NCBI GenBank assembly: GCA_964467655.1
Contig: CAYXSN010000003.1
Span: 34,714 to 98,713 of the forward strand
From: an uncultured Candidatus Saccharimonadales bacterium
GTDB lineage: Bacteria; Patescibacteriota; Saccharimonadia; UBA4664
DNA: 64,000 nucleotides
Direction of reading: 5' to 3'
Below are positions 1-64,000 of the stretch, in pieces. The number at the start of each line of letters is the position of its first letter. Positions within the stretch are counted from its first letter, which is position 1. Under the pieces are notes generated by a model. That model made no database searches and was not told the origin of the DNA. It saw only the letters and a program-made list of their open reading frames with translations. Made by a program: the position numbers and the translations under genes.

Positions 1-159
1 CGGTGATGGTCGGAGCGGACATTGCAGCCTCCTCAGGCTTGTGTTGCGTTGAACTTGCATGATGTCAGGGTTCGCTCGTTACCGAGCATGCCAGACATAT
101 TAGCATAAGTAGTTACTTTTGTCAATAGTTATGCCACAATAATACCATCAGGCAAATCA

Positions 160-192
160 AAAGAGGCCCACTCCACCGAGGGCCTCTTTTTT
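160..192. terminator. GC-rich hairpin (gaggcc...ggcctc) followed by a T6 run; the reverse complement also ends in a T4 run, so it is probably a bidirectional rho-independent terminator downstream of groEL
   Basis: Stem 164-169 pairs with 181-186 and tttttt follows at 187-192. The groEL stop is at 326 on the minus strand. Confidence 0.55.
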
Positions 193-325
193 CTACCTGC
201 ACTTTTTAGTTTTATGAGAGCGAACAAGTAGCGGTACACGAGTAGATGGGAGTTCTTACGTAGTCTGAGTATGTTTGAACGTCAGTGAGTTACGCAAGAC
301 AAGTAAGATACTTCCATCAACGAGC

Positions 326-1984
326 CTAGTAGTCCATACCGCCCATACCGCCAGGCATACCACCACCAGCCGCACTCTTCTCTTCGGGGATGTCCACGAT
401 GAGGGCGCCCATAGTCATGGCAGTACCGGCGATCGATACCGCATTCTGGACCGCCTCGCGCACGACCTTGGCCGGGTCAACAATGCCCTGAGTCTTTAGG
501 TCGACTAAGGCAGTGCCGCTCATGACGTCAAAGCCTTGGCCGCTCGCCTTGGCCGCGAGTACTGCCGGCAGTTTCTCGTCGGGGTTAAAGCCGGCGTTGC
601 GCATGAGCTCGCGGAACGGCTGTACCAAAGCTCGCTTGAGAACCAAATGACCAGCTTCAGCACTTGAACCAATCTTGGTCGGTTCGACAGTCAGTTTCTT
701 GGACAGATCAACCAAGGTGACACCACCGCCAGGCACGATACCTTCAGCGACAGCCGCTTTCGTAGCAGCTACGGCGTCATCCACTCTGTCTTTCTTCTCG
801 TTGATTTCAGTCTCAGTAGCTCCACCCACCTTAATGACAGCCACTTTGCCAGCCAAAGCACTTAGGCGCTTCTCCAGGTTTTCTTTGTCGTACTCGCTGG
901 AGGCATTGTCAATCTGGGCCCGGATCTCGGCGATTCTAGCATCAATAGCTTTAGCGTCGCCATAGCCTTCAACGATAGTGGTGTCGTCTTTACCGGCAAT
1001 CACTTTGCGAGCCGATCCCAACATCGCCAAAGTAGCGTTCTCGAAGGTGTAGCCCTGCTCCTCAGTGATCACAGTAGCGCCAGTCAGCTCAGCAATGTCT
1101 TGTAAGATGGCTTTGCGTCGATCACCAAAAGCCGGAGCCTTGATGGCCAGAGTGTTAAATACACCTTTGAGCTTATTGAGCACCAAGGTAGCCAAAGCCT
1201 CACCCTCGACGTCTTCGGCCACAATTACCAAGTCTTTCTTGCCGCCTTGAGCCATTTTCTCGAGTAAGGGCAAGATCTCTTGGATGCCACCAATTTTCTT
1301 GTCAGTCACCAGGATCATTGGCTTTTCATAGACAGCTTCCATGCGGGCCGGGTCGGTCACCATGTATTGGCTGACGTACCCGCGGTCGATCTTGAAACCT
1401 TCAACCACCTCTTTCTCCAGCGCCAGGCCTTGCGACTGCTCAACAGTTACCGTACCGTCTTCACCCACAGCCTCAATGACCTCAGCGATCAGGTCACCGA
1501 TCTCGGCGTCACCGGCAGAAATGGTAGCCACCTGGGCCACTTTGGCTTTGTTTCCGGCAATGGTCTCCGTCATACCGGGGACAGCCGCCAACACCACCTC
1601 AGCCGCTTGATCCAGACCTTTCTTGAGATCCATAGGGTTGTGACCAGCAGCAATCAATTTGTTGGCCTCAGCCAAAATGTGATACGTCAACACGGTTGAG
1701 GTTGTAGTACCATCACCGACGTTATCGGCAGTCTTGGAAGCAGCCGACTTGATCAGTTCAGCCCCCACGCCCCGACCCAGAGTTTCGTCGTTGCGAGCCT
1801 CTATCTCCACAGCTTTAGCCACGCTCACACCGTCGTGAGTAACGCTCGGCCCACCGTAACTCTTGCTCACCACCACGTTGCGACCCTTGGGCCCCATGGT
1901 TACGCGCACGGCTTCGTACAGCTCCTTGGCGCCAGCTAGTACTCGGCCACGGGCGTCATCATCATAGAAAATCTTTTTTGCCAT
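326..1984 (-). CDS. groEL: Chaperonin GroEL (Cpn60)
   Basis: 552 aa. N-terminus MAKKIFYDDDARGRVLAGAKELYEAVRVTMGPKGRNVVV and a C-terminal GGM-repeat tail (GGGMPGGMGGMDY). Full-length and collinear with the GroEL family. Confidence 0.97.
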   Translation of the reverse strand: MAKKIFYDDDARGRVLAGAKELYEAVRVTMGPKGRNVVVSKSYGGPSVTHDGVSVAKAVEIEARNDETLGRGVGAELIKSAASKTADNVGDGTTTSTVLTYHILAEANKLIAAGHNPMDLKKGLDQAAEVVLAAVPGMTETIAGNKAKVAQVATISAGDAEIGDLIAEVIEAVGEDGTVTVEQSQGLALEKEVVEGFKIDRGYVSQYMVTDPARMEAVYEKPMILVTDKKIGGIQEILPLLEKMAQGGKKDLVIVAEDVEGEALATLVLNKLKGVFNTLAIKAPAFGDRRKAILQDIAELTGATVITEEQGYTFENATLAMLGSARKVIAGKDDTTIVEGYGDAKAIDARIAEIRAQIDNASSEYDKENLEKRLSALAGKVAVIKVGGATETEINEKKDRVDDAVAATKAAVAEGIVPGGGVTLVDLSKKLTVEPTKIGSSAEAGHLVLKRALVQPFRELMRNAGFNPDEKLPAVLAAKASGQGFDVMSGTALVDLKTQGIVDPAKVVREAVQNAVSIAGTAMTMGALIVDIPEEKSAAGGGMPGGMGGMDY

Positions 1985-2013
1985 ATCTAAAGTATTACTC
2001 CTTATGCCTGTCG

Positions 2014-2283
2014 TTATTTAGTTTTGACTACAGCCAGAACGTCTTCCTCTTTGACGATGAGCAGCTCATTGCTACCATCCTGTTTGAAGCGATGAGGGCC
2101 GTATTCCGTGTGCACGATCACGTCCCCAACTTTCACTTCTTTGACCTCTTTGCCTACAGCCAGCACCTTGGCCTGCTGAGTCTTGGTCTTGGCTTGATCT
2201 GGCAGCAAAATACCGGCTGCCGTCTTGGTTTGGGCTTCTACTGGTTCGGCCACAATTCTGTCGCCGAGCGGTTGTAACGTCAT
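2014..2283 (-). CDS. groES: Co-chaperonin GroES (Cpn10)
   Basis: 89 aa, LQPLGDRIVAEPVEAQTKTAAGILLPD... matches the GroES mobile-loop region. It lies immediately upstream of groEL in the same operon. Confidence 0.95.
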   Translation of the reverse strand: MTLQPLGDRIVAEPVEAQTKTAAGILLPDQAKTKTQQAKVLAVGKEVKEVKVGDVIVHTEYGPHRFKQDGSNELLIVKEEDVLAVVKTK

Positions 2284-2356
2284 ACCACACTCCTTGTTTA
2301 TAAAATTAGATTTTAGTCACTGATTGCGGCGCCACTCGCCGCCTGTGTCTCTTACT

Positions 2357-2383
2357 TTAGCACTCTCTTGGCGCGAGTGCCAG
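2357..2383. promoter_or_regulatory. CIRCE-like inverted repeat (HrcA operator) upstream of groES
   Basis: TTAGCACTC-N9-GAGTGCcag versus consensus TTAGCACTC-N9-GAGTGCTAA. The left arm is perfect; the right arm matches 6 of 9. It sits about 75 nt upstream of the groES start. Confidence 0.6.
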
Positions 2384-2535
2384 CCCTAACGATAGCGTTA
2401 TGGCTCTAGTGCGTCAACCCCTTCCATAAGTCCAAGATATCAAACCACACTACGCAGTTCTGCGCCGACAAAAAGTGTGTTAAAATTGCCGCTATCCTGA
2501 TTACTCTATCCTGGAGCCAGTAATGAGGCGAACCG

Positions 2536-2919
2536 ATGAGAGTCATAGCACCTCGCACAGCCGTATACTCAGGTGCTGATGGGCTGTCCGACTACCGCAC
2601 ACTCATGCCCCACCTCCATACGCTCATCAAGCCCGGAGGTACAGTCTACATCAGGGTTCCGAACGACCAAAGCCAAATTATTGCTGTTGCCGGACTCATT
2701 GTGCAGCACCAAAACCAGTACCTGCACCTGGATCCCAACACTCTCGACACCACCAAATGGCCGGTGCAGGTACTGCGGATTGAATGTCGGTATGTACGCA
2801 CCCTACAAAACGTGCCGCTTGAACCGGTGATCATCAGATACAAATGGTGGCGCCACATGAAACGGATGCCACTCACCCACGGCCGAGTACTGACACTAAC
2901 CTATCCAGCCACCATCTGA
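2536..2919 (+). CDS. Hypothetical protein (127 aa)
   Basis: Open frame followed directly by a hairpin-T terminator. I recognise no motif. Confidence 0.4.
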   Translation: MRVIAPRTAVYSGADGLSDYRTLMPHLHTLIKPGGTVYIRVPNDQSQIIAVAGLIVQHQNQYLHLDPNTLDTTKWPVQVLRIECRYVRTLQNVPLEPVIIRYKWWRHMKRMPLTHGRVLTLTYPATI

Positions 2920-2958
2920 CCCCCGCTAGCACCCACCTAGTGGGGGTCATATTTTGTC
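2920..2958 (+). terminator. Rho-independent terminator (gaccccc...gggggtc followed by atatttt)
   Basis: Hairpin with a 7-bp GC stem and a T-rich tail directly after the stop of the 2536-2919 ORF. Confidence 0.5.
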
Positions 2959-3106
2959 TAGATTAAACCATTCACCCACACGTTCAACCACCAATGTTAT
3001 CCTGGCATGCCATTTCATTCAAACACCAAAATGATATGCTGTAGCGTATATATATCATATGCTACAACATATCAAATTAGTATGTACGCCGAAAGGAGTC
3101 CCCCAG

Positions 3107-3406
3107 ATGTCGTCAATTGTCACCAAACGCTTCATCCAAGCTCGCGCCGAGACTATATCTGATAGCAGCCAAAAGCAAACCAGATATCAGCTCGAAAGAT
3201 TCGGCGCCCTCATCAGGGAACGCCGCCAAACCTGGTCCTTATCACAAAAACACATTGCCCAACTTGCCAGCACCACCCAAGCAGTCATCGCCCAGATTGA
3301 AGCCGGCAAAGGTAACCCAAGCCTCAGCTTGCTCACCCGCATCACCCACGCCCTGCCAGGCGCTCAGCTCGAATTGCGCCTATTCAATGATTCCCGAAAT
3401 CGCTGA
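3107..3406 (+). CDS. XRE-family (Cro/C1-type) helix-turn-helix transcriptional regulator
   Basis: HTH signature LSQKHIAQLASTTQAVIAQIEAGKGNPSLSLLTRITHAL. RBS aaaggag lies upstream of the ATG at 3107. The ORF track begins it at 3059, but the RBS supports 3107. Confidence 0.65.
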   Translation: MSSIVTKRFIQARAETISDSSQKQTRYQLERFGALIRERRQTWSLSQKHIAQLASTTQAVIAQIEAGKGNPSLSLLTRITHALPGAQLELRLFNDSRNR

Positions 3407-4945
3407 CATCTGTCGCTGGATGGTTCGGAATATCCCGTCGGGCTCGGCTAAAGCCAGGCTGGCTATTTCATCAGCCCGCTCTTGGGTACCTGCCACGCTA
3501 TAGATTCGCAGCTGCGGCGCATTACTTGATTGGCGCAAATGAGCAATATCACCATTTGCAAAATACAGCCTGACACCGTCAAGAGTGTTCACTTTCTCGA
3601 TCTCACCAAAACCCTTCTCAGACGTGAAAAATGCTGCCAACTTCGTCTTGGCTTCAGGCGTATCGTGCGCCAACTGCTCAAGAATAACCTTATACGTTTC
3701 GGGAGGAAAATTGTCGATCAGACCCGATGACGTAAATCGGGCCGGCAGTTTGGCAAACAGCTCCGAGATACTGACTTGCGTTTCAATAGCCACCACCATA
3801 GCCACAATGATCGGCAAAATAGCGTCGCGAGTTGCCAAAGGCGACAGCGTCTGGCCATTGATAGTGAGCTCAGAACCAATCAAGAATCCGCCGTTAGCCT
3901 CCCAGCCCACAACATTATGCTTGCCTTGGGCTCTTGCCTCATTCATAGCCGCTATCACAAACGGCGAACCGATCTTGGTATGGGTCACGGGCACGCCCTG
4001 ATTACCCAGCCAGATATCTGAAGCATCGCTATTACTGATGGGATATGCGGCAAAATCGGCGGATAACCAGTGGGCTACCACTGCCCCTAGCACGTCGCCC
4101 CGGTGAAATTCACCGGTTTCATCCACCACAAACGGCCGGTCGCTATCACCATCCGTGGACACAATCGCAAACAAACCGGGGTTTTCCTGGGCCAGCTGCC
4201 GAAAATACGTCTGGTGCTCAGGTTTGACGTTTTCACTGTCGATCGGAATAAACACTTCAGACCGGCCCACCGGTACGACTTCGGCACCCAGTTCACCCAA
4301 CAGCTCCACCAAAAGGTCGCGCCCCACGGCTGAATGCTGGTAAAACACCACCTTACGGCCGGCCAAAGGTTGACCCGCAAATACCTTGGTATACCGTTCC
4401 CGATAAGCCGCCCCTACATCAGTAGTCTCTGGAATCTGCGGCGCCTGCTTGAGCATCCCGTTTTCGTCAAAAGCACTGGTCTCAAAAGCCTCAGCGTACA
4501 AACGTTGCCGCACTTTGGCCACAGCTTCATGGATATGGATCTCGTCCGGCTTGAGTACCTCACCCTCGGGCTTGTTAAACTTAATGCCGTTCCTGTCGGC
4601 GGGAATGTGACTGCCGGTCACCATAATACCCGCTCCGCGGCCAAAAGACCGGTAGGCTAAGGCCGGTGTTGGTACCAGGCCATTGTATTCCACCTGATAG
4701 CCGCCGTCGGTAATAGCCTTCATGACAGCCTTGGTGATGCGGGGCGTACTGTCGCGTAAGTCACCAGCCACATACACCACATCGCCCGAATTTATCAGGT
4801 CATGACTCAGCAAAAAATCTAAAAAGCCCAAGGTGTTGATATAGCACTCAAGGTCGGTCATCACCGTCACCAGGTCGCGCAATCCCGAAGTACCAAACCC
4901 CATCTCCTTAGGTTCGTACGTTAAGCTGTCCCGTAAACTAACCAT
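3380..4945 (-). CDS. pgm: Phosphoglucomutase (alpha-D-phosphohexomutase superfamily)
   Basis: 521 aa. GFGTSGLRD N-terminal motif and active-site serine loop TGSHIPADRNGIKF (variant of TASHNP). Confidence 0.85.
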   Translation of the reverse strand: MVSLRDSLTYEPKEMGFGTSGLRDLVTVMTDLECYINTLGFLDFLLSHDLINSGDVVYVAGDLRDSTPRITKAVMKAITDGGYQVEYNGLVPTPALAYRSFGRGAGIMVTGSHIPADRNGIKFNKPEGEVLKPDEIHIHEAVAKVRQRLYAEAFETSAFDENGMLKQAPQIPETTDVGAAYRERYTKVFAGQPLAGRKVVFYQHSAVGRDLLVELLGELGAEVVPVGRSEVFIPIDSENVKPEHQTYFRQLAQENPGLFAIVSTDGDSDRPFVVDETGEFHRGDVLGAVVAHWLSADFAAYPISNSDASDIWLGNQGVPVTHTKIGSPFVIAAMNEARAQGKHNVVGWEANGGFLIGSELTINGQTLSPLATRDAILPIIVAMVVAIETQVSISELFAKLPARFTSSGLIDNFPPETYKVILEQLAHDTPEAKTKLAAFFTSEKGFGEIEKVNTLDGVRLYFANGDIAHLRQSSNAPQLRIYSVAGTQERADEIASLALAEPDGIFRTIQRQMSAISGIIE

Positions 4946-6311
4946 GGACTTTGCCTCCGATCACAGCTTCAACTGCCGCTTTCTTTTCATCAAGCAGCTC
5001 TTGGCTACTGGCTTCGATGTTGAGCCGCACTACCGGTTCGGTATTACTAGCCCGCAGATTGAACCACCATTCTGGATACGTGACCGTGAGACCATCAAGG
5101 TCGTCTTGGTCGCCGTCAGCAAATGTTTCGGCCAACTTAGCCCGCACGATAACTGCATCCGCAACCTCAAGGTTCGTTTCATGGGCCGTCGCGTACGCTG
5201 ACTCATACTCGGTAACTAACTCGCTTAAACGCTTATCGGATTCAGCTAAAATACTCACCACGCTCATGACAGCGATAATGCCTGAGTCACTATAATAATC
5301 GTCACGGAAGTAATAGTGGCCCGAAGCCTCAATGCCCAAGACCGCGCCGCTTTGGCGCATCATTGATTTGATTGCGTCATTGCCTACCTTGCAACGTAAG
5401 GCTTTGCCGCCATGAGCCTCAATGGTATCGCGCACCACATGGCTCGTCCGCAAATCGTACACGATGGCCGCCCCGGGGTGGTTTTTGAGAAAATAAGCTA
5501 CTAACATGGCGCCCATTACGTGCTCAGGTACCGGCCGGCCATTTTCATCCACGATCCCGCCTCTGTCACCATCACCGTCAAAAGCCAAACCAAAATCGAG
5601 TTTGTCCTGCCGGACTTTTTCGCACAAATCAGTCAGAGTTTCATACAAATGGGGATTGGCCACGTGGTTTGGAAACGTCCCATCGAGCTCAAAATACATT
5701 TCCTCAACCGTAAAAGGCAATTTTGCTCCCAAATGGGGAAAGATTGCCCCGCCCATGCCATTACCAGCATCAACGGCAATGTGGTACGGCTTGAGAGCAT
5801 CAAGGTTCATAAACTTGAGGATTTGATCGACCCACTCATCATGAACAGCCTTCTTTGTCATATGGCCACGCTGCTCAGCCTCGGGGGCAAAATCGTCGTC
5901 AATCAGTTTTTGCTTAATGTCCATCAATCCGTTGGCAGCGCCCATCGGAACCGATCCATGTCCCACCATCTTGATGCCGTTGTATTTGCCCGGATTATGG
6001 CTGGCCGTCACCATAATACCGCCGGCCGTTTCCTCGAACCTGCCAGCTGCAAAATACACCATATCAGTTGTCACGAGCCCGATGTCCCACACATCACGGC
6101 CTTGCATTGTCAAGCCATCTATGACTGCCGCCGCCAAGCGCTCTGAATCAACTCTCATATCCCGGCCGACAATTACCGGCCCCTTGTGGGGTAACTTATC
6201 AGCCGCTGCCCGGCCGTAGGCTCTCGCCACTTCCTCAGTTAACTCTTCCCCGGAAATACCGCGGACATCATAAGCTTTAAAGATAGATTCAACAAATTTC
6301 ATGACTACCAT
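4938..6311 (-). CDS. Phosphomannomutase/phosphoglucomutase (ManB/AlgC-type phosphohexomutase)
   Basis: 457 aa. Canonical TASHNPGKYNGIK phosphoserine loop and the sugar-binding/metal-binding D-x-D-x-D-R motif (DGDGDR). Overlaps the downstream pgm by 8 bp, so the two form an operon. Confidence 0.9.
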   Translation of the reverse strand: MVVMKFVESIFKAYDVRGISGEELTEEVARAYGRAAADKLPHKGPVIVGRDMRVDSERLAAAVIDGLTMQGRDVWDIGLVTTDMVYFAAGRFEETAGGIMVTASHNPGKYNGIKMVGHGSVPMGAANGLMDIKQKLIDDDFAPEAEQRGHMTKKAVHDEWVDQILKFMNLDALKPYHIAVDAGNGMGGAIFPHLGAKLPFTVEEMYFELDGTFPNHVANPHLYETLTDLCEKVRQDKLDFGLAFDGDGDRGGIVDENGRPVPEHVMGAMLVAYFLKNHPGAAIVYDLRTSHVVRDTIEAHGGKALRCKVGNDAIKSMMRQSGAVLGIEASGHYYFRDDYYSDSGIIAVMSVVSILAESDKRLSELVTEYESAYATAHETNLEVADAVIVRAKLAETFADGDQDDLDGLTVTYPEWWFNLRASNTEPVVRLNIEASSQELLDEKKAAVEAVIGGKVHG

Positions 6312-6420
6312 TATACGCCGCCCGCGCTACCATACATAAGCCAATCTATAAAAAAGAACCCGCTCCTCTGGTTATCAAGGAGCGGGCACCAAGGTTTACC
6401 TGGTTGTCAGACGGCTAACG

Positions 6421-6741
6421 TCAGTCGCAGTCGTGGCCTTTTGACCACTCATGCTTGTTGTCGTGCTTGTAGCTCATGGCATACTTCATCTGCGGATCGC
6501 AGTTGTCGTCATGCTTGTATGATACCATCCGGTGCTGCTTAGCATCCCAGCGCCAACCATGCTGCTGGTACCAGTTTGACTTCTCGGCATTCCAATCTCG
6601 CTGCTCAGTCCGGCCATGGTCGCAGTCTTTACCATAGTTCTCGTGGCCGTCTGAAGCTGAAGCTCCCCCTGCCGAAACTAAGGCAAACGCCAGCGCCAAT
6701 GTCCCTCCGCCAGCCAATTGATACATTAATCGTTTTTTCAT
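6421..6741 (-). CDS. Small secreted protein, His/Asp/Cys/Trp-rich with internal SYKHD(D/N) repeats
   Basis: N-terminal signal peptide MKKRLMYQLAGGGTLALAFALVSAGGASA. Repeated MVSYKHDDNCD and MSYKHDNKHEW motifs. No family recognised. Confidence 0.5.
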   Translation of the reverse strand: MKKRLMYQLAGGGTLALAFALVSAGGASASDGHENYGKDCDHGRTEQRDWNAEKSNWYQQHGWRWDAKQHRMVSYKHDDNCDPQMKYAMSYKHDNKHEWSKGHDCD

Positions 6742-6879
6742 ACACCTCTCCCTTTACATTAAGTACTGGCTGCTAATTATCCGTTTATCAGGTAGCGCAT
6801 ACGTCGGGCATTTCTCTAAATATTTGGCGCTTTATCAGCCCAGAATCAGCAATGCCGATAGCCTCTGCTATACCCAAAT

Positions 6880-7497
6880 GTGCTCCCATCTGGTACCGTA
6901 GAAACAATGGCACAAGAGCAATCACACTCAAACTTACCAAAGATCGCAATATCTGGTATTGCCGGAAGTTTCTCAGAAGAAGCCGCCGCCAAATTTATGA
7001 GAGTTGAAAGCCTGCAGGCCGAAACCGTCTATGCCACAACTGCCCGCGACACCATGGAAATGGTCTCTACCGGCAAGGTCGAATACGGAGTGGTTCCGCT
7101 CGAAAACTCAAACGGCGGTATTGTTGTCGAAACCGTCTATGCCTCCGCCGACTTTCTCTACCATATCGAAGGCATCCTCGAAATCGACGTCCATCAGAAC
7201 CTGATCGTCAAGCGTGGCACCAAGCGCGAAGATGTCCAAAAAATTGTCTCCCACCACCAAGCTCTGGCCCAATGTAAGTTCTATCTGCGCCGCAACTGGC
7301 CCAAGATTGAGCACGTAGAGTATGCCGATACCGCTCTGGCTGCCAAAGATCTGGCAGCCGGCAAGTTGGAGCCCAACGTAGCCGTCATTGCCTCGGCCAC
7401 TGCCGCCAAGCTCTACAACTTAGATATTCTCGACCCCAGCATTCAAGACCTCAAGTTCAACTTCACCTCGTTCATGATCATCTCCAAACATGACTGA
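6880..7497 (+). CDS. pheA: Prephenate dehydratase (PDT catalytic domain only, no ACT domain)
   Basis: KIAISGIAGSFSEEAA...YGVVPLENSNGGIV matches the PDT signature (KIAYLGPxGTFS...GVVPIENS). The true start may be the ATG at 6910. Confidence 0.8.
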   Translation: MLPSGTVETMAQEQSHSNLPKIAISGIAGSFSEEAAAKFMRVESLQAETVYATTARDTMEMVSTGKVEYGVVPLENSNGGIVVETVYASADFLYHIEGILEIDVHQNLIVKRGTKREDVQKIVSHHQALAQCKFYLRRNWPKIEHVEYADTALAAKDLAAGKLEPNVAVIASATAAKLYNLDILDPSIQDLKFNFTSFMIISKHD

Positions 7498-8374
7498 AAG
7501 CCCGCTGCTCAACCACTCAGTCTTAATGACAGATCCTCGCCATATCGGCATTGCCGGCATCAACGCCTATGAAGACGTTTCTCATGGTCCAGATTATGAG
7601 GCGGCCCAGATTCAGTTTGAGTCCATCAGGGCAGCCATTGCCCAAACCGGTATCAAGATCCAACAGGTCGACAGTCCCCCGAACTGCCAAGACGGCGTGT
7701 ACACCGCCAACTGGGCAATCACGTACCACGGTAAGGCCTTGCTCTCCAAACTACCCAACGCACGGGCAGCCGAAGAACCGTATGCCCAAATCGAGCTCCA
7801 AAAACGAGGCTTTGATTGCCGCCGACCAGCCGATTACTTCTCAGGTCAGGGTGACGCCCTACTCTTCAATGAACACGAAGCCATCATTGGGCACGGCTAC
7901 CGTACAATGCTAACGCCAGGCTTAAAATCAGACCTGGAATGGCTCGGCATCACACCTGTATTCGTACAGGCCATCCCTCAGCTTGATACCCACGGCCAGC
8001 CCCAAATCAACCGAGTGACAGGCCTAGCTGACAGTTATTATTACGACATCGACCTAGCTGTGGCCGTCATTGCCCCCAATGTACTGGCCGTCTGCCTGGA
8101 CGCTCTTACTCCTGCCAGCCAGGTCACCATCGAGAAATTGCAGACTCGTACCACAAACCCGGTCACCATCATTAATGTCTCCGAAACCGAAGCCCGCCAG
8201 GGCTTTGCCTGCAACCTCCTCAGCACCGGCCGCACCGTAGTAATGTCAGACGCCGCACCCCGGCTCGCCTCAGAGCTGAAAAAACTAGACTACCGAGTGA
8301 TTACCACCAACCTCGACCAGTTCAAACTCACTGGCGGCGGCATCAGATGTGTCAGTCTAACGCTCAACCGCTAA
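7490..8374 (+). CDS. Amidinotransferase-superfamily (pentein fold) enzyme, arginine-deiminase/DDAH-like
   Basis: 294 aa. C-terminal GGGIRCVSLTLNR resembles the catalytic-Cys motif GGG-x-(R/H)C of arginine deiminase/amidinotransferases. Overlaps pheA by 8 bp. Confidence 0.5.
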   Translation: MTESPLLNHSVLMTDPRHIGIAGINAYEDVSHGPDYEAAQIQFESIRAAIAQTGIKIQQVDSPPNCQDGVYTANWAITYHGKALLSKLPNARAAEEPYAQIELQKRGFDCRRPADYFSGQGDALLFNEHEAIIGHGYRTMLTPGLKSDLEWLGITPVFVQAIPQLDTHGQPQINRVTGLADSYYYDIDLAVAVIAPNVLAVCLDALTPASQVTIEKLQTRTTNPVTIINVSETEARQGFACNLLSTGRTVVMSDAAPRLASELKKLDYRVITTNLDQFKLTGGGIRCVSLTLNR

Positions 8375-9103
8375 TTCGTCATTGAGTCGTTGTAGCTCGA
8401 CAACTAGCTGTTGCCGCATGTCCGCCGCATAGGGGTTGTACTTTTGAATCGTCTCAAACAGTTCAGCCGTGTCATTCTCCACGATTCGACGCACATCGAG
8501 CAAATGCTGGTAGGTTTTCGTCTTGAGCGGCGTATTCGGAATATCCAGGTCATGAAACGCCCGCCCCAACAGAAACGTCAACGCATGTACGTAAGCCATC
8601 TCCCGGTCGTGCTCGTCGGGGCTCACCTGCTGAACATCAAGTTTGAGGGTACCCTTCAAAAACACTTCTAGACGCTCAAAACGCTCATTAGATACCCGCA
8701 CTGGCCACAACACCATCGGCAAGCCCTCAACCCCATCAGCACCGCTCTGAGGCCCAAATAAGGGGTGCGTGGCCACAATATCGACGTCTGCCGGCACATG
8801 TCGCTCCATCAGTTGGACCGGCACCGTTTTGACGCTTGAGACATCAATCACCATCGATCCCGGCCGCAGCAACGGCGCCATGTGCTGCAAAACAGCTTCA
8901 AGACTCTGGACCGGCACACTCGGCACCACTATGTCTGCAGCGCAAGCCTCATCAAAACTCACCAGTCGGCCACCAACTGCCGCCACCTCAACCGGCTGCG
9001 CCCGACGGCTGCTAACCACCACCGGCACATGCGGGCTCAGCACCTTGGTCATAAAGGCGCCAAACACTCCAAAGCCAATGATGCCTATCGTCCGCGCCAC
9101 CAC
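8357..9103 (-). CDS. tyrA: Prephenate/arogenate dehydrogenase
   Basis: N-terminal Rossmann fold IGIIGFGVFGAFM and the conserved ATHPLFGP motif (HPMFGP-like). Lies adjacent to pheA. Confidence 0.8.
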   Translation of the reverse strand: MVARTIGIIGFGVFGAFMTKVLSPHVPVVVSSRRAQPVEVAAVGGRLVSFDEACAADIVVPSVPVQSLEAVLQHMAPLLRPGSMVIDVSSVKTVPVQLMERHVPADVDIVATHPLFGPQSGADGVEGLPMVLWPVRVSNERFERLEVFLKGTLKLDVQQVSPDEHDREMAYVHALTFLLGRAFHDLDIPNTPLKTKTYQHLLDVRRIVENDTAELFETIQKYNPYAADMRQQLVVELQRLNDELAVER

Positions 9104-10164
9104 AGACCCAAAACAATGCTACCGGCCACCAATAGAGGCGTAAGCATCAACAAAACTGCGGTATTTGGCGAGATACCCCCGAAAACCGATAGCACGTTCC
9201 ACAACGACAACGCAATTATCCCAGCCGCCAAATACGGAAAAGGGCTGCCCTGCTTCAACCGTCGACCAGAGGGCTCAATGAATTGGGCCACCGGCTCAAC
9301 ATCAGCCGCCGGCTTATACGATTGGTTTTGCTTGCCAAATTCCCGCTGCATCATGTTGGCGATACCAAGCATTTCAGTGATTTTGCTCTTTGTCGGCGTA
9401 AGCGCCCCGGGAATATAGGCATAAGCCACGTTATCTACCAGCTCAAAATCACACGCCACTGCGGTAGTCATCATTGCGTGCATGACGTCTGGTGTTAAAA
9501 AGACCAAGGCATCGCGCTCATAGTCCTTGGGTGCATACACTTTGAAGGCTTGGGGGAAATCGCCCTCTAGTTTCAAGTCCTGTTCACGATCAAAACTCGT
9601 CGGGAATGGCTCAAGGGCGTTTTGCTGGTTGTTATGACGATTGTCGCACACAATGTGGGGCACTGGGTTATCGAATCGTACTGCCACCACAGTAAACCGC
9701 CATTCCTGTCTGGAACGGCCCGTTCCTCGACCAACCTTATGATCCCATAGTGCTACATTCCAATCAGACATTTTATCGCGCAAACCATGTTTGACGGCTG
9801 AATCGCCATCGGCAATCCACAGCAAACTCGACTGAGACAAGCCGCCCAAACCTTCACGCTCATACGACCAGCCATTGCGCGCCGCAAATGCTAGGAGTGC
9901 CCCATCCACGTGCTTATCCCAACGAGCCTGAACCAGCAAAGTAGATGCCGCAAACCAACTAACAGCGGCCATCATGACTACAGGCAACCAAGCAGAAACT
10001 TGTGGGAATATGATTCCTGCCACAATAAAAGCCATGCTCAGACCCATTACCCAAATGCCGCGGGTCGTCATGACTGCTTGGACATCTACCAGACCCCAGG
10101 CAAATTGCGGTGACGATTCCGGCAGGTCGGTTAAATCAAGGTCGCGCGCCGATACGTATTTCAT
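9085..10164 (-). CDS. Hypothetical membrane protein (N- and C-terminal transmembrane helices)
   Basis: 359 aa with hydrophobic segments at both ends. Overlaps murE by 4 bp, which suggests an operon. Confidence 0.45.
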   Translation of the reverse strand: MKYVSARDLDLTDLPESSPQFAWGLVDVQAVMTTRGIWVMGLSMAFIVAGIIFPQVSAWLPVVMMAAVSWFAASTLLVQARWDKHVDGALLAFAARNGWSYEREGLGGLSQSSLLWIADGDSAVKHGLRDKMSDWNVALWDHKVGRGTGRSRQEWRFTVVAVRFDNPVPHIVCDNRHNNQQNALEPFPTSFDREQDLKLEGDFPQAFKVYAPKDYERDALVFLTPDVMHAMMTTAVACDFELVDNVAYAYIPGALTPTKSKITEMLGIANMMQREFGKQNQSYKPAADVEPVAQFIEPSGRRLKQGSPFPYLAAGIIALSLWNVLSVFGGISPNTAVLLMLTPLLVAGSIVLGLWWRGR

Positions 10165-11477
10165 TTGGTGGCTGTCAGCCGCTCCCTCACAGCCATCCGG
10201 GCCGTGCCCAACTCATCCCAAGGATGCTCACCATCAGCTCGCTCGATAGTCTTTTCATGCCCCTTGCCCAGGAGCAAAACGGTATCGCCCTTACCTGGTC
10301 TGGTCTGAGCAATCGCAAAAGCAATTGCCTCGGTCCTGTCATGCACCAAATACAAATCTTGGTCACGTAGCTTGCCAGCATTCTCGGCGCCGCCAGCTAT
10401 CTGATCCATAATCTCTTGTCCGTCCACATCACGATCATCTTCTTCAGTTACCACCACCACGTCAGCCCATTTGCCAGCAATCGCCCCTTGCTTAGCCCGT
10501 TTACTCACGTCGCGACGCCCCGCTGAACCAAACATCACAATGAGCCTGCCCTGTGTGAGTTCCCTCATACTGGCTAAGATTTTATCAAAACTATCTGGTG
10601 TATGAGCAAAGTCAACAATCACGGCAAAGTCTTGCCCTTCATCTATCTGGTTCATGCGACCCTCAACGGTTTTCAGAGCGCCAATACCGTGAACAATCTG
10701 CTCTGCCGACAATCCGAGGTTCTGGCCGACCGCCGCCGCCGCCAGCGAATTCAAAACATTAAATGACCCTGGCAAATGAACATGCACCGTTACCAACCGG
10801 CCGTCCAGCTTCACCCGATAGGTGCTGCCAGCGGCGCCGCTCCTGACATCACGGGCTCGCAGATCGGCACTAGCCGCCGCAATACCGTACGTTACTGGCC
10901 GCACACCTGTCGCCATACAGTACGGTGCGCTCGAATCATCAGCGTTAATAATACCCACTTTGAGCCCGCGTCCAGTGGCCACCTGGCGAAACAGCAACAG
11001 CTTAGCTTCACGGTACCGCTCATAGGTACCATGATAATCAAGATGCTCATGAGTGATATTCGTCACAACCGCCACACTGTAAGGGATTCCCCATACCCGG
11101 TGTTGAGCCAAGGCATGGCTCGTAGTCTCAAGAACCAACCACTCAATGCCCTGACGACGTAGCTCTCGAATGCGCTCAAGCATAGGCTTGGTCTGCATAG
11201 TAGTCATGTGCACGTGGTTGTCGCGCCATGCTCCAGGCACACCGTAGCCGATGGTTGTCATCAAGCCAGTCTTGATGCCGGCGTCATTGAGCATGGTATA
11301 GATCATGGTACTCGTAGTGGTTTTTCCATCGGTACCAGTCACACCAATCACCTTCAAACCACGTGCCGGAAAACCCAGTAGTACATTCCAGAAAACAGCC
11401 TCAAGCAAATGACCGGTCGGCTCAATCGCGCGAAACACGCCCACAGGGATAATAAGCTTTACCAATTTTCGTAGCAT
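10161..11477 (-). CDS. murE: UDP-N-acetylmuramoyl-L-alanyl-D-glutamate--diamino-acid ligase (MurE-type Mur ligase)
   Basis: P-loop GVTGTDGKTTT, HMTT motif, and C-terminal GKGHEKTIE region typical of MurE. At 438 aa it is somewhat short at the N-terminus. Confidence 0.78.
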   Translation of the reverse strand: MLRKLVKLIIPVGVFRAIEPTGHLLEAVFWNVLLGFPARGLKVIGVTGTDGKTTTSTMIYTMLNDAGIKTGLMTTIGYGVPGAWRDNHVHMTTMQTKPMLERIRELRRQGIEWLVLETTSHALAQHRVWGIPYSVAVVTNITHEHLDYHGTYERYREAKLLLFRQVATGRGLKVGIINADDSSAPYCMATGVRPVTYGIAAASADLRARDVRSGAAGSTYRVKLDGRLVTVHVHLPGSFNVLNSLAAAAVGQNLGLSAEQIVHGIGALKTVEGRMNQIDEGQDFAVIVDFAHTPDSFDKILASMRELTQGRLIVMFGSAGRRDVSKRAKQGAIAGKWADVVVVTEEDDRDVDGQEIMDQIAGGAENAGKLRDQDLYLVHDRTEAIAFAIAQTRPGKGDTVLLLGKGHEKTIERADGEHPWDELGTARMAVRERLTATK

Positions 11478-11495
11478 TAGCTGTAGAATAGCATT

Positions 11496-11906
11496 ATGAC
11501 AACACCTCAGGCCAGCGTCATATTACTCAGGCCGGACGGCGCCCTTATCTTGCAACTCGACCCCCACGCTTCCGACTATTCATCAGAGTTTCCGCTCGCA
11601 CATCCGTTTCAGCTCGAACTCTGGCCAACCGAAACCCCGGTGCAAGCTGCCGCCCGTAGTCTCCTCCAGCACACCAACCTTGATCACGACCCTGCCCAAC
11701 TCATTTACTGGCGCACCTACAGCCCGGTGCACTTGTTTATCAGACGCCTCGAACATCCGCGAAGCTTACGGCTACACCGACGGGCCCAAGCCGTTACCGT
11801 CCACGGACCCCGCGACCTCGGCCGTCTCAATGTCGACGGCCTCACCCGCCGAGCAATTAGCGATTATTGGCTCGGGTTGCCGTCAGTACAAAAAGCGCTC
11901 GCGTGA
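11496..11906 (+). CDS. Hypothetical protein (136 aa)
   Basis: Open frame only. No motif recognised. Its 3' end overlaps the femAB stop region. Confidence 0.3.
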   Translation: MTTPQASVILLRPDGALILQLDPHASDYSSEFPLAHPFQLELWPTETPVQAAARSLLQHTNLDHDPAQLIYWRTYSPVHLFIRRLEHPRSLRLHRRAQAVTVHGPRDLGRLNVDGLTRRAISDYWLGLPSVQKALA

Positions 11907-12950
11907 CCGAACGGCTAACCGCGCCGCCACCCGCTCACCTATTTTGCGCCAAGCCTTGTACGCCAACCCGCCAGCCAATGGCAAATCATAGCAACCGGCA
12001 AACTCAGTGATGTCAGGGTTGAACTTACTCTTAAAGGTATACAACCCGTCTTTGGGATCACCGGTACCCACCTTATCACGATTGGGCGAACCCAAAAGAT
12101 CATACTGGACAATCCCCCGCTCCAGACACCAGCGCATCACTTCCCACTGCACGAGATACGGAGCTTGCAGCTCGCGCTTGATATCAAATGACCCGCCGTC
12201 TTTGTACCAGCCGCGCTGACCTAAGTAGGTCAGAAACAGGCCCGCCAACACATCCCCGTCATGCCGTGCCAAAAACAATTGAGCTTGCCCGACCTCGGTT
12301 TGCGCCTTCCAGTAATCAGTAAAATAATCCTGCGGCCGCAAACCATATTTGGCTCTGGCTTCAGTAGCTTTCATGAGTTCGAACATGGCCTGTAGGTTAT
12401 CGGCAGTCGGTTCAACAGCTTCAACCACCACCCCACCGGCCTGAGCCTTTCTGATGTTACGGCGGGCACTCTGGCTAAAGCTGGCCAGCATTGCCTCTTC
12501 ACCGGCACTCAGATCCACGAAGATCGTTGCTTTGCTGGCCGGGTCACGATTTGCCCGCACCAACCCAGCCTTCGTGAGGGCCGCCGGCTTCACATCATCA
12601 GCCAGCACCTCAGGCTCAAATCGGGCAAAAATGCCCGAAAGCAGGCCAGCTTTACGCGTCTGTTTCACAACCTCAAGATAATCAACCGGCGTGACAATCC
12701 CCGGCCCCTTGGGACAGTACCAGATGGTTCCGACAGCCGGAATCGTCCGCTTCAACCACTGGGCCACCACCAACCGGCCGCCTGGCAGCTCATACACAAA
12801 CCGCTCAGGCCACCAACCCCAGCGAGCTTTAAACTCACCCCAGGTTTTGGTCTGCAACGAATTGCCGCCATCGGGGTTAGCCGCCACCAGCTCATCCCAG
12901 CGGGCCAGTTCATCTTCGGTTGCGTGTCGCATTGCCATAACTTTACCCAT
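11883..12950 (-). CDS. FemAB-family peptidoglycan interpeptide-bridge aminoacyltransferase (paralog 1)
   Basis: 355 aa. Collinear FemX/FemA-like features (HATEDELARWDELV, WYCPKGP, GAT-fold C-terminus, YDLLG). Confidence 0.7.
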   Translation of the reverse strand: MGKVMAMRHATEDELARWDELVAANPDGGNSLQTKTWGEFKARWGWWPERFVYELPGGRLVVAQWLKRTIPAVGTIWYCPKGPGIVTPVDYLEVVKQTRKAGLLSGIFARFEPEVLADDVKPAALTKAGLVRANRDPASKATIFVDLSAGEEAMLASFSQSARRNIRKAQAGGVVVEAVEPTADNLQAMFELMKATEARAKYGLRPQDYFTDYWKAQTEVGQAQLFLARHDGDVLAGLFLTYLGQRGWYKDGGSFDIKRELQAPYLVQWEVMRWCLERGIVQYDLLGSPNRDKVGTGDPKDGLYTFKSKFNPDITEFAGCYDLPLAGGLAYKAWRKIGERVAARLAVRSRERFLY

Positions 12951-12956
12951 TGTATC

Positions 12957-13319
12957 CTACCTGACGATCGGATTGTGCAACTTCAATCCCCGAATACCTT
13001 CAAAGTCGGTAGTGTTAGCCGTCCACAGCTCAATCCCCTCCACCAACGCCGTCGCCGCAATAATGGCATCTCCTAAGCCGATGTTCCTTATCTGGCGCAG
13101 TACAACAGCCTGATCAATAACAGCATCGGTCAAAGGGAATAGCCGGGCTTCATTCATGAGCGCCAAAATAATATATTGCTCCTGAACCAAGATTTTGTGG
13201 TAACCCAATGTTTCAATTTTAGTAATGCTTGCAAATCCGATGTCAACACCTGCCACACTCGATCGATCTAAGCTTCGGTTAGCCAGGTATATCAAGATAT
13301 TGGAGTCAAGGATCACCAT
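12957..13319 (-). CDS. vapC: PIN-domain ribonuclease toxin VapC
   Basis: Conserved acidic residues: D5 (ILDSNILIY), DAIIAATAL and NTTDFE, giving the classic VapC quartet. 120 aa. Confidence 0.8.
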   Translation of the reverse strand: MVILDSNILIYLANRSLDRSSVAGVDIGFASITKIETLGYHKILVQEQYIILALMNEARLFPLTDAVIDQAVVLRQIRNIGLGDAIIAATALVEGIELWTANTTDFEGIRGLKLHNPIVR

Positions 13320-13330
13320 TGGCTAAGTCA

Positions 13331-13603
13331 CTAATCCCGCCCTGGTAGTGGTCGGTCTTGGCGCATTTCTCGTTGCCACGCTATTGGATCCTTTATGTTT
13401 TTCAAGCCCCCAGGCCGTTCGATAGTCTGGAGTTCCTCCAAGAGTGACTGAATCTTCACCCGATCTTGCGGCCGGTTTGGTGTCGGTAAAGCAATGGCGG
13501 TTTTTTCACCAAGATTAAGCCGACCATCGACCACATATGCCTTGGGAACCCTTAGCGCATACGAGTTACCTGTCTTAATAACGGTAACAATATACTTACT
13601 CAT
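13331..13603 (-). CDS. vapB: AbrB/MazE/SpoVT-type antitoxin VapB
   Basis: MSKYIVTVIKTGNSYALRVPKAY swapped-hairpin motif. Start trimmed to the internal Met at 13603. Lies 11 bp upstream of vapC. Confidence 0.7.
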   Translation of the reverse strand: MSKYIVTVIKTGNSYALRVPKAYVVDGRLNLGEKTAIALPTPNRPQDRVKIQSLLEELQTIERPGGLKNIKDPIAWQREMRQDRPLPGRD

Positions 13604-13650
13604 TGTAAGTACAATTGTATACACATTACCACTAATGTACAATATCATTC

Positions 13651-14466
13651 ATGAAACTCTACTCCTGGAACGTAAACGGCATTCGGGCCGTCATCCGCAA
13701 AGACCTTTTCCACCCCTTCCTTGAAGCCGAGCAACCGGATATTTTGTGCATCCAGGAAACCAAAGCTCAACCCGACGAAATCGTTACCAACGCCGACGGC
13801 TACCACACATACATCAACTCAGCCGAGCGCAAAGGCTACTCCGGCACAGCCATCCTGTCTAAGACTGCGGCGCTCAAAACCAACCCGGGTCTGCCAGAAG
13901 CCATCAAAGCCAAGTACAACATGACCGACGACGCCTACGGCGACCCCAACACCGAGGGCCGTGTCCTCACCGCCAAGTTCGAGCATTTCTACGTGGTAAC
14001 CGTCTACACGCCTAACGCCAAAGATGACCTCTCTCGCATCCCCTTGCGTGAGAAGCACTGGGACCCAGCCTTCCTGGAGTATTGCCAAGGCCTGGAAACC
14101 GGCGCCTTCGGCAACGAGCCCAAGCCGGTCATTTTCTGCGGCGATCTCAATGTGGCCCACACCCCCGACGACCTCGCCCGTCCCAAACCCAACGTGGGCA
14201 AAAAAGGCTACACCGCCGAGGAGCGAGCCGGGTTCCAGGCCTTCATTGACGCCGGTTTTATCGACACGTTCCGCCTCTTCCACCAAGGCAACGGCTTTTA
14301 CACCTGGTGGTCGCACTTTGGCGGCGCCCGGGCCAACAACGTCGGCTGGCGCATCGACTACTTCCTGATATCGGCCGCCCTCAAAGACAAAGTCAAAGCC
14401 GCCGACATCCACCCGGCCATTATGGGCTCCGACCATTGCCCCATCAGCCTGGAACTAGACCTCTAA
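13651..14466 (+). CDS. xth: Exodeoxyribonuclease III (AP endonuclease)
   Basis: YSWNVNGIRA hallmark, catalytic DILCIQETK, and C-terminal GSDHCP motif. Confidence 0.92.
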   Translation: MKLYSWNVNGIRAVIRKDLFHPFLEAEQPDILCIQETKAQPDEIVTNADGYHTYINSAERKGYSGTAILSKTAALKTNPGLPEAIKAKYNMTDDAYGDPNTEGRVLTAKFEHFYVVTVYTPNAKDDLSRIPLREKHWDPAFLEYCQGLETGAFGNEPKPVIFCGDLNVAHTPDDLARPKPNVGKKGYTAEERAGFQAFIDAGFIDTFRLFHQGNGFYTWWSHFGGARANNVGWRIDYFLISAALKDKVKAADIHPAIMGSDHCPISLELDL

Positions 14467-14940
14467 AACCCAATCTGGTATAACGAAACGGGACTACAAC
14501 CCGGTAATTGAAATACACCCGTGATCGCCCCGCCCGCGCAGTCATTGACAACGCTACCAAGGAGCTGATCATCAAATGACCCCTTCTTCTACTACCACCT
14601 CCGCCGGTCTGGCCGAGATCCTCACTCAGTCATTCCGCATGAAGCGGCTGCAGGATCTAGCAGATGCCGCAATCATGGATGTACTTACTGCCGTCAGGCC
14701 AACTCGTCGAAGGGCGACAGTTCCAGATTGCCCAATACCTGGTAGGCGGTAAATACCCATTGGCCGAGCGCCTCATCGTCGCGAGCGCGATTGTTGCGCT
14801 GCGCTCAGAGGATCATAGCCACAGAATGTCCTGCGGAGTAGCCAAGTTACTCCTCGCATGTCACGGCGTCACCTCGTCCTGACCTCCACAACCACAAGCC
14901 CCGTTCCGCCAGTTTGGAACGGAGCACAATTTATCAGCGC

Positions 14941-15924
14941 TTAGTGTCGGCCTTTGAGCAACCGCCCAGCGCGCTTAATGACTGGCCACGCCCCTTCCCA
15001 AGCAGCATATAGCACAGGCTGCAACGGCCGGTCCCAGGTGCCCACCCAGTCAACTTCCTGAGGTCCAAAACCCTCCTTGAATTGGCTAACGCCTTCGCTC
15101 ACTCGACCATTAAAATCGTACATCTTGAAACCAGCCTCTTGAGCATCGGTAATAGCCTGCCATTTCAGGGCATAATTGGCCTTCATTTTCTGCCCGATCG
15201 CATTCACACCGCCGTACAGCTCAAAGGCCGTCGATCCTGCCGCCGCCAACCACAAGAATGCTACCGGCTGATTCTCAAACCGCGCCTCATACAGCCAGCT
15301 AGCCTCTCCCAGCGAGCGGCTCAGTCTCAGATAATAATCACGTGAATGGATACCAAAACCAGCCCTGGCCGCGGTCTCAGAGTACAACTGGTACATATCA
15401 CCAACCACTCCCGGTTCTAGTCGCCGGATGACCACTCCATCGCGCACAGCTTTGCCCGAATACTGACGATGTTTGCGGCTCATAGCAGCCAACAGCTCAT
15501 CTCTCGGACGCGTCAGATCAATCACATACGTTTGCCGCATTTGTAGTTGATACTGAGCCCGCTTCCAGCCCGGCCAATCCAAAGTCTCTAGCTGCCAAGC
15601 CGGCTCAATGCGCACATACAGAGCACCCTGAGCTTTAGCCCAATCAGCCACAGCCTCCATCAGCTGCCGAGCAAGCGCCGATCCGGGTTCGGTCACAGGA
15701 CCACGAGGCACATACGCCACAGACCATCGCGTCTTGGGAACTGACCACAACAGCACCTGAGCACCGGCTCGCCACAGGTCGCCATCCACAAGTGCCAACC
15801 GCACCGGCCTCCAATTCGGCCGCTTAGCCTCGCCCCAACCCCATAATTGCAAAGGATGGCCGCCAGGATGAGTATTCACATAGTCATTCCAAGCCACCTC
15901 ATCGGTAATCTCAAGCAGGTTCAT
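14941..15924 (-). CDS. FemAB-family peptidoglycan interpeptide-bridge aminoacyltransferase (paralog 2)
   Basis: 327 aa. FemAB-like layout (WNDYVNTHPGGHPLQLWGW...YVPRGP... C-terminal GAT fold) and paralogous to 11883-12950. Confidence 0.7.
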   Translation of the reverse strand: MNLLEITDEVAWNDYVNTHPGGHPLQLWGWGEAKRPNWRPVRLALVDGDLWRAGAQVLLWSVPKTRWSVAYVPRGPVTEPGSALARQLMEAVADWAKAQGALYVRIEPAWQLETLDWPGWKRAQYQLQMRQTYVIDLTRPRDELLAAMSRKHRQYSGKAVRDGVVIRRLEPGVVGDMYQLYSETAARAGFGIHSRDYYLRLSRSLGEASWLYEARFENQPVAFLWLAAAGSTAFELYGGVNAIGQKMKANYALKWQAITDAQEAGFKMYDFNGRVSEGVSQFKEGFGPQEVDWVGTWDRPLQPVLYAAWEGAWPVIKRAGRLLKGRH

Positions 15925-16020
15925 AAAGCAATTGTACCACCTAGACTTTGACAGACGTGCCCAGTAGCCGTACCATAATCCAACGATTTTACGCCCCCTT
16001 CAACCGAGAGGCTGATTGCC

Positions 16021-16470
16021 ATGGCAGACTCGAGCACCCTCACAACCAGATCCACAAGCGTCAAGCAAGTCATGACTGCCCTCAAGCAGCCACAGCCAGA
16101 GTTCGAAAGCATCCAACAGATACTACAAGACCTAGCGCGCATGCTCCAAGACGATCTGCTTCGTCCCAGTGAAGCCATCTGGATCATACGACAGTTAGCC
16201 CGCATATCGCACGAGCAAGCCACCCATCGCCTGGATATAGCCAGGCTGACTTACGAAATGGCCGACCATCTCATTCGTCAGGCCGCCGAGCTTCACCCTA
16301 GCGCCAACCGTGGCCTACGTCGACTCATTCGCGGCAGCGTTGTAGTGTGTGGCCAACACACACCCTTTGCTGCCATCCAGGTCCGCTACTCACTAGTCGG
16401 CCTCGGGCAAGTTCAAATCAGCGCCATCGAATTGAAATTCCGACCACGCCAACTCTTTAGCGTCTCCTAA
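16021..16470 (+). CDS. Hypothetical protein (149 aa)
   Basis: Open frame diverging from femAB. No motif. Forms a tight pair with the next ORF (16-bp gap). Confidence 0.35.
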   Translation: MADSSTLTTRSTSVKQVMTALKQPQPEFESIQQILQDLARMLQDDLLRPSEAIWIIRQLARISHEQATHRLDIARLTYEMADHLIRQAAELHPSANRGLRRLIRGSVVVCGQHTPFAAIQVRYSLVGLGQVQISAIELKFRPRQLFSVS

Positions 16471-16485
16471 ACAGAAAGGCATATC

Positions 16486-16998
16486 GTGACGAGCAAATCT
16501 TACCCAAGCGCCCTGCAACTTGCCACCTCAGACCTACTAGCCACTGCCACACCAGACCAGCTGGCTGGCATCATGAGAGCAGGCCTCAACAATCACAAGC
16601 GCGGCCAAACCAGCACCCTGGAGTATTACGACCACCTGGCTTGCAACATCGTAGCCCGGCACACCGAGGTCAGGCTGGTCACTGCAGTCGGGATAGCACT
16701 CGACTACCTCAGTCTCAGGCTGAGTAGCAGGGGTGAAGCATCATCGAGCGTACCGTACTGCCGAGACATTCAGCGCAGGCTCATGCTAGCAATCGCCATC
16801 CTCAACATCGAGGCCGAAAACATCGGCAACCTACCCGTCTACCAGGATGCCGTCAACTGGGTGATTGGACGCCTCACGACCTCAACAGTGGGGGCGAAAC
16901 GCAAACGGGCGATCGCCCGAGCCGTCCACAAAACGCCATGCACCGACGCTGCTTTACGTAACTGCGTGGGCCTGGTGCTCGATCCTCGCCCCATCTGA
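16486..16998 (+). CDS. Hypothetical protein (170 aa)
   Basis: Open frame only. No motif recognised. Confidence 0.35.
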   Translation: MTSKSYPSALQLATSDLLATATPDQLAGIMRAGLNNHKRGQTSTLEYYDHLACNIVARHTEVRLVTAVGIALDYLSLRLSSRGEASSSVPYCRDIQRRLMLAIAILNIEAENIGNLPVYQDAVNWVIGRLTTSTVGAKRKRAIARAVHKTPCTDAALRNCVGLVLDPRPI

Positions 16999-17092
16999 GA
17001 CCAACCCGCCCCCGGATATGCTATCACAGCAAAGATAGTGTATCCGGGGGCTCTTCGTTTTTCGGCGAGCTTACGCTATACTAGCCCACGTT

Positions 17093-18136
17093 ATGCTCAT
17101 CCTCGGAATCGAAACCTCCTGCGACGAAACCGCTGCCGCTGTTGTCAAAAACGGCCGGGAGGTCTTGTCCAATGTCGTCGCCTCCCAGATTGATATCCAC
17201 CAAGCCTACGGTGGTGTAGTGCCAGAAGTGGCCGCCCGCAGCCATATCGAGATTATCCTGCCCGTTATCCACGAGGCGCTCGAAACCGCCAATGTCAGCT
17301 GGGACGACATCGACGGCATCGCCGTCACCCAAGGCCCAGGACTCCTCGGCAGCCTGCTCATTGGCACCCTCACTGCCCGCACCCTGGCCATCGCCCACAA
17401 TAAGCCGCTCTACGCCGTCAATCACGTAGTAGCCCATACGTTTGCCAACGCACTTATACCCGATACTGACGGCTTTGAGGCCGATGTCTTTCCGATGCTG
17501 GCACTCAGCGTATCTGGAGGTCATTCTCATATGCTCATCTTCAAATCGCCATTGGAGTACCAGTTGATCGGTCGTACCCGCGACGACGCCGCCGGTGAGG
17601 CCTTCGACAAAGTCGCCAAAATCCTCGGCCTCCCCTACCCCGGCGGTCCAGCTATCGACAAGCTCGCCCCCGAAGGCAACGACCAAACCTATGCCCTACC
17701 CATATCTAAGCTCGACGGATCGCTTGATTTTAGCTTTAGCGGGCTCAAAACGGCCGTACTGCGAACCATGCAATCTGAGGTTGGCGGCGATTTCCGCACC
17801 CCCTCAACCGATCTACCCAAGCTACTCACCGAAGATCAGGTAAAAAATATGGCCGCCTCGTTCCAATACACAGCCTACAAAACCCTTACCCGCCAGCTCA
17901 AGCGCGCCTACGACCAGTATCAGCCAAAATCGGTGGTGATCGCCGGTGGCGTGGCTGCCAGCCGCCGCCTGAGGGCCATGGTATCGGAGGTTATCCCGCT
18001 CGAAATGAATTATGCCCCCATGGCCTACTGCACCGACAACGGTGCCATGATCGCCGCCATGGGCTACTACCTCGCCAAAGCCGGCCGTACTACCGATCCA
18101 CTAACCCTCCAAACCGACCCCAATCTGGCTATCTAA
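17093..18136 (+). CDS. tsaD: tRNA N6-adenosine threonylcarbamoyltransferase TsaD (Kae1/Gcp family)
   Basis: MLILGIETSCDETAAAVV and the metal-binding HxxAH motif (NHVVAH). Full-length at 347 aa. Confidence 0.92.
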   Translation: MLILGIETSCDETAAAVVKNGREVLSNVVASQIDIHQAYGGVVPEVAARSHIEIILPVIHEALETANVSWDDIDGIAVTQGPGLLGSLLIGTLTARTLAIAHNKPLYAVNHVVAHTFANALIPDTDGFEADVFPMLALSVSGGHSHMLIFKSPLEYQLIGRTRDDAAGEAFDKVAKILGLPYPGGPAIDKLAPEGNDQTYALPISKLDGSLDFSFSGLKTAVLRTMQSEVGGDFRTPSTDLPKLLTEDQVKNMAASFQYTAYKTLTRQLKRAYDQYQPKSVVIAGGVAASRRLRAMVSEVIPLEMNYAPMAYCTDNGAMIAAMGYYLAKAGRTTDPLTLQTDPNLAI

Positions 18137-18164
18137 GTTATAAACTGTCCCAAAAACGGCTCAG

Positions 18165-18191
18165 CCCCGCTCGTCGATGACGAGCGGGGCG
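18165..18191. terminator. GC hairpin between the convergent tsaD and the 18214-18873 ORF
   Basis: gccccgctcgt-gatg-acgagcggggc forms a perfect 11-bp stem. The tail is only weakly T-rich. Confidence 0.45.
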
Positions 18192-18213
18192 TTGCCTTGT
18201 TGCGAAGCGATCA

Positions 18214-18873
18214 TCAGACGGTCGTTGCAGGAACAGGCCGGCCGAGCAACCGGCTCAGGATCGCCTTGGCGTCGGCAACGCCACCAGCTTCGAGGGCCCG
18301 AAGTGCCTCCTGGGCATCCGCACAGCTAGCGGCAACGAGCTGATGGAGCTCTTCGAGCTGCTCGAGAGCGGCGCTGTACTTGGCCTCCAGCGTCCACTGG
18401 CCGACCCCAGACATGCCAGGCCGCCAGCGCACAATGTGGCCGTGGCTGTGAAAGACCGTGCGGCCCATCTCGCAACCATGCAGGTAGTACCACATCAGCG
18501 GCGGCCAAGCAGACGCATCGGAACCGAAGAGGAACTCGAGGAACTCGAGCTCGGTCTTCTCCCAGTCGCGCGGCAGATCTCCTCGCAGAGCATCGCAGTC
18601 CCACGGGACCATCAACCAATGACCATCGTCGGGTACAAGTTGACCTTCAACGAACGACGCAGCCTGTATCAGGTAGCCGGTCGGGGTCTGATGCAGAATC
18701 TCACCGGCCAACACACTGCCATCGGTGGTCTCGTCGAACCGGCAGTTGTCCGGTCGCGCCGGCATCGTTGCTGAGGCCAGCAGTGTTTCATCCGACCCGT
18801 ACAGACCCGGGTGAACCTTAGCAGACATCACGTCTCCAGCGCTCATGTTACGCACTTCGCAACAGGCTGCCAT
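18214..18873 (-). CDS. Hypothetical protein with a HIT-like His triad (HSHGHIV)
   Basis: 219-aa ORF in a GC-rich stretch. An HxHxHxx motif is present but flanked by small residues. Competing antisense ORFs exist, so this is a weak call. Confidence 0.35.
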   Translation of the reverse strand: MAACCEVRNMSAGDVMSAKVHPGLYGSDETLLASATMPARPDNCRFDETTDGSVLAGEILHQTPTGYLIQAASFVEGQLVPDDGHWLMVPWDCDALRGDLPRDWEKTELEFLEFLFGSDASAWPPLMWYYLHGCEMGRTVFHSHGHIVRWRPGMSGVGQWTLEAKYSAALEQLEELHQLVAASCADAQEALRALEAGGVADAKAILSRLLGRPVPATTV

Positions 18874-18896
18874 ACAATACCAGATTTCGAGAGTTT

Positions 18897-19856
18897 TTAC
18901 AAGCTGTCAGCGTCGCCGATCAGCCGGGCCAGGCCCTTCCCGCTCGAGCCGCGCCCGCTTTCGCGCTTTACCACCCAAAAATGCAGGTGCTTTACGCTCT
19001 GACCGGCCAGCTTGCCTACATTCAGCGACAGATTATAATGCTCGCCCAGATCCGGCACCTGCGGCAGCAATTCACGCATCTCATGCCACCAGTTCACCGG
19101 CAGTTTGGCCGGATCTTCAACGTGCACCTTTGGCACAATCAGATAATTTCCATCGCTCGACGCCGCTGCAATCATAAATCCGCCGTCCGACTGAGCTAAA
19201 ATCTCGCCCTTCAGACGCCCATTCGACAAACAAAACGGACACTCAGCCACCGGTTGATCAATCTTCACCGCACCCTCCCGAATTATCTCAAGGCCATCAT
19301 CAAGTACCCGAATAATAGTCGAGGGCGCTCGGCCTGACAAATCGCCCCCATCAAGGTAAAAATCAACCTCATCTTCAAAATAGTTTTCCGCCTCAGCAAT
19401 CGTCACCGATCCCGGCCGCCCAGGTTGGTTCGCGCTCGATGTCACCAACGGACCCGTTTGCTCAAGCAACGCCCGCACCGCTGCATCGGCCACCACCCGG
19501 AAAGCCTGACGGCCGGTTTCTTGATGCAAATAGCTCAGGTTTTCGTCGAGCGGCGTCTCCACACTCAAAGACGCCGGCCATAAATGAGCCACCCGGCGTA
19601 AATGACCATCCGGCACCCCCAGCTCCACCAGTTGCTCCACGCTCGCCGCAATCACCGTGCCCGGTTTATGCTCACGATGCTTCAGTTCATACAATTTGGC
19701 CACCGCCCCGGGATCGGCCGCCCGCGCCACCAAACCGTAGACCGTATCGGTCGGCAACACACCCACACCGCCCTCAAGCAGAATCTGGATGGCCCGGTCA
19801 GATGTCGTACGCTTTATCATTTTGGGATCATACCACATTCCTATTGACAGAATCAA
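18897..19856 (-). CDS. tsaC: L-threonylcarbamoyladenylate synthase (TsaC/YrdC/Sua5 domain) fused to a C-terminal HIT-like domain
   Basis: YrdC motifs GVGVLPTDTVYGL and SSANQPG in the N-terminal ~200 aa. The C-terminal ~110 aa carries the HIT-like signature VKHLHFWVV. Confidence 0.75.
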   Translation of the reverse strand: MILSIGMWYDPKMIKRTTSDRAIQILLEGGVGVLPTDTVYGLVARAADPGAVAKLYELKHREHKPGTVIAASVEQLVELGVPDGHLRRVAHLWPASLSVETPLDENLSYLHQETGRQAFRVVADAAVRALLEQTGPLVTSSANQPGRPGSVTIAEAENYFEDEVDFYLDGGDLSGRAPSTIIRVLDDGLEIIREGAVKIDQPVAECPFCLSNGRLKGEILAQSDGGFMIAAASSDGNYLIVPKVHVEDPAKLPVNWWHEMRELLPQVPDLGEHYNLSLNVGKLAGQSVKHLHFWVVKRESGRGSSGKGLARLIGDADSL

Positions 19857-19891
19857 TCAAAGTACTTGTTGTAATGCATTCGCCAAAAAGA

Positions 19892-19931
19892 TTGACATAA
19901 TTAATAGTACACTATAAACTATAAACTATAA
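19892..19931 (+). promoter_or_regulatory. Putative promoter (TTGACA at 19892-19897) with three tandem 'ctataaa' heptamers abutting the start codon
   Basis: ttgaca-N15/17-tataaa, then ctataaa repeated three times ending at the ATG at 19932. No Shine-Dalgarno sequence is visible. Confidence 0.4.
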
Positions 19932-20933
19932 ATGAAGACTGATACTGCAGATCGAATAGTCGGATACATCGCCGCCAACCATCAAGCGCGGGCACATGAT
20001 ATCGGCAAAAACTTTGGCATTAGCCAAGTTGCTGTGCATCGGCAGCTAAAGAAACTGCTCAGCCAAAACAAGATCCAGCGAGTCGGCAAGCCACCGCTCG
20101 TGTTTTATGTGCTTTCGAATCAAACACCCGCATCAGCAGCACAAACGGCAGCCCTACCCGCCGACACAACAACATATATCAACAAGCATTATCTTTATAT
20201 TTCACCTCAAGGGGGACTACTTTGCGGCATGGACGGGTTCCAGGCCTGGGTAAGTGCCACCAAACAGGACGCGCATATCGAGGCCCTCGCAGAGGAATAC
20301 TACCAAACGCGCCAAGCCTGGGAGAAAAACCGGGCTCCGGAAGGCTGGATTGATGCGACCTCCAAGGTGAGTACGACGTTTCCTGACAATGTCCTCGCCA
20401 AGCTTCACTACGCCGACTTCTATAGCATACCGAAATTTGGCAAAACCAAGCTGGGTAACCTGGTACTCTATGCCAAACAATCGCAAAACCGGCAGCTCAT
20501 AGCTAGTGCCGTCGACCAGGTGAAGCCAATTATTCAGCGAATTATTTCCACCTATGGCATCGATACGGCCGCGTTTGTGCCGCCAAGTGTTCCGAGAAAA
20601 CTACAGTTCATGCAGGAGCTTGCCAACAAACTTGATCTAGGCCTACCCAAGGCCGAACTCGTCAAATCGTACCAGGGCGAGATAATTGTGCCGCAAAAGT
20701 CGCTCTCAGGGCTCCAGGAGCGTATCACCAACGCCCAAGAGACCATCTATCTCAAGTCTCCTCTATCGGCCAGTTGTAAAAAACTCTTGTTGATCGATGA
20801 CGCGGTCGGTTCCGGCGCCACTCTCAACGAGATCGCCAAAAAACTCCGCTTTGCCAACCCGAGCATCGAGCAAATTATCGGGTTCGCGATCGTGGGGAGC
20901 GTGAATGGGTTTGAGGTGATTCGGGAGATATAA
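19932..20933 (+). CDS. Winged-helix HTH domain fused to a type-I phosphoribosyltransferase (PRTase) domain
   Basis: N-terminal ARAHDIGKNFGISQVAVHRQLKKL (HTH). C-terminal PRPP-binding motif LLLIDDAVGSGATLNEI. Confidence 0.6.
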   Translation: MKTDTADRIVGYIAANHQARAHDIGKNFGISQVAVHRQLKKLLSQNKIQRVGKPPLVFYVLSNQTPASAAQTAALPADTTTYINKHYLYISPQGGLLCGMDGFQAWVSATKQDAHIEALAEEYYQTRQAWEKNRAPEGWIDATSKVSTTFPDNVLAKLHYADFYSIPKFGKTKLGNLVLYAKQSQNRQLIASAVDQVKPIIQRIISTYGIDTAAFVPPSVPRKLQFMQELANKLDLGLPKAELVKSYQGEIIVPQKSLSGLQERITNAQETIYLKSPLSASCKKLLLIDDAVGSGATLNEIAKKLRFANPSIEQIIGFAIVGSVNGFEVIREI

Positions 20934-20970
20934 GTCAGCTCTCGCTATCCAATGCGATGGTTCTGCAAGT

Positions 20971-21279
20971 TCAAGCGGCGTCGCTTTGTTGCATATAATC
21001 CGCGACAATAACAATGATTTTTTGAACAGATTCGTTACAATTCTTAAAATCAATGCGGTCAAGAACGTCAGCAGTATATTTACGCATGACTTCACTGATG
21101 AGGGCATGGACAAATGACTGGGTAGCAGATGTTACACCCTCAAAATCCAAACACACATCCTTTCCACGGCTAATGCCCGGAAGGATTATCTGCTCACGTA
21201 TGTCGCGCGCAACGTCCTTATCTTCCGCGAATGCACCGACCTTTGGATATAAGCAAACAGTAATTACGTTATCCATCAT
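20971..21279 (-). CDS. STAS-like (DUF4325-type) small protein
   Basis: 102 aa; CLDFEGVTSATQSFVHALISE resembles the STAS-like DUF4325 core. Overlaps the upstream GHKL gene by 4 bp. Lies in a low-GC stretch. Confidence 0.45.
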   Translation of the reverse strand: MMDNVITVCLYPKVGAFAEDKDVARDIREQIILPGISRGKDVCLDFEGVTSATQSFVHALISEVMRKYTADVLDRIDFKNCNESVQKIIVIVADYMQQSDAA

Positions 21280-22241
21280 GAAAACCTCGGTCGCTTAAAC
21301 CTTTGCCGCCGTCGCTCCGCAATCGCTGTAGCATATACGTCGCCAATTAAAGTCAGCAGCTTATTAAGTTCTGTTGTTTCATCCAACGATAGATCAATAC
21401 CAACGACAGTTCCTTGCCATAATGGTAGATCATCGCGCTCAGAATGCTTCTCTCGATCTGGATCGCCATATAGGATTGTGCGCTTTGAGTTTTTGTCAGG
21501 CTGCAAAAGTTTATAAAATCCTTTTCCGCTATAAATCACGAAAAAGTCTCGATTGATTTTCGCCATAGATCGCACAAAGAACAACCCCGCACCAGCATTC
21601 GTCTCCGTGCCACCTTCTCGCGAGGTTGTACCAGTGATGCCGGGTGTCAATGCCAGCTTGATTGCGTCTAAATCCGATCGCGCCGAGTGTGATTCACGAA
21701 TTGTTTTCCAGATGCCTACACCCGTATCGGCGACGCCTATCCGAATTTTGTTAGTCTTTTTGAAATATTGAGCCGAAACTATTGCTCCGTGTTCAGACCG
21801 AGAATGTTCGAAAACGTTTCTTACTAACTCACTGACTATGTATCTGAGCGAGTCAGCTTGAAGTGGAGGTAAGTGGAGCATTGGAACCATATCCGTCATA
21901 AAGCGCTGCAAATCTTGAGAATTCTGGATTTCAGCCAGAGGGATAAAGCGGCCCGCAGGTTCGTGCCGCTCAATATCCATAGGCGATTCAACTTGCATCA
22001 GCCTGAAAAGTCCCATTGTATCGAGATAGTGGCCTGACCTAGCTGTAATCTCGTCAAAATGAATGTTCTCCGGTTTAAACGTCAAACCGAGAGCTCCAAT
22101 CATCGATAACACTACTGGATGGACAGCCATCCATCTATCGTTAGTTGTGATCTCTAACTGAGACACATCAGTGGGATCAAAGCCTTTGAGAAATGCGTCC
22201 AAATTACCCAAAAAAGCACTATTGGGAATATGTATCTTCAT
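21276..22241 (-). CDS. GHKL-superfamily (histidine-kinase-like) ATPase-domain protein
   Basis: N-box ELVRNVFEH, G1 box GVADTGVGI and G2 box GAGLFFV. No HisKA or DHp domain. Confidence 0.6.
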   Translation of the reverse strand: MKIHIPNSAFLGNLDAFLKGFDPTDVSQLEITTNDRWMAVHPVVLSMIGALGLTFKPENIHFDEITARSGHYLDTMGLFRLMQVESPMDIERHEPAGRFIPLAEIQNSQDLQRFMTDMVPMLHLPPLQADSLRYIVSELVRNVFEHSRSEHGAIVSAQYFKKTNKIRIGVADTGVGIWKTIRESHSARSDLDAIKLALTPGITGTTSREGGTETNAGAGLFFVRSMAKINRDFFVIYSGKGFYKLLQPDKNSKRTILYGDPDREKHSERDDLPLWQGTVVGIDLSLDETTELNKLLTLIGDVYATAIAERRRQRFKRPRFS

Positions 22242-22250
22242 GCAGAGAAT

Positions 22251-22298
22251 ATACCGGGATTCCCGGTAAATGTCAAATATACCGGGAATCCCGGTAAA
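22251..22298. promoter_or_regulatory. Two tandem palindromic operator-like sites (ataccggga(a)tcccggtaaat) just upstream of the GHKL gene
   Basis: 22251-22270 and 22277-22298 each contain a perfect palindrome accggga|tcccggt. They begin 10 bp upstream of the start codon at 22241. Confidence 0.5.
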
Positions 22299-22614
22299 TA
22301 TTAGTGTTGCCGGAAAAGCCGGAACTAACTCAGCACCGATAAATCATTCCGCTTAACCTGGCATTAAACACCCCCGACCGCTAAAATAACCCTAGATATC
22401 GCTCCCAGGCAGTCTCGCCCATCCTGCCCGGCCGCCCTGGATTGCAATATTTGTACATTGATGCAGTACAAGGAACGACTGAGACTCGCAGCGAGTCGTA
22501 CTCGACGTACGATGAGCGAGAATCCCAGGAAGTGACATAGTAATGCACGATGTACAAATATCGCACAGCGAATCTCTCACCACATAACGCCAACGTTTAG
22601 AGAGGAACCTACAC

Positions 22615-25431
22615 ATGAGCCACCAGCTCGACAAAGCTTACGATCCCCAAAAATACGAATCCAAAATTTACACCCGCTGGGAAGCCTCCGGCGCCTTCAA
22701 ACCAGAGGGCAACGCTCATTTGCGGATGCCATTAGAGGAAAGGTCTGCCGAACAAGCTGGCGCAGGTTCAAAAGCGGCAACCAATTCGCAGTTGGGTGGC
22801 GTTCGTGAGCGTGAGGAGGTAATTGGCGCAGCAGCATCGCTGACACGCAGCAATACGCAAAAAGACCCGTTCACCATCATCATGCCGCCCCCAAATGCCA
22901 ACGGTAACCTCCACATGGGCCACGCCATGTTCGTGATTGAAGACCTCATGATCCGCTACCGCCGCATGCAAGGCCACCCCACCCTCTGGCTTCCCGGCGC
23001 CGACCACGCCGGCATCGAAACCCAGGTGGTGTACGAGCGCCAACTCGAGAAAGAAGGCAAGTCCCGCTTCGACCTCGGCCGCAACGAGTTTTACAAACAA
23101 GTCGACTCCTTCACCAAAGACAACATGGGCAACATGATCGCCCAGGTCAAATCGCTCGGATTCTCGGTAGATTGGTCCCGTCTCACCTACACCCTCGACG
23201 ACAAGATCGTCAGCACCGTTTACGACACCTTCAAAGAACTCCACAACGCCGGCTACATCTACCGCGGCAACCGCATCGTCAACTGGTGCCCGTTCTGTCG
23301 CAGTGCTTTTGCTGACATTGAGGTGAAATACCGCGAGCAAACCGATCCGCTCTACTACATCAAGTACGGCCCGTTTGTGCTCGCCACCGTCCGCCCCGAA
23401 ACCAAGTTTGGCGACACCGCCATTGCCGTCAATCCGCGTGACGAGCGCTACCAGCACCTCATTGGCACCACCATCGAGGCCGAAGACCTCAACGGCCCCA
23501 TCAAACTCACCGTCATCGGCGATGACCACATCGACCCGGCCTTTGGCACCGGCGCCATGAAAGTCACCCCCGCCCACGACCCCAACGACTGGGAAATCGG
23601 CCTACGTCACAACCTGCGCGTCGTGCAAACCATCGGCACCGACGGGCTCCTCACCGCCGTGGCCGGTAAATACGCCGGCATGCCGGTCGCCGAGGCCCGC
23701 CAGCAAGTGGCCCACGATCTCGAAGAGCGCGGCCTCATCGATCACATCGAGTACGATTACAAGCACTCCATCGGCTACCACGACCGCTGCGGCACCCTCA
23801 TTGAGCCCCTCACCGTCGAACAGTGGTGGCTCAAAGTCGACGAACTCAAAAAACCCGTCATCGAAGCTATCAAATCCGGCGAGGTCAAATTCGTCCCTGA
23901 GCGTTTCACCAAGATCGCTCTCGATTGGATGGACAACCTGCGCGACTGGAACATCTCCCGCCAAAACTGGTGGGGCATCAGGGTGCCGGTGTATTACAAC
24001 CGCTCCATCGATCAATCATTGCCCGAGTACATCATTGGCACCGAAGCTAATGCCAAAGCCCTTTATGGTCCAAACGGTTACGAAGCCGAAACTGACAACT
24101 TCGACACCTGGTTTAGCTCCGGCCAGTGGCCCTACACCACGCTTCAAGCCACCGGCGACTTCTGGGCGAAACAGCCAGAAACCGCTCAGGGGAATGCAGT
24201 GCCAGGAAGTGGCGAGGAGCAGACCGAGGCGTACAGCGACGTACGCCAAGGGAGCACCGCAGGCACTGACGCCGCAATGCGTCCCCTGAGCGGTTTCTAC
24301 CCCACATCAGTCATGGAAACCGGCCGCGACATCCTGTTCCTGTGGGTCACCCGCATGATGATGTTTGGCCTCTTCAAAACCGGTAAGGTGCCGTTCAAAA
24401 CTGTCTACCTCCACGGCCTCGTTACCGACGACAAAGGCAAGAAGATGAGCAAATCCAAGGGCAACGTGATCAACCCGCTCGACATGACCGCCAAATACGG
24501 CACCGACGCCTTGCGCCTGGCCCTCACCATCGGCATCACCGCCGGCAATGACGGCCCACTCTCTGAGCGCAAGATCGAGGGCTACCGCAACTTCTGCAAC
24601 AAACTCTGGAACGTTGCGCGCTTCATCCTCGGCCAGCTCCCCGACGACTACTCCCCCGCTAGCCCTCAGCTCCACTCCCCCGCCGATCATTGGATGGCCG
24701 CCCGCACCGACGCCGCCATCGCCAGTGTCACCCAAGCCATCGAAGAATACCGCTTCTCTGAAGCCGGCCAAACTATCTACTCGTTACTCTGGGACGATTT
24801 CGCCGATTGGTATCTCGAAGCCTCCAAGGTATCACCCAACCACGACCTGCTCGTCCAGACCCTTGAGACCATCCTTAAGCTCGCCCACCCCATCGCCCCA
24901 TTTGTCACCGAAGCCGTTTGGTCAGAAATGGCTTGGAACAGCCACGATCAGCTCATTATCACAGCCTGGCCAGTTGTAGACACTACAAGAACACAAAGCG
25001 AACAGTCGCTCATATTTGAGCATATCCGCGATGTCATACAAAAAGCCCGCACCATCATCGCCGAGGAACAATTGTCCAAACCCACGCTCATCACCACCGA
25101 CAAAACCCTGGCCGGCTCCACCGAACTTCTGCAGCGTCTCGGCCGCCTCGGTCAAGTTGAATGCCACGAGCAGGGGAGCGGCCTCTACCTCGGCGCCGCG
25201 GTTCCCGCTTGGATCAAAGCCGACACCACGCTAATCAGCACCCGTCAGCACCGGCTCGCATCCCAGCTCAAGGAAAAACAAGCTTACGCCAAAGGTTTAG
25301 AAACAAAATTAGACAACCCCGGCTACGTGGCCAACGCCCCGGCAGCCGTCGTCACCGAAACTCGCGAACGCTTAGTGGATGCCCAAACCCAGATGAAACG
25401 GTTATCCGAGCAGCTAGCTGCCTTGACATAA
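22615..25431 (+). CDS. valS: Valine--tRNA ligase
   Basis: HIGH-region PPPNANGNLHMGHA, KMSKSKGN motif and a C-terminal coiled-coil tail. 938 aa. Carries two low-complexity insertions relative to typical ValRS. Confidence 0.95.
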   Translation: MSHQLDKAYDPQKYESKIYTRWEASGAFKPEGNAHLRMPLEERSAEQAGAGSKAATNSQLGGVREREEVIGAAASLTRSNTQKDPFTIIMPPPNANGNLHMGHAMFVIEDLMIRYRRMQGHPTLWLPGADHAGIETQVVYERQLEKEGKSRFDLGRNEFYKQVDSFTKDNMGNMIAQVKSLGFSVDWSRLTYTLDDKIVSTVYDTFKELHNAGYIYRGNRIVNWCPFCRSAFADIEVKYREQTDPLYYIKYGPFVLATVRPETKFGDTAIAVNPRDERYQHLIGTTIEAEDLNGPIKLTVIGDDHIDPAFGTGAMKVTPAHDPNDWEIGLRHNLRVVQTIGTDGLLTAVAGKYAGMPVAEARQQVAHDLEERGLIDHIEYDYKHSIGYHDRCGTLIEPLTVEQWWLKVDELKKPVIEAIKSGEVKFVPERFTKIALDWMDNLRDWNISRQNWWGIRVPVYYNRSIDQSLPEYIIGTEANAKALYGPNGYEAETDNFDTWFSSGQWPYTTLQATGDFWAKQPETAQGNAVPGSGEEQTEAYSDVRQGSTAGTDAAMRPLSGFYPTSVMETGRDILFLWVTRMMMFGLFKTGKVPFKTVYLHGLVTDDKGKKMSKSKGNVINPLDMTAKYGTDALRLALTIGITAGNDGPLSERKIEGYRNFCNKLWNVARFILGQLPDDYSPASPQLHSPADHWMAARTDAAIASVTQAIEEYRFSEAGQTIYSLLWDDFADWYLEASKVSPNHDLLVQTLETILKLAHPIAPFVTEAVWSEMAWNSHDQLIITAWPVVDTTRTQSEQSLIFEHIRDVIQKARTIIAEEQLSKPTLITTDKTLAGSTELLQRLGRLGQVECHEQGSGLYLGAAVPAWIKADTTLISTRQHRLASQLKEKQAYAKGLETKLDNPGYVANAPAAVVTETRERLVDAQTQMKRLSEQLAALT

Positions 25432-25457
25432 CAAACTGCCGCTAAATTAGATAACAT

Positions 25458-25994
25458 ATGAGCATGACTCCTGAACAAGCCGAGCAAATAACTCAGCCAA
25501 ATCCTAGGCACGCTGGGGTAGCAGCAGAGCTTACTGAAATCATTGCCAACCGCGAAAAAGTGCAAGCTCTGCCGGGGGAGTCGCAGGCGGCGTATTTGTT
25601 GCGCATCACGGCACCCAAACGGCCAATGAAAGGCACGGTCAATCTTGCGCGCACCAGCATAACAAATCTCACCGAACACCCCGACCTGATTGCGGCTAAT
25701 TATACAACTCTTGTTAAACCATCAGCTGCCGACATCGAAAAAAATAATCGGGATGCCATTGCCAATCTCGCCGCCAACGATCTTACTAGTAAAAACGGTG
25801 CTGTTGGTGCTGAGGGTGGTAACCTGGAAACTTTTCAAAAAACCGAACGGGGCCGGAGTTTTATTGATACACAAAGCGAAAAAAGCCAAGGTTATTACAA
25901 CTTATTATTTGCCGGAACCGGCGACCCAGAAATCCAGGCAGTCGTTCGGGACCAATTAGTAAATAAAAAGATCGTCAACTTCGGGGGGGGGTGA
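25458..25994 (+). CDS. Hypothetical protein (178 aa) ending at a G9 homopolymer
   Basis: Frame terminates at TGA immediately after GGGGGGGGG (25983-25991). Removing one G joins it to the next ORF. Confidence 0.4.
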   Translation: MSMTPEQAEQITQPNPRHAGVAAELTEIIANREKVQALPGESQAAYLLRITAPKRPMKGTVNLARTSITNLTEHPDLIAANYTTLVKPSAADIEKNNRDAIANLAANDLTSKNGAVGAEGGNLETFQKTERGRSFIDTQSEKSQGYYNLLFAGTGDPEIQAVVRDQLVNKKIVNFGGG

Positions 25995-26016
25995 TGCAAC
26001 GCTAGAACACGATTTA

Positions 26017-26460
26017 GTGGAGTTTGGTGCCCAACCGGCCAGCGTAATAAATGTTGATCCCTTTCCATCTCCCGACCAACCAGACGCCCCGAAACCGCGC
26101 GACCGTATCATCCAAGCTGACAGCGCCGATCCAAACTTGTTGCAGCATAGTGAACTTGCTCCAGGTTCTGCCGATGAAGTGTTGGCGCTGTATTCGGTGC
26201 CATTTTATCTTACCAGCGGCGAACAGATATCGCAGATGTTGCATAACGGCGTGGATTTGTTAGCTCCTGGCGGAAACTTTCGCCTCTGGCCAGTTAACTT
26301 TAATGCCAATGGCGCCACGCCTGAAGCACTCCAAGAGCGCAAACAGTATTTACTTCATACGCTCAAAGTATTATCAGCCCAAGGTCTGCAAATATCCATT
26401 GTTTTCAATGGTAATCGCGGTGACACCTTAATTATCCATAAACCAAAGACCACCGGATAG
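26017..26460 (+). CDS. Hypothetical protein (147 aa); possible 3' half of a frameshifted gene
   Basis: GTG start. Its frame is open back to 25966, overlapping the end of the previous ORF. Confidence 0.4.
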   Translation: MEFGAQPASVINVDPFPSPDQPDAPKPRDRIIQADSADPNLLQHSELAPGSADEVLALYSVPFYLTSGEQISQMLHNGVDLLAPGGNFRLWPVNFNANGATPEALQERKQYLLHTLKVLSAQGLQISIVFNGNRGDTLIIHKPKTTG

Positions 26461-26710
26461 CGCCACATCCAAATGTCGGGACTAAACAGGGGATTATCCG
26501 CTCGTATTTTTTCGTATCATCGGCTTCAAAGTTTTTAGTATATATAATCCCAACCCAATAATCACCGGTACACTCAAGCGAAAATCATGACTGCGGCCGC
26601 AATCAGAAGATGTAGTCCTCAAACCTCATTGTCGGCCGGGAAGGGCCGACAATGAGAGGACACATACAAGCATCCTATAAGGAACAGAGCGGTGCTACAC
26701 TAAAATCACT

Positions 26711-27832
26711 ATGAAATCACGTCTCACACCAATCTACACCGTCCAAACCCTCACCAAATTAGCCAGCTCGCTGGTCGGCTTTTTTATTCCCATTTACTTG
26801 CTGACCCTCGGGTACAGCGTCAGTGACGTTATGTGGTACACGCTCGTTCAGGCCGTCGTCGGGCTGCCCTGTGCCTTAGCCACCGGTTGGCTATCAGCCA
26901 AAATCCAGCTCAAATATCTGATGGCCGCCCGGGTACCAGTGATTATTGCCCTGCTGGCCATCCTCATCAACCTACCAACCCACCCTGTACCCCTCGCCCT
27001 CATCGGCGTCCTCAACGCCGCGCATTTCGCCCTCTACTGGATCCCGTTGCACGTGTTCTTTACCGTCGCCACCAGCCGCGACAAAGTTGGCCGACAGTTC
27101 GGTCTGCTCATAGGCATCCCCAAGCTCGTTGGCATCGCCGGACCGTTCGTCGCCGGCCTGGTAGCCGCTACCCTGGGCTTCAACTGGATCTTTACCGCCG
27201 CCGCCACCCTCTACGCCCTCAGTTCACTACCCATGCTAGCCATCCCGCCCTATCAGGAATCACTTGACTTCAACCTGGCCAAGTTCAGGCACCTCTATCG
27301 CCGCTACCGTCGGTACTTCTGGCTGGAAATCGCCGAAAACATTCAGGAAGAACTCGACGCCGTCATCTGGCCGCTCGTCGTCTTCATAACCCTCAAAAGT
27401 ACCATCCAGGCCGGTGCCATCGGCACCACGATGGCGGCCGGCTCAGCTATATTCACCTACTTCGTGGGCCGCTGGACCGACCGCACCGACGCATTCAAGC
27501 TCATCCGCCTCGGCGCCGGCCTCTGCCTTATGCTGTGGCTGGTCCGGCTTGGTACCATCACCCCGGTCCTGGCCTTTACCGTGTCGGCACTCATGGGTTT
27601 TGCCAGTGTCATCCAGACCATTCCCTTCAACGGCATCATTTACAACCTGGCCCGCGACAATAACCCACGCGAATTTATTCTCTTCCGCGAGGTCCCCATC
27701 ACCATTGCCCGGGTGATCGTCTACGGCACGGGCCTCATCTGCGCCACCCATATCCAAAGCCTGTTTTGGCTGGCCATAATTGCCTACGCCGTGTTCGCCG
27801 TCATGCCGCGCTTCAAGGTTCCTCAGGCGTAA
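26711..27832 (+). CDS. Polytopic membrane transporter (MFS-like, ~11-12 transmembrane helices)
   Basis: 373 aa of repeated hydrophobic helices with short charged loops. No specific family motif recognised. Confidence 0.55.
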   Translation: MKSRLTPIYTVQTLTKLASSLVGFFIPIYLLTLGYSVSDVMWYTLVQAVVGLPCALATGWLSAKIQLKYLMAARVPVIIALLAILINLPTHPVPLALIGVLNAAHFALYWIPLHVFFTVATSRDKVGRQFGLLIGIPKLVGIAGPFVAGLVAATLGFNWIFTAAATLYALSSLPMLAIPPYQESLDFNLAKFRHLYRRYRRYFWLEIAENIQEELDAVIWPLVVFITLKSTIQAGAIGTTMAAGSAIFTYFVGRWTDRTDAFKLIRLGAGLCLMLWLVRLGTITPVLAFTVSALMGFASVIQTIPFNGIIYNLARDNNPREFILFREVPITIARVIVYGTGLICATHIQSLFWLAIIAYAVFAVMPRFKVPQA

Positions 27833-27836
27833 AGTC

Positions 27837-29459
27837 CTAATCCCGCCGCCCAGCATCGTCAGTGCGTAACGGCTCGCCAGGTTCAAAAATTTTCAGGGTA
27901 TACAACGCCAGTCCGATGAACACCGGAACATACAAAAACAGATAACGCGACCGCCCTTCAAACAATAAAATAAACAGTATCAAACCGGTTAACATCAACC
28001 GTGGTACCAGGGTGGTAAAACCAAAGTTATTGCGGGCAGCATAGCGCAGCCTTGCCACCGGCAGTGCCACCAACATCAACACCGCCAGCCAACATACCTG
28101 AGCCACATTAGAATAGCCGCCATAACCCCACCCGCCGACGTAGAGTAATTGCCTCACAGCCCAACTCACGGCATCATTATGATAAAACGTCAGGTTCGTA
28201 TTACCCTCACCATAAGCATAAAAAGTGCCGTCAGACAAAATCCACAAAGCTTTTTTCAGCAAAAAATCGGCATAGCCCACTGGACCATATCCTGCCAACT
28301 GACGCTGAATCTCCGATAAGGCAAAAGCCGTCTTGGCCTGTTGGCCGGGTTGAGCTGATATATTGGCGACGGCTTCAGCCGAGTATACCCCGTAAGCCGG
28401 CACGCCATCATGCTCACGAGTCTTCATGCCAATGGCCGCATAATGCCACGCCGGCATCGCCACATCGTTCAGGTTACGGGCAGGATAGGGCAAAATGTCC
28501 AAGGTGTCCACCAGTTTGAGGTAACTAGCATAGGTGAAAAGACAAAACAGGCCAGTCATGAGCGCGCCACTAGCCACCATCCACCACCGGCGACGTTGTT
28601 GGGTGGCTGTCGCCGGACTCACCAGCAACCACACACCCAGTGCCACCACCGGCGCGATCACTGCCATGATCACCGTCGGCTTCATCAGTACGCCAACGAC
28701 AGCCACCACGCCCATAACCATCAACCATCCCAGGCGGGTGTTCGATGAGCGGGCAGCCGATGCCCGCAGAACCACGTACCACAGGCTAATCGGGAACAAC
28801 GCCGCCAAAGTATCAGTATAAACAGTCGCCGTCTGAGGACTGATCGCCAAAAGTAATAAGCTTAAGGGCCAGGTCATTCGGGCAATCCGCGCACCATAAA
28901 GACGCCTAGCCACAAGATACAGCATGATCTGGCTCAGCCAAAGTGCTACGGCATTCAAAACCGAAGCAGCGGTCACCAGATCGCTAACGCCAAGCAAGCG
29001 CACTAGCTTAAAATATCCCCCCAACATCACCAACAAAGCCACGTTGTTGGGGTACGTTTGAAAGTAGTCAACCAATGCCGGGTCAATAGAACCTTGTTGG
29101 GCATACCGAACCGCTTGATCCAAAACAATCTGGCTATCCCAACCCGAACCGGTAGCGGTAAGCGCCCAAGCGACAGTTAATTGAACCACCAGGAAGGCAG
29201 CAAATACCACCACAGTACACCAAGGCCGCCATACTCTCTGACTGCGATTGATCCGTACCGCCAACAAAGCCACCGTCATAGCTGCCCCAATGGCAATCGG
29301 TAGTTTCGGTCCAAACAAATGAAATTTATGCGCTGCCGGCACCAAAGCCACCAGTACAACCAAGATAGCGGCCACAACTAAGAAACTATAGTTATACCCG
29401 CGCAAGCACCGCCAAAGAATTTGCCGTGTAGTTGTAAGCTTGACCAGTGTAAAATTCAT
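27837..29459 (-). CDS. Large polytopic membrane protein, putative GT-C-type glycosyltransferase
   Basis: 540 aa with about 12 transmembrane helices in the N-terminal half and a large loop region. Paired head-to-head with the GT2 synthase. Confidence 0.45.
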   Translation of the reverse strand: MNFTLVKLTTTRQILWRCLRGYNYSFLVVAAILVVLVALVPAAHKFHLFGPKLPIAIGAAMTVALLAVRINRSQRVWRPWCTVVVFAAFLVVQLTVAWALTATGSGWDSQIVLDQAVRYAQQGSIDPALVDYFQTYPNNVALLVMLGGYFKLVRLLGVSDLVTAASVLNAVALWLSQIMLYLVARRLYGARIARMTWPLSLLLLAISPQTATVYTDTLAALFPISLWYVVLRASAARSSNTRLGWLMVMGVVAVVGVLMKPTVIMAVIAPVVALGVWLLVSPATATQQRRRWWMVASGALMTGLFCLFTYASYLKLVDTLDILPYPARNLNDVAMPAWHYAAIGMKTREHDGVPAYGVYSAEAVANISAQPGQQAKTAFALSEIQRQLAGYGPVGYADFLLKKALWILSDGTFYAYGEGNTNLTFYHNDAVSWAVRQLLYVGGWGYGGYSNVAQVCWLAVLMLVALPVARLRYAARNNFGFTTLVPRLMLTGLILFILLFEGRSRYLFLYVPVFIGLALYTLKIFEPGEPLRTDDAGRRD

Positions 29460-29510
29460 ATGAGGGAAGTAAATTGCTTACCTGCTTATTGTACGTGCTC
29501 CCTCCTATCT

Positions 29511-31073
29511 ATGACACCCCGACACCTCGCGCAACACCAGCTCATCACTATCACAGGTTTTTTTGCTGTCTTCATTTTCGGACTGTATTGGTGGGCACCA
29601 GGCAATGTACCGCATAATTTTGAGGGAATCGGACACGCCGTCGATTATCTACTGTTTGGCTTGACCTCATACGTTGTCTGGTTGCCTGTCATCATGAAAA
29701 TGCTCATGTGGCAAGTCTCACGCCATATACCCGAGACTCAGATGCAATCATCCCCCAAGCCGCCACCTGGTCGCCGGGTAGCGTTTGTTACTACCTACGT
29801 CCCCAGCTCGGAGCCCATCGAACTCCTCAAACGAACATTGCCGGCCATACTGGCCACTCATTATCCCCACGATACTTGGCTCCTCGATGAGGGTAACGAC
29901 CCCGCCGCCCGCAAGCTATGCGCCCACCTGGGAGTACGGCACTTCAGCCGAGCCAATATCGATGAGTACAATCAACCAGACGGGCCTTTCGCTCGCAAAA
30001 CCAAGGGCGGCAACCACAACGCCTGGTATGATCAATACGGCAAAAACTATGACTTTGTCGCCCAGATAGATACCGACTTTGTACCCAGCCGTTATTTTCT
30101 CGAAAGAACCTTGGGCTATTTTGAGGATCCTCAGGTCGGTTTCGTGGGTACACCCCAGATTTATGGCAATACCGCCCACTCTCTGGTAGCCCGCGGCGCA
30201 GCCGAGCAAACGTACAATTTCTATGGCCCCCTCATGCGCGGCCTGCACGGGTTTGGCAACACACTACTCATTGGGGCCAATCACGTCATCAGGGTAGAAG
30301 CCCTCAGAAGCGTTGGCTACTACAGCGCCCACATCACCGAAGACCTGCTAACCGGCATTAAGCTACACGCTCATGGTTGGCAAAGCCGCTATGTGCCCGA
30401 GGTACTCGCTATTGGTGAGGGGCCCTCCACCTGGAAAGCCTTTTTCGACCAACAGAAGCGCTGGGCATACGGCTGCATGCACATTTTATTCCACTACACT
30501 CCCAAATACCTGGGCCAGCTCAGTTGGCGGCAACGGTTTTATTACTTGTGGATCCAACAGCACTACTTCTCTGGATTAGCTATGCTCATCAGTCTCGTGG
30601 GGCTCACCTGCTATTTTGGTTTTGGTCTGCAAACAGCCAACCTGACGTTGATACCGTTCCTTTGCGCGTATTTGGGCCTCATGGTGGTGCTCGAGGCAAT
30701 TGACCTCTGGCTCCAAAACTTCAATATCAGGCCTTTTCTCGAGCGGGGCATCCTCTGGAGTGCTATCGTCATCAACATCGCCGTCTGGCCCACCTTCCTC
30801 ATGGCGTTCTTTCAGCTATTTAAGCGTCGCAAGCTCGGCTACAAAGTGACGCCCAAGGGCCAGAAAACCCAAAAAGACCCCTCAATCTGGCAACTGTTCA
30901 CGCCCCACTTCCTCATCGGGGGAGCCACCTTGGGCTTACTGGTTTCCTCGGTATTTACTGAACGTACGTCTCACATCATGGTTTTTTGGGCGACCCTCAC
31001 GGCCTTCAGCTTGTTGCTGGTCCCATTTGCACCCCAGCTTGCCGGTTGGTTGAAGCGCTTCAGCCCCCGTTAA
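29511..31073 (+). CDS. Family-2 processive beta-glycosyltransferase (cellulose/chitin-synthase-like)
   Basis: DXD motif LLDEGND and Q-x-x-RW motif QQKRWAYG, with transmembrane helices at both ends. Start chosen at MTPRHL (29511); the ORF track begins it at 29421. Confidence 0.75.
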   Translation: MTPRHLAQHQLITITGFFAVFIFGLYWWAPGNVPHNFEGIGHAVDYLLFGLTSYVVWLPVIMKMLMWQVSRHIPETQMQSSPKPPPGRRVAFVTTYVPSSEPIELLKRTLPAILATHYPHDTWLLDEGNDPAARKLCAHLGVRHFSRANIDEYNQPDGPFARKTKGGNHNAWYDQYGKNYDFVAQIDTDFVPSRYFLERTLGYFEDPQVGFVGTPQIYGNTAHSLVARGAAEQTYNFYGPLMRGLHGFGNTLLIGANHVIRVEALRSVGYYSAHITEDLLTGIKLHAHGWQSRYVPEVLAIGEGPSTWKAFFDQQKRWAYGCMHILFHYTPKYLGQLSWRQRFYYLWIQQHYFSGLAMLISLVGLTCYFGFGLQTANLTLIPFLCAYLGLMVVLEAIDLWLQNFNIRPFLERGILWSAIVINIAVWPTFLMAFFQLFKRRKLGYKVTPKGQKTQKDPSIWQLFTPHFLIGGATLGLLVSSVFTERTSHIMVFWATLTAFSLLLVPFAPQLAGWLKRFSPR

Positions 31074-32476
31074 TCACGCCGCCACAATTCGGCATCCTGA
31101 GCTTTCACGCTTTGGCGCCAGGCAGGGTCTTGGGCAAGCGCTTCGTGAAGTTTGGTATCAAAATTGCTCAACAAAACACAATTGATGTCATACCGAGCAA
31201 ATTCACTGCGCATAACTTCCTGCCCCTTGAGTACCTCCACATATTTGTCGAGGTAGCTGCCTGCGGGACCTCGCCAACTAGGCATCCGGCCGTCAATGTA
31301 CACCGGCACGTTCGGTAAACTCATGATGATGAAGCCACCGTACGTGTAATCATTAAACAACTGCCCGCGGCAGGGATGGTCACGCAGCTCAATCAGTGCC
31401 TGAGTCGGCCGGTCAAGCGTCTGGGGGCTCGTCGTGAGGGGCCACCGCCACAGCAGTAACGACAAAGGATAAACTATCCCCACCACCACAGCAGCTCCCG
31501 CCATCAACCAACCACCCCACCGGCCAAACCGCGCACTCAGCCATCCGGCCATCCGCCCCATCTCATGATCGAGCAAACCAATGCTACCAACCACGAGCAT
31601 AGGCATGTGGCGATTCGACCACAACGCTGCCACCACCAAAGCGGCTACTCTCACCCTATCAAAACCCCAACTCTTGAGAGTCAGGAGCAGCACCACCATC
31701 AGTACCACATAGGGCGCAGTTGCCGGCGTCGGAGTCAATGGCGCCCACTCCACAATCCGTCCAGCCAGTTGGCCATCACTCATTGTCCGCCAGATCTCTT
31801 CGTATATTCGCCAACCATAAGGGTTCAGGAGAGCCGCTCCCGCCGCCACCATCACCCACAGGAGCAAACTCCATTCCCGCCGCCACACAGCCGCCAAACC
31901 GGCTACAGCCAAACCAATCACAAAGCCACCATGCCAATTGGCCCACAGAACCAGCAACGGCACGAGCAACCAATACCGCCGACGCCGACGCAACAGCCAC
32001 AGTACTGTGGCCAGCCCCAGCGCCGAAAAGGTAACACCCCTGATGCCGACGTATTGAATAATTGCCCCAACCGCTAGCCCCATAGTCACAAAGCTTGGTT
32101 TACGACCACTAGCCACCCACAAAGCCGCCACCCACAAAGCCGCAAAGATCAGGCCCAATGCCTGGTAACTCCAAGTACTAGCTACTAGATACACAAAAGC
32201 ACTATAGGCCCACTCATGGTTGACCCAGGCAAAATCACGAGCGGTATACGTAAAAATATCGTGCATGGGCACACCATGTCCCCAGATATACTGGCCAGTG
32301 GCATAGTGCCATCCAAAATCCGGATCAACCCGGTTGACGCAGATAAACGCCACCAAAAGATAGGCGCCCACCAAAGGACCCCATTGCACCACCCCGGTAC
32401 CAATCCGCTTGTGCCATTGCATGGGGCCATCATACCAACTACCATCAGGGCATGACCAATCGTGAAACGCAGTCAT
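31070..32476 (-). CDS. Hypothetical polytopic membrane protein (EPS-locus associated)
   Basis: 468 aa, multi-transmembrane, with a soluble C-terminal ~120 aa. Overlaps the GT2 gene stop by 4 bp. Confidence 0.45.
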   Translation of the reverse strand: MTAFHDWSCPDGSWYDGPMQWHKRIGTGVVQWGPLVGAYLLVAFICVNRVDPDFGWHYATGQYIWGHGVPMHDIFTYTARDFAWVNHEWAYSAFVYLVASTWSYQALGLIFAALWVAALWVASGRKPSFVTMGLAVGAIIQYVGIRGVTFSALGLATVLWLLRRRRRYWLLVPLLVLWANWHGGFVIGLAVAGLAAVWRREWSLLLWVMVAAGAALLNPYGWRIYEEIWRTMSDGQLAGRIVEWAPLTPTPATAPYVVLMVVLLLTLKSWGFDRVRVAALVVAALWSNRHMPMLVVGSIGLLDHEMGRMAGWLSARFGRWGGWLMAGAAVVVGIVYPLSLLLWRWPLTTSPQTLDRPTQALIELRDHPCRGQLFNDYTYGGFIIMSLPNVPVYIDGRMPSWRGPAGSYLDKYVEVLKGQEVMRSEFARYDINCVLLSNFDTKLHEALAQDPAWRQSVKAQDAELWRRD

Positions 32477-33282
32477 TACCAGCCTTTATCACGCTATGCG
32501 TTGTCACGCTGATCGCCGCCGCCGCCATGCTGGCCGGCAGCTATAAGTGGTGGTCAACCTTACCTCAAACCCAAGCTTCATATTTCAGGCACATCGCTCA
32601 AACGACATCAGCTGATCAAAAGCTCATTTTGAGTCGGTTCGCCACCTGGTTTGACCACGATAACCCCCAAGCTCACATCGATATCGCCGCCGCCAGCCTA
32701 GCCTTACACGAAGGTGCCCGCGGCCTGCGCGAGTTGCAGCTTGTTAATCCAACGCCGGCCAGCCAACTCCTCAAAAGCCAGCTCCTACTTGAGGACGGTC
32801 AGGCAAATGCTGCTGCGGAGCTACTCAACCAACTCATAACCGACCCTCAAACCGACGAAAACACTCTAGTACTGGCCTGCCTCGCCAATGCCAGCGCCGG
32901 CCAAGCACCAGCCTGTCAGTCTGTGGCGGCCCGTGTGAGCTCACCGGAAGCTACCACAAGCGTTTTAAGGGCACAAGGCGATACAACAACACTGGCAGCC
33001 GCTCTCTACGCCAAAGGGCTTCTTTTGAGCTCACAACGGGCTCTAGCCAACGAGCCCATTACACCCACCCGCAACCTGCTATTGGCGCGCATCAATTACG
33101 ACCTCCATACCGAAGCCAGCCTCCAACAGGCCCGTGATCTCCTGACAATCGTCCTCAAGCTCAATCCTATAGACCTTGAGGCTCGCCAGCTCCTCGTAGC
33201 GACCTACCAAGACTTAGGCGACACACCAAACGCCGTAGTCCAAACCGATTTGGTAAACAAACTGTTAGCTGGCCGGCCGTAA
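32452..33282 (+). CDS. Membrane-anchored helical-repeat (TPR-like) protein
   Basis: N-terminal transmembrane segment FITLCVVTLIAAAAMLAG, then Ala/Leu-rich helical repeats. Confidence 0.4.
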   Translation: MTNRETQSLPAFITLCVVTLIAAAAMLAGSYKWWSTLPQTQASYFRHIAQTTSADQKLILSRFATWFDHDNPQAHIDIAAASLALHEGARGLRELQLVNPTPASQLLKSQLLLEDGQANAAAELLNQLITDPQTDENTLVLACLANASAGQAPACQSVAARVSSPEATTSVLRAQGDTTTLAAALYAKGLLLSSQRALANEPITPTRNLLLARINYDLHTEASLQQARDLLTIVLKLNPIDLEARQLLVATYQDLGDTPNAVVQTDLVNKLLAGRP

Positions 33283-34152
33283 AGCTGCCAGCAATTGGGC
33301 ATGAAGTTCCGGCGTCCGAGCCGCCACAGGATAAAATCGGTGATGCTTGTCGGCCTCAAACTGACGAAACATGTTATTAGGATCAAAAGGCTTGCCTTCG
33401 AGGTCTGTTACCACACATCCCGCATGTTTTGCCACCATACAAGCAAACATCTCATATAGTTCCTCACCACCAAACGGATCGGCATACGCGTCGATAGCGC
33501 CCTCAGCCAGCCGCAACCAGTACAAATGGCCGCTGCTCGAAAGCACCCGTTTTGCCGTATCAAGCACCCTGTCGGCCTCATGGCGGCGAGATCTCTCTGC
33601 CACCGACTCAAGCGTCAGAACGACCCAGGCTTGGCCAAGATCAGACGGAGCTGCCCAGTCAAACTCGAGAGAGTTAAATGCAGGGACTTGCCAAAACTTT
33701 GATCCGTCCCTTTGGGCCACTCCCAAGATCCCGGTTTGATAATCAAGAATTATCGAAGCAATCCAGTTTTTAGTTGCGTCAAAAAACGTCATACCCATAG
33801 CCGCATCTAAGAATGTTCGAGACGCCAGAGAGCTATTGCACAATGGATCATATACCACGTAATAGTCTGCCGACTCAGGACCAGACCACGAACTTTCCTC
33901 AGAAAAAATTCTCACTCGAGCCGGCAAAGCAGCCAATCCATGTAAGTAGAGCTCATCAAGCGCTACATCAAACTGGAATTGCTCGTTTGCACCGGATTTT
34001 ATTTTGACTAACTTGTTCATTTTTTGCACAAACTTTTCGTAATTTGTGAGATAGGGATTTATAAATTCATAGGCTTGGACCATCGTTTCACGTACAAATT
34101 TGTCGAGTATAGGGTCATGTAGCATATGCCGATCATACATCAAGTTGTGCAA
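33265..34152 (-). CDS. Inositol-monophosphatase-family (FIG-superfamily) phosphatase-like protein
   Basis: IFSEESS (metal-binding EE), YVVYDPLCNSS (DPxD-like), and the C-terminal WLRLAEGAIDAYADP region resemble IMPase motifs loosely. Confidence 0.45.
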   Translation of the reverse strand: MHNLMYDRHMLHDPILDKFVRETMVQAYEFINPYLTNYEKFVQKMNKLVKIKSGANEQFQFDVALDELYLHGLAALPARVRIFSEESSWSGPESADYYVVYDPLCNSSLASRTFLDAAMGMTFFDATKNWIASIILDYQTGILGVAQRDGSKFWQVPAFNSLEFDWAAPSDLGQAWVVLTLESVAERSRRHEADRVLDTAKRVLSSSGHLYWLRLAEGAIDAYADPFGGEELYEMFACMVAKHAGCVVTDLEGKPFDPNNMFRQFEADKHHRFYPVAARTPELHAQLLAALRPAS

Positions 34153-34323
34153 AATTTCCCACAGCTAGTCGGGTAGTGAGGGCAAGATCCAGGCCGAACG
34201 AATTTCAACAAAACTTACCGTCAAAAGCATTTTGTAGTACTTTTTATAAAACCGGTTCACAAGCCCTATTTGGGCATTTTATCCTCAAGCCAAAAAATAA
34301 GCTCCCTCACAGCGGGAGCTTAT

Positions 34324-34415
<92 letters not shown>

Positions 34416-34608
34416 TTAAATGCCCACCCAGATTAGCACACAAATCGCCTGCAGCTCAAGCGCCAACCCTCTAAAGTTACACAACCAAATCACTTGTAAG
34501 CGATAGAGAAAACGGAATTTATGCCAAACACTATCCATTTCGTAAAAATGCCAACTTGATCATTCCACAAACAAAAACCGGCCATTGAGCCGGATTGTTG
34601 ATAATTCC

Positions 34609-34685
34609 TGGTGCGCCTGGCAGGACTCGAACCTGCGACCCTCAGCACCGCAAGCTGATGCTCTAATCCACTGAGCTACAGGCGC
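34609..34685 (-). tRNA. tRNA-Arg (anticodon reads GCG), 77 nt with an encoded CCA
   Basis: Reverse complement GCGCCTG-TA-GCTC-AGTGGATTA-GAGC-A-TCAGC-TTGCGGT-GCTGA-GGGTC-GCAGG-TTCGAGT-CCTGC-CAGGCGC-A-CCA. The acceptor stem pairs perfectly. Confidence 0.8.
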
Positions 34686-34731
34686 CTATAAACCTAAATA
34701 CTCTACCACAATCTGTGGCTATCGCCAAGAG

Positions 34732-35370
34732 CTAAAAACGCACAACTCTCGTAATGCGCTCGATGACATCTGGCTGACGGTCCACACGCGGGAGATGAAG
34801 CTCAAGATGGCCAATAATCTGATCGAAATCGGTCTCGTCAAACAAAATGGCCATTCTTGGCATCAATCTTTGAGCCGGCTCCAAATCAATAGTGTGCCAA
34901 GACAAATCAGGCAGCACCCCAAATGACCGAAACATTTCATAAGGGTGCAGTTTGCCGTCGACAGTGATGCCTTGAGGTGAAACCTCATATGTCAGGATGC
35001 GTGGGGCTTTACGGGCATATACAACTACCGCTACCGCGGCTACAGCAAACAAGCCAATCTCCAACCAGTAATGCAGCCAGATTGCTACACCTACAAGTCC
35101 GGCGGCCAAAACTACAAGCCCTGCATACCATAAAGCACTCTTGTGATGTTGAACGTATTCTGATGCCCGCCAGGTAAAGGCCGCCTCCTGAGACCGCAAC
35201 CGTTCAAGTTGTTCGGTCGACATTTCGTCTTCGGGCACGGGCAAAGGTGCCGGCTCAGATACTGCTTGTACCGGTTCTTGAATGTCTTTGATGGCTTGTC
35301 TCAGATATTCAGGCATACATGTACCTCTTGTGCTTGCCATTATGCGCCTCTCTACTCTTGGCGGCAACAC
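34732..35370 (-). CDS. Hypothetical membrane protein (two transmembrane helices)
   Basis: Central hydrophobic pair ALWYAGLVVLAAGLVGVAIWL and IGLFAVAAVAVVVYA. Located between tRNA genes. Confidence 0.4.
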   Translation of the reverse strand: MLPPRVERRIMASTRGTCMPEYLRQAIKDIQEPVQAVSEPAPLPVPEDEMSTEQLERLRSQEAAFTWRASEYVQHHKSALWYAGLVVLAAGLVGVAIWLHYWLEIGLFAVAAVAVVVYARKAPRILTYEVSPQGITVDGKLHPYEMFRSFGVLPDLSWHTIDLEPAQRLMPRMAILFDETDFDQIIGHLELHLPRVDRQPDVIERITRVVRF

Positions 35371-35410
35371 CTATGGAGTGTACACTGATGGCGTGCCCAT
35401 ATGTCAACCT

Positions 35411-35500
35411 GGAGGGGTCGCATAGTGGCCGAGTGCACCTGTCTTGAAAACAGGAGAGCCCGCAAGGGTTCCGTGGGTTCGAATCCCACCCCCTCCGCCA
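35411..35500 (+). tRNA. tRNA-Ser (anticodon TGA), 90 nt with an encoded CCA
   Basis: GGAGGGGTCGCATAGTGGCCGAGTGCACCTGT-CTTGAAA-ACAGG...GGTTCGAATCCCACCCCCTCCGCCA. Confidence 0.85.
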
Positions 35501-35515
35501 AGATATATTATCTAT

Positions 35516-36238
35516 ATGAATGATTTGAGATTAACACAAATATCCGCAGTCCTATTTGACCTGTATGGAACCCTGGTTGACATCAAGGTAGATGAGTTAT
35601 CGCTCAATTTTTGGACCTCAATAAGGAATACACTTGATGTCGCAATTGCTCCCGAAGATTTGCGCGACCAATATGAAAAAAAATGCACAGTAGCCATTGC
35701 AGCCAGCCAATCCGGCCAAGTAATTGAAGAGGTATTTGCTGATTGGTCTGCTGAACTCAGTCAGACATATCGCAAACCAATTGATACATTGACATTTATA
35801 CGCAAATTCCGCCAAGCCTCCCGAACCTCACTCCAATTACGAACGTATGCCAAACCCCTAATCCATATACTCCAGGCGTCAGGTACCAAAACGGCAATTG
35901 TATCGAATACAGAAGCAGCTTTCACTAAAGTCGATTTACTTGACATAAACATGCCTCCAGTCGATGCAATGGTCCTTTCGTCTGATGTTGGTTGCCGCAA
36001 GCCTCATCTCAAAATATTTTCGGCCGCACTCAACCAGCTCAACCTATCGCCAGATAAATGCGTATTTATTGGCGACAATTGGGAGGAGGATATTATGGGT
36101 GCCAGGCATGCAGGTACACATGCTATTTTTCTCTCAGACACCCCGAAGGTAATGAGCGATGTCATAACAATCTCTGCAAAGCCAAGTCTTAAATCCATGA
36201 TGGCAGCGTTAACAACACTAGACAATAACCTAAGCTAG
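35516..36238 (+). CDS. HAD-superfamily hydrolase
   Basis: Motif I FDLYGTLVD and motif IV VFIGDNWEEDIMGA. Start trimmed to 35516 because the longer ORF (35444) runs through the tRNA. Confidence 0.7.
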   Translation: MNDLRLTQISAVLFDLYGTLVDIKVDELSLNFWTSIRNTLDVAIAPEDLRDQYEKKCTVAIAASQSGQVIEEVFADWSAELSQTYRKPIDTLTFIRKFRQASRTSLQLRTYAKPLIHILQASGTKTAIVSNTEAAFTKVDLLDINMPPVDAMVLSSDVGCRKPHLKIFSAALNQLNLSPDKCVFIGDNWEEDIMGARHAGTHAIFLSDTPKVMSDVITISAKPSLKSMMAALTTLDNNLS

Positions 36239-36250
36239 GTCAGATTTCAG

Positions 36251-37798
36251 ATGTCATCAGATCAATCAATACCCCAATCCCAAGCCATAAGCAGATCGCA
36301 ATTTACAGTCTGGCAAGCACTTGCCCGGCACCAGGAAGCCCTAAAATCGGTTCACCTCAGGGATTTGTTTGACGGGCAGCCCGACCGATCAACAGCTTTT
36401 CAGGCTCAAGCCGCAGACATAACCCTTGACTACTCTAAGAACCGCCTCACCAGCGAAACTCTGAGGCAATTGTTCGACCTCGCCCGCGCCTGCGATATCG
36501 AAGCACTACGTGACGCCATGTTTGCCGGTCAAACCATCAATACTACCGAACGACAGCCCGCGTTGCATACTGCCTTGCGCCGACCCTTCGACCAACCGCT
36601 GGCAGTGGATGGCCAAGACATCATGCCCCAGATAGAACAGGTCCATGATCAAATGGTAGCGCTATCTGCTACCATCAGAGAAAATGCCTATCTCGGCGCT
36701 ACAGGCAAGCCAATTGCATCAATCGTCAATATTGGCATCGGCGGCTCAGATCTTGGTCCGCTCATGGCGTATGAAGCGCTCAAAGGCTATGGCCGGCAGA
36801 ACCTCAGGTTCCACTTTGTGTCAAACATCGACAGCTCTCATCTCCATGAAGCGCTAGAACACTGCGATCCCGAAACCACCTTGTGTATCGTGGCCTCCAA
36901 GACATTTGCTACCGACGAAACCATCACCAATGCTACCAGCGCCAAACAATGGCTCCTTGAAAGCCTGCACGATAAAGCCGCCGTCTCCAAGCATTTTGCC
37001 GCCGTCACGGCCAACCCTAAGGCGGCCCAGGAATTTGGCATCTCCCCGAAACAAACATTTGAGATCTGGGACTGGATCGGCGGCCGATACTCACTACCGA
37101 GCGCCATGGGCTTGAGCCTCATGATAGCCATTGGCCCCGACAATTTCGACCAGTTACTCGCCGGCATGCACGCCATCGATGAGCATTTCATAATGGCTCC
37201 GCTCGAACGGAACCTACCAGTCATCTTGGGCTTAATTGATATCTGGAATATCAATTTCTGGAACACTCAGAATCTCGCCATTTTGCCGTACTGCCAAAGC
37301 CTGCAGTATCTGCCCTCATATCTCCAGCAACTCATCATGGAATCAAATGGCAAATCAGTCACCCGCACAGGCCAAGCCATTACTTATAGCACTGCGCCGG
37401 TAGTGTTTGGCGTACCTGGTACAAACAGCCAACATTCAATAAACCAACTACTGCAGCAGGGTACTCAGGTGGTACCGGCTGATTTTATAGGCTTCAAGGA
37501 GCCGCTCGTGGAGCTCGGGAACCACCACACCAAACTGCAAGCCAATCTGACAGCCCAGGCACAAGCCCTGGCCTTTGGCGAAACATCAGCCCAGGAGCCA
37601 TACCGGCAATTTGCTGGCAACCGGCCCAGTAACACACTCATGCTACCCAGGCTCACACCACACACCCTTGGCCAGCTCATCGCCCTCTACGAGCACAGGG
37701 TATTTATTCAAGGCGCCATCTGGGATATCGATTCTTTCGACCAATGGGGCGTAGAGCTCGGCAAGCAGCTCGCTCGGCAACTATTAAGAATGAGCTGA
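36251..37798 (+). CDS. pgi: Glucose-6-phosphate isomerase
   Basis: IGIGGSDLGPLM, SKTFATDET and IMESNGKSV signatures. 515 aa. Confidence 0.92.
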   Translation: MSSDQSIPQSQAISRSQFTVWQALARHQEALKSVHLRDLFDGQPDRSTAFQAQAADITLDYSKNRLTSETLRQLFDLARACDIEALRDAMFAGQTINTTERQPALHTALRRPFDQPLAVDGQDIMPQIEQVHDQMVALSATIRENAYLGATGKPIASIVNIGIGGSDLGPLMAYEALKGYGRQNLRFHFVSNIDSSHLHEALEHCDPETTLCIVASKTFATDETITNATSAKQWLLESLHDKAAVSKHFAAVTANPKAAQEFGISPKQTFEIWDWIGGRYSLPSAMGLSLMIAIGPDNFDQLLAGMHAIDEHFIMAPLERNLPVILGLIDIWNINFWNTQNLAILPYCQSLQYLPSYLQQLIMESNGKSVTRTGQAITYSTAPVVFGVPGTNSQHSINQLLQQGTQVVPADFIGFKEPLVELGNHHTKLQANLTAQAQALAFGETSAQEPYRQFAGNRPSNTLMLPRLTPHTLGQLIALYEHRVFIQGAIWDIDSFDQWGVELGKQLARQLLRMS

Positions 37799-37811
37799 GG
37801 CAAAAACGATC

Positions 37812-39416
37812 GTGTCAAACAATCCCGAGCAAACTCACCAGAGCGCTGAGCGGCAGATACCGCAGCCCCAGGTCGAATACCAGGCCTTGGCCGAGCAGCT
37901 CGAACAAGCCGTCGAGCAAAATATCGTCCTCACCAACGCCGAAGATGAACTTGATGAAACAGATGTTCAAGCAGCCATCGATGCTATTCCGGGACTGCAA
38001 CTGCTCAAACAGTTAGGCGCCAGACACACCAAGGAGGCTGGTCGGGTCCGTGAAGGAGGCCTCTATCGGCCAAATCCCAATATATTAAACACCGAAAAAC
38101 CATTTATCGAGATTATGTCTGCCCAGGCTAATTTGGAGCAAGGACGCAGCACATACCTAAAGTCTGGCGCCGATAGTTATCTGCGAACACTGCAGTACAG
38201 TAGCCAGCCCCTGACCGCTGAAGATATTTGGCTGACCCAAATATCACTTTCTAGCTACAATCCGGCGGCACTCAATGCCTACGGACTACCCGAAAGCACC
38301 AGCCGCCCGCAATTTGAGCATTTCAAAAATCAAGTTAAAGCCTGTTTGGCAGATTACCTGGAATTCTTAAAGCCTCAAGGGTCTTCGGACTTCCTCGACA
38401 AACAAACTATTCCTTTCGAAGATCTCAATGCCGTCCATCAACCCGCAGACGTATCGCCCGAACTCCATGATCTCCTCACTGAAAGAGCCAGGATTCAGCA
38501 AGCGATGTACGAATTATTGACGGAGCACCACCAAGCCACCGCCGCTCAAAGCACCACAGACCGGTCATTGGCCGACCAAACTAAACGTACCCGAACCGCC
38601 CGCCAGCAGCTCGAAGGCACACAGCCAGAGCGAAGCCAGGAAACCCTCTCCGACCCAGAGCAACAGCTCATAGATCAAGCCCTGGCTGCAGCTCGCGGCC
38701 AGACGTATGTAAACACTGATATGGTCGGCAGCGTCGAGTTAACTTCGAGTTCAGGCTCATCAGACAAACGCCTGACAGATGTTGGCTATCAATATTTCAG
38801 CGATATTCCACACGCAGCCGCATACACGGCTGTAATCAGAAACGAAATTCTGGATACCCATAGGCAAACTACGCGAGAACTACCCCAGACACTCGCTGAA
38901 TCTGTTATCTTAACCCCGGCAAACGAGGACATTACCGAAACTACTGAGCACGAAGTTAAGGTACCTGGACTGAGAGGGTTCTTCGGACAAACCAGAACTG
39001 TCTCGGAAACCACAGTGACAGGACAAAGGCCAAGAGCAATCACAAACCTCGCTACCGGCGAAACGGAGCCAGGTATATACCTAGACTATCAGTTCAAGCC
39101 AACAAGAGAGATTGGCGACAGTATCGACTATAAGTGTAGCGACGGACGATCAGGTAACTACCTGCTTTGCCGGGTTCTCATTCCGGAATCCGTTGCCAAC
39201 GAGCTACAGGCGGCTATCATAAACAAGCCAACCATTGTTCGCGAATTAGTACACCAACTACTTGTCCAAAACGGGGGATTACCGGAAGACTTCTGGGAAG
39301 GAACCGACCAAAGGCGAGCTTATCCGGTCAGGCCCGCATACGAAAAGCTACCCACAAGCTGGACAGTGGCCCTACGTACGGCGGACCAAGCCTGGCATGA
39401 GCTGCCAACCAGTTAG
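37812..39416 (+). CDS. Hypothetical protein (534 aa, acidic and Gln-rich, no transmembrane helix)
   Basis: Long clean ORF 14 bp downstream of pgi. No family motif recognised. Confidence 0.45.
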   Translation: MSNNPEQTHQSAERQIPQPQVEYQALAEQLEQAVEQNIVLTNAEDELDETDVQAAIDAIPGLQLLKQLGARHTKEAGRVREGGLYRPNPNILNTEKPFIEIMSAQANLEQGRSTYLKSGADSYLRTLQYSSQPLTAEDIWLTQISLSSYNPAALNAYGLPESTSRPQFEHFKNQVKACLADYLEFLKPQGSSDFLDKQTIPFEDLNAVHQPADVSPELHDLLTERARIQQAMYELLTEHHQATAAQSTTDRSLADQTKRTRTARQQLEGTQPERSQETLSDPEQQLIDQALAAARGQTYVNTDMVGSVELTSSSGSSDKRLTDVGYQYFSDIPHAAAYTAVIRNEILDTHRQTTRELPQTLAESVILTPANEDITETTEHEVKVPGLRGFFGQTRTVSETTVTGQRPRAITNLATGETEPGIYLDYQFKPTREIGDSIDYKCSDGRSGNYLLCRVLIPESVANELQAAIINKPTIVRELVHQLLVQNGGLPEDFWEGTDQRRAYPVRPAYEKLPTSWTVALRTADQAWHELPTS

Positions 39417-40189
39417 GTTTTTTGCAAGATCTGTTGCCTCGCCCGAATCTGGCGCAGCGCTGTCAGAGCCCGCCAGCTATCCTGCCAGGTATCAACCTTA
39501 CTCTCCCGCTGAGGAAACCGCTTTTCCACCCAATGAATCGGCACTTCAGCCACTTCCAGATGTTTGGTACGCGCCAAGACGACGAGTTCAGTATCAAGGA
39601 ACCAGCCGGATTGCCGGCAATCGTCCACCAGCACCTCAACCGCCGCCGGACTCAAAGCCTTAACGGCGCACTGGGAATCGCTCACCCGCACCCCAAACAT
39701 GAGAAAATTCATCGCCCTGAGCCCCAGCGTCATCAAGCGCCGGTGCCAGGGCCGATACCCAGTCCGATGACTCATTACCAAATCGGCGCCATAATGCAGC
39801 GGCGCCAATACCAGAGCCAGATCTTTCATATCACAGGGCAGATCTACATCAATGTACAGGTACGTCTTGGCCTCAAGAGTAGCCATCACTTCGCGCAAAG
39901 CCAATCCACGGCCTTTCGCTCGACAAACAACCAATCTGACCAGCTCCCCGTACTTCGCTTCCAACTGCCTGCCAGTTGCCTCTGTGGCATCGGTCGAGCC
40001 ATTGCTCGCTATCACAATCTGCCACCGGCTGGTCCCCGGGAGAGCCGTTAGGCCTTGCACTAACATCGCAATCGCCTCGGTCAAGACTATGGCTTCGTTA
40101 TACACCGGCACCACGCACACGAGATCAAAGATAGCTGGTTCTTTGTGAGTCACCGAGACGCCGCCTGCCTCAGATCGTACACCCACCAA
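39413..40189 (-). CDS. Family-2 glycosyltransferase (polyprenol-phosphate sugar transferase-like)
   Basis: VVPVYNEA N-terminal motif, then an acidic DxD region (YIDVDLPCD). Confidence 0.7.
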   Translation of the reverse strand: MVGVRSEAGGVSVTHKEPAIFDLVCVVPVYNEAIVLTEAIAMLVQGLTALPGTSRWQIVIASNGSTDATEATGRQLEAKYGELVRLVVCRAKGRGLALREVMATLEAKTYLYIDVDLPCDMKDLALVLAPLHYGADLVMSHRTGYRPWHRRLMTLGLRAMNFLMFGVRVSDSQCAVKALSPAAVEVLVDDCRQSGWFLDTELVVLARTKHLEVAEVPIHWVEKRFPQRESKVDTWQDSWRALTALRQIRARQQILQKT

Positions 40190-42063
40190 CCACCCTCATT
40201 CGCAAACAACGTGTAGTGATCAGTGAAAAATTGTTGGTTGACTTGGTTCGACCAGATTTCGGCATCACTAAACGCCGCAAAACCTAAACCATAGTGAGCG
40301 ATCAGCTCTTGCGCACCACTCTCTCCACGCAGCATAATGCCTCGATCGGTATAAGTCTGAATCCAATTACCATCATACAAGTTATACCAGCCAGCAAATG
40401 TCATGAGCACTTTACGGTCCGCTAGCATCGTAATTGGATGGTTATGTCGATCACCGACCAAGACATAGGCGTCAGTCGGCAGGCTTGCCTGCATATGCTG
40501 TCCGAAGCGTACTTCGTCGGCGCTCAAGAGTTCATACGTTTGCCGGGGTGCCGCCAGCACCAGCAGGCAGAATCCCATAGCGGTTAAGCTCAACATGAGG
40601 CCCCCAACCGCCAAGCGCCCCCACCAGGTTCTTAGCCAGGGCGCCATAATGCCAGCCGCCACAATCATAACCAGCCAAAAAGCGTACTCAAAGAACTTCA
40701 TATTGTCCCACATACTCGGCTGGAAGACGTACACGTTGCAAACAGCGAATATGCCGGTCGCCGCCAGGTACACTACCCAAAGCTCAGCTTTCGCCCGAAT
40801 CCGTCGCAACCAAAACCATCCACCCACAAGTACCACAAACAACCAGCCAGTATTAACTAGCCAAAAAGCCCACCAGTTAGCTGTGGGATCAGGATAAAAA
40901 TCAGCCATCTTCCAGCCCCAAATCCAGTGGCTGAAACCACTATGGTAGGTCGTGCTAAACTGCCAGATAATTTGCGGCAACGCCACAGCCAAGCCCGTGC
41001 CAATCATCAACCACCAACCAGCAGGCACCCGGTAGCGCGACCACCACATGATGCCCGTCGCCAATGCCAGCCCACCGACACTCACCATGAAGCTGTGGGT
41101 GTGTACCAGCGGCATCAATCCCAACACAACTCCCGCCACCACGGCTCCGACCTGTCGGGTCCGCACCGCCCGCTGTTTGCGCTGTCGCCACAGCTCCAAT
41201 GCCACAGTCATAACCACAATGAACAAAGGCATACCAAACAAATAAGCCCGCTGGGGTAGGGGATGAGAATACATAAAATTCAGGTAGTTGTCACCGATGT
41301 GTCTGATCTCAGTCAGAAACGCCTCATAGCCTTGAGTAACCAGTACTTTGCCAACCCGCCAGCCGCTAGTCGTCGAGCCGGAGAATACGATCATCAGCCA
41401 GCTCAAAAAAGCTGCCCGGGCCGAGCCCAGCAGCCGGTAGGCAAAACTAAACATCAGCTGAAGCAACGCCAGTAACATGATTGCCGATGGCACCATCAGA
41501 CTGACGGTCCAATTACCGCCCAGCCGGCGACTCACTGCCGACCACAAGTCGCTCATAATCGGATAGGTGAGAGCTACTTGCTTATAAACCGGCGATATCA
41601 GATCAAGCTTGTCACCGAGCGAAAACTGATTCGTCAAACTCACGTGCAGGGGAGCATCGCCCCACACATTGCCATTGGCATACCACACGCCGTCTGCCCC
41701 CGGAAATTGGTAGCTCACAACCGTCAACCACATGAGCCAGCCGGCTACCGGTACCGCTACCAGCCAACCCAGGACCATACCCAGCCGGCTATGAGTGTAG
41801 GGTAAGCTCGTCACATGGCAACGACGGGGCAAGCGCCACCAGCTCAAAGCCATAGCCAAAAGCAAGAGAGAGGGCATCACGGTCATGGTCAGGTTCCAGC
41901 CGACAGTTACCGCCCCAGCAAAAAACACCCAAGCGCACAAAGCAAACCCAATCGCCACACTGGCTGCCAAGGCCTCCAATCGTCGCCACGTCACCGGCAG
42001 CTGGCGCACCACCTGCCAGCCCACAGCTACCGCCAATATTTGCAGTACCACAGCCCACAACAT
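40150..42063 (-). CDS. Large polytopic membrane protein (putative GT-C-like glycosyltransferase/polymerase)
   Basis: 637 aa with at least 14 transmembrane helices. Overlaps the downstream GT2 gene by 40 bp. Confidence 0.5.
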   Translation of the reverse strand: MLWAVVLQILAVAVGWQVVRQLPVTWRRLEALAASVAIGFALCAWVFFAGAVTVGWNLTMTVMPSLLLLAMALSWWRLPRRCHVTSLPYTHSRLGMVLGWLVAVPVAGWLMWLTVVSYQFPGADGVWYANGNVWGDAPLHVSLTNQFSLGDKLDLISPVYKQVALTYPIMSDLWSAVSRRLGGNWTVSLMVPSAIMLLALLQLMFSFAYRLLGSARAAFLSWLMIVFSGSTTSGWRVGKVLVTQGYEAFLTEIRHIGDNYLNFMYSHPLPQRAYLFGMPLFIVVMTVALELWRQRKQRAVRTRQVGAVVAGVVLGLMPLVHTHSFMVSVGGLALATGIMWWSRYRVPAGWWLMIGTGLAVALPQIIWQFSTTYHSGFSHWIWGWKMADFYPDPTANWWAFWLVNTGWLFVVLVGGWFWLRRIRAKAELWVVYLAATGIFAVCNVYVFQPSMWDNMKFFEYAFWLVMIVAAGIMAPWLRTWWGRLAVGGLMLSLTAMGFCLLVLAAPRQTYELLSADEVRFGQHMQASLPTDAYVLVGDRHNHPITMLADRKVLMTFAGWYNLYDGNWIQTYTDRGIMLRGESGAQELIAHYGLGFAAFSDAEIWSNQVNQQFFTDHYTLFANEGGWWVYDLRQAASR

Positions 42064-42521
42064 CTTGAATCAATGGTAGCACACGCTGCTGTAGAACAGT
42101 TTATGAAAGCCGAGCAATCACTTGTTTATAAAAAATTTGGGCATATCTTAAGACGCTATATCGGCCAGATGAAGCGCTTCAAATAGTACCTGTTCATCTC
42201 AGCCACACGACACGCTTCTCACACAACACGCTTCTCACACAAATAGGGCAGTTTCCGCCTAATTTTTGTTCCTAATGTGGTGCGGCTTATCTTGTATTTT
42301 CGCACTTTTGTAAATTTAGGCGGTTTTTGCCCCATTTTGCCAGCGTAAGCAACCATACCATTCAGACAAGCTTAGCCTAATCGAGCTATGCCAAATGATA
42401 CAATATCTCCAATAGTAGGTAATCAGAGCCCAATCGCAAATGCCAGAACATTTGAAAGAACCACCATCGGAAGTTGCCCATTCAGGGCAAACCGAGAACC
42501 CCGACCGGGCTATGACAGTTA

Positions 42522-43224
42522 AGCTCATGGAGCGTATGCGAGCATCCGAGGCATCGACCACCCCACGAGAGCGTACGTAACCAGTTGCTCCAAGAAGCAT
42601 TTGATCAAGCTAAAAAGCTCAATGAACCAGATATGGCGGGGCTAACTCTTGGTCTATCGATCAACGCTATTCACTACTTTGCTGATGGCAACGGGCGCAC
42701 TGCTCGCATGGTCTACGCACTCCTCCAAAACGGCTACGACGGGTCTGCCGAAGCCAATGTACCAACATGTCGCGCAAGAGAAAGGGTACGGGCAAGCTTT
42801 TGCAAATCGGCCGCCAACCTATATCTTTGGAGCCTATGATGACGATACGTTGGGAGGCGAAGAATCGCGAGAGCACCTCCTGGTAGCCGAGAATATCGAT
42901 GATACGGGCCGAGAAATGCTACACGAGGCTCTGCAGAGTGGCGGCATGGAAATAATCTCGCTCATGGCTGCCTTCCCTCCTGAAAGAGTCGGGCAATATA
43001 TCAAAACTTCGTCTGACGGCAGGCGTACCTATCTCGAGGGGGGAAGGCTCCTGCCAACCCTCACACCGGCCGAAATCAAGCAGTGGTGGACTGCCTCACA
43101 CCAGCAGACAGTAAATTACGTCCACAAGATCATTCATTTTGCCGACCGACCTGATGCTGCCAACATTGCCGGGTGGTATCGAAAACGCAATCAGCAGATT
43201 CCAAAACCTGCGAGCGAACAATAA
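42522..43224 (+). pseudogene. Fic/Doc-family remnant (Fic motif HYFADGNGRTAR) with N-terminal truncation and a probable frameshift
   Basis: The motif frame is open only from 42522 to 42839, with no N-terminal Fic core. A second frame (42649-43224) continues with a plausible protein sequence. Confidence 0.35.
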
Positions 43225-43240
43225 CAAACAAATAATTCCT

Positions 43241-43333
43241 TGGCGGAGAGGGAGAGATTCGAACTCTCGCGGGGGATTACTCCCCCCTACAGGTTTAGCA
43301 AACCCGCCCCTTCAGCCTCTTGGGTACCTCTCC
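43241..43333 (-). tRNA. tRNA-Ser (anticodon GCT), 93 nt with an encoded CCA
   Basis: Reverse complement GGAGAGG-TA-CCC...GGG-CGGGT-TTGCTAA-ACCTG-long variable arm-GAGAG-TTCGAAT-CTCTC-CCTCTCC-G-CCA. Confidence 0.8.
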
Positions 43334-43370
43334 GCGAAACTTGGCTGAACCTGCCTAATATACGATATTT

Positions 43371-44039
43371 CTAGTGCCTTGCCAAGGCCAAGCCCCACAC
43401 CGTGCTCGCCCCAGCCGTCTTTAACACCCGAGCGCATTCATTCAAAGTGGCGCCCGTAGTCACCACGTCGTCTACCACCAGCACCCGCTCGCCGGAAAGA
43501 CCATGCAAACCATAAAACACACCGCCCACTCGCCTTAATCTTTCGGCACGACCCAGACCCAATTGGTGGTCGCTCGACTGCCGCGCCAAGAGCGGCAGAT
43601 AGGGAATACCCGACCGCCGAGCTACCGCTCGGGCCAATAGTTCGCTCTGGTTATAACCTCGCTCACGATAGCGCCCCGGACTGACTGGCACACTAGTAAC
43701 CGCGTCAAAACGCTCCTGCTCCCACAAAGGTTCAAAAAAGCGTGCCAAATCGGGCGCTGCCCACCGCAGAGCCTGAAACTTCAGATCAAGCACCGCCTGC
43801 TTCACAGGTCCGTCGTAGTGCAAAGCCACGCTCACACCAGCCAATTGGTCGACACCACTCAATGCCCGGCTGCAGCACCTCTCACACGTCCGGCCTTGCC
43901 ACGACGCCACGCCGCAGCCGGCACATTGCTGAACCCGCAACCGCCAAGTCTCACCACACGTACGACACAAAGCTGAACCTTCACGACCACATGAGGTACA
44001 TGCCAAGGGCACCAATAGCTGCATCAACCGGCCAATCAT
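43371..44039 (-). CDS. comFC: Competence protein ComF (ComFC): zinc-finger plus PRTase domain
   Basis: N-terminal CxxC...CxxC pairs (CTSCG...CRTCG; CAGCG...CERCC) and C-terminal VLVVDDVVTTGATLNE. Start chosen at the Met 17 equivalent (44039). Confidence 0.75.
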   Translation of the reverse strand: MIGRLMQLLVPLACTSCGREGSALCRTCGETWRLRVQQCAGCGVASWQGRTCERCCSRALSGVDQLAGVSVALHYDGPVKQAVLDLKFQALRWAAPDLARFFEPLWEQERFDAVTSVPVSPGRYRERGYNQSELLARAVARRSGIPYLPLLARQSSDHQLGLGRAERLRRVGGVFYGLHGLSGERVLVVDDVVTTGATLNECARVLKTAGASTVWGLALARH

Positions 44040-44145
44040 ACCTGAAAACCTTGCTTTTCTCCTAAAATTTCTACTATAATAATGCAAAGACGTTCCTTAC
44101 GCCTACTAGTTTGTAGCCTAAATAATTTTTTGGAGAACCCCCGCC

Positions 44146-44580
44146 GTGATGCCAGGCAAGAAATCAGCCCCCGAACCACAAGACAATGTCCTGCAGGACG
44201 ACTTTCTCGACACCCCCATGGAGGGTGACGACGACTGGATGGCTGAAGCCGAGGGTCAACTAGCGGTAGATGTCTACCAGACCAAAGAAAACGTTGTCAT
44301 CAAGGCACCCATCGCCGGCGTCACGCCCGACAAAATCGACATCGAAGTCGCCGAAGATGTCGTCACCATCCGTGGTGAGCGGGTTGAAAACCGCGAAGTC
44401 GACCGCGAGCACTACTACGTCCAAGAGTGCTACTGGGGTGCTTTTAGTCGCTCAGTCATCCTGCCTACCTCCACGATCGCCGAAAAAGCAGCCGCAAGCC
44501 TCAAAGACGGCGTCCTTACCGTCACCATCCCTAAGGTTGCTCAAGACAAGGTCAAAAAGATCAAGGTTAAGCCAGTTTAA
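44146..44580 (+). CDS. Hsp20/alpha-crystallin-family small heat-shock protein
   Basis: Alpha-crystallin domain AVDVYQTKENVVIKAPIAGVTPDKIDIEV...VVTIRGER...GAFSRSVILP. Confidence 0.9.
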   Translation: MMPGKKSAPEPQDNVLQDDFLDTPMEGDDDWMAEAEGQLAVDVYQTKENVVIKAPIAGVTPDKIDIEVAEDVVTIRGERVENREVDREHYYVQECYWGAFSRSVILPTSTIAEKAAASLKDGVLTVTIPKVAQDKVKKIKVKPV

Positions 44581-44603
44581 GCCGGCGGCCGTTACCAGGC
44601 CAC

Positions 44604-44633
44604 TAAAAAACCCCGGTTTCCCGGGGTTTTTTA
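44604..44633. terminator. Bidirectional rho-independent terminator (aaaaaaccccgg-tttc-ccggggtttttt)
   Basis: Perfect GC stem flanked by an A-run and a T-run. Serves both the hsp20 gene (+) and the convergent pilin-like gene (-). Confidence 0.75.
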
Positions 44634-44652
44634 GTACGGACCGGCAAACTTG

Positions 44653-45096
44653 TCAGCCGGTACTCTTAGCCAAGGCGCTAATCACGAACTGGACCAGGGC
44701 AAACGAGATAACAGCTACCACGATACCAATGACGGCGTAAAGGATAGTGTTTTTAGCCTGCTCAACATTGCTCTTCTCACCCTGAGAGATAACGTAGCGC
44801 AAACCGCCGATGATCAGGAAGATGACTGATACGGCACCTACCAGGAACACTAAAGTGTTGGCCACCGTCTGGAAGACGCCGCCTTCGGCGAACAGGTTGT
44901 TGCTCGTACCGTTAGCCTTGGCACAACTGGCACCCGAGTTCAATGGGTCTGCCGAATCGAAGCCGTCAGAACAAGCGGCATACGCCGGGGCGCTCACAGC
45001 CACTGCTGCCGCTACCGTGCCAAACCCGAAGCCAAAGACTAGGGCCAGAGCCTGCAGCGACAACGCTGTTTTCTGGGTTAATGACATGATACTCAT
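44653..45096 (-). CDS. VirB2/TrbC-like pilin-family protein, paralog 1 (signal peptide plus two transmembrane helices)
   Basis: Signal peptide, two Cys residues, then the conserved core LIIGGLRYVISQGE...AKNTILYAVIGIVVA shared with the three downstream paralogs. Confidence 0.6.
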   Translation of the reverse strand: MSIMSLTQKTALSLQALALVFGFGFGTVAAAVAVSAPAYAACSDGFDSADPLNSGASCAKANGTSNNLFAEGGVFQTVANTLVFLVGAVSVIFLIIGGLRYVISQGEKSNVEQAKNTILYAVIGIVVAVISFALVQFVISALAKSTG

Positions 45097-45174
45097 CGAC
45101 AGGTTGTCTCCTTACTATCGTTATGATATTCCAAGTTGGTCTTAGCGTAGCATATGCACAAGCGTAAGCGCAAA

Positions 45175-45498
45175 CTAACCGGCAATGGCTTGGGTCACAA
45201 ACTGAATAATGGCGTAGGCCACGATCGACACCACCACACCAACCACTGCATACAGGATCGTATTCTTAGCTTTGCCGACAGCCCCGGTATCACCTTGAGA
45301 TAACACGTACCGCAAGCCGCCGATAATAATCATAATCACCGACACACTACCCACCACAAACACCAAAATGTTGGCAATGTTAGCGATAATGTTTGATACC
45401 GACAGGTTCGTATTGCAAGCCGTGCCACAGGCGTTTTGAGCACTCTGCCCGATGATGTCTGATGCGTTCGCTAGCATAAAGCTTAAATTGTGTTCCAT
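45175..45498 (-). CDS. VirB2/TrbC-like pilin-family protein, paralog 2
   Basis: IIIGGLRYVLSQGDTGAVGKAKNTILYAVVGVVVS core. 107 aa. Confidence 0.6.
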   Translation of the reverse strand: MEHNLSFMLANASDIIGQSAQNACGTACNTNLSVSNIIANIANILVFVVGSVSVIMIIIGGLRYVLSQGDTGAVGKAKNTILYAVVGVVVSIVAYAIIQFVTQAIAG

Positions 45499-45522
45499 GA
45501 TAATCCTCGTTTCCTTGATACA

Positions 45523-45837
45523 TTAACCAGAATAAAAATCAAACCCGTCGCCAACGTTATGGGTTATAAACCACACAATCATATAAGCCGATGCCGCCAA
45601 TACAATGCCAACTACGGCGTACAAAATGGTGTTCTTGGCCGCCTTAGCTTTGCTGGGGTCGCCTTCAGAAAGAGTAAACTGCACACCCCCATACAATAGA
45701 GCTATCAACGCCAAGCCTCCGATAAGCCCCATGAGCATAAGAGTAAGATTGCTCAGACCACCGCCGATAGTATTTACATCTGTCGGCAAACCAACTTCAT
45801 CAGAGGAAATAGTGGCAGCCAGTTTCAACAAGTTCAT
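45523..45837 (-). CDS. VirB2/TrbC-like pilin-family protein, paralog 3
   Basis: LLYGGVQFTLSEGDPSKAKAAKNTILYAVVGIVLA core. 104 aa. Confidence 0.55.
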   Translation of the reverse strand: MNLLKLAATISSDEVGLPTDVNTIGGGLSNLTLMLMGLIGGLALIALLYGGVQFTLSEGDPSKAKAAKNTILYAVVGIVLAASAYMIVWFITHNVGDGFDFYSG

Positions 45838-46211
45838 CCGGCAATGCCTTTCGTCACAAAATCAACCACTGCATAGGCACCGATCAAGAGCACCAAACCG
45901 ATCACCAGATTGGTCAGAATGTCTTTGGCCCGCTTCACTCGACCGGGATCGCCCATAGAAGTTACATAATATATTGCCGCCACGATGATCATAATGACTG
46001 CCAGCGCCCCTGAAAGGGCAATCAGAATCCTCAAGAGATTGCCCACCAAAACAAAAGCATCCGACACCGCCTTCAGATGGACATTACCTGAGGCATCACA
46101 GTTCAAACCGTCCCATAAACTGGGCAGGCCACCGGTTGTAGTGCCGCACGCTCCGACGGCTTCATCTGCTGGCAGTGCCATAGGCCTCATTATAGGAAGG
46201 GGCGATAGCAA
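45834..46211 (-). CDS. VirB2/TrbC-like pilin-family protein, paralog 4
   Basis: AAIYYVTSMGDPGRVKRAKDILTNLVIGLVLL core, two Cys in the N-terminal region. Overlaps paralog 3 by 4 bp. Confidence 0.55.
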   Translation of the reverse strand: MLSPLPIMRPMALPADEAVGACGTTTGGLPSLWDGLNCDASGNVHLKAVSDAFVLVGNLLRILIALSGALAVIMIIVAAIYYVTSMGDPGRVKRAKDILTNLVIGLVLLIGAYAVVDFVTKGIAG

Positions 46212-46241
46212 AAGTCAAAAAGCTCATGCTACAATAAGCTC

Positions 46242-49200
46242 ATGAAGTCGAGGTGGACTCTCATTGCGCTTATGGCGTGGGCCATTGTGGCACCAGCGCT
46301 CGTTGTTGTTATGCGTCCAGAAACCGCTCAAGCGGGAACACCAGCCTCCATCTTGCCGACCACATGTAACTGGACCAATACCACAACAATTACATGTAGT
46401 GGGTATCCTCAAGATGCCAGTCTAACTGTCACCTTTACACCCGACACGAGAAATCCATCAAACCCTCAACGCAGCTACAATGGCGGTACTGTCGGTACGC
46501 CAGGCGATGGAGGCACATACCAGTCTATTGAAAACGTCAGCGCCAACGGTACCAGTGGCCAATACACCGTCGATGGAACATCGCTCGGAGCCATCACGAT
46601 TGGTAATCAGGCAGCCTCAGGCCGGCCGGTCAACGCCGTCACGCCTGCCGATGCCAATGATGGTGCCGCCGATCCCGACACGGCCGTCAAATGTGACGCC
46701 GGCAAAGGCTTCACGTGGCTCATTTGCGGCACCATCGAGTGGGCCCTCAATGTGATCGATTGGATCAGAAACACCGTGCTCATCCCCATGCTCCAGCAAA
46801 AACCGTTCGACGAAGCTTCACCAGATATCGAAGCCCTCAAAAGCGTCTGGGCGGGCATGCGCAACATCGCCAGCATCGTTCTCATCCTGCTCTTCTTGCT
46901 TATTATCTTTGGGACGGCCATTGGCTACGACAACTACACCATCAAGAAAACCCTGCCCCGCCTAGTAGCCGGCGCCATCCTCATGCCATTGTCCTGGTAC
47001 ATCTGCGTCTTGCTGGTTGACCTCGGCAACATCCTAGGTGTCGGGCTCAAGGATTTAACGGCCCCCTTCATCCCTACACCGATCATTGATTTTAATTCAC
47101 CGATTTCCGAAGCTGTCTACAGCGTCGGTGGTGGTATTTTGCTCGGTGTCACTGGCTTTACCGCCTACACTGGCATGCTCTGGCCGGTATTGCTAGGCAT
47201 GGTCGTTGGCTTGGCCGGCGCCTTTCTCACCCTGGTACTGCGCAACATCTTGATTCTCGTCTTAACGGCCATTAGCCCTTTGGCAATGCTCGCCTACATA
47301 TTGCCCAATACCAAGAAATTCTATGACATGTGGCTGAGCAATTTCCTGCGCTTGATCCTCATGTTCCCTTTTATTATCTTGTTATTCCAAGCTGGCCGCC
47401 TATTTGCCGCCATCGCCGGAGCTGGCACCAATCCTATAAACACAATCTTTGCTCTTGTCGGACTGATGCTACCACTATTCTTAGTACCTTGGAGCTTTAA
47501 GACAGCTGGTCAAGCGTTGTCATTCGGTAGAGGCTACATCGATAAAGCTACTGGCATGGGCAAGCGGTACGGTTCAGACAAAATTGGCAACGCGATTAAG
47601 CGTCAGAGAGACAAAACCCGTGAAGCCAACAAAGCTCTTCGCCAGCATAACGCTATCCAGCGAGCAAAAGACATCGACAAAGAGGCCCCCACCAACCTCG
47701 GAGGTAAACTATCCAATAACGTCCGTCAACGAGTCGCCATGAAAAAAGCCGGGCATGGAGGCTTCCTTGGTGGCAAGGGTAATGTACTGCAGCAGCAAAA
47801 GTTTGAATCAGCGTACAGTGAAGCCGCCGCCACACAAGGCAAGATCGAGGCCGCCAAACTGGCTGGCGCTACCGGCACTAGCGAAACACACAAACAGCGC
47901 ATCGAAGCCGAAACCGCCATGGCACTCAAAGGCATTACCGACGGCCGGGCCAATCGTGCAGGATTCATGCAAGCTGTCGGCGAAGCCAATGGAGCCGAAC
48001 TTCCAGACAAAATGATCAGCTTCGCCCAGGCTAGTTACGCCGCCGGCACCGAATCCAGCCGTAAGAGCAATGCCAAGCTCCTCGGCACAGGAACCGGCGT
48101 TCAAGCCGCTGCCGCTGCGGGCGGTTTAGCTTCAACGGGGGCAATCGTCGCAGACGCCAGAGAAACCCAGATTGATAGCCTCAGTGACGAAAAAGGCCAG
48201 GTGGAAGGCCGCCTGATTGGTCAAAGGCACCTTGAGGACGTTGAACTCCAACGAACTGGCGTTAATCCGGCCACGGCAACGACGGCCCAAAGAGAAGCAG
48301 TCCAAAATAGGTTGCAACGCTATCGCCAAACCGATGCCCGCGTCAAAGCACGAGATACTGTACTTGAAGAAGGCGGGACCAAACGTCAGAGCCAAGCCGA
48401 TTTTACAACTCATGGATACCAAGATGTTGAGGAAGTTGAGGGTTCCGCTGCCCTCGAGCAACGTAGTAAGCTATCTACCACTCGCCAAGTCCGCCGCCAA
48501 CGCGTGGCCATCCAGGGTACAGCCGAGGGTGGCATGAGCGACGCAGATATTGAAATGGCGGCCAGTCGTGAAGCTCGCGAGAGCATTGGCGCCCAGGTCA
48601 TGAAGCAAAGGGTAGGCAACGAGACTGAGAGAGCCGACTTGGCTTCAGGTGACGCTACCCGTCGACCAACCCTCACCAACTCACTGATTGCCGCCCGAGG
48701 CCGGGCCGAAGAAAGCGCTTCCGCTGAGAGCGCCCAACGCACGGCCTACGTCAGATCTGCTCTTGGATACGAAAGCGAAAAACCATCTCGGCCATCGCTC
48801 GAAGAACGTATCCAAGATGCCTCTTTCAAAGCCACAACAGACCAGCGCACCAAAGACCTATCAGTCGGTGAGCGTCTCAGCGAAATCAGCAAGGCCGAAG
48901 ACCGGGTCCTTTTGAGCCAAAAAATCGATCCGGCTACCGCCTCAGCTGGTCAACGAGCCGATGCCAGGGCGAGCATTAGTGGCAAAATTGCCATCCAGGG
49001 CTCAGGGGAAGCCGGTTACAAAATGCGCATGGACATCGCCAAAGCCCGCGGCGAAGTCGAGGGCTTCGAAAAAGGCGTTAAGCAGCTCCAAATCGAAGAA
49101 ACTGCCAAGAACCTGCGCGAGAAAGCCATCGACGCCCATCTGGCTGCCAACACCGGCGCCACCAGAGCCGAAGCCGAAGAGGCTGTCGACAGCAATCCGG

Positions 49201-50633
49201 CCAACGATTTCAAGCGCGAGGCCGAACACAACGTTGAAGCTCTAGCCGCCGGCGCTCCGGCCCATCCCGATACTGTCACCTCGGACCAGGCCAGCCGCAT
49301 GTACCACGACGCTGGCGCCGAAAGCGCCTACACCTCAGCTGCCCAAGCCCAAGCCAATTCCATCGGCCAAGCCGTCGGTAAGGGACAGTCGGTCACAGCT
49401 GCGGTTGCTAACCGTGCGTCGACTAACCTCCTAGAGCTCGCCCGCGCCCACGGAGCAGCTCGTGGCATCACGAATGATGACCAAGCCATGGAGTCGTTCC
49501 TTGATGAACAAGTTCGCCTGACAGGCAGTGGCACGCCTGGTGTAGCCGCCGACCGCGAACAAGCCCGCCAGGCTTTACTCACGCAAATGGCCGCACAGGC
49601 TCAATCGGAAGTCATTTCTGCCGCTACGTTGGCAGGCATCGATAGCGGTGTCCGCAGTGAGGCAGCGGCCCAAGGACAACTTATCTCACAGGAAGAATCC
49701 TACAATTCGCCGACTAAATCCACAGCAGCTGATCAGCTAGAAATGGCTCGAAGAGACGCCAGTACAAACCTGGCCAGCAAAGAAGGAACCGACCAAGCCC
49801 GTTCACGCCAGCCCAAACTGGATTACTCGACAACAGTTGAGTCAACCAGGAAAGAAGCTCTTGACAAGTTCTTTGCTCAGAGAGTCCAAGAATCGGGCCG
49901 CAAATTCGTGATAGATGCCAACACCGGCAAACCAACTCCCGACCGAATCGATACTGCAGCGCCAACCAAAGATAACCAAGCCTCACTTCGTAAAATGGCA
50001 GAAGAAGCCTTCGACACGGGCGACTACGAGACCTTCGCAGCCTGCACCAATGCTTTGGGTCAAAACGGCAGTGGACGTGATATCGTCAGGGAGATTATTG
50101 AATCGAAGTTCGGATACGATGATAAGAACCGTATCAATCCTACCATCGCTGATCAGATCCGCAAAACAGCCAAAGCTAACGGCAACCCTGAATTCGACCC
50201 CGAATCATTCTTTAGTGCTGCAGTTTCGCGAATCAACAAAGATAAAGCACCATACTTATTTAAACCACGGGACGCCGCTTTTGGTAAACTACCTTCAAAT
50301 GAATTTGCGGCTCTCGATGACCGCGGCAAAATGCAGTACTTCCAGTGGGCAAGTGGCAAAGTTGGTACGACCGATGAAGCAAAGATCAGAGGTGAAGCCG
50401 TTTCCAATATGCACGAATCGGTCACCAACAAATCTCTCAAGCCCAATCCGGGCAACGCTGATTTTGATGCCATGTACCGCTACCTCTATGAGATTGATCC
50501 CACTACTAAGGCGGTTATAGGGCCAAATGCAGATAATATGAAGGCTTTTGAGGCACAATTTGGAGGGAATACTGTCAAATTCGGCCAAGCTATCGCCGAT
50601 ATTGAACGCGGCTTTAAATCACATAATGCCTAA
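46242..50633 (+). CDS. VirB6/TrbL/TraG-like polytopic membrane protein with a ~1000-aa Ala/Glu/Arg/Gln-rich C-terminal extension
   Basis: 1463 aa. N-terminal signal peptide, a Cys-containing ectodomain (~170 aa), 6-7 transmembrane helices (~aa 200-460), then a long charged low-complexity tail. Transcribed divergently from the pilin genes. Confidence 0.55.
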   Translation: MKSRWTLIALMAWAIVAPALVVVMRPETAQAGTPASILPTTCNWTNTTTITCSGYPQDASLTVTFTPDTRNPSNPQRSYNGGTVGTPGDGGTYQSIENVSANGTSGQYTVDGTSLGAITIGNQAASGRPVNAVTPADANDGAADPDTAVKCDAGKGFTWLICGTIEWALNVIDWIRNTVLIPMLQQKPFDEASPDIEALKSVWAGMRNIASIVLILLFLLIIFGTAIGYDNYTIKKTLPRLVAGAILMPLSWYICVLLVDLGNILGVGLKDLTAPFIPTPIIDFNSPISEAVYSVGGGILLGVTGFTAYTGMLWPVLLGMVVGLAGAFLTLVLRNILILVLTAISPLAMLAYILPNTKKFYDMWLSNFLRLILMFPFIILLFQAGRLFAAIAGAGTNPINTIFALVGLMLPLFLVPWSFKTAGQALSFGRGYIDKATGMGKRYGSDKIGNAIKRQRDKTREANKALRQHNAIQRAKDIDKEAPTNLGGKLSNNVRQRVAMKKAGHGGFLGGKGNVLQQQKFESAYSEAAATQGKIEAAKLAGATGTSETHKQRIEAETAMALKGITDGRANRAGFMQAVGEANGAELPDKMISFAQASYAAGTESSRKSNAKLLGTGTGVQAAAAAGGLASTGAIVADARETQIDSLSDEKGQVEGRLIGQRHLEDVELQRTGVNPATATTAQREAVQNRLQRYRQTDARVKARDTVLEEGGTKRQSQADFTTHGYQDVEEVEGSAALEQRSKLSTTRQVRRQRVAIQGTAEGGMSDADIEMAASREARESIGAQVMKQRVGNETERADLASGDATRRPTLTNSLIAARGRAEESASAESAQRTAYVRSALGYESEKPSRPSLEERIQDASFKATTDQRTKDLSVGERLSEISKAEDRVLLSQKIDPATASAGQRADARASISGKIAIQGSGEAGYKMRMDIAKARGEVEGFEKGVKQLQIEETAKNLREKAIDAHLAANTGATRAEAEEAVDSNPANDFKREAEHNVEALAAGAPAHPDTVTSDQASRMYHDAGAESAYTSAAQAQANSIGQAVGKGQSVTAAVANRASTNLLELARAHGAARGITNDDQAMESFLDEQVRLTGSGTPGVAADREQARQALLTQMAAQAQSEVISAATLAGIDSGVRSEAAAQGQLISQEESYNSPTKSTAADQLEMARRDASTNLASKEGTDQARSRQPKLDYSTTVESTRKEALDKFFAQRVQESGRKFVIDANTGKPTPDRIDTAAPTKDNQASLRKMAEEAFDTGDYETFAACTNALGQNGSGRDIVREIIESKFGYDDKNRINPTIADQIRKTAKANGNPEFDPESFFSAAVSRINKDKAPYLFKPRDAAFGKLPSNEFAALDDRGKMQYFQWASGKVGTTDEAKIRGEAVSNMHESVTNKSLKPNPGNADFDAMYRYLYEIDPTTKAVIGPNADNMKAFEAQFGGNTVKFGQAIADIERGFKSHNA

Positions 50634-50735
50634 TCAAAGGCTAGTCTAACCTTCCCTCAAGCCCCAATTTAGCGTAAGCTTTATATATCAACTGTGAGGG
50701 ATGATAGGGGATAGGCACGCCCCAGCACACGTGAT

Positions 50736-51560
50736 ATGGGACAATACACCGTACCGCAAAACGTTGAAGCCGAAGACCATATCTTAGGCCCGCTAACGTT
50801 CAGGCAGTTCATCTACATGATGATCGGCCTGGGCTGGGTGATTATTACCTTCGCCTTGTTCCGCAAACTGATTGCGGCCTTCATTGTCATTGGTGTGCCA
50901 CCGACCATTTTGTTCATGCTGCTAGCTTTCTTCAGACGCGACGGCCAGGACTTCGAGCATTTACTGGTAGCTGTGGTCGGCTTTTTTGCCGCTCCCCGCC
51001 AGCGCTTGTGGATCAAAGAAGAAACCATCGAAACCTTCCACATCACGCCCACAGCCAAACAGGCCGAAATCACCCAACGTAACCCACAGCTAGTCATCAG
51101 TGAACTCGAGAAGTTGGCCGTGCTCATTGACTCCCGGGGCTGGAACCTGCCGACTGCCCCCGAGGTCACGCCTCAGCTCATCATGCCCAGCACACCGGCC
51201 TCGGCCCGCATCGTCCAGCCAGACAATACTCCCTCAAACATCACCGCTCCCCACACCGACATGCTCGACCTCCAAAACAGCCCGCTGGCCCAAAACCTCT
51301 CGGTGCTGCTCCAACAGTCAGCCGACCATGTCAAGCAGTCGGCGGTCAGCGGCATGACACCGGGTAGTGAACTACCCGCACCGACTCATTTTGCCACGCC
51401 CGTCAAAAGCATAAGCGGCGTGACAGGCCTCGCCCAAGACGATATACTACGGTTAGCTACCCAGAGTGAGGGAATGAGCATTGCCTCTGTTGCGGCCCAA
51501 GCCACGCGCTTGAGCCCAGACAGTGGCGCAAATGTGGAGCCAGTTGCCAATGCCAGCTAA
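50736..51560 (+). CDS. Small membrane protein (two N-terminal transmembrane helices; VirB3/PrgI-like position) with a Pro/Ser-rich tail
   Basis: FIYMMIGLGWVIITFALF and FIVIGVPPTILFMLLAFF helices lie directly upstream of the VirB4 ORFs. The VirB3 assignment rests on position only. Confidence 0.4.
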   Translation: MGQYTVPQNVEAEDHILGPLTFRQFIYMMIGLGWVIITFALFRKLIAAFIVIGVPPTILFMLLAFFRRDGQDFEHLLVAVVGFFAAPRQRLWIKEETIETFHITPTAKQAEITQRNPQLVISELEKLAVLIDSRGWNLPTAPEVTPQLIMPSTPASARIVQPDNTPSNITAPHTDMLDLQNSPLAQNLSVLLQQSADHVKQSAVSGMTPGSELPAPTHFATPVKSISGVTGLAQDDILRLATQSEGMSIASVAAQATRLSPDSGANVEPVANAS

Positions 51561-52284
51561 TTCAGCCAGCAAAACCGGGAAAAGCACCCAACAAACGCTT
51601 TTGATTTCCGAAATCAAAGATGGCGTGGTAGTTTTGCGTGACGGCTCCATTAGAGGCGTCATCCTCGGGAGTGCCATCAACTTTGAGCTCATGAGCAGTC
51701 AGGAGCAACAAGGCATCGAGATGGCCTACCAGAGCTTCCTCAACTCACTTCATTTCCCAATCCAAATTGTCATTCGTTCAGAACGCATCGACCTGTCAGC
51801 CTACATCGACAGGATGCAAGCCAAGCGCACCGAGCAATCAAACGAGTTGTTGGGTGCCCTCATGGACGATTACATCGCCAATGTTAAATCGCTGGTCGAT
51901 GAGGTCAACATTATGGACAAGCAGATCTACATTGTGGTGCCATATTTCCCCGATGTAGCCACAGGCAAATCACCGGCGCTCGTCAAAAACATCAAAAATG
52001 CATATAGCACCCCACCAGACATTACGATCACCGAAGAAGAATTCAAGGCCTACAAACAAGAATTGTCAGAACGGATGGCCTTGGTCTCGAGCGGCCTCGG
52101 CCAGATCGGCATCAGGGCGCTGGCACTTGGCACCCAAGAACTAGTCGATCTCTACTATACCTGGTACAACCCCGACATCGCCCACAACCAGAAGCTGATT
52201 GAAGCCGAGCAGCTCACGGCTCCCGTGGTCCTCAAAGGCGACGGCCGAGCACCCCACACCACCATTGAGGGAGGTCCTTTCTGA
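51523..52284 (+). CDS. VirB4/TrbE-family N-terminal domain, encoded as a separate ORF
   Basis: LLISEIKDGVVVLRDGSIRGVILGSAINFELMS...GIEMAYQSFLNSLHFPIQIVIRS matches the VirB4 N-terminal region. Its stop overlaps the next start (TGATG). Confidence 0.55.
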   Translation: MAQMWSQLPMPANSASKTGKSTQQTLLISEIKDGVVVLRDGSIRGVILGSAINFELMSSQEQQGIEMAYQSFLNSLHFPIQIVIRSERIDLSAYIDRMQAKRTEQSNELLGALMDDYIANVKSLVDEVNIMDKQIYIVVPYFPDVATGKSPALVKNIKNAYSTPPDITITEEEFKAYKQELSERMALVSSGLGQIGIRALALGTQELVDLYYTWYNPDIAHNQKLIEAEQLTAPVVLKGDGRAPHTTIEGGPF

Positions 52285-54173
52285 TGGGACTTTTTGGCCC
52301 ACCCAAACCCAAAGTTGATCCTGGGGCTCTGGCTGCCTACCAGCAAGCTATGGAGCAACGCGAGGCCGAGCTCATTTACCGCCAAGGCATCATCACCATG
52401 CGCGACCTCATTGCGCCTTCGTCATTGGAGATCGACGCCAATTACCTGAGGATTGGCAAACGCTATTGCAAGACGCTCTACGTGTATGGCTACCCCCGCC
52501 AGGTGTTCACCGGTTGGCTGTCGCCAATTATCAACCTCGATGAAATCATCGACATCTCACTTTACATCTACCCCGTGGAATCGCGCGTCGTTCTCGACAA
52601 CTTACGCAAAAAAGTCACCCAGATGGAAGCTTCGTATGCCATCAACGAAGAGAAAGGCAAAGTGCGCGACCCAGGCCTTGAAGCCGCGCTCCAGGACGCC
52701 GAAGAGCTCAGGGACAAGCTCCAAGTTGGCGAAGAGCGGTTCTTCAGGTTTGGTATGTATCTCACGATGTACGCCGATTCCATTGACGCCATGACCGATC
52801 TCAACCGCAAAATCGAGGGCATTTTCGGCCAGTCGCTGGTGTACACCAAAGCCGCCACCATGCAGATGGAGCAAGGCTTCAACTCCACGAGTCCCTTGGC
52901 CAACGACCAGCTCCAGATCTCGCGCAACATGGACACCGGAGCCCTGTCCACCAGCTTCCCGTTCACTTCAGCTGAACTATCTCGCAACGAAGGCATCCTT
53001 TACGGCCTCAACCGCCACAACAACGGCCTGGTGCTTTTCGACAGGTTCTCGCTCGAAAACGCCAACATGGTGGTATTCGCTAAATCCGGTGCCGGTAAAT
53101 CGTTTTCCATCAAACTTGAAGCCTTGCGCTCTCTCATGATGGGCATCGAAATTATCGTAATTGACCCCGAAAACGAGTACAAAACCCTCTGCGAAGCCGT
53201 TGGCGGCACCTATCTGCGCCTCAGTTTGGCCAGTCAAACTCGCATCAACCCCTTCGACCTGCCGCGAGTATTCGACCAAGATGAAGCCGACAACGCCCTC
53301 CAAGCCAACATTATTACACTGCACGGCCTGTTGCGCCTCATGATCGGTGGCGCCACAGTCTCAAACTCCACCGGCGCCACCAGCGTAACCTCCCTTACTC
53401 CCAGCGAAGACGCCGACCTCGATCTGGCAATCATCAATACCTACGCCCGCGCCGGTATCACCCGCGACCCCCTCACCCACAATGCCACCCCGCCCACCAT
53501 GAACGATCTCTACAATACTCTGGCCTCCATGACGGGCAACGGCCCCGACCTGGCCATGAGGCTACGCAAATTCACCACCGGCACGTTCTCGGGTATTTTT
53601 TCAGAGCAATCAAACGTCGAAATCAACAACCCCTTCCTGGTATTCAACATTCGCGACCTCGAAGACGAACTACGGCCCATCGGCATGTACATCGTGCTCA
53701 ACTACATCTGGAACAAGGTCAAATCAGATCGTCGCAAACGCATCCTAGTAGTCGACGAAGCCTGGCAACTTATGAAGTACGACGACTCAGCCGCCTTCAT
53801 GTTTAGCCTGGCCAAACGGGCCCGCAAATACTTCCTCGGCCTCACCACCATCTCCCAAGACGTCGAGGACTTCTTAAGCAACAAAATGGGCCGGGCCGTG
53901 GTCGCCAACTCATCACTCCAGCTCTTACTCAAGCAAGCCCCTTCAGCCGTCGACATTATTGGCGAAACCTTCAAGCTCACGAACGAAGAAAAAGCCAGGC
54001 TCACCGAATTCCCGGTGGGAGAAGGCTTATTCTTCGCTGGACTCAATCACGTCATCATCAGAGTCCTGGCGTCCGAAACCGAAGCCAGCCTCATTAGCAC
54101 CAATCCAGCCGACAAAGGTCAGGCGCCATCAGCCCCCACTGAAACATCAGCGCCAGCGGAACAAGGAGCATAA
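52284..54173 (+). CDS. virB4: Type IV secretion/conjugation ATPase VirB4 (TrbE/TraE/PrgJ-like), central and C-terminal ATPase region
   Basis: Walker A FAKSGAGKSFSIK and Walker B ILVVDEAWQLM. The VirB4 middle region (LIAPSSLEIDANYLRIGKRYCKTLYVYGYPRQVFTGWL) is also present. 629 aa. Confidence 0.88.
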   Translation: MGLFGPPKPKVDPGALAAYQQAMEQREAELIYRQGIITMRDLIAPSSLEIDANYLRIGKRYCKTLYVYGYPRQVFTGWLSPIINLDEIIDISLYIYPVESRVVLDNLRKKVTQMEASYAINEEKGKVRDPGLEAALQDAEELRDKLQVGEERFFRFGMYLTMYADSIDAMTDLNRKIEGIFGQSLVYTKAATMQMEQGFNSTSPLANDQLQISRNMDTGALSTSFPFTSAELSRNEGILYGLNRHNNGLVLFDRFSLENANMVVFAKSGAGKSFSIKLEALRSLMMGIEIIVIDPENEYKTLCEAVGGTYLRLSLASQTRINPFDLPRVFDQDEADNALQANIITLHGLLRLMIGGATVSNSTGATSVTSLTPSEDADLDLAIINTYARAGITRDPLTHNATPPTMNDLYNTLASMTGNGPDLAMRLRKFTTGTFSGIFSEQSNVEINNPFLVFNIRDLEDELRPIGMYIVLNYIWNKVKSDRRKRILVVDEAWQLMKYDDSAAFMFSLAKRARKYFLGLTTISQDVEDFLSNKMGRAVVANSSLQLLLKQAPSAVDIIGETFKLTNEEKARLTEFPVGEGLFFAGLNHVIIRVLASETEASLISTNPADKGQAPSAPTETSAPAEQGA

Positions 54174-54179
54174 GAGGAA

Positions 54180-57100
54180 ATGGCACTGCGTTCTGCCGCC
54201 GGTCTCAAATCTAGCTCCGGCATGGAGCCACCCCGCCAGACGTTCAAAGATGCTCTGGTAGCCCAGAAAGCTTCAAGTAGCCAGAAAACAACTACCGCCC
54301 AAAAGCCGGTTATGACGCAAATGTCACCGATGGGCGGCAGTCAAACCTCCAAGCCCGACACCATCACTAGACCCCGTAATGAATCAATCAACGAACCCAA
54401 TACGGCGTCCAATACCAGCATCGCACCTTCGTCTCAGGCCGCCGACCTCAAAACCGGAGATAGCAAATTCGATGCCGTCCACGGCGACAACCGCGGTCAG
54501 CAAATGGTCGCCAACGCCGGCACCGCCCGGCCCGAAGCCAATGACGACGCCTGGGCCTCACCCGACGCCACGGCATCCTCCAATGCTGGTGGCCCACCAG
54601 ACTCGGGTGGAAAAGCGGGCGTCATGTCTCCGGGCGCCGATCCAAACCGTGCCAGTCAATCTAGAATACCTGGCAATGATGCCGAGGCCCGAGCCAACTA
54701 CGCCAACAACGTCAGTAACGGCCCGGTCGGCCGCCGGATTGCCGGCAAGACGTTCGATTTTGCCAACCGTCACCGTAAATCGCTGATCTTTGGCGGCGGC
54801 GGCATGGGTATTGTCCTAGCGTTAATCTTTGCCACGCTTGCCTTCTTGCCCCTCAAACTTGAATCATTCATGAATAACGTTATCAGCAACGAAGGCAAGC
54901 GGATGGAGCATTACGCCACGCGGCGCGCCGAGATCATGACCTACCGCTACCTCATGAACGCCGCCAACGGCACTATTGAATCAGACCCTTTGTATACCAG
55001 CTCCAATATCGTCAGGATGATGTGGGGTAACTTCCAGAAAGACAGGTTTATCGAGAAACTCCAGACTTCCAAAGGCATCACAGTGGAAAGGGGTGGCAGC
55101 GCCGGCAGTATCAGATTCACGACCGCCAGTGGCCAAGTAGTGGAAGCGAGTAATCTGAGTCAGCTCATGGACGTCCTCAAAAGCAATCCAGCCGGTACTG
55201 GCATTGAGGCAGAAATTGGCAAGTTCATGGAAAACGAGTACAAATGGTTCCGTATCTTTCAGCGCCGCTCTATCAGATACTACTTAGCCAAAGCTTACGG
55301 TATCAAACGCTGGAGCATCGACAAAAAAGAAGACAAGGTTGACCCGAAGTCCAAGGTACACAGCACCGAAATCCAGGCGCGCGAACTGGCCCTCGATGGA
55401 CCAAATGAAAAAACCATCAATGCCATCGGTTGTGTCGCCGCACCCGAAAACTGCAACGGCGAAGACTCCAATCGCCGCAGTACCGACCCCAATGGCGAAT
55501 CAACAATCGACCCGCCAAATACCACTGGGGGCAATGAAGAAGAGTCCAAAGCTCAGGCCGAAGCCAAAAAAGGTTTGCTTGAGCGCTACCGCAACCTCAA
55601 AACTACTGCCGGCAACAAAATTCTAGCGACCCTCACCGAACTGATTGGTAGTGAAGTGATAGCGAAAGGTATTCTGAAAGCCGTACCCTTCATCGGCTGG
55701 ATCTCGTTTGCGGCCGACATCGACCATTTCATCTGGGGTGGTAGCTGGTCGCAAGTCGGCATCAATCTGCGCGCCTTGCAATACGTAAGCGTCGCCCAAA
55801 CCTGGGCTACCCTCAAAGACCAGATGAAGGCCGATGAGCTGACTGCCAGCCAAATCAATGTGCTTATGCTTATGCTCGACGGCATTGAAAAATCAAACGC
55901 TTTCCAGCGCACCAATTCAGCCAATACCAATGGCGGTGTCACCATCCCGGAAGAAAAACGGGTAGGCAGCGATGGTGCCTTTATCGATCCCGAACCGGCC
56001 GGTCAGGGTATTTGCGGCATTACCTATCCACTGTCAAACGAATACCGGGGCATCCCGGTAAACGGCTTGTCTATTACCAACTACGAACCCTGGACGCTCC
56101 TGTACCGTCGTGTAGTCACAACACCACTGCTGATTGGCGCCGGCAACGTTCACTTTGACCTCTGTACTTTCAGGGCCGTATTCCAGCGTTTTATGGGCGT
56201 CATCATGCTTGGGGTCAAGAACATTCCGGGTGTCGGGCAGTTTATCTCTACATTCCAGACCCTCACTCAGTTTGTTATGCAAACCGAAATCATTCAGCGC
56301 CTCGTCGAGCAGGGCAGCCACTACGTCACGGCCTTCCTCGAACGTGTCTTCGGACTGGTATACAACGGCGAATGGGGGGCGCCACTCGCCAACACCATTG
56401 ACGGTGGCTGGGAAGTAATCACAAATGCCGTCACCCGTGACCACATGGGTGGTAAGGCCATTAGCTATAGCCTCAGCTATGAACAAACCACCCAGTACGC
56501 TCTTGAGGACCAACAGAAACTCAATGCCGAGGGACCCTTTGCTAGTCTGCTCGCTTGGAATACGCCAGGCTCAACCGGCTCTAAACTACTGGCAGCCTTA
56601 CCATCAACCCCATCAGCTCTCGCCAACCGTTTTACCGATCTCGCCAGCAGCCTCTTTTTACACCCCGCCAGTTATTTCAGTAAATTAGCGTACAACTTTA
56701 GTACCGGTAGTCTGGCCGTCGATCCAGCCAGCTTGCGCTCTCCCGCAGGCGTCATGCACATTGGCTTTGATGCTGCCGAGGTCAACGACAGCAACATCTA
56801 CATTGCCGTCAAAGACATCAACGGACCACCAGTCAATGGCGCCTACCCCGGCCAGCCCGACGGCCGCATCGATGAGTACGACTGCATCGAAGGGAGCGGT
56901 AGTGGCGAGAGCTTGCACATAGTCGGTACTACTGACAGGGCCGATGACATCACCAAAACCAACCGCTGCCTCTACGATACCTCAGTGGCCCTACCGCTCT
57001 GCTCCGGCGGCTCCTCCAATGACGACGGGGGACTGGGCCAAGGCGGCGATCCCGGTCCATGTGGCCGTGTCGCTGGCACCTCAGCTACAGGCCAAGCCGG

Positions 57101-57977
57101 CAGCCCGCTCACCGCCAACTGGATGTCCGGCGCCAGCTTCATGCAGGGCGATTACAACGGTACACCCAAGACAACTGGTTTCGGCACGTGGCGTAACAGT
57201 TCACCGGTCACCATTGTGGGCACCTGGTGCGACAAGCCAGGCTGTACCGATGGATCCGCCGCCAATGATTACGACTCATTCAACGGCGCCATGGACATCG
57301 CCATCGGCGGCATCTTCAAACAAAACGGCGAATCCTGGTCGGCCGCCGCCGGCGGAGCCTACAATTCTCGTTGGCAAGGTGCCATCAGCAACATCGCCTC
57401 CCACCGCCAGGGTAAAGGCCTCACATTCATCAGGTTTGCTCACGAAGCCAATATGAACTTCTCAGACTGGAGCGTCATGCCGGGTGAAGAAGCCAACTAC
57501 ATTACTACTTTCTGCAACGTAGCCAACATGGCGCACGCCGCCGGTCTCAAGGTGACCTGGTCGCTCAATGACGGCACACTGGGCGGCGCTGCCGGCCCTG
57601 CCACCATGTATCCCGGTGACGCCTGCGTCGACGTCGTGGGACCCGACACCTACGACTGGGACACGCCTCAGGTATCGGTCGTAAATGGTCAGGTTACCGG
57701 TATCGAATCATGGCGCCAGTTTGCCCTAAGCCACAACAAGCCCCTAGCCTTCCCCGAATGGGGCGCCAACAACACCCAAGGCCAGACCAAAGATAACCCC
57801 GCCTACATCACCGCCATGAACACGTTCATGGCTACCAACGGCGGATCAGGCCCAGGCCAGTTCATCTATGACATCTATTTCAATGAAGACGAGAGTGGCT
57901 ACCGCATCGGATTATGGCCAACCGCCGATGTCCCGCAGATGGCTAACACCTATAAAGCTCTCAAGTGGGGGAATTAA
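54180..57977 (+). CDS. Large single-pass surface protein with a C-terminal glycoside-hydrolase-like (clan GH-A, GH26/GH5-like) TIM-barrel domain
   Basis: 1265 aa. Disordered N-terminal ~210 aa, transmembrane helix GGGGMGIVLALIFATLAFLPL, and a ~1000-aa exodomain. C-terminal FIRFAHEANM (candidate acid/base Glu) and LAFPEWG (candidate nucleophile Glu). Confidence 0.5.
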   Translation: MALRSAAGLKSSSGMEPPRQTFKDALVAQKASSSQKTTTAQKPVMTQMSPMGGSQTSKPDTITRPRNESINEPNTASNTSIAPSSQAADLKTGDSKFDAVHGDNRGQQMVANAGTARPEANDDAWASPDATASSNAGGPPDSGGKAGVMSPGADPNRASQSRIPGNDAEARANYANNVSNGPVGRRIAGKTFDFANRHRKSLIFGGGGMGIVLALIFATLAFLPLKLESFMNNVISNEGKRMEHYATRRAEIMTYRYLMNAANGTIESDPLYTSSNIVRMMWGNFQKDRFIEKLQTSKGITVERGGSAGSIRFTTASGQVVEASNLSQLMDVLKSNPAGTGIEAEIGKFMENEYKWFRIFQRRSIRYYLAKAYGIKRWSIDKKEDKVDPKSKVHSTEIQARELALDGPNEKTINAIGCVAAPENCNGEDSNRRSTDPNGESTIDPPNTTGGNEEESKAQAEAKKGLLERYRNLKTTAGNKILATLTELIGSEVIAKGILKAVPFIGWISFAADIDHFIWGGSWSQVGINLRALQYVSVAQTWATLKDQMKADELTASQINVLMLMLDGIEKSNAFQRTNSANTNGGVTIPEEKRVGSDGAFIDPEPAGQGICGITYPLSNEYRGIPVNGLSITNYEPWTLLYRRVVTTPLLIGAGNVHFDLCTFRAVFQRFMGVIMLGVKNIPGVGQFISTFQTLTQFVMQTEIIQRLVEQGSHYVTAFLERVFGLVYNGEWGAPLANTIDGGWEVITNAVTRDHMGGKAISYSLSYEQTTQYALEDQQKLNAEGPFASLLAWNTPGSTGSKLLAALPSTPSALANRFTDLASSLFLHPASYFSKLAYNFSTGSLAVDPASLRSPAGVMHIGFDAAEVNDSNIYIAVKDINGPPVNGAYPGQPDGRIDEYDCIEGSGSGESLHIVGTTDRADDITKTNRCLYDTSVALPLCSGGSSNDDGGLGQGGDPGPCGRVAGTSATGQAGSPLTANWMSGASFMQGDYNGTPKTTGFGTWRNSSPVTIVGTWCDKPGCTDGSAANDYDSFNGAMDIAIGGIFKQNGESWSAAAGGAYNSRWQGAISNIASHRQGKGLTFIRFAHEANMNFSDWSVMPGEEANYITTFCNVANMAHAAGLKVTWSLNDGTLGGAAGPATMYPGDACVDVVGPDTYDWDTPQVSVVNGQVTGIESWRQFALSHNKPLAFPEWGANNTQGQTKDNPAYITAMNTFMATNGGSGPGQFIYDIYFNEDESGYRIGLWPTADVPQMANTYKALKWGN

Positions 57978-59260
57978 TAACAGCCATGCTCAAGCGTTTT
58001 ACCACCATTCTCGTCCTCGCACTTACAGCACAGCTGGCGTTTGCCCCGACTGCTAAAGCCATTTTCAACTACGACAATAAAGCAGTTACCAAAGAATACA
58101 TCTATTGGGACAACCGGGTGACTGCCGATTGCCCCAGCGCCACCGACCTGTCAGGAAACAGTCCTACCGGCACCGATTCGGCGGCAGCCGCTGCCCGCAA
58201 GAAAGTTATTTGGGATTTTCTTACAGCTCCCGGCCGTCTGACAGCCCCTCAAGCTGCTGGGGTACTGGCCAATATGACAGTTGAAAGTGCCCATACTTTT
58301 GATCCAACGATTGTGCAGGGCGGTACCTATAAAGCCACGCCTGAAGGCGTGAATAACGGTTACGGCATCGTGCAATGGACTCCCGGCACCAAACTACTGA
58401 AATATGCCGACATTGCCGCAAACCCCACGCTCGGAGGCAACCTCACCCGCCAGCTGAACGTCCTATGGGACCAGCTAACCAATGCGAGCTCGCCGTTACC
58501 GGAAAAGGCTGCCGGCGACGCCCTCAAAGCCACCACTACAGCCGAGCAAGCTGCCGTAGCCTTTATGATCGGGTATGAGCGGCCGGCCGACAAGTCACTG
58601 GATGCCCGAGACGGCCGCGCAGCCTTAGCCAACCCCATCCTCGTCGAAATGACCGGCGGCACCAGTGGCACGATTACGCCTCTAACGACCACAAATGGCA
58701 CTCCCGTCACCACATCATCAAGCTGCCCGTCGGCTACATCCCAAGCCAGCGCTAGCATTGATACAGCCCATATGTTTGAGTCATCAGTGAGTATCCAATG
58801 TGCTCCCGGCACAACTGATGCCGGCGTTCAAGACGGCTACCACAATGGTATCATGGTCAAGATCAGGGTCTGCGCCATACCAAACTTTCCATGCACCAAT
58901 GAAGAATGCCAGGAACTCGGCAATGGTCATGCCCTAGTGAACTCCCGAGCCTCTGGCGCAATCCTCAAGATGATTACCGACGCCATAGCTGCCCGTGATC
59001 AAGCAGGTAAGAGTTATCAGATCAACGCGTCATCAACCTTCCGTACTATGGCCCACCAGACAGCCCTCTATAATGCGCCTCACTCCGATCCAGTTGCCAA
59101 ACCCGGCTTCTCCAATCACCAGATGGGCCTAGCGATCGATTTCGGCTTCTGGAAAAATACCAATACCGGACTCTATGATTGGCTCAAAGCCAACGCCTCG
59201 CGATATGGCTACCAGCAACTGCCAAGTGAAGTTTGGCACTGGTCCACCAATGGTGGTTAA
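57965..59260 (+). CDS. Secreted bifunctional cell-wall hydrolase: phage-tail-lysozyme-like domain plus peptidase-M15 (VanY/D-Ala-D-Ala carboxypeptidase-like) domain
   Basis: Signal peptide MLKRFTTILVLALTAQLAFAPTAKA. N-terminal domain ANMTVESAHTFDP...GYGIVQWTPG. C-terminal domain SNHQMGLAIDF (SxHxxGxAxD) plus EVWHW (ExxH). Confidence 0.7.
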   Translation: MGELITAMLKRFTTILVLALTAQLAFAPTAKAIFNYDNKAVTKEYIYWDNRVTADCPSATDLSGNSPTGTDSAAAAARKKVIWDFLTAPGRLTAPQAAGVLANMTVESAHTFDPTIVQGGTYKATPEGVNNGYGIVQWTPGTKLLKYADIAANPTLGGNLTRQLNVLWDQLTNASSPLPEKAAGDALKATTTAEQAAVAFMIGYERPADKSLDARDGRAALANPILVEMTGGTSGTITPLTTTNGTPVTTSSSCPSATSQASASIDTAHMFESSVSIQCAPGTTDAGVQDGYHNGIMVKIRVCAIPNFPCTNEECQELGNGHALVNSRASGAILKMITDAIAARDQAGKSYQINASSTFRTMAHQTALYNAPHSDPVAKPGFSNHQMGLAIDFGFWKNTNTGLYDWLKANASRYGYQQLPSEVWHWSTNGG

Positions 59261-59287
59261 AATAATAACTCAATAGGAAGTACCCCA

Positions 59288-60775
59288 ATGCGCCTAAAAC
59301 TTATCCTCCTAGCCCTCGGCATTACGATACTAGCTGCCAGTGCCAGCCTCTGGAACTATTCAAGGATTCAAATGAGCGTGCCCAACATCTCTGGTGAGTA
59401 CACCATCACCCTAGAGAACCAAGCCGATGGCAAAGCCACCGTCACCAAGACTAGCTCCAAGTCTTTCAGCAAAATCGTCAGCAAAGGCTCCTACCGGGTC
59501 ATTGTGACCCAGGGCCAAAACTCCCGCTTCTTTCTCATTGATACAGCTCCGTTTTTGGCGACCACCAGCGTCACCGCCGAGCTTCAGACCCAGATCGCCC
59601 GCAGTTACATCGGCAACAGCCCCGGGGACTGCTTTTACCTAATCGCCAATGTTGCCCTTTCCAGCACTTGTACCGGTAGTCAGAGCCACATGACGTTACA
59701 CACACCAGCCACGGCCACCCAAGCCAGCTACAACCAGGATTACATCACCATCAGAGGCCGGTTCATGGACAGTCTCGAAACCGCCGGCGGCACAATAGTG
59801 TTGAGCCAGTCCATTGGTGATAGCGGTCCGCTGCTGCATCTGTTTACCGGTAAACTCGAACCCGCCAAATCAACTGAACTTTCAGGTCTGAAAGCCGGTG
59901 TTGAGTATCGCTTAAGCAATTATAAAGCTGGCTTTTTAGTCCATAACTTTGATTTTTCGGACGTCCAGTACTATTCGGCCTTCGGTGCCGCTGCTCAAAG
60001 CGTCACGTTTGAGGCTGCTCAAACCAAAGCATCCAAGCCCTCGGCAGTAGCCACCAACAACCAAGCGACAGCTGTAGCCTATTTCTCTGAGCGTTCCGAA
60101 GAAGACCAAGGCAAAAATATCACTGAAATCGTCTTGTCGACTCCCGGCAAAGCCACCCAGCATTTTACCACCCAAGGCCATATCACCAAACTCATGTTCT
60201 GCTCAACCCAAACTCTGTGCGCCCTCAACAGCTTGGGCAGTAGCCTGCAAGTTTACAAGCTTGAGGACAAGGGGATAGACAACGATTTTGACATCAAAGA
60301 TGTTTCAGATTTCTTACTCTATCAGAACCAGATTGTGGCCGCCCAAGGCAAAAGTGTTTACCGCATTAATCCTGATGACCAATCAGGCTTCCAAGAATAC
60401 AGCTTTGGTGCCTATAACTTCTGCGGCTTCAGCCCCGCACCCAACGGCTACGTACTCTGCATCGCTGGCGCCAAAAACGGCCGGGCGCTCCTGAGACTTG
60501 ATGAAACAGCCGCCATCATCAACTCGGGTGCCATCGACCAGCAGTTAGCAAGCCTAAGTACCAAAACCGACATCATTAACCAGATCAGCGCCTACGGCCG
60601 GTTTATCACGGTAGTCCCCAAAGGTGACCTCATCATGAACTGGACCGCCCGCCGCCTTGAGCCAGACCCCGTAAAACAAGCCACCATCAACGGTCAAATC
60701 AATGCCACCATCAACGAACTTGGTATTGATAGAAGCAAGTACCAGATTTCAATTACCGCACCTCTCGGTGATTAA
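59288..60775 (+). CDS. Secreted hypothetical protein (495 aa) at the distal end of the T4SS-like cluster
   Basis: Signal peptide MRLKLILLALGITILAASASL. Composition looks beta-strand-rich. No known motif. Confidence 0.5.
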   Translation: MRLKLILLALGITILAASASLWNYSRIQMSVPNISGEYTITLENQADGKATVTKTSSKSFSKIVSKGSYRVIVTQGQNSRFFLIDTAPFLATTSVTAELQTQIARSYIGNSPGDCFYLIANVALSSTCTGSQSHMTLHTPATATQASYNQDYITIRGRFMDSLETAGGTIVLSQSIGDSGPLLHLFTGKLEPAKSTELSGLKAGVEYRLSNYKAGFLVHNFDFSDVQYYSAFGAAAQSVTFEAAQTKASKPSAVATNNQATAVAYFSERSEEDQGKNITEIVLSTPGKATQHFTTQGHITKLMFCSTQTLCALNSLGSSLQVYKLEDKGIDNDFDIKDVSDFLLYQNQIVAAQGKSVYRINPDDQSGFQEYSFGAYNFCGFSPAPNGYVLCIAGAKNGRALLRLDETAAIINSGAIDQQLASLSTKTDIINQISAYGRFITVVPKGDLIMNWTARRLEPDPVKQATINGQINATINELGIDRSKYQISITAPLGD

Positions 60776-60786
60776 AACTGACGCCC

Positions 60787-61083
60787 CTAAATCGAGCTGA
60801 TCGTAATCATTACCCTCACGCGCCCCGGCTGGCCAGGTACAGGGGTAGGGGAGCCACTCGTCTTCAAACCAGCCAGAGCCACCAGCTCCAGCTGACGCAT
60901 CCGCAACGCTCCAGCTACAGCCGCACTTGACGTCACGAGTCTTAAAGTTCCCTGGTGCCACTGACGGGCCCTCACTTTACCCGGATACCATTCATCCACC
61001 ACCTTTTGAACCACTTCCAACACATCCTGGCGGTCAAGCCCTAATTGCTGACGCTTGTGTTCAAAATAAGCCGGATCTATCAT
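60787..61083 (-). CDS. DUF721/DciA-like small protein downstream of recF
   Basis: 98 aa in the conserved dnaA-dnaN-recF-DUF721 position. Overlaps the recF stop by 4 bp. The sequence match is weak (KRQQLGL...LVTSSAAVAGALRMRQLEL). Confidence 0.45.
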   Translation of the reverse strand: MIDPAYFEHKRQQLGLDRQDVLEVVQKVVDEWYPGKVRARQWHQGTLRLVTSSAAVAGALRMRQLELVALAGLKTSGSPTPVPGQPGRVRVMITISSI

Positions 61084-62141
61084 ACTTCACCAGTCCAGAT
61101 CGTAGCGTGATCAGTCCTAAATTCCCTGGTCACGGCATCAGCATCGGTAGTCGTAATCACGGTCTGGTATCCTCCTAATCTATCAAGCAAATAAGCTCGT
61201 CGCTGTTTATCGAGCTCGCTAAAAACATCATCAAGCAAGAGGAGGGGACGCACCCCGGTCTGAGCCTGGGCATAGGCCAATTCAGCCAGCTTCAAAGCCA
61301 ACACCACAGTCCGAACTTCACCACGTGATGCCACATTGACGACTTCGCCGGTTTTAAATTTGGCACCAAAGTCTTCACGGTGGGGTCCGATAGTGGTAAA
61401 GCCGGCTGCAAAATCTCTATCCAATTGCCGCTCCAGTACCGTCAAAAAATCAGCTTCGTAATCACCCGATATGCTCGGTTGATACTCCAAAGCCACAGCC
61501 ACAGCCTCGCCAGCAATCTCCCGGTATAACTCGGGCAATTTACTGTTCACAATTTCTAGGTAACGCTGGCGCTTTTTGCAGATATCAACTGCCAACTCCG
61601 CTAGTTTAACGTTCCAAGCAAACAGTTGGTCGCGGGGTGGCAACGACCACTTCTTGGCATCAAGTAGAGCATTGCGCTGCTTGAGTACTCGCCGGTACTG
61701 CATGAGGGCCACCAAATAGAGTCGATCGGTCTGACAGAGCACAAAATCAAGGTACCGCCGCCGGCCTTCTGGAGGACCCTGAAGCATACCCAATTCAGTT
61801 GGTTCAAACAACGTCACCTGCAACCGGCCGATATGAGCGGCCAGCGTCCGCTTCAGACCGTCATGGGTCACTTTTTTGGTCACACCACCACTAAAACTGG
61901 CAGCCAAAGCCATCTCCATTTCACCCCCCGCCACCAACCGGTAAAAATCAGCCCCATGATGAACCACATCCCGATCGCGAGCCCGAAAGCTTTTGGTGGA
62001 AGCCAACACGTAAAGTGCCTCCAATAGGTTCGTTTTACCAGTAGCATTCGGCCCCACCACCAGAGTTACTTCGGGATGCAATTCAAATTTGGCGGCCGCA
62101 TACGACCTGAAGTTCGCCAGCTCCAGTTGGGAGATGATCAC
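61080..62141 (-). CDS. recF: DNA replication and repair protein RecF
   Basis: Walker A VVGPNATGKTNLLEAL and C-terminal signature/Walker B LLLLDDVFSELD. 353 aa. Confidence 0.92.
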   Translation of the reverse strand: MIISQLELANFRSYAAAKFELHPEVTLVVGPNATGKTNLLEALYVLASTKSFRARDRDVVHHGADFYRLVAGGEMEMALAASFSGGVTKKVTHDGLKRTLAAHIGRLQVTLFEPTELGMLQGPPEGRRRYLDFVLCQTDRLYLVALMQYRRVLKQRNALLDAKKWSLPPRDQLFAWNVKLAELAVDICKKRQRYLEIVNSKLPELYREIAGEAVAVALEYQPSISGDYEADFLTVLERQLDRDFAAGFTTIGPHREDFGAKFKTGEVVNVASRGEVRTVVLALKLAELAYAQAQTGVRPLLLLDDVFSELDKQRRAYLLDRLGGYQTVITTTDADAVTREFRTDHATIWTGEV

Positions 62142-63247
62142 GTGCGCAGCGGCATAATGATGTGCAGGTAATCATCGGCCGCCTCCTCGCCAGCTGGAGA
62201 CAGTACGCAGGCCTTGTCCTTACCGCTCGTCGCAAACATGACGGTCGAGGTCTTCATGACGGCTAGGGCGTCGGTAAGATACCGGGCATTGAGCGACACC
62301 ACGGCATCATCACCACTTACTTCGCAATCGGCCGCCGAAGTATTGCCACCCACCTCTGAATCACCGCTCATCACCCGCACCTGACCCTCTGCTTGAATCT
62401 CGAGCTTCACACTACCGGCACTTTCCCGCGCAAACAAGCTGGCCACTTTAGTGATTCTCGTAAACTCACTCACTTCAATCTCAAACGAAGTCTCAGCCTG
62501 CTCAGGTAAAATACCACGATAAGGAGGAAACTGCCCCTCAATCAACCGTGACACCAACTCGATATCACCCAGCCGCCACATGACCTGGTTTTCATCCATG
62601 TATAATTCAACAGGCTCAGTAACATCAGCCAATAATCTCATTAGCTCCTGCATAGTCCGAGCCGGCACAATTACTTTGAGCTCTTCTTGAGGCGACTTCT
62701 CCAACGGCATCCGTTTTTCGGCCAGGCGGTACGAATCGGTCGCCACCAGATATAAATTGTCGTCCTCGGTATACAAATACACACCAGCCAACACCGGCCT
62801 GGCTTCATCCGCTGAAGCCGCTACCACTACCTGCACCAAGGCTTCCCGCAGCGCTGCCGCTTCTACAGTAAGTACCGGATCAGCTGTGATAGTGGGGATT
62901 TCAGGAAATTCCTCAGCCGCAATTCCGTTAATCTTCGATTCATAATTAGGTGCCTTCACCACTAAGACAGCGTCTTCAGCCATGAGCTCGATAGTGCCAT
63001 GAGGCAGACTCGAGACAAACTCACTCACAAGCCTAGCTGGCACCGTGACGGCTCCTTGCTCTTCTACCTTGGAGCCTACCCAATAGTTAATACCGATCTC
63101 AAGATTGGTCGCCGACAACCTCAAACGATTACCATCAGTTGCCAGTAAAACGTGTGACAGTACCGGCAGACTGGCTCTCGTTGATACTACCCGGCCGACG
63201 CTTGACAGAGCTTTGGACAAGTTCTCTTGTGTGAGGCTAAGTCTCAT
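62138..63247 (-). CDS. dnaN: DNA polymerase III beta sliding clamp
   Basis: 369 aa with three-domain clamp layout. N-terminus MRLSLTQENLSKALSSVGRVVSTRASLPVLSHVLL. Overlaps recF by 4 bp. Confidence 0.9.
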   Translation of the reverse strand: MRLSLTQENLSKALSSVGRVVSTRASLPVLSHVLLATDGNRLRLSATNLEIGINYWVGSKVEEQGAVTVPARLVSEFVSSLPHGTIELMAEDAVLVVKAPNYESKINGIAAEEFPEIPTITADPVLTVEAAALREALVQVVVAASADEARPVLAGVYLYTEDDNLYLVATDSYRLAEKRMPLEKSPQEELKVIVPARTMQELMRLLADVTEPVELYMDENQVMWRLGDIELVSRLIEGQFPPYRGILPEQAETSFEIEVSEFTRITKVASLFARESAGSVKLEIQAEGQVRVMSGDSEVGGNTSAADCEVSGDDAVVSLNARYLTDALAVMKTSTVMFATSGKDKACVLSPAGEEAADDYLHIIMPLRT

Positions 63248-63384
63248 ATATTCTTTCCCCAGGTAATTGCCTTATTATTTTTCTTTCTCATAATCATCAT
63301 AGTAATCATAGGTCCTGTGGAAAGTGGGTAAAAACCGGAACAGAGCTTACTACAAGCCTAATATGGCTAAATGGCTTGGGTAAG

Positions 63385-63470
63385 AACGGCGGACAACCTG
63401 CGGACAACCTGCGGATAGACCTGTGTAAAGCTGGTCGCCGCCGGTCCCGGGCCTGTGTACGGGACCATTG
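63385..63470. promoter_or_regulatory. Candidate oriC element: three tandem DnaA-box-like 11-mers plus a palindrome in the dnaN-dnaA spacer
   Basis: cggacaacctg twice plus cggatagacctg at 63390-63422; TGCGGACAA versus TGTGGATAA is two mismatches. Palindrome ggtcccg...cgggacc at 63444-63467. Confidence 0.4.
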
Positions 63471-63539
63471 TTGCTCACAGAGCTTCCCCCAAGTTTCCCC
63501 AGTCTTTTCCACGTAGTTGTCCCCCTGTTTATTCACGGC

Positions 63540-64000
63540 TCATCCAGTCAGTCCCAGCTGCTCGCGTACTGCCATTATGTCGCTACGCAAGACATCATCC
63601 GAGTCGATCAACTTTTCCAGCTTTTGTACCGAGTGCATGGCGGTTGTATGATCGCGGCCACCCACAGCTGCAGCAATCTTCGGAAAACTCAGGTCGAGGT
63701 CGGCTCTCATGAGATACATAGCAATTTGCCGAGGCACCACGATTTCTTTGTCCCGTTTAGGGCCTTCAAGATCGGCGACCGTCAGATCAAAATATCTGGC
63801 TACCCGCTCCAGTACGGTTTTGGCGTTGGTGACTCTCAGCCGTGGCCGAGCCGCCGCATCGCTAGCCAGCAAGCTGCGCACCCGTTCGAGTGACATCGAG
63901 CCTTGTTTATGCTCAAGATCAGCCAGTACTTTTGTGAGCGTACCTTCTAGCTCCCTGATGTTGTGCTGGGCATGGCGGGCAATAAAATCAACAACCTCCA
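63540..64000 (-). CDS. dnaA: Chromosomal replication initiator DnaA (C-terminal part; the gene runs past the window edge)
   Basis: Domain IV HTH PRQIAMYLMR...GGRDHTTAMHSVQKL. The frame is open to position 64000 (…VVDFIARHAQHNIRELEGTLTKVLADL). Confidence 0.9.
   Translation of the reverse strand, partial: EVVDFIARHAQHNIRELEGTLTKVLADLEHKQGSMSLERVRSLLASDAAARPRLRVTNAKTVLERVARYFDLTVADLEGPKRDKEIVVPRQIAMYLMRADLDLSFPKIAAAVGGRDHTTAMHSVQKLEKLIDSDDVLRSDIMAVREQLGLTG

Follow-up and report, generated by a model that had tools for sequence, protein, structure and literature searches.

Canonical VirB2, TrbC, and TraA carry a signal or leader peptide. VirB2/TrbC pilins are polymerised together with phospholipid into an extracellular pilus, and both the T-pilin and TrbC are cyclised. 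Multiple VirB2 paralogs occur in Anaplasma phagocytophilum and Bartonella, where they have been read as antigenic or host-range variants (as cited in PMC12102498). In Patescibacteria, a survey reported 441 arrays of 2-11 genes with a mean identity of about 25% and a maximum of 54%, and suggested that the arrays may aid adaptation to different hosts (Quinonero-Coronel 2025, Microb Genom, PMC12102498). The six tandem PF18895 genes of S. epibionticum (Southlakia) ML1, SEML1_0014-0019, were each scored essential by Tn-seq (Wang 2023, Cell, PMC10633639); a seventh, stand-alone pilin gene, SEML1_0024, was non-essential (PMC10633639). The essentiality of the upstream genes could reflect polar operon effects, and insertion sites are few there. 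No Patescibacterium has been seen to build a pilus with this T4SS, and reviews call such a pilus a possibility (PMC12857230).

The stretch of DNA analysed here (64,000 nucleotides, hereafter the window) comes from the chromosome of a bacterium of the Saccharimonadia (CPR/Patescibacteria). The setting is close to the origin, with the C-terminus of dnaA, dnaN, and a recF-like gene at 61-64 kb of the window, all within 20 kb. The features of the locus and its flank are as follows.

43241-43333: tRNA-Ser
43371-44087: comF-like gene
44146-44580: hsp20, convergent with the pilin operon
44605..44626, both strands: bidirectional intrinsic terminator, CCCCGG-GAAA-CCGGGG between A6 and T6
44653..45096, minus strand: pilin paralog, last gene, 147 aa (PF18895, 36.3 bits)
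45175..45498, minus strand: pilin paralog, third gene, 107 aa (PF18895, 36.9 bits)
45523..45837, minus strand: pilin paralog, second gene, 104 aa (PF18895, 47.2 bits, E 2.3e-12)
45834..46181, minus strand: pilin paralog, first gene of the array operon, 115 aa from its most likely start (PF18895, 34.4 bits, E 2.3e-8)
46189..46218, minus strand: sigma-70-like promoter, TTGACT, 18-nt spacer, TATAAT (11/12 matches)
46242..50633, plus strand: extended VirB6/TrbL-like polytopic membrane protein, 1463 aa (precomputed PF19590 TrbL_3 for the identical protein)
50736..51560, plus strand: PrgI-family (VirB3-like) protein (PF12666, 49.7 bits, E 5.4e-13)
51550..52284, plus strand: TraC-like small protein, 244 aa (precomputed PF26593 TraC-like)
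52284..54173, plus strand: VirB4-type ATPase (PF19044 TraG P-loop, 91 bits, plus AAA_10 and DUF87)
54180..57977, plus strand: T4SS-operon protein, 1265 aa, family unassigned by Pfam (placed by synteny)
57965..59260, plus strand: cell-wall hydrolase with lysozyme-like and VanY D,D-peptidase domains (PF18013, 86 bits; PF02557, 35 bits)

Four minus-strand reading frames were found in tandem at 44653-45096 (147 aa), 45175-45498 (107 aa), 45523-45837 (104 aa), and 45834-46211 (125 aa), as the original prediction had described them. The 4-bp overlap of the 104-aa and 125-aa paralogs (45834-45837) is genuine, and the array is divergent from the VirB6-like gene that starts at 46242, as had also been proposed. 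The 125-aa frame exists as a maximal ORF extending to a TTG at 46211, but its real start is most likely the ATG at 46181. We prefer this start because the gene callers of public assemblies use it and because the promoter sits inside the longer ORF.

All four genes matched PF18895 (T4SS_pilin) with 34-47 bits (E = 2e-8 to 2e-12), above the curated, whole-protein gathering cut-off of 26.6 bits, which each of the 121 family members in the alignment also passed. Several metagenome assemblies, made independently, have identical gene calls; given these calls and the PF18895 matches, the array genes are far from chance ORFs. With four pilin-family genes 6 kb from virB4, the locus is an array in the sense of at least two such genes in tandem close to virB4 in Patescibacteria. 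The same four genes with the same synteny are present in a close relative (CP064960.1), and the 80 best genome loci for the array belong almost throughout to Saccharimonadia. Varying copy number in related genomes had been named beforehand as evidence for paralog turnover. The number does vary (four in this clade, five in the next, and six to eight elsewhere; four to nine overall), but these are stable lineage-level states, not rapid turnover.

In the pilin paralogs, two hydrophobic helices follow an N-tail or a signal peptide. As read from the sequences, the loops joining the helices are positively charged (net +1 to +2) and the N-tails acidic; by the positive-inside rule, two helices with a short basic loop and with both the N- and C-termini outside are predicted. 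A core motif said to be shared by all four is exact in the 147-aa and 107-aa paralogs only; the 104-aa and 125-aa paralogs deviate from it (LYGGVQFTLSEGD...AKNTILYAVVGIVL and IVAAIYYVTSMGD...AKDILTNLVIGLVL). Similarly, the N-terminal regions had all been described as Cys-containing, which applies to three paralogs, each with a Cys pair, but not to the 104-aa paralog. The first gene product has an acidic N-tail with its Cys pair in CGTTTGG...LNCD, followed by two hydrophobic helices, and no signal peptide; the second has neither Cys nor signal peptide. The third gene product, also free of a signal peptide, has an N-tail with CGTAC and the core nearest to the family consensus of the four. Only the 147-aa paralog has a Sec-type signal peptide (hydrophobic stretch 10-38, predicted cleavage between AYA and AC); it has three hydrophobic segments and a Cys pair at the mature N-terminus. 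The reading frames of the 107-, 104-, and 125-aa paralogs close 8-10 codons upstream; therefore, no signal peptide is possible for these three.

The identification of the four proteins as VirB2/TrbC-type T4SS pilins beside a VirB6-like gene agrees with the PF18895 matches, with the PrgI, VirB4, TrbL_3, and hydrolase neighbours, and with the matches of 59 of the 121 family members to PF04956 (TrbC/VirB2) at E <= 0.01 (best E 5e-8). None of the four window proteins reached the PF04956 gathering cut-off of 27.9 bits, and the 104-aa paralog was the sole one of them to match at all (20.3 bits, E 6e-4). A relation of the family to PF04956 is thus plausible, and by the curated rule the four would not be classed as its members. 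Removal of a leader or signal peptide on maturation, a trait of TrbC/VirB2, is predicted in the 147-aa paralog only. The AlphaFold2 model of the 107-aa paralog is a helical hairpin (H34-66 and H71-106, pLDDT >90). In a Foldseek search against the PDB, this hairpin had no match at E <= 0.001, and fold searches were unable to separate a pilin hairpin from other helical hairpins. The family profile matched no pilin among PDB sequences, only transmembrane segments of ABC transporters at chance level. In a profile-profile comparison by hhalign, seven annotated alphaproteobacterial VirB2/TrbC proteins aligned with the pilins along 60 columns, with helices and loop in the register expected, but at a non-significant E = 0.09; these seven came from annotated plasmids and were retrieved with an Agrobacterium VirB2 sequence as probe. 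Because the fold searches and the profile-profile comparison with VirB2 were uninformative, the link to VirB2 rests on the Pfam models and the gene context.

Neighbouring paralogs are 23-36% identical over their full length and 30-56% identical in the core, the N-terminal segments being more different than the cores. With close relatives, by comparison, positional orthologs share 79-100% identity, and with locus L007 36-76%. Best hits are collinear in loci L007-L013, giving one-to-one positional orthologs; the ortholog of the first gene occupies position 2 of 5 in loci L007-L012. Gene order is conserved among the best 80 loci. For six-gene arrays, best hits were collinear in 93% of cases at 50-70% identity and in 65% below 50% identity, with 17% expected by chance. 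When reciprocal best hits were used to place the window genes onto distant six-gene arrays, the upstream paralogs were unmappable and only the last two genes mapped cleanly: the third to position 5 in 21 of 46 arrays and the last to position 6 in 41 of 46. The dN/dS values were 0.01-0.07 across all four paralogs, and 0.01-0.02 for the 147-aa paralog, the best-conserved member of the array (92-100% identity to orthologs in close relatives); because dS is saturated, these values are approximate. The paralogs are ancient and position-specific.

The four genes have the anatomy of one operon: they are closely spaced and have a single near-consensus promoter and a single strong terminator. The promoter (46218-46189) lies within the longer, TTG 46211 version of the first pilin ORF, and its -10 box ends 7 nt before ATG 46181, so that the leader is very short or absent. 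Across the region, promoter-like sites were no more numerous than in shuffled sequences, and for this reason the promoter is suggestive only. The terminator (44605..44626) is common to the pilin operon and the convergent hsp20 gene; its hairpin folds with -26.1 kcal/mol (z = -5.7), and none of 200 shuffles folded as well. The terminator scan had overlooked this hairpin 3' of the last pilin gene; RNA folding confirmed it.

Partners of the Gram-positive type are present next to the array: PrgI/VirB3, VirB4, a VirB6-like protein, and a hydrolase. The VirB6-like protein has a signal peptide and a hydrophilic C-terminal extension of about 1000 aa; hmmscan against Pfam assigned it to no family, the TrbL_3 assignment being the precomputed annotation of the identical protein, and its positional counterpart in S. 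epibionticum, SEML1_0013, is annotated as TrbL/VirB6-like. Likewise, the TraC-like protein had no match in the Pfam scan and takes its name from the precomputed annotation; it is possibly a TrsD-type partner of VirB4. The 1265-aa protein had no Pfam hit either, and by synteny its position is that of the essential S. epibionticum gene SEML1_0007. The cell-wall hydrolase is functionally analogous to VirB1. Among the 43 scanned window ORFs of at least 144 aa, none matched a relaxase or T4CP family, an absence that is not absolute because several of these ORFs have no Pfam hit. A reading of the locus as a mobile element (ICE) was rejected, given the housekeeping neighbours (dnaA, dnaN, recF, valS, pgi, groEL, and murein genes) and the failure to find a relaxase or coupling protein among the scanned ORFs.

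The locus resembles that of S. epibionticum ML1 in pilin family (PF18895), class (Saccharimonadia), and position near the chromosome start. The S. epibionticum order is mirrored here, with the hydrolase, large protein, VirB4, small protein, PrgI, and VirB6-like genes on one strand and the pilins on the other; beyond the pilins, both genomes have a convergent hsp20, comF, and tRNA-Ser (SEML1_0020-0022 in Southlakia). The arrays differ in number, the window having four tandem pilin genes and S. epibionticum six. The window array is without the widely conserved position-1 subunit of six-gene arrays and without an extra opposite-strand pilin of the SEML1_0024 type. Most positions of six-gene arrays show three hydrophobic segments, whereas of the four window pilins a single one carries a signal peptide. 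In Southlakia, SEML1_0011 and SEML1_0012 lie between the PrgI and VirB6-like genes, whereas in the window the PrgI gene directly follows the VirB6-like gene. Compared to the surveyed arrays (PMC12102498), nothing essential differs: tandem PF18895/PF04956 genes lie near virB4, within-array identity is low (up to 56% in the core), no relaxase was found nearby, and the T4SS is close to dnaA.

With the Agrobacterium T-pilin and other conjugative VirB2/TrbC pilins of Gram-negative MPF-T systems, the window proteins share their small size, the two hydrophobic helices with a short basic loop, and virB3, virB4, and virB6 as neighbours. Unlike these pilins, however, none of the four reaches the PF04956 cut-off, three are without a leader peptide, and several paralogs take the place of one major pilin; the host is a monoderm, and its Gram-positive-type T4SS is without VirB5 and VirB7-10. 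The tandem amplification of divergent virB2-like genes recalls Anaplasma and Bartonella, whose T4SSs are non-conjugative and serve host interaction; those paralogs are read as variants, whereas the ones here diverged long ago, keep a fixed order, and evolve under strong purifying selection.

We consider it probable that the four genes form one operon for four anciently diverged, non-redundant VirB2-like subunits of a chromosomal Gram-positive-type (MPF-FATA-related) T4SS of Saccharimonadia. The family membership, the T4SS context, the operon anatomy, the hairpin fold, the conserved order under purifying selection, and the synteny with the essential S. epibionticum locus are the firm ground for this proposal. 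Each subunit would be inserted in the membrane with both termini outside and with an acidic N-tail, mostly carrying a Cys pair; the short basic loop (RY.xSxGD......AKNT), the most conserved part, would face the cytoplasm. The VirB4, VirB3-like, and VirB6-like machinery would pull the subunits from the membrane and assemble them into a pilus-like or conduit structure, passing through a wall opened by the lysozyme/VanY hydrolase and touching the host bacterium. The four paralogs would have distinct structural roles, for example one major subunit with initiator, tip, or adaptor subunits, and would not be interchangeable. Our candidate for the major subunit is the last gene, because none of the others is as well conserved or has a signal peptide. 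We tentatively extend this to a wider proposal, which may well prove wrong, that the subunits encoded by the arrays of Saccharimonadia are specialised, ordered, and obligately heteromeric rather than variants, much as type IV pili or type II secretion pseudopili have major and minor pilins, and that the clade studied here has a reduced four-subunit version in which the position-1 subunit was lost and three subunits enter the membrane without a signal peptide.

Antigenic diversification had been offered in the original prediction as one explanation for the array, with functional diversification or heteropolymeric pili as others. If the genes were interchangeable variants for antigenic or host-range variation, as proposed for VirB2 of Bartonella and Anaplasma, with recurrent duplication and turnover and diversifying N-terminal ectodomains, then the low within-array identity (23-36%), the N-termini diverging beyond the cores, and the copy number varying by lineage would fit; in close relatives, three of the four orthologs also show slightly lower conservation in the N-terminal segment than in the core, and the survey of 2025 suggested host adaptation (PMC12102498). 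However, one-to-one positional orthologs are retained even where the pilins are 36-76% identical, and order is conserved far above chance. The dN/dS is low in all four genes, close relatives show almost no variation at the mature N-terminus of the last gene, and the first-gene motif CGT.TG...L.DGL.CD persists in L007. All six tandem genes of S. epibionticum were scored essential (PMC10633639). Lineage-specific duplication, gene conversion, or diversifying selection of the Anaplasma/Bartonella type was not found for the four paralogs. Positional orthology, conserved order, and purifying selection argue against antigenic variation or rapid turnover, which we regard as very unlikely, and for specialised, non-redundant subunits; functional diversification or a heteromeric assembly is consistent with the data.

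Agrobacterium VirB2 is required for substrate transfer independently of pilus production. The T4SS_pilin members might similarly stay in the membrane as stoichiometric parts of a translocation channel or stalk and never form an extracellular filament, an arrangement that we think unlikely. A fixed set and order of distinct subunits resembles the parts of a complex, and the most conserved segment, the predicted cytoplasmic loop, fits a fixed interface with the machinery; in addition, no T4SS pilus has been seen in Patescibacteria (PMC12857230), and T4SSs of the Gram-positive type are normally pilus-free (PMC12102498, PMC10633639). Against this, the family is like polymerising pilins in size, topology, and Pfam relationship, and the Cys-paired, extracellular N-tails suggest exposed, stabilised surfaces. 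A short stalk and a long pilus are not separated by the present data. That the genes encode unrelated two-helix membrane proteins (holins, bacteriocin immunity proteins, or transporter subunits) that happen to lie beside T4SS genes is barely conceivable. Fold searches do not distinguish hairpins, homologs are in some cases publicly annotated as transporter or oxidase subunits, and there are weak sub-threshold Pfam matches to DctQ, TMD0_ABC, and others; yet these alternatives score far under their cut-offs, whereas PF18895 is above its cut-off in every window gene and family member, and the linkage of the pilins to virB6, virB3, and virB4 is conserved across Saccharimonadia. The Pfam check proposed with the original prediction, in which an unrelated family would have spoken against pilins, returned no holin or immunity family, so the pilin assignment stands; the Pfam results also led us to reject holins, immunity proteins, and transporter subunits.

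Arrays of this kind are already published and are essential in the cultured relative S. epibionticum; the feature described here is real and not new. New are the positional orthology, the approximate dN/dS of 0.01-0.07, and the gene order kept over the best 80 loci. The window provides a further, reduced (four-gene) example from an environmental lineage, and is an incremental addition to a published phenomenon. Positional orthology and purifying selection point away from the host-adaptation or antigenic reading of the survey (PMC12102498), and the comparative result narrows the hypotheses toward a multi-subunit assembly. Few envelope machines have been shown to be essential when Saccharibacteria grow as epibionts, and the T4SS with its pilin array is one of them. 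If the arrays do encode an obligately heteromeric set of subunits, the four-gene array would define a minimal set of subunits for the T4SS pilus or conduit of a monoderm.

The ORF listing bore out the original prediction of four adjacent minus-strand genes (104-147 aa), and an HMM of the family found exactly four members in the window. Numbered in transcription order, these genes are:

45834-46181, minus strand: gene 1, 115 aa from the ATG at 46181 (maximal ORF to 46211, 125 aa)
45523-45837, minus strand: gene 2, 104 aa
45175-45498, minus strand: gene 3, 107 aa
44653-45096, minus strand: gene 4, 147 aa

The predicted 4-bp overlap, between genes 1 and 2 (45834/45837), is present, and the array is divergent from a VirB6-like gene as described; this 1463-aa gene starts at 46242 in the opposite direction, which leaves about 60 bp (46181-46242) between the two divergent type IV secretion system (T4SS) operons. 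Gene calls of public assemblies start gene 1 at ATG 46181 (115 aa), and a sigma-70-like promoter (46218-46189; TTGACT, 18-nt spacer, TATAAT; 11/12 matches) lies within the longer ORF; we therefore preferred 45834-46181 for gene 1. The promoter ends 7 nt upstream of this ATG, which suggests that the mRNA may be leaderless or carry a very short leader. No Shine-Dalgarno sequence was found at the gene 1 start (46181-46242 region); AGGA/AAGGAG occurs upstream of genes 3 and 4. A strong hairpin, CCCCGG-GAAA-CCGGGG followed by T6 (44626-44605; -26.1 kcal/mol, z = -5.7), is located 27 nt past the gene 4 stop and doubles as the terminator of the convergent hsp20. By its anatomy, the array is one four-gene operon.

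All four proteins matched PF18895 (T4SS_pilin) at 34.4-47.2 bits (E 2e-8 to 2e-12), above the curated cut-off of 26.6 bits. A search for PF04956 (TrbC/VirB2), suggested with the original prediction, did return gene 2, at 20.3 bits; however, this is below the cut-off of 27.9 bits. The Pfam scan of genes 1-4 gave no holin or immunity family, the assignments that would have spoken against a pilin, and the remaining matches were far under their cut-offs. Querying a database with gene 3 gave 304 homologs, with PF18895 in 120/120 among the matches listed; where names were given, they were "pilin [Candidatus Saccharimonadia]" or "type IV secretion system pilin". When 121 of these homologs were aligned and scanned against Pfam, PF18895 matched all 121, PF04956 matched 59 at E <= 0.01 (best 5e-8), and DUF6112 matched 30. 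A PDB sequence-profile search with the family found nothing relevant, and hhalign against seven annotated plasmid VirB2/TrbC proteins matched the helices to each other in the expected register, but at E = 0.09. Because these two comparisons failed, the relationship to VirB2 is drawn from the Pfam models and gene context, with no fold match. The VirB2/TrbC-type reading is supported by membership of all four in the T4SS_pilin family and by their T4SS gene context.

In a MAFFT alignment, genes 1-4 share a C-terminal core of two hydrophobic helices and a short connecting loop, preceded by divergent N-terminal segments. The core motif originally quoted is exact in genes 3 and 4 and inexact in genes 1 and 2. 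The N-terminal cysteines, attributed to all four, occur as a pair in genes 1, 3, and 4; gene 2 has none there. A signal peptide had been proposed for at least one paralog, now gene 4, and is found there (hydrophobic residues 10-38, then AYA|AC). It is limited to that gene: genes 1-3 lack one, and cannot have one because their stop-to-stop frames reach at most 8-10 codons upstream. An AlphaFold2 model of gene 3 on the family alignment is a helical hairpin (helices 34-66 and 71-106, pLDDT > 90) with a low-confidence helix N-terminal to it. The N-tails are acidic and the loops are basic (net charge +1 to +2), so the positive-inside rule predicts a topology of N-out, C-out, and loop-in, which is that of VirB2. 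Across the family alignment, conservation peaks at the loop with its flanking residues (RY.xSxGD......AKNTILYA) and exceeds that of the helices; this may reflect a fixed contact surface for the assembly machinery or for lipid head-groups. In the 107-aa protein, the conserved residues of the predicted cytoplasmic loop (~60-80) are R63, Y64, S67, G69, D70, A77, K78, and T80.

The divergent T4SS operon and the genes beyond it are as follows:

46242-50633, plus strand: TrbL_3 (VirB6-like) protein, 1463 aa, by precomputed Pfam annotation
In the divergent operon: PrgI-family (VirB3-like) protein
In the divergent operon: TraC-like small protein
In the divergent operon: VirB4-type ATPase
54180-57977, in the divergent operon: 1265-aa protein, no Pfam match
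In the divergent operon: hydrolase with lysozyme and VanY domains
59288-60775, in the divergent operon: 495-aa protein, no Pfam match
61080-62141, minus strand: recF-like gene
62138-63247, minus strand: dnaN
63540-63896, minus strand: dnaA C-terminal DNA-binding domain, running off the window

Our own Pfam scans gave no family for the 1463-aa protein, although the precomputed data give TrbL_3. The 1265-aa and 495-aa proteins are possible lineage-specific components or substrates of the T4SS. The other flank of the array holds hsp20, a comF-like phosphoribosyltransferase gene, and tRNA-Ser; elsewhere in the window are groEL, two phosphoglucomutases, Mur ligase, FemAB-family genes, tsaD, valS, and pgi. 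A conjugative element was rejected, given these housekeeping neighbours and the absence of any relaxase or coupling-protein family found in the window. The T4SS is chromosomal and near the replication origin.

The recF-like, dnaN, and dnaA genes are 15-19 kb from the array. GC skew stays negative along the whole 64 kb, as would be expected if the origin were a short way past the right end, and the 290-bp spacer between dnaA and dnaN (63248-63539) is a possible site of oriC elements. The VirB6-like protein is unusually long in the window, with a hydrophilic, Ala/Gln/Glu-rich C-terminal extension of ~1000 aa; its counterpart in the related locus L007 (6340-8772) has 810 aa, and L087 4872-9253 was also compared. 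In the close relative CP064960.1, this gene is broken into five ORFs through assembly frameshifts or decay. Three more large ORFs lack a Pfam match: 40150-42063 (637 aa), 37812-39416 (534 aa), and 31070-32476 (468 aa). Prephenate dehydratase and prephenate dehydrogenase genes, in a member of a group usually described as lacking amino-acid biosynthesis, and two FemAB-family peptidoglycan-bridge genes beside the Mur ligase are among 6880-7497, 8357-9103, 11883-12950, and 14941-15924.

The family alignment was run against 185,579 species-representative genomes. This yielded 595 confirmed loci, of which we studied the best 80, nearly all from Saccharimonadia/Saccharibacteria. Several metagenome assemblies hold exact or near-exact copies of the locus, and CP064960.1, a complete 1.32-Mb genome, has the same four pilin genes in the same synteny. 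Every ORF of the 80 loci was searched with the family HMM, and main tandem arrays were delimited by our own definition. Tandem arrays are the rule; main arrays have up to eight genes, most commonly six, and the longest run (L082) has eight plus one on the opposite strand. Many loci have such an opposite-strand gene 1.5-3 kb downstream of the array (for example L016 12409-12870, L025 11852-12343, and L081 12076-12546, all minus strand); the window has none. The window's clade has four genes and the next closest group (L007-L012) five. The latter arrays open with an extra pilin (L007 8841-9311) that has a signal peptide, several cysteines, and the motif FLVPGG(V/I)L at its C-terminus, and that pairs with position 1 by reciprocal best hit in 34/46 six-gene arrays. 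Neither the window nor its close relatives have this pilin; tblastn finds other paralogs only.

The best hits of genes 1-4 are collinear, at positions 2-5 of five in L007-L012.

Identity among positional orthologs and neighbouring paralogs
Same-position orthologs in close relatives, over the whole protein: 79-100%
Same-position orthologs in L007, over the hydrophobic core: 36-76%
Neighbouring paralogs of the window, over the full length: 23-36%
Neighbouring paralogs of the window, over the core: 30-56%

Gene 4 is the reciprocal best hit of position 6 in 41/46 six-gene arrays, and gene 3 that of position 5 in 21/46. Across all pairs of six-gene arrays, best hits are collinear in 93% at 50-70% mean identity and in 65% below 50% (chance, 17%). 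Given positional orthology and collinear order, the duplications are therefore old and the gene order is fixed. The N-terminal segments are conserved as well: close relatives differ hardly at all in the mature N-terminus of gene 4, and the gene 1 motif CGT.TG...L.DGL.CD is retained in L007. Against two relatives, genes 1-3 gave dN/dS values of 0.04-0.07 and gene 4 gave 0.01-0.02, approximate values since dS is saturated. Antigenic variation, with paralog turnover visible as varying copy number, had been proposed for the array. Copy number does differ between lineages (four, five, up to eight); however, positional orthologs and their order are kept, and together with the low dN/dS (0.01-0.07) the comparative data leave variation and turnover unsupported. 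Judged from these sequence comparisons, each paralog is maintained for its own sake, and specialised, non-redundant subunits of one assembly, which might be a long pilus or a short channel or stalk, are the better reading.

In Southlakia epibionticum ML1, the tables of Wang et al. 2023 (PMC10633639) list SEML1_0014-0019 as a tandem run of six PF18895 genes, all of them scored essential; for those upstream, the essentiality could be exaggerated by polar effects. There, hsp20, comFC (K02242), and tRNA-Ser follow the array and a divergent TrbL/VirB6-like gene precedes it, in mirror image to the window. SEML1_0024, a stand-alone seventh pilin that is non-essential by Tn-seq (PMC10633639), is the counterpart of the opposite-strand extra pilin. 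The assignment of genes 1-4 as T4SS_pilin members, orthologous to a subset of the essential Southlakia pilin genes, is supported. Quinonero-Coronel et al. 2025 (PMC12102498) reported 441 arrays, each with 2-11 pilin genes, from 383 assemblies. Microgenomatia and Saccharimonadia had the most; mean within-array identity was 25% (maximum 54%), there was no relaxase, and the T4SS was often near dnaA. They propose a parallel to Bartonella/Anaplasma and suggest that the arrays contribute to adaptation to different hosts. In a 2025 review (PMC12857230), the possible pilus is termed "intriguing" and described as unobserved. Both the pilin family and its tandem arrays are thus already known, and novelty is low. 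The small additions made here are the evidence for positional orthology and purifying selection, the clade's reduced four-gene state, the three of four genes without a signal peptide, and the likely short-leader or leaderless promoter.

Follow-up and report, generated by a model that had tools for sequence, protein, structure and literature searches.

The open reading frame at 46242..50633 on the forward strand of the window, the 64,000-nucleotide stretch of DNA analysed here, encodes a VirB6-type polytopic membrane subunit of a T4SS. From the distribution of charge across its family, the long C-terminal tail of this 1463-aa protein is most likely a cytoplasmic spacer that ends in a folded domain and not an external adhesive stalk. 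Along the tail, a basic juxtamembrane segment is followed by a non-repetitive Ala-rich linker and then by a folded C-terminal domain. The parts of the protein are as follows:

46242..46334, +, signal peptide, residues 1-31 (n-region K2/R4, hydrophobic 5-23, A-Q-A↓G site)
46335..46691, +, variable exported ectodomain, residues 32-150 (T/S/N/G/P-rich, K/R-poor, Cys42 and Cys52)
46692..46853, +, Cys151/Cys162 pair, amphipathic helix (residues 158-184) and loop before the first membrane helix
46854..47501, +, VirB6/TrbL-like polytopic membrane core, residues 205-420 (hydropathy, AF2, profile, Foldseek)
47502..48221, +, basic juxtamembrane segment, residues 421-660 (charge counts, AF2 helices, BLAST coverage)
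48222..49781, +, hypervariable Ala-rich non-repetitive polyampholyte linker, residues 661-1180
49782..50630, +, conserved C-terminal globular domain, residues 1181-1463, ~270 of them folded (AF2, alignment)

The gene belongs to a Saccharibacterial T4SS locus

The ORF is real. It runs from ATG to stop as a single frame with exact bounds in the ORF/translation check, where the preliminary description had placed a protein of this length, and an uninterrupted 4.4-kb frame at 53% GC is far above chance. An identical copy of the protein occurs on 6 contigs, and the two contigs shown with it come from independent runs (SRR6747781 and SRR21798915). Relative to a 90%-identical allele, dN/dS was 0.07 in the core and 0.22 over the linker as a whole. 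The identical protein in two runs and the dN/dS against the allele point to a real gene that is expressed as protein. More than 556 related loci were found in GTDB species genomes, almost all labelled Saccharibacteria or Saccharimonadia, which bears out the earlier guess that the genome is that of an epibiont or CPR bacterium. The gene is surrounded by the following T4SS genes:

44653..46211, -, four VirB2-like T4SS pilin paralogues, divergently transcribed (44653-45096, 45175-45498, 45523-45837 and 45834-46211; Pfam T4SS_pilin PF18895, E from 2e-8 to 2e-12)
50736..54173, +, downstream T4SS inner-membrane genes
50736-51560, +, PrgI/VirB3-like (PrgI E=5e-13)
51523/51550-52284, +, TrsD/TraC-like (NCBIfam TrsD E 8.5e-9)
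52284-54173, +, VirB4 ATPase (NCBIfam VirB4-like CD1110 family, E 7.7e-107)
54180..60775, +, three distal T4SS genes, synteny kept in related loci: a 1265-aa membrane-anchored protein with a GH26-like end (TM segment 200-231), a cell-wall hydrolase with Phage_lysozyme2 and VanY domains, and a 495-aa exported protein

The downstream inner-membrane genes also gave a Pfam P-loop_TraG match (E 7e-26), and the 1265-aa protein gave GH26-like PDB matches over residues 1045-1212 (E=1e-3). The order of four VirB2-like pilins, the 1463-aa gene, PrgI/VirB3, TrsD, VirB4 and cell-wall hydrolase is kept around 2221-aa and 833-aa orthologues, and the pilin arrangement is also present in related loci. On the reading favoured here, the system is a monoderm-type (MPF-FATA-like) T4SS of a Saccharibacterium of class Saccharimonadia. 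The same locus type, with multiple VirB2-like pilins, PrgI, TrsD and VirB4, is found at SEML1_0006-0019 of Southlakia epibionticum ML1, the one Saccharibacterial T4SS studied so far, in which a recognisable coupling protein or relaxase was not found (PMC10633639, PMC12102498).

An exported ectodomain precedes a VirB6-like membrane core

Hydropathy showed a signal-peptide-like segment at residues 4-26, and an A-Q-A↓G cleavage-type site could be read from the translation at about residue 31, in agreement with the signal sequence described previously. Also borne out was a Cys-bearing ectodomain, as the ~170 exported residues carry Cys42, 52, 151 and 162. Residues 32-150 consist of 34% S+T+N and 3% K+R. 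Although the signal-peptide stretch is 81% identical to the N-terminus of the homologue P0001, and the remainder of P0001 is 90% identical, the two ectodomains have no homology; among relatives, the length ahead of the core ranges from 43 to 461 aa. The N-terminal ectodomain thus looks like the surface-exposed, variable part of the protein. C151 and C162 are invariant in 22 relatives; in the numbering of alignment A1, C12, W20 and C23 are invariant here. The Cys151/Cys162 region is net acidic across the family, and AF2 places a helix in this pre-core region (model residues 19-45).

Six Kyte-Doolittle hydrophobic segments lie between residues 201 and 420 and were modelled by AF2 as long helices (pLDDT 78.7), consistent with the six or seven helices proposed for this region. 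The core carries a conserved DNYTIKKxLP cytoplasmic loop and an LPNTxKxFxxW loop. A 22-sequence core profile matched R388 TrwI/VirB6 in the PDB (7o3v_F, E=1.6e-4), pairing the LPNTxKxFxxW loop with QPTHRFFDQW of TrwI, a conserved loop between hydrophobic helices; the single-sequence search gave E=0.046. When the modelled core was searched with Foldseek, the top five PDB matches were all TrwI/VirB6 chains (prob 0.92-0.97), at a modest TM of about 0.3 and E of about 0.02. Pfam TrbL scored E=0.015 and 15.5 bits, below its gathering cutoff of 25.9, and TrbL_3 (PF19590) is on record for the exact 1463-aa protein. These signals are modest one by one. The VirB6 assignment holds because the T4SS locus position, the TrwI profile match, the Foldseek ranks and the TrbL_3 record agree. 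The label "VirB6/TraG-like" therefore stands in its first half; Pfam and profile searches of the protein gave no TraG_N or other F-TraG signal.

Charge distribution points to a probably cytoplasmic tail

Topology was inferred by applying the positive-inside rule across the family (22 relatives). Loops 231-242 and 357-365 had a mean of 2.6 and 1.95 K+R, respectively, and the start of the tail (its first 60 residues, 421-480) had 13.1 K+R vs 4.8 D+E; the N-side and loop 267-309 were net acidic. With 5 or 7 TM helices (N-out/C-in), about 18 K+R fall inside and about 5 outside; with 6 TM helices and the C-terminus out, about 19 fall outside and about 4.5 inside. The C-in assignment depends on this charge rule and on taking residues 310-356 as one unit, or residues 287-309 as a further helix. 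Reporter fusions are reported to give the same N-out/C-in topology for Agrobacterium VirB6.

At face value, six hydropathy segments following an exported N-terminus would put the tail outside. With such an even number of helices, the ~1000-residue tail would be exported, crossing the cell wall as an extended stalk, and its terminal domain would contact the host cell or the pilus, much as the preliminary description had envisaged in a protruding contact or adhesion element. In the assembled R388 machine only VirB6 helices alpha1 and alpha2 are in the membrane, and most of the hydrophobic helices lie outside the bilayer, with alpha5-alpha7 in the stalk (PMC9259494); this favours an external tail and makes the location past the last helix in the assembled machine uncertain. 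The spacer differs greatly in length from lineage to lineage, as would be expected of envelope-spanning or host-adapting parts, and one homologue (L018) has a G/P/S/T-rich tail. The C-terminal domain of F-plasmid TraG also acts outside the cytoplasm, in the periplasm or the recipient cell. We nevertheless consider an external stalk unlikely. The excess of K+R over D+E in the 60 residues after the last helix is a strong cytoplasmic retention signal, and TraG_N gave no match. Of the six Cys, four are in the N-terminal exported region and one is in the 1040-residue tail. The tail has a charged fraction (26-29%) like that of cytoplasmic proteins of the window; in the two exported T4SS proteins of the window (15-16%) and in the protein's own ectodomain it is lower. 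Hydrophobic periodicity at 3.5, 3.6 and 7 residues in the linker and tail did not exceed shuffled expectation (z -1.5 to +1.4), and masked-window BLAST found no internal repeats in the protein, so that the long coiled coil or fibrous stalk suggested earlier is not indicated.

A conserved terminal domain follows a hypervariable linker

The extension that follows the core comprises ~1040 hydrophilic residues (A 16%, G 8%, E 8%, S 7%, R 7%), as anticipated, but it is not uniform, as its last ~270 residues are confidently folded (AF2 pLDDT 88, pTM 0.81). The predicted fold of this domain consists mainly of alpha-helices, with a single TPR-like hairpin and two small beta elements. Its alignment contains 15 homologous sequences, and a search of 1.84 billion proteins yielded only 62 representatives. 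In every match with a detectable VirB6 core the domain stood at the C-terminal end, and core-less matches were mostly short sequences. Judged from these matches, the domain is confined to the VirB6 family of this gene; its HMM did not detect the Nanosynbacter VirB6 versions checked. Domain and profile searches revealed no P-loop or any ATPase signature in it, and the tail had no sequence or profile similarity to described families. The only PDB profile match was one alphaRep/TPR-like hairpin (E about 1e-3), and Foldseek returned only weak 14-3-3 matches (TM about 0.25). A role of the domain in protein binding is putative, the TPR/alphaRep and 14-3-3-type likeness being weak.

Between core and terminal domain, conservation decays gradually: of 172 BLAST subjects, the number that cover the sequence drops from 147 to 18 over residues 421-660. 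This segment has AF2 helices at residues 418-444 and 448-479 and a dN/dS of 0.16. The linker contains 18-19% hydrophobic residues and neither Cys nor Trp, and opposite-charge pairs at i,i+4 are enriched (z=2.7). Its window entropy (3.50 bits) is about equal to that of other regions of the protein, and it is therefore compositionally biased but not truly low-complexity, as it had been called. The motif AxxxGxxEAxR, reported as recurring, had 0 literal matches, as had its sub-motifs EAxR and GxxEAxR.

Orthologues that occupy the same place in the genome keep the core and terminal domain while the spacer between them varies from about 40 to about 1500 residues (39 to 1518 aa in relatives). Among the sequences compared, a hypervariable spacer with a conserved terminal domain is a pattern specific to this Saccharimonadia subfamily. 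Two further features of tails were seen: some relatives carry recent ~70-aa duplications, and the tail of L018 is of a kind often found in wall-spanning segments.

Such variability might mean that the linker is neutral filler, an expansion-prone spacer whose sole function is to join core and terminal domain. We regard this as improbable. The 40-fold range in length, the interspersion of short and long spacers on the core tree, the duplications, the near absence of relatives aligning over residues 800-1120 (2-5 of 172) and a dN/dS that ranges from 0.25 to 0.52 within residues 661-1180, peaking at residues 901-1105, all fit it. However, the overall linker value of 0.22 indicates purifying selection, the linker can be aligned over its full length with homologue P0004 at about 30% identity, and small genomes (contigs up to about 1.1 Mb) still keep 2-4.5 kb of such coding sequence.

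The tail might instead start in the cytoplasm and be threaded, by way of its unfolded-prone linker, through the T4SS channel or pilus, delivering its terminal domain to or into the host while still anchored; for F TraG, the C-terminal domain has been proposed to reach TraS in the recipient in this manner. To this we give very little credence: a linker of low hydrophobicity that lacks Cys, Trp and stable repeat structure, spacers of about 1500 residues that would span two cell envelopes if extended, a substrate of the essential T4SS that is not known (PMC10633639) and host-envelope-reaching tubular structures in another Patescibacterium (bioRxiv 10.64898/2026.06.21.733656) are compatible with it, but some orthologues that have the same core and terminal domain have spacers of only 39-115 residues, too short to reach a host, and the model of the terminal domain indicates a stable fold.

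Comparison with known systems and proposed role

Like R388 TrwI (PDB 7o3v, 8rt9), which gives its best structural matches, and Agrobacterium VirB6, the protein has a polytopic helical core encoded beside VirB3/VirB4 and pilin genes, although its sequence similarity to the VirB6/TrbL family is low. TrwI (342 aa) and Agrobacterium VirB6 (295 aa) lack a signal-peptide-led ectodomain and end in a short C-terminal tail, whereas the 1463-aa protein adds ~170 exported and ~1040 C-terminal residues. It shares TrbL_3 with the Patescibacterial/Saccharibacterial VirB6-like subunit. Saccharibacterial versions are typically 800-1200 aa long, have about 250-400 residues past the core and often occur as two tandem paralogues; in the window, by contrast, there is one gene of this kind, with 1040 residues past the core.

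The C-terminal domain of Clostridium perfringens TcpH is cytoplasmic and binds other transfer proteins. TcpH and Rickettsiales RvhB6 exemplify the extended VirB6 class of Alvarez-Martinez and Christie, whose extensions are of unknown function according to PMC12857230. The 1463-aa protein resembles this class in joining a VirB6 core to a large hydrophilic C-proximal domain, but sequence and profile searches with its tail matched no described family. F TraG is likewise a large T4SS membrane protein in which a polytopic N-terminal part is followed by a big hydrophilic C-terminal one; here, however, the tail is predicted to be cytoplasmic and the system is monoderm-type, not F-type. FtsK/SpoIIIE provides an architectural analogy only, without homology: a membrane domain, a long low-hydrophobicity linker whose length differs between species and a conserved cytoplasmic C-terminal domain, from which the terminal domain here differs in showing no P-loop or ATPase signature. 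The T4SS, its VirB6 gene and the extended VirB6 class have all been described, and the 1463-aa protein is a new member; its tail architecture is undescribed and is absent from the Saccharibacterial T4SS papers (PMC10633639, PMC12102498).

We favour, with moderate confidence, a VirB6-type subunit whose N-out/C-in tail is a tethered docking module. A cleavable signal peptide exports the variable Cys-containing ectodomain, and the VirB6/TrbL-like core, encoded next to VirB2-like pilin, VirB3, TrsD and VirB4 genes, sits in the membrane, probably as a pentameric platform for pilin assembly by analogy with R388 TrwI and pCF10 PrgH. The N-out/C-in topology would leave the whole tail in the cytoplasm, with a strongly basic segment after the last membrane helix, a linker of ~500-700 Ala-rich residues and a helical domain of ~270 residues. 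Both the T4SS of a Saccharibacterium and, within it, virB6 are reported as essential to epibiotic growth (PMC10633639, PMC12102498). We infer that in the system described here the tail may be a flexible tether, tolerant of differences in length, which holds a protein-binding domain where the machine opens into the cytoplasm; there the domain would dock either a substrate or a partner, for example VirB4/TrsD or an unlinked coupling protein.

An intact open reading frame in a Saccharibacterial T4SS locus

The window protein is encoded by a single ATG-to-stop open reading frame (ORF) of 1463 aa at exactly positions 46242 to 50633 of the plus strand, in agreement with the preliminary description. 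An identical protein is present on six contigs, two of which come from separate sequencing runs (SRR6747781 and SRR21798915), and its recovery from two different runs means that it is not an assembly artefact. Independent runs and conserved synteny together rule out an artefactual assembly or fusion. When the gene was compared with a 90%-identical allele (P0001, locus L004), dN/dS was 0.07 in the membrane core, 0.16 in the juxtamembrane segment, and 0.22 in the linker, indicating that the entire ORF is under protein-level selection.

The gene lies next to VirB3, VirB4, and pilin genes, in an order that is repeated in related loci:

Upstream of the window protein gene, minus strand: four VirB2-like pilin genes (PF18895)
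46242-50633, plus strand: the window protein
Downstream of the window protein gene: PrgI/VirB3
51523-52284, plus strand: TrsD/TraC-like protein (NCBIfam TrsD, E = 8.5e-9)
After the TrsD/TraC-like gene: VirB4 ATPase, monoderm CD1110 family (E = 7.7e-107)
54180-57977, plus strand: 1265-aa protein
After VirB4, with the 1265-aa protein: lysozyme-plus-VanY wall hydrolase; exported protein of 495 aa

Around a 2221-aa orthologue (1.1-Mb contig) and an 833-aa orthologue, the genes follow the same order, HSP20 neighbor included. The HSP20 small heat-shock gene (44146-44580, plus strand) adjoins the pilin array here and in all three of the related loci inspected, as though it were part of the conserved neighborhood. 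The TrsD-like gene, which encodes 244 to 253 aa, directly precedes VirB4 and shares ~10 to 40 nt with PrgI. Its product matches both TrsD and the N-terminal part of a VirB4-like ATPase (NCBIfam E = 8.5e-9 and 5e-6, respectively) and may be a split VirB4 N-terminal domain.

The locus encodes the Patescibacterial T4SS that Quinonero-Coronel et al. (PMC12102498) described. Southlakia epibionticum was shown to require this system for its epibiotic growth, and no recognizable coupling protein or relaxase was found for it in that species (PMC10633639). A scan of GTDB species genomes returned at least 556 related loci, nearly all labelled Saccharibacteria or Saccharimonadia. Among the 97 complete ORFs in the best 80 loci, median values were 981 aa for total length and 353 residues for the part past the core, and tails of 800 residues or more were found in only 7. 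The window protein has the makeup of an extended VirB6, a VirB6 core joined to at least one large hydrophilic domain in a central or C-proximal position, and given the tails found across the family, every member is an extended VirB6 as defined in PMC12857230, where the role of the extensions is stated as unknown. The window protein is a new, unusually long VirB6 subunit of an already known Saccharibacterial T4SS. The literature that we found on the Patescibacterial T4SS does not describe the VirB6 tail, and its architecture, in which a hypervariable spacer leads to a conserved terminal domain, appears not to have been described so far.

In contrast to the one giant gene of the window, many Saccharibacterial loci, Nanosynbacter included, carry two tandem VirB6-like paralogues of ~840 aa and ~940 to 1100 aa (L050, positions 6921 to 12383, from Nanosynbacter sp. 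TM7-008; also L051 to L056, L061, L066, L068, L074, L078, and L081). One related locus (L079, positions 6903 to 9914) is on a 1.55-Mb scaffold labelled Pseudoclavibacter sp. CFCC 11306 (NZ_WBKF01000001.1) and encodes a 1003-aa protein with a VirB6 core and the family-specific C-terminal domain. Its neighbors are a ResIII/DEAD helicase and a GmrSD nuclease in place of the usual T4SS genes, and the local GC content is 57%. The scaffold is labelled as actinobacterial, the phylum that typically hosts Saccharibacteria, and the gene could have been transferred horizontally or belong to a mobile element, or the scaffold could be mislabelled.

The membrane core is assigned to VirB6

Six hydrophobic segments were detected by Kyte-Doolittle analysis within residues 201 to 420, more than the five helices expected as a minimum for VirB6/TrbL, and an AlphaFold2 (AF2) model placed long helices over residues 194 to 414, bearing out the polytopic core that had been proposed. 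Single-sequence searches gave faint signals. No Pfam family matched the whole protein at E ≤ 0.01, TrbL (PF04610) fell below the cutoff when residues 1 to 480 were searched (E = 0.015), and the sole phmmer match among PDB sequences was TrwI, the VirB6 of plasmid R388 (E = 0.046). A profile built from 22 family cores matched TrwI/VirB6 in the PDB with E = 1.6e-4, pairing the family LPNTxKxFxxW loop with TrwI QPTHRFFDQW, and PF19590 (TrbL_3) is on record for exactly this protein. The AF2 model of residues 140 to 480 (pLDDT 78.7) recovered TrwI/VirB6 chains at Foldseek PDB ranks 1 to 5 with probabilities of 0.92 to 0.97, although the similarity was low (E = 0.02 to 0.16, TM 0.24 to 0.40, rmsd 10 to 13 Å). 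Considering these matches together with the position of the gene among T4SS components, we regard the assignment of the core to VirB6 as secure.

A transporter of a non-T4SS family was also considered and rejected, as no match of this kind appeared in any search. The likeness to F-type TraG that had been suggested was not borne out, as Pfam searches of the whole protein and of residues 1 to 480 returned no TraG family, TraG_N included, up to E = 10. The C-terminal domain of F-type TraG is outside the cytoplasm, whereas the charge distribution of the window protein predicts a cytoplasmic tail.

The tail is probably cytoplasmic

The side of the membrane that holds the tail decides between an external stalk and a cytoplasmic tether. 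Across the 22 cores, the net charge is acidic in the region preceding the first membrane helix and slightly so in loop 267-309. Loop 231-242 has a mean of 2.6 K+R and zero acidic residues, and loop 357-365 has 1.95 K+R. Arrangements with five or seven transmembrane (TM) helices and an exported N terminus (N-out/C-in) place ~18 K+R inside and ~5 outside, compared with ~4.5 inside and ~19 outside in a literal six-TM model; the five-TM count treats residues 310 to 356 as a single unit, where AF2 shows a 40-residue helix and a short one. Reporter fusions in Agrobacterium VirB6 gave this five-TM layout, with a periplasmic N terminus and a cytoplasmic C terminus. The charged fraction of the tail (26 to 29%) resembles that of the cytoplasmic proteins of the window and is well above that of its two exported T4SS proteins (15 to 16%) and of its own ectodomain. 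From these charge patterns, we consider it probable that the tail is in the cytoplasm, with the caveat that in the assembled R388 machine only VirB6 α1 and α2 are in the bilayer and α5 to α7 are in the stalk (PMC9259494). The portions of the R388 structure literature accessible to us do not state the position of the VirB6 C terminus.

An external stalk formed by the tail is accordingly an unlikely arrangement: the 60 residues past the last membrane helix carry 13.1 K+R versus 4.8 D+E in the 22 cores, and the tail is charged like cytoplasmic proteins. Its internal structure points the same way. The preliminary description had envisaged a low-complexity tail of about 1000 residues with recurring AxxxGxxEAxR motifs, forming a long coiled coil or fibrous stalk. 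The tail does comprise ~1040 hydrophilic residues after the core (A 16%, G 8%, E 8%, S 7%, R 7%); its low complexity was overstated, since at 3.50 bits the linker resembles other regions of the protein in window entropy. There were no literal matches to AxxxGxxEAxR, nor to GxxEAxR or EAxR. Hydrophobic periodicity at 3.5, 3.6, or 7 residues did not exceed that of shuffled controls (z from −1.5 to +1.4), and for the 3.5-residue heptad of a coiled coil, z was −1.5 by Kyte-Doolittle hydropathy and +1.0 when hydrophobicity was scored as binary. The sole enriched signal was for opposite-charge pairs at i,i+4 (z = 2.7), which suggests ordinary salt-bridged helices rather than a coiled coil. Masked-window self-BLAST detected no internal repeats in the window protein, whereas the same test revealed clear ~70-aa repeats in the related protein P0006, as well as weaker repeats in P0021 and P0002. 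With the charge rule favoring the cytoplasm and neither heptads nor repeats found, the reading of the tail as an adhesive stalk or surface adhesin is not supported.

The duplications in the tails of some relatives are recent and have units of ~70 aa (P0006, residues 526 to 935; P0021, residues 1063 to 1571). A 1485-aa homologue (L018, positions 3145 to 7599) ends its tail with a G/P/S/T-rich low-complexity region of several hundred residues, very different in kind from the alanine-rich linker of the window protein.

A conserved C-terminal domain follows a spacer of variable length

BLAST coverage by 172 relatives fell from ~160 over the core to 2 to 5 over residues 800 to 1120, then recovered to ~20 over residues 1160 to 1440, and the last ~280 residues could be aligned among 15 relatives. 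AF2 modelled this C-terminal domain with a pLDDT of 88 and a pTM of 0.81 as mostly helical with two small beta elements. Word-indexed searches with the domain, as a single sequence or as the 15-sequence alignment, returned zero matches and missed even the alignment's own proteins, the word index probably being swamped by alanine-rich words. Among 1.84 billion representatives searched exhaustively by HMM, just 62 proteins had the domain. It was at the C-terminal end of every match with a detectable VirB6 core; the matches without a detectable core were mostly short sequences, which we take to be fragments.

No Pfam or NCBIfam family matched the window protein's tail or C-terminal domain, and ten long tails from relatives, searched against Pfam for domains diagnostic of their compartment, gave sub-threshold noise only. 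Profile matches of the domain in the PDB were confined to one hairpin (alphaRep, E = 0.0012; BcsC TPR, E = 0.0037), and Foldseek returned weak 14-3-3-type matches (probability ~0.9, but TM ~0.25) and none in the viral library. When aligned by hhalign with the ~350-aa tails that are common in other Saccharibacterial VirB6 proteins, the domain scored probabilities of 1 to 31%, and its HMM, also when iterated, did not detect the Nanosynbacter versions checked. We interpret the domain as family-specific and alpha-helical, with a probable role in protein binding.

Among relatives, the core is separated from the domain by 39 to 1518 residues; in the window protein, this spacer is ~700 residues long. 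Short-spacer and long-spacer members were intermixed in a neighbor-joining tree of the cores. A functionless spacer is distinctly unlikely; for the linker itself, this reading would be compatible with a cytoplasmic tether.

The exported N terminus is variable

The predicted signal sequence was confirmed as a hydrophobic stretch at residues 4 to 26 (Kyte-Doolittle) followed by an A-Q-A|G site. Cysteines are at positions 42, 52, 151, 162, 255, and 1268. The exported ectodomain (residues 32 to 150, positions 46335 to 46691) has no detectable similarity to its P0001 counterpart (residues 28 to 255), whereas the signal peptides are 81% identical and the remainder outside the ectodomain is 90% identical; dS along the gene varies from 0.07 to 0.63. 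The difference looks like a cassette-type replacement or recombination of the surface-exposed part. The N-terminal ectodomains of P0002 and P0021 contain recent internal duplications with units offset by ~95 residues, and the duplications in ectodomains and tails suggest that both variable regions enlarge by tandem duplication and then diverge.

The 1265-aa protein encoded downstream has one membrane segment (residues 200 to 231) and a large S/T/N-rich C-terminal part, of which residues 1045 to 1212 weakly resemble GH26 mannanase/endoglucanase H (E = 1e-3). On this evidence, it would be a better candidate for host-wall contact or digestion than the VirB6 tail. The N-terminal ectodomain and this protein are better candidates for host contact than the tail.

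A cytoplasmic tether as a working model

The window protein combines a variable ectodomain led by a signal peptide, a VirB6 core encoded next to its pilins and ATPase, a basic membrane-proximal segment, a spacer that accommodates large changes in length, and a conserved terminal domain. We propose that the core would form a pentameric platform for pilin assembly, for which there are precedents in R388 (PMC9259494) and in PrgH of pCF10 (bioRxiv 10.64898/2025.12.18.695078). The tail would be a cytoplasmic tether, offering a docking domain to the substrate, to VirB4/TrsD, or to another partner.

It is very unlikely, in our view, that the tail takes an active part in the work of a feeding machine rather than being a passive tether. 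In one version, the linker would thread through the channel or pilus and the terminal domain would reach the host while anchored by VirB6; in the other, the basic segment and terminal domain would capture incoming host macromolecules, for example RNA, at the cytoplasmic mouth of the channel. In both, the length of the spacer would be adapted to each lineage's envelope or partner. A threaded or translocated tail, taken by itself, is likewise very unlikely.

Among T4SSs, the Saccharibacterial system is the first reported as indispensable for the growth of its owner (PMC12857230), and its cargo and direction of transport are given as unknown in PMC10633639. VirB6 is the channel and pilus platform of this system. 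Our results correct the idea of the tail as a surface adhesin. A conserved, family-specific domain on a freely variable spacer provides a concrete experimental handle on the substrate or energizing partner, and the tail offers a practical way of reaching the substrate of this essential system.

Follow-up and report, generated by a model that had tools for sequence, protein, structure and literature searches.

Is the VirB4 ATPase of this type IV secretion system (T4SS) truly encoded by two genes, or has a single gene been broken? A VirB4 in one polypeptide comprises the N-terminal and the ATPase domains in approximately 750–900 aa, while in the window (the whole stretch of DNA analyzed, 64,000 nt) these domains occupy two ORFs of 244 and 629 aa, and the stop codon between them is conserved in relatives. 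An earlier note on this DNA left the choice open between a genuine split and a recent frameshift or sequencing error. We consider it likely (a probability of about 0.8) that the pair is the normal, functional two-polypeptide form of the VirB4 motor in a chromosomal T4SS of Saccharimonadia (Patescibacteria).

The gene pair and its junction

The gene pair has the following features.

51550..52284, plus strand: ORF1, a 244-aa TrsD-like / "TraC-like" protein that corresponds to the first half of the VirB4 N-terminal domain, split off from the rest (NCBIfam, PF26593, alignment to P0386, AF2/Foldseek)
52267..52274, plus strand: Shine–Dalgarno-like GAGGGAGG, still within ORF1 (3′ end) and 9 nt before the ATG of ORF2 (read from the sequence)
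52282..52286, plus strand: TGATG stop/start overlap, TGA at 52282-52284 and ATG at 52284-52286 (read from the sequence)
52284..54173, plus strand: ORF2, the 629-aa VirB4 body, with the second half of the N-terminal domain and the C-terminal P-loop ATPase (NF045971, Pfam, PDB 4AG5)
53079..53102, plus strand: Walker A AKSGAGKS, ORF2 aa 266-273 (translation and alignment to P0386)
53742..53759, plus strand: Walker B ILVVDE, ORF2 aa 487-492 (translation and alignment to P0386)

The upstream gene was initially described as an ORF of 253 aa; such an ORF, starting from GTG, is indeed present at 51523..52284 (+), but its start is probably nine codons too long. The homologs of ORF1 are 243–244 aa in length and begin with MPA(N/D), and gene callers assign 244 aa to ORF1 on identical contigs, hence the true start is most likely the ATG at 51550. 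With this start, the combined length is 873 aa, and not 882 aa as had been proposed. ORF2 starts from its ATG and has the length given earlier.

The match of ORF1 to the NCBIfam TrsD/TraD model NF041427 (35.4 bits, E 9e-9, aa 17-139 on model positions 10-142 of 201) is far under the curated cutoff of 200 bits, indicating remote homology rather than membership in the curated TrsD/TraD subfamily. The position of the gene is the one typical for this model, as ORF1, a protein of the ~200–250 aa class, lies between a gene for a VirB3-like protein and one for a VirB4-like ATPase that is short at its N-terminus. The Pfam family PF26593 ("TraC-like") has precomputed matches on all 120 ORF1 homologs among the matches listed. 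The N-terminus of the fused relative P0386 carries one too, and so does the 244-aa gene of the contigs with an identical junction. ORF1 itself had no PF26593 match in the local Pfam scan, presumably because the local Pfam copy lacks this family. By these matches, ORF1 is assigned to the TrsD-like / Pfam "TraC-like" (PF26593) group.

ORF2 scores above the curated cutoff of the NCBIfam model NF045971 (CD1110 family; 358.4 bits against 325, E 8e-107), and under the cutoffs of proteobacterial VirB4 models (for TIGR00929, 92.8 against 643). It matches PF19044, PF12846, and PF01935, and its residues 232-601 match the VirB4 C-terminal domain of PDB 4AG5 (E 1.4e-48). NF045971, Pfam, the Walker motifs and 4AG5 agree with the original reading of the downstream ORF as the VirB4 middle region plus the Walker A/B ATPase and, judged by its sequence, ORF2 is a VirB4-family T4SS ATPase with a C-terminal P-loop NTPase domain.

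The two genes overlap by one base and lie in different frames, as first reported: positions 52276-52289 read CCT TTC TGA / ATG GGA, with base 52284 common to the stop and the start. A one-base overlap, mostly as TAATG, is found in about 45 of 76 related loci, and GGAG, GAGG or AGGA is present at –16 to –7 in 51 of the 76, including nearly all of those from Saccharimonadia. In more distant relatives the two genes are separated by spacers of 1–135 nt, with frames varying, and four Saccharimonadia have insertions of 85–145 nt exactly at the ORF1/ORF2 junction. Checking L001, L008, L013, L026, and L036 by eye, we find that four of the junctions hold genuine insertions and that ORF2 of L013 contains a frameshift. 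ORF1 and ORF2 are probably translationally coupled.

Position of the two products on full-length VirB4

Alignment of both ORFs to full-length VirB4, one of the checks proposed earlier, demonstrates that they tile the protein with no gap. Residues 17-139 of ORF1 match the N-terminal part of full-length models (positions 99-232 of 894 in VirB4_plasma and 8-118 of 752 in CD1110), and ORF2 covers positions 277-893 and 185-730 of the same models, respectively. In the fused relative P0386, ORF1 aa 1-208 align to residues 1-209 (E 6e-44, 42% identity), and ORF2 aa 19-610, to residues 207-787; the tail of ORF1 (aa 209-244) and the head of ORF2 (aa 1-18) have no counterpart in P0386. The resemblance of the upstream ORF to the VirB4 N-terminus, suggested from the sequence at the outset, is thus well beyond chance.

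Searches of PDB sequences with ORF1, either as a single sequence or as the A2 profile, yielded nothing meaningful, and only fold comparison worked. The AF2 model of ORF1 built on an alignment of 72 sequences has pLDDT of 82.7; it superseded a model from a shallow alignment of 27 close homologs, which was unusable (pLDDT 52). The top 14 Foldseek matches of the model in PDB are all TrwK/VirB4 chains of R388 (fold reference PDB 7O41/8RTB), with the probability of 0.98–1.0 and E from 4.6e-4 to 2e-2, the TM-scores being modest (TMq 0.33–0.48) and the output giving no aligned range of TrwK residues. The matches following these 14 are unrelated, and neither the VirB4 entry 4AG5, containing only the C-terminal domain, nor other P-loop ATPases appear among the Foldseek matches. 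Hence, for the predicted fold of ORF1, TrwK/VirB4 chains are the only significant structural matches in PDB. The possibility that the upstream ORF is a distinct VirB8-like or otherwise unrelated protein, which had been named as a potential refutation of the split, is rejected, as ORF1 aligns to the VirB4 N-terminus and its predicted fold matches TrwK chains.

ORF1 represents the initial ~200 residues of the N-terminal domain of VirB4, and ORF2, the rest of this domain and the ATPase. [quoted passage not shown]

Conservation of the split and alternative explanations

Each of the 76 related genome loci that contain both genes, from Saccharimonadia, Moranbacteria, and Magasanikbacteria, has the split, with ORF1 identity decreasing from 92% to 39%; the comparison with orthologous loci, also recommended earlier, therefore speaks for a genuine, lineage-wide split VirB4. 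The 120 best homologs of ORF1 are 240–256 aa long, the 120 best homologs of ORF2, 567–688 aa, and the end of ORF1 falls in the same column in 27 of 27 aligned sequences. Out of the 150 best representatives of 50%-identity clusters, 148 are short standalone proteins (122–478 aa); fused relatives, such as P0386 (797 aa) and P0354 (898 aa), are rare. Purifying selection acts on both halves, and over 65 loci the divergence of one is correlated with that of the other (r = 0.85). In each of these 65 loci ORF1 evolves faster than ORF2, its mean identity (52%) being lower than that of either part of ORF2 (65% and 73%). Long low-complexity extensions are found at the N- or C-terminus of many ORF1 homologs (P0252, P0299, P0241).

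That a recent frameshift mutation, pseudogenisation, or a sequencing or assembly error has split a single VirB4 gene in the genome studied is supported by nothing except the prior expectation of a single VirB4 of ~800 aa and the existence of the rare fused forms P0386 and P0354, and its probability is negligible. Six assemblies, made independently in different sequencing projects, have the same junction down to the nucleotide, and the exact ORF2 protein is found, with an identical junction, on at least 12 contigs from independent samples. Moreover, the sister strain retains the overlap with a different stop codon, TAATG instead of TGATG. Identical junctions in independent assemblies and the lineage-wide split refute a sequencing error or a recent frameshift, and the conserved stop position and the strong protein-level conservation of both ORFs also argue against a pseudogene; both are rejected on these comparative data. 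A programmed –1 ribosomal frameshift at TGATG, producing a full-length fused VirB4 alone or beside the separate products, is very improbable as well. The frame relation would permit it, since ORF2 is shifted by –1 with respect to ORF1, as it also is in about 45 Saccharimonadia loci, but ahead of the stop there is no slippery heptamer of the form X XXY YYZ, either in the window (GGT CCT TTC TGA) or in relatives (GCA CCA GTC TAA and similar). ORF2 has its own ATG with a Shine–Dalgarno site at the correct spacing, in other relatives the two genes share a frame, are offset by +1, or lie 1–145 nt apart with stops in between, and the ORF1 tail and the ORF2 head lack counterparts in the fused relative; with no heptamer and with varying frames and spacers, we reject this explanation.

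A less improbable, although still unlikely, alternative is that ORF1 descends from the VirB4 N-terminus but has taken on an accessory role of its own in the T4SS (for example, as an adaptor, as a regulator, or as a membrane/VirB3 tether whose stoichiometry is independent) and is not simply a piece rebuilding VirB4. The consistently faster evolution of ORF1 fits an adaptor-like role, and long low-complexity extensions would be poorly tolerated by a buried domain. On the other hand, these extensions are terminal tails and the core is intact, this core tiles onto fused relatives without gaps, ORF1 keeps its place between prgI and virB4 and its overlap with them, and the divergence of the halves is correlated.

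The secretion locus and comparison with known systems

The pair is embedded in a T4SS gene cluster.

44653..45096, minus strand: VirB2-like T4SS pilin gene (Pfam PF18895 T4SS_pilin, E 5.7e-9)
45834..46211, minus strand: second VirB2-like T4SS pilin gene (Pfam PF18895 T4SS_pilin, E 2.2e-8)
46242..50633, plus strand: giant 1463-aa polytopic VirB6/TrbL-like protein, encoded by the gene that opens the tightly packed T4SS operon (PF19590 TrbL_3, precomputed for the identical gene on other contigs; no match in the local Pfam scan)
50736..51560, plus strand: PrgI-family (VirB3-like) membrane protein (Pfam PF12666 PrgI, E 5.4e-13, 49.7 bits vs. cutoff 27)
54180..57977, plus strand: 1265-aa protein of no assigned family and with no Pfam match, in the same operon, 6 nt downstream of ORF2 (ORF; position conserved in identical and sister contigs)
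57965..59260, plus strand: lysozyme and VanY-type peptidase, candidate VirB1-like cell-wall hydrolase (Pfam PF18013, E 3e-24, and PF02557, E 1.6e-8)

The neighborhood is that of a VirB4 gene, with PrgI directly upstream and TrbL_3/VirB6-like, pilin and lysozyme genes in the same cluster. Uniform base composition and four tRNA genes indicate a chromosomal location, recF and dnaN are found at 61080-63247, and no relaxase was identified among the selected neighboring ORFs scanned. Hence, the window has the content and location of a Patescibacteria-type chromosomal T4SS (VirB4, TrsD, PrgI/VirB3, VirB6, and VirB2-like pilins, near the origin).

The two-polypeptide motor would be assembled as follows. 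In the gene order prgI (VirB3-like) – ORF1 – ORF2 each start overlaps the preceding stop (by 11 nt between the prgI stop and the ATG at 51550), and ORF2 would use its own Shine–Dalgarno site within the ORF1 tail, so that PrgI, ORF1, and ORF2 are probably co-produced in similar amounts. After translation, ORF1 may dock non-covalently onto ORF2, as homology suggests, restoring a complete VirB4 N-terminal domain. In R388, VirB3 binds to the N-terminal domain of VirB4 (residues 15-400), and the dimer interface is formed by this domain too (PMC9259494); the domain restored here would correspond to the part wrapped by VirB3 and mediating VirB4 dimerization. The split would be ancient, common to Patescibacteria classes and to Firmicutes plasmids of the pSK41/pGO1 type (trsC-trsD-trsE), with single-chain forms only in rare relatives. 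A rather speculative extension is that the break frees the VirB3-binding and dimerizing subdomain as a separate, faster-evolving, often long-disordered-tailed subunit, so that the inner-membrane complex of Patescibacteria and pGO1-type T4SS could differ from the "hexamer of VirB4 dimers" of R388 in stoichiometry or assembly order, the rare single-chain relatives then being secondary re-fusions. If so, ORF1 might bind only a subset of the ATPase subunits, or act as an assembly checkpoint.

The split is neither an error nor new: it is the usual arrangement in Saccharimonadia as in other Patescibacteria, and was published as TrsD and VirB4 (Quinonero-Coronel et al., 2025, Microb Genom; PMC12102498). 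Contrary to the first suggestion, it is not unusual for this lineage, being the rule in Patescibacteria and occurring also in pSK41/pGO1-type plasmids. According to that study, no T4SS component is more abundant in Patescibacteria than TrsD, a remote homolog of the VirB4 N-terminus; its gene usually adjoins virB4 (1,664 cases) and is essential in Ca. Southlakia epibionticum ML1. TrsD homologs of Gracilibacteria are usually not adjacent to virB4, and thus strict co-expression is not universal. For the homology of TrsD and the VirB4 N-terminus we cite this study only, as "TrsD" is absent from the main text of Guglielmini et al. (2014). The window is another instance of the published system with no substantive difference: both are from Saccharimonadia, chromosomal and close to the origin region (here, recF and dnaN at 61–63 kb), with pilins, a VirB6-like protein, PrgI/VirB3, a TrsD-like gene directly upstream of virB4, and downstream lysozyme/peptidase genes, the peptidase and lysozyme homologs downstream of virB4 in S. 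epibionticum (PMC12102498) being matched here by the gene at 57965..59260. As the gene pair, its distribution and the remote homology to VirB4 are already covered by the literature and by NCBIfam and Pfam models, little is added as discovery; what is shown here and not taken from that study is that the two ORFs tile fused relatives without a gap, that their one-base overlap is conserved, and that ORF1 matches TrwK structurally. The first half of the N-terminal domain, missing from this VirB4, appears to be the 244-aa "TrsD-like protein of unknown function"; in R388, VirB3 contacts this part and VirB4 dimerizes through it, which gives the protein a concrete, testable role. Saccharibacteria cannot live as epibionts without this T4SS, so any structural or mechanistic model of it depends on knowing its subunits. 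Annotators should neither flag such loci as frameshifted pseudogenes nor merge the genes.

The TrsC-TrsD-TrsE set of pSK41/pGO1 (also TraC-TraD-TraE of pIP501; MPF_FATA) similarly combines, in the order seen in the window, a small two-TM VirB3-like gene, TrsD of ~227 aa, and a VirB4-like ATPase of ~672 aa without the N-terminal ~200 residues. In pSK41, trsC and trsD overlap by 14 nt, and a 14-nt gap precedes trsE. Residue 41 of ORF2 aligns to residue 36 of TrsE, and hence the split point is equivalent; ORF2 and TrsE differ considerably, at 25% identity. Comparison of the ORF1 profile A1 with pSK41 TrsD by hhalign yields the probability of 39.6% (E 3e-4, 81 aligned columns). Given this value and the ORF1 score of 35 bits against the TrsD/TraD cutoff of 200, a common origin of the Patescibacteria and Firmicutes splits is plausible, not proven. 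The pSK41-type system serves conjugation and includes both a relaxase and a coupling protein, whereas the system of Patescibacteria is chromosomal and thought to be repurposed.

VirB3–VirB4 fusions of some conjugative systems likewise show recurrent fusion and fission around the interface of VirB3 and the VirB4 N-terminus, but represent the opposite event, VirB3 being joined to VirB4, while here VirB4 has undergone fission; no such fusions were found in Patescibacteria (PMC12102498). Compared to canonical single-chain VirB4 (TrwK of R388, Agrobacterium VirB4, PrgJ of pCF10, and the CD1110 family), the pair has the same domain content and order, and differs in being made of two polypeptides, with the break inside the N-terminal domain that spans residues 15-400 in TrwK.

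Structure of the VirB4 gene pair

VirB4 in this Saccharimonadales genome is almost certainly (probability about 0.97) encoded by a genuine, conserved pair of genes. All VirB4 modules are contained in these two conserved genes, ORF1 and ORF2, both under purifying selection and lying in a tightly packed operon.

Features of the window (coordinates, strand, product)
46242–50633, +, giant VirB6/TrbL_3-like protein, same operon as ORF1 and ORF2
50736–51560, +, PrgI/VirB3-like protein, same operon
51523–52284, +, ORF1 when read from GTG, 253 aa
52284–54173, +, ORF2, 629 aa from ATG
54180–57977, +, 1265-aa protein, same operon, immediately downstream of virB4
57965–59260, +, lysozyme and VanY peptidase, same operon
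Upstream of the operon, opposite strand, two VirB2-like pilin genes
61080–63247, –, recF and dnaN, right end of the window

The one-base TGATG overlap described in the earlier note is seen in the window DNA at 52282–52286: the junction reads ...CCT TTC TGA, overlapped by ATG GGA, so that the TGA stop (52282–52284) and the ATG start (52284–52286) have one base in common. The ORF2 start is preceded, 9 nt upstream, by the Shine-Dalgarno-like motif GAGGGAGG, and such a motif is present ahead of ORF2 in 51 of 76 related loci. The 629 aa given in that note for ORF2 hold, but the 253 aa for ORF1 and 882 aa in total are disfavored. As ORF1 homologs have a length of 243–244 aa and the N-terminus MPA(N/D)..., and gene calls on contigs with the identical locus give 244 aa, the true ORF1 start is most likely ATG 51550 (GGAG at –14, 11-nt overlap with the stop of the upstream gene), and the total would be 873 aa, not 882.

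The VirB6/TrbL_3-like protein (1463 aa) begins with a secreted region, followed by a polytopic membrane core; its charged C-terminal region, about 900 aa rich in Ala/Glu/Gln/Arg, has no domain match. In the near-identical contig L085 this gene encodes 1593 aa, hence its length differs among strains. The 1265-aa protein has no Pfam match at E ≤ 0.1 and one predicted TM segment following a low-complexity N-terminus; its position is kept in identical and sister-strain contigs (1239–1265 aa), and this may be a surface or cell-wall protein associated with the T4SS. The window has a uniform base composition, four tRNA genes and a negative GC skew throughout all 64 kb. The T4SS is chromosomal and origin-proximal in this Saccharimonadia genome, its operon being at most about 10 kb from the presumed origin, a location also reported in some Patescibacteria.

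Domain content of ORF1 and ORF2

ORF2 is unambiguously a VirB4-type ATPase. It matches NCBIfam NF045971 with 358 bits (E 8e-107, model positions 185–730 of 752), exceeding the curated cutoff of 325 bits, contains the Pfam domains P-loop_TraG, AAA_10 and DUF87, and matches, at residues 232–601, the crystallized C-terminal domain of Thermoanaerobacter VirB4 (PDB 4AG5, E 1.4e-48). Both Walker A (AKSGAGKS, aa 266–273) and Walker B (ILVVDE, aa 487–492) are intact. The matches of ORF2 to full-length models start ~185–280 positions in, and therefore ORF2 lacks the first ~200 VirB4 residues.

These residues are provided by ORF1. Its aa 17–139 are matched by positions 99–232 of 894 in the VirB4_plasma model (E 5.6e-6) and by positions 8–118 of 752 in the CD1110 model; the best family match is NF041427, standalone TrsD/TraD (E 9e-9). 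Among 1.84 billion cluster representatives, a profile search found P0386, a single-chain relative of compact size (797 aa). Residues 1–209 of P0386 align with ORF1 aa 1–208 (42% identity, E 6e-44), and residues 207–787, with ORF2 aa 19–610 (48% identity); thus the two ORFs tile one VirB4 with no gap or overlap, the check proposed in the earlier note, and only the ORF1 tail (aa 209–244) and the ORF2 head (aa 1–18) are extra.

The AlphaFold2 model of ORF1, based on a 72-sequence alignment, has pLDDT 82.7, with the core above 90. Its 14 top Foldseek matches in PDB are all TrwK/VirB4 chains from cryo-EM structures of the R388 T4SS (probability 0.98–1.0, E from 4.6e-4), with modest TM-scores of 0.33–0.48 and no aligned range in the output; lower-ranked matches are unrelated, with probability below 0.45. 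Neither entries restricted to the VirB4 C-terminal domain nor other P-loop ATPases are among these matches, and the match is therefore to the N-terminal domain. In the local Pfam-A scan of 51523–52281, TraC_F_IV was the sole ORF1 match and fell below threshold. Precomputed annotations place PF26593 ("TraC-like") on all ORF1 homologs, on the identical gene and on the N-terminal part of the fused P0386; this recent model is apparently absent from, or missed by, the local Pfam copy.

Since the structural N-terminal domain of TrwK spans residues 15–400 (PMC9259494) and TIGR00929 position 238 corresponds to ORF2 aa 58, sequence comparison places the break at about position 190–200, within the N-terminal domain and not at the boundary of the N- and C-terminal domains.

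Conservation of the split and unusual relatives

The earlier note left a choice between a genuine split and a recent frameshift or sequencing error. Identical junctions in independent assemblies and the lineage-wide split uphold the former and refute the latter. Independent sequencing projects (including SRR6747781, ERZ27248706, DRR685535, SRR14234092, SRR20074301 and SRR6747782) contain the exact 629-aa protein on at least 12 contigs, always in the order PrgI (274 aa), 244 aa, 629 aa, and the six loci examined share the same 43 nt at the junction. In a sister strain (ORF2 97% identical, at least 21 contigs) TAATG replaces TGATG: the stop differs, the overlap is kept. The best 120 ORF1 homologs are all 240–256 aa, the best 120 ORF2 homologs, 567–688 aa, and in each of 27 aligned sequences the end of ORF1 falls in the same column.

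When one genome per GTDB species was scanned, 80 loci were obtained; both genes are present in 76, every one of these is split, and no fusion occurs among them, which answers the proposed comparison with orthologous loci. ORF1 is up to 92% identical in Saccharimonadia, and 39–45% in Moranbacteria, Magasanikbacteria and other Patescibacteria. The one-base overlap occurs in about 45 of the 76, essentially in Saccharimonadia (by a stricter count, with stop codons TAA in 41, TAG in 2 and TGA in 1); in distant classes the genes are separated by 1–135 nt and the frames vary. Among the best 150 cluster representatives (50% identity), 148 are 122–478 aa and two are VirB4-length. Programmed frameshifting is rejected as well: the junction lacks a slippery heptamer, ORF2 starts at an ATG of its own with GAGGGAGG ahead of it, the frame relation is not conserved beyond Saccharimonadia, and in four Saccharimonadia loci insertions of 85–145 nt occupy precisely the interval from the ORF1 stop to the ORF2 start.

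Junction insertions in Saccharimonadia (locus, coordinates, content)
L001, 3489–3633, inverted-repeat element flanked by a TAATGGG direct duplication, MITE-like
L008, 4718–4856, inverted repeat CGCGTACCTGG/CCAGGTACGCG
L026, 4733–4857, tandem CGAATCACGAATTAAGAAT-like units
L036, 4718–4802

A Shine-Dalgarno site precedes ORF2 at each of these four loci, where ORF2, as read from the sequence, would clearly be translated on its own. The ORF1/ORF2 overlap seems to be a target of small mobile or palindromic elements.

In the closest complete genome found, CP064960.1 (L013), the VirB4 body is frameshifted at the A-run CGTAAAAAGTCACCC (~5060–5080) and continues in another frame (…NLRKK / VTQMEASY…), probably an assembly homopolymer error, not biology; in the window, unlike L013, the body is intact. 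The single-chain relative P0386, at L082 544–2937 (GCA_964615945.1, contig CAZTUR010000004.1), is a compact fusion, with PrgI followed by VirB4 beside rnpA/yidC/dnaA/dnaN, and P0354 (898 aa) has a ~100-aa Pro/Ala-rich linker between the two VirB4 parts; both may be ancestral or may have arisen by secondary re-fusion. Long low-complexity extensions rich in Gln, Pro and Ala occur on many standalone ORF1 homologs, at the N-terminus (about 200 aa) or the C-terminus (about 100 aa), e.g., P0252 (478 aa), P0299 (452 aa), P0296 (421 aa) and P0241 (326 aa); these contain no Pfam domain and are not PrgI fusions.

Proposed reassembly and known systems

We consider it fairly likely that ORF1 and ORF2 rebuild VirB4. 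The prgI/ORF1 (11-nt) and ORF1/ORF2 (1-nt) overlaps and the internal Shine-Dalgarno site would yield roughly equimolar co-expression, and ORF1 would dock on the N-terminal ~230 residues of ORF2, restoring the VirB4 N-terminal domain. In R388, VirB3 wraps this domain, which also supplies the whole of the VirB4 dimer interface (PMC9259494); the gene order prgI-ORF1-ORF2 may mirror the order of contacts. ORF1 and ORF2 divergences are correlated (r = 0.85, 65 loci), and mean identity is 52% for ORF1, the fastest evolving, 65% for the N-terminal part of ORF2 and 73% for the ATPase part. The main rival, that ORF1 is by now a semi-independent adaptor, is favored by this faster evolution, the low-complexity tails of many homologs and the Gracilibacteria TrsD genes non-adjacent to virB4 (PMC12102498), and appears unlikely. 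What remains of value is that TrsD-like proteins receive a concrete function; details of interest are the break within the N-terminal domain, the rare fused relatives, and the junction insertions in some relatives.

The pair as such is already known from work on TrsD and virB4 (PMC12102498), and the Pfam model PF26593 exists; the reading as a split VirB4 has little prominence in the field, yet the facts are already published. The survey of Patescibacteria T4SSs (Quinonero-Coronel et al., 2025; PMC12102498) lists 2,272 TrsD homologs, 1,664 of them virB4-adjacent, reports non-adjacent genes in Gracilibacteria and an essential homolog in Ca. Southlakia epibionticum ML1, and confines TrsD elsewhere in MPF_FATA to the pGO1 subclass; the cluster composition and origin proximity described there match the window. 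The detached VirB4 N-terminal piece seems overlooked in models of Gram-positive T4SSs: in the 2025 FEMS nomenclature review (PMC12857230), pIP501 traC is "immediately adjacent to traE(B4)", and section 12 of that review has no discussion of a TraD/TrsD-type gene in this context. In the related pSK41 such a gene separates the VirB3-like gene from the VirB4-like one (trsC 25492–25899, trsD 25886–26569, 672-aa DUF87 ATPase 26584–28602). The ORF1 profile matches pSK41 TrsD only weakly (hhalign probability 40%, E 3e-4), and ORF1 reaches only 35 bits against the curated TrsD/TraD threshold of 200, hence it is a remote relative, not a member of the curated subfamily. In the alignment of the pSK41 ATPase with ORF2 (25% identity, E 2e-46), aa 36 of the ATPase is paired with ORF2 aa 41, and the split point is therefore equivalent.
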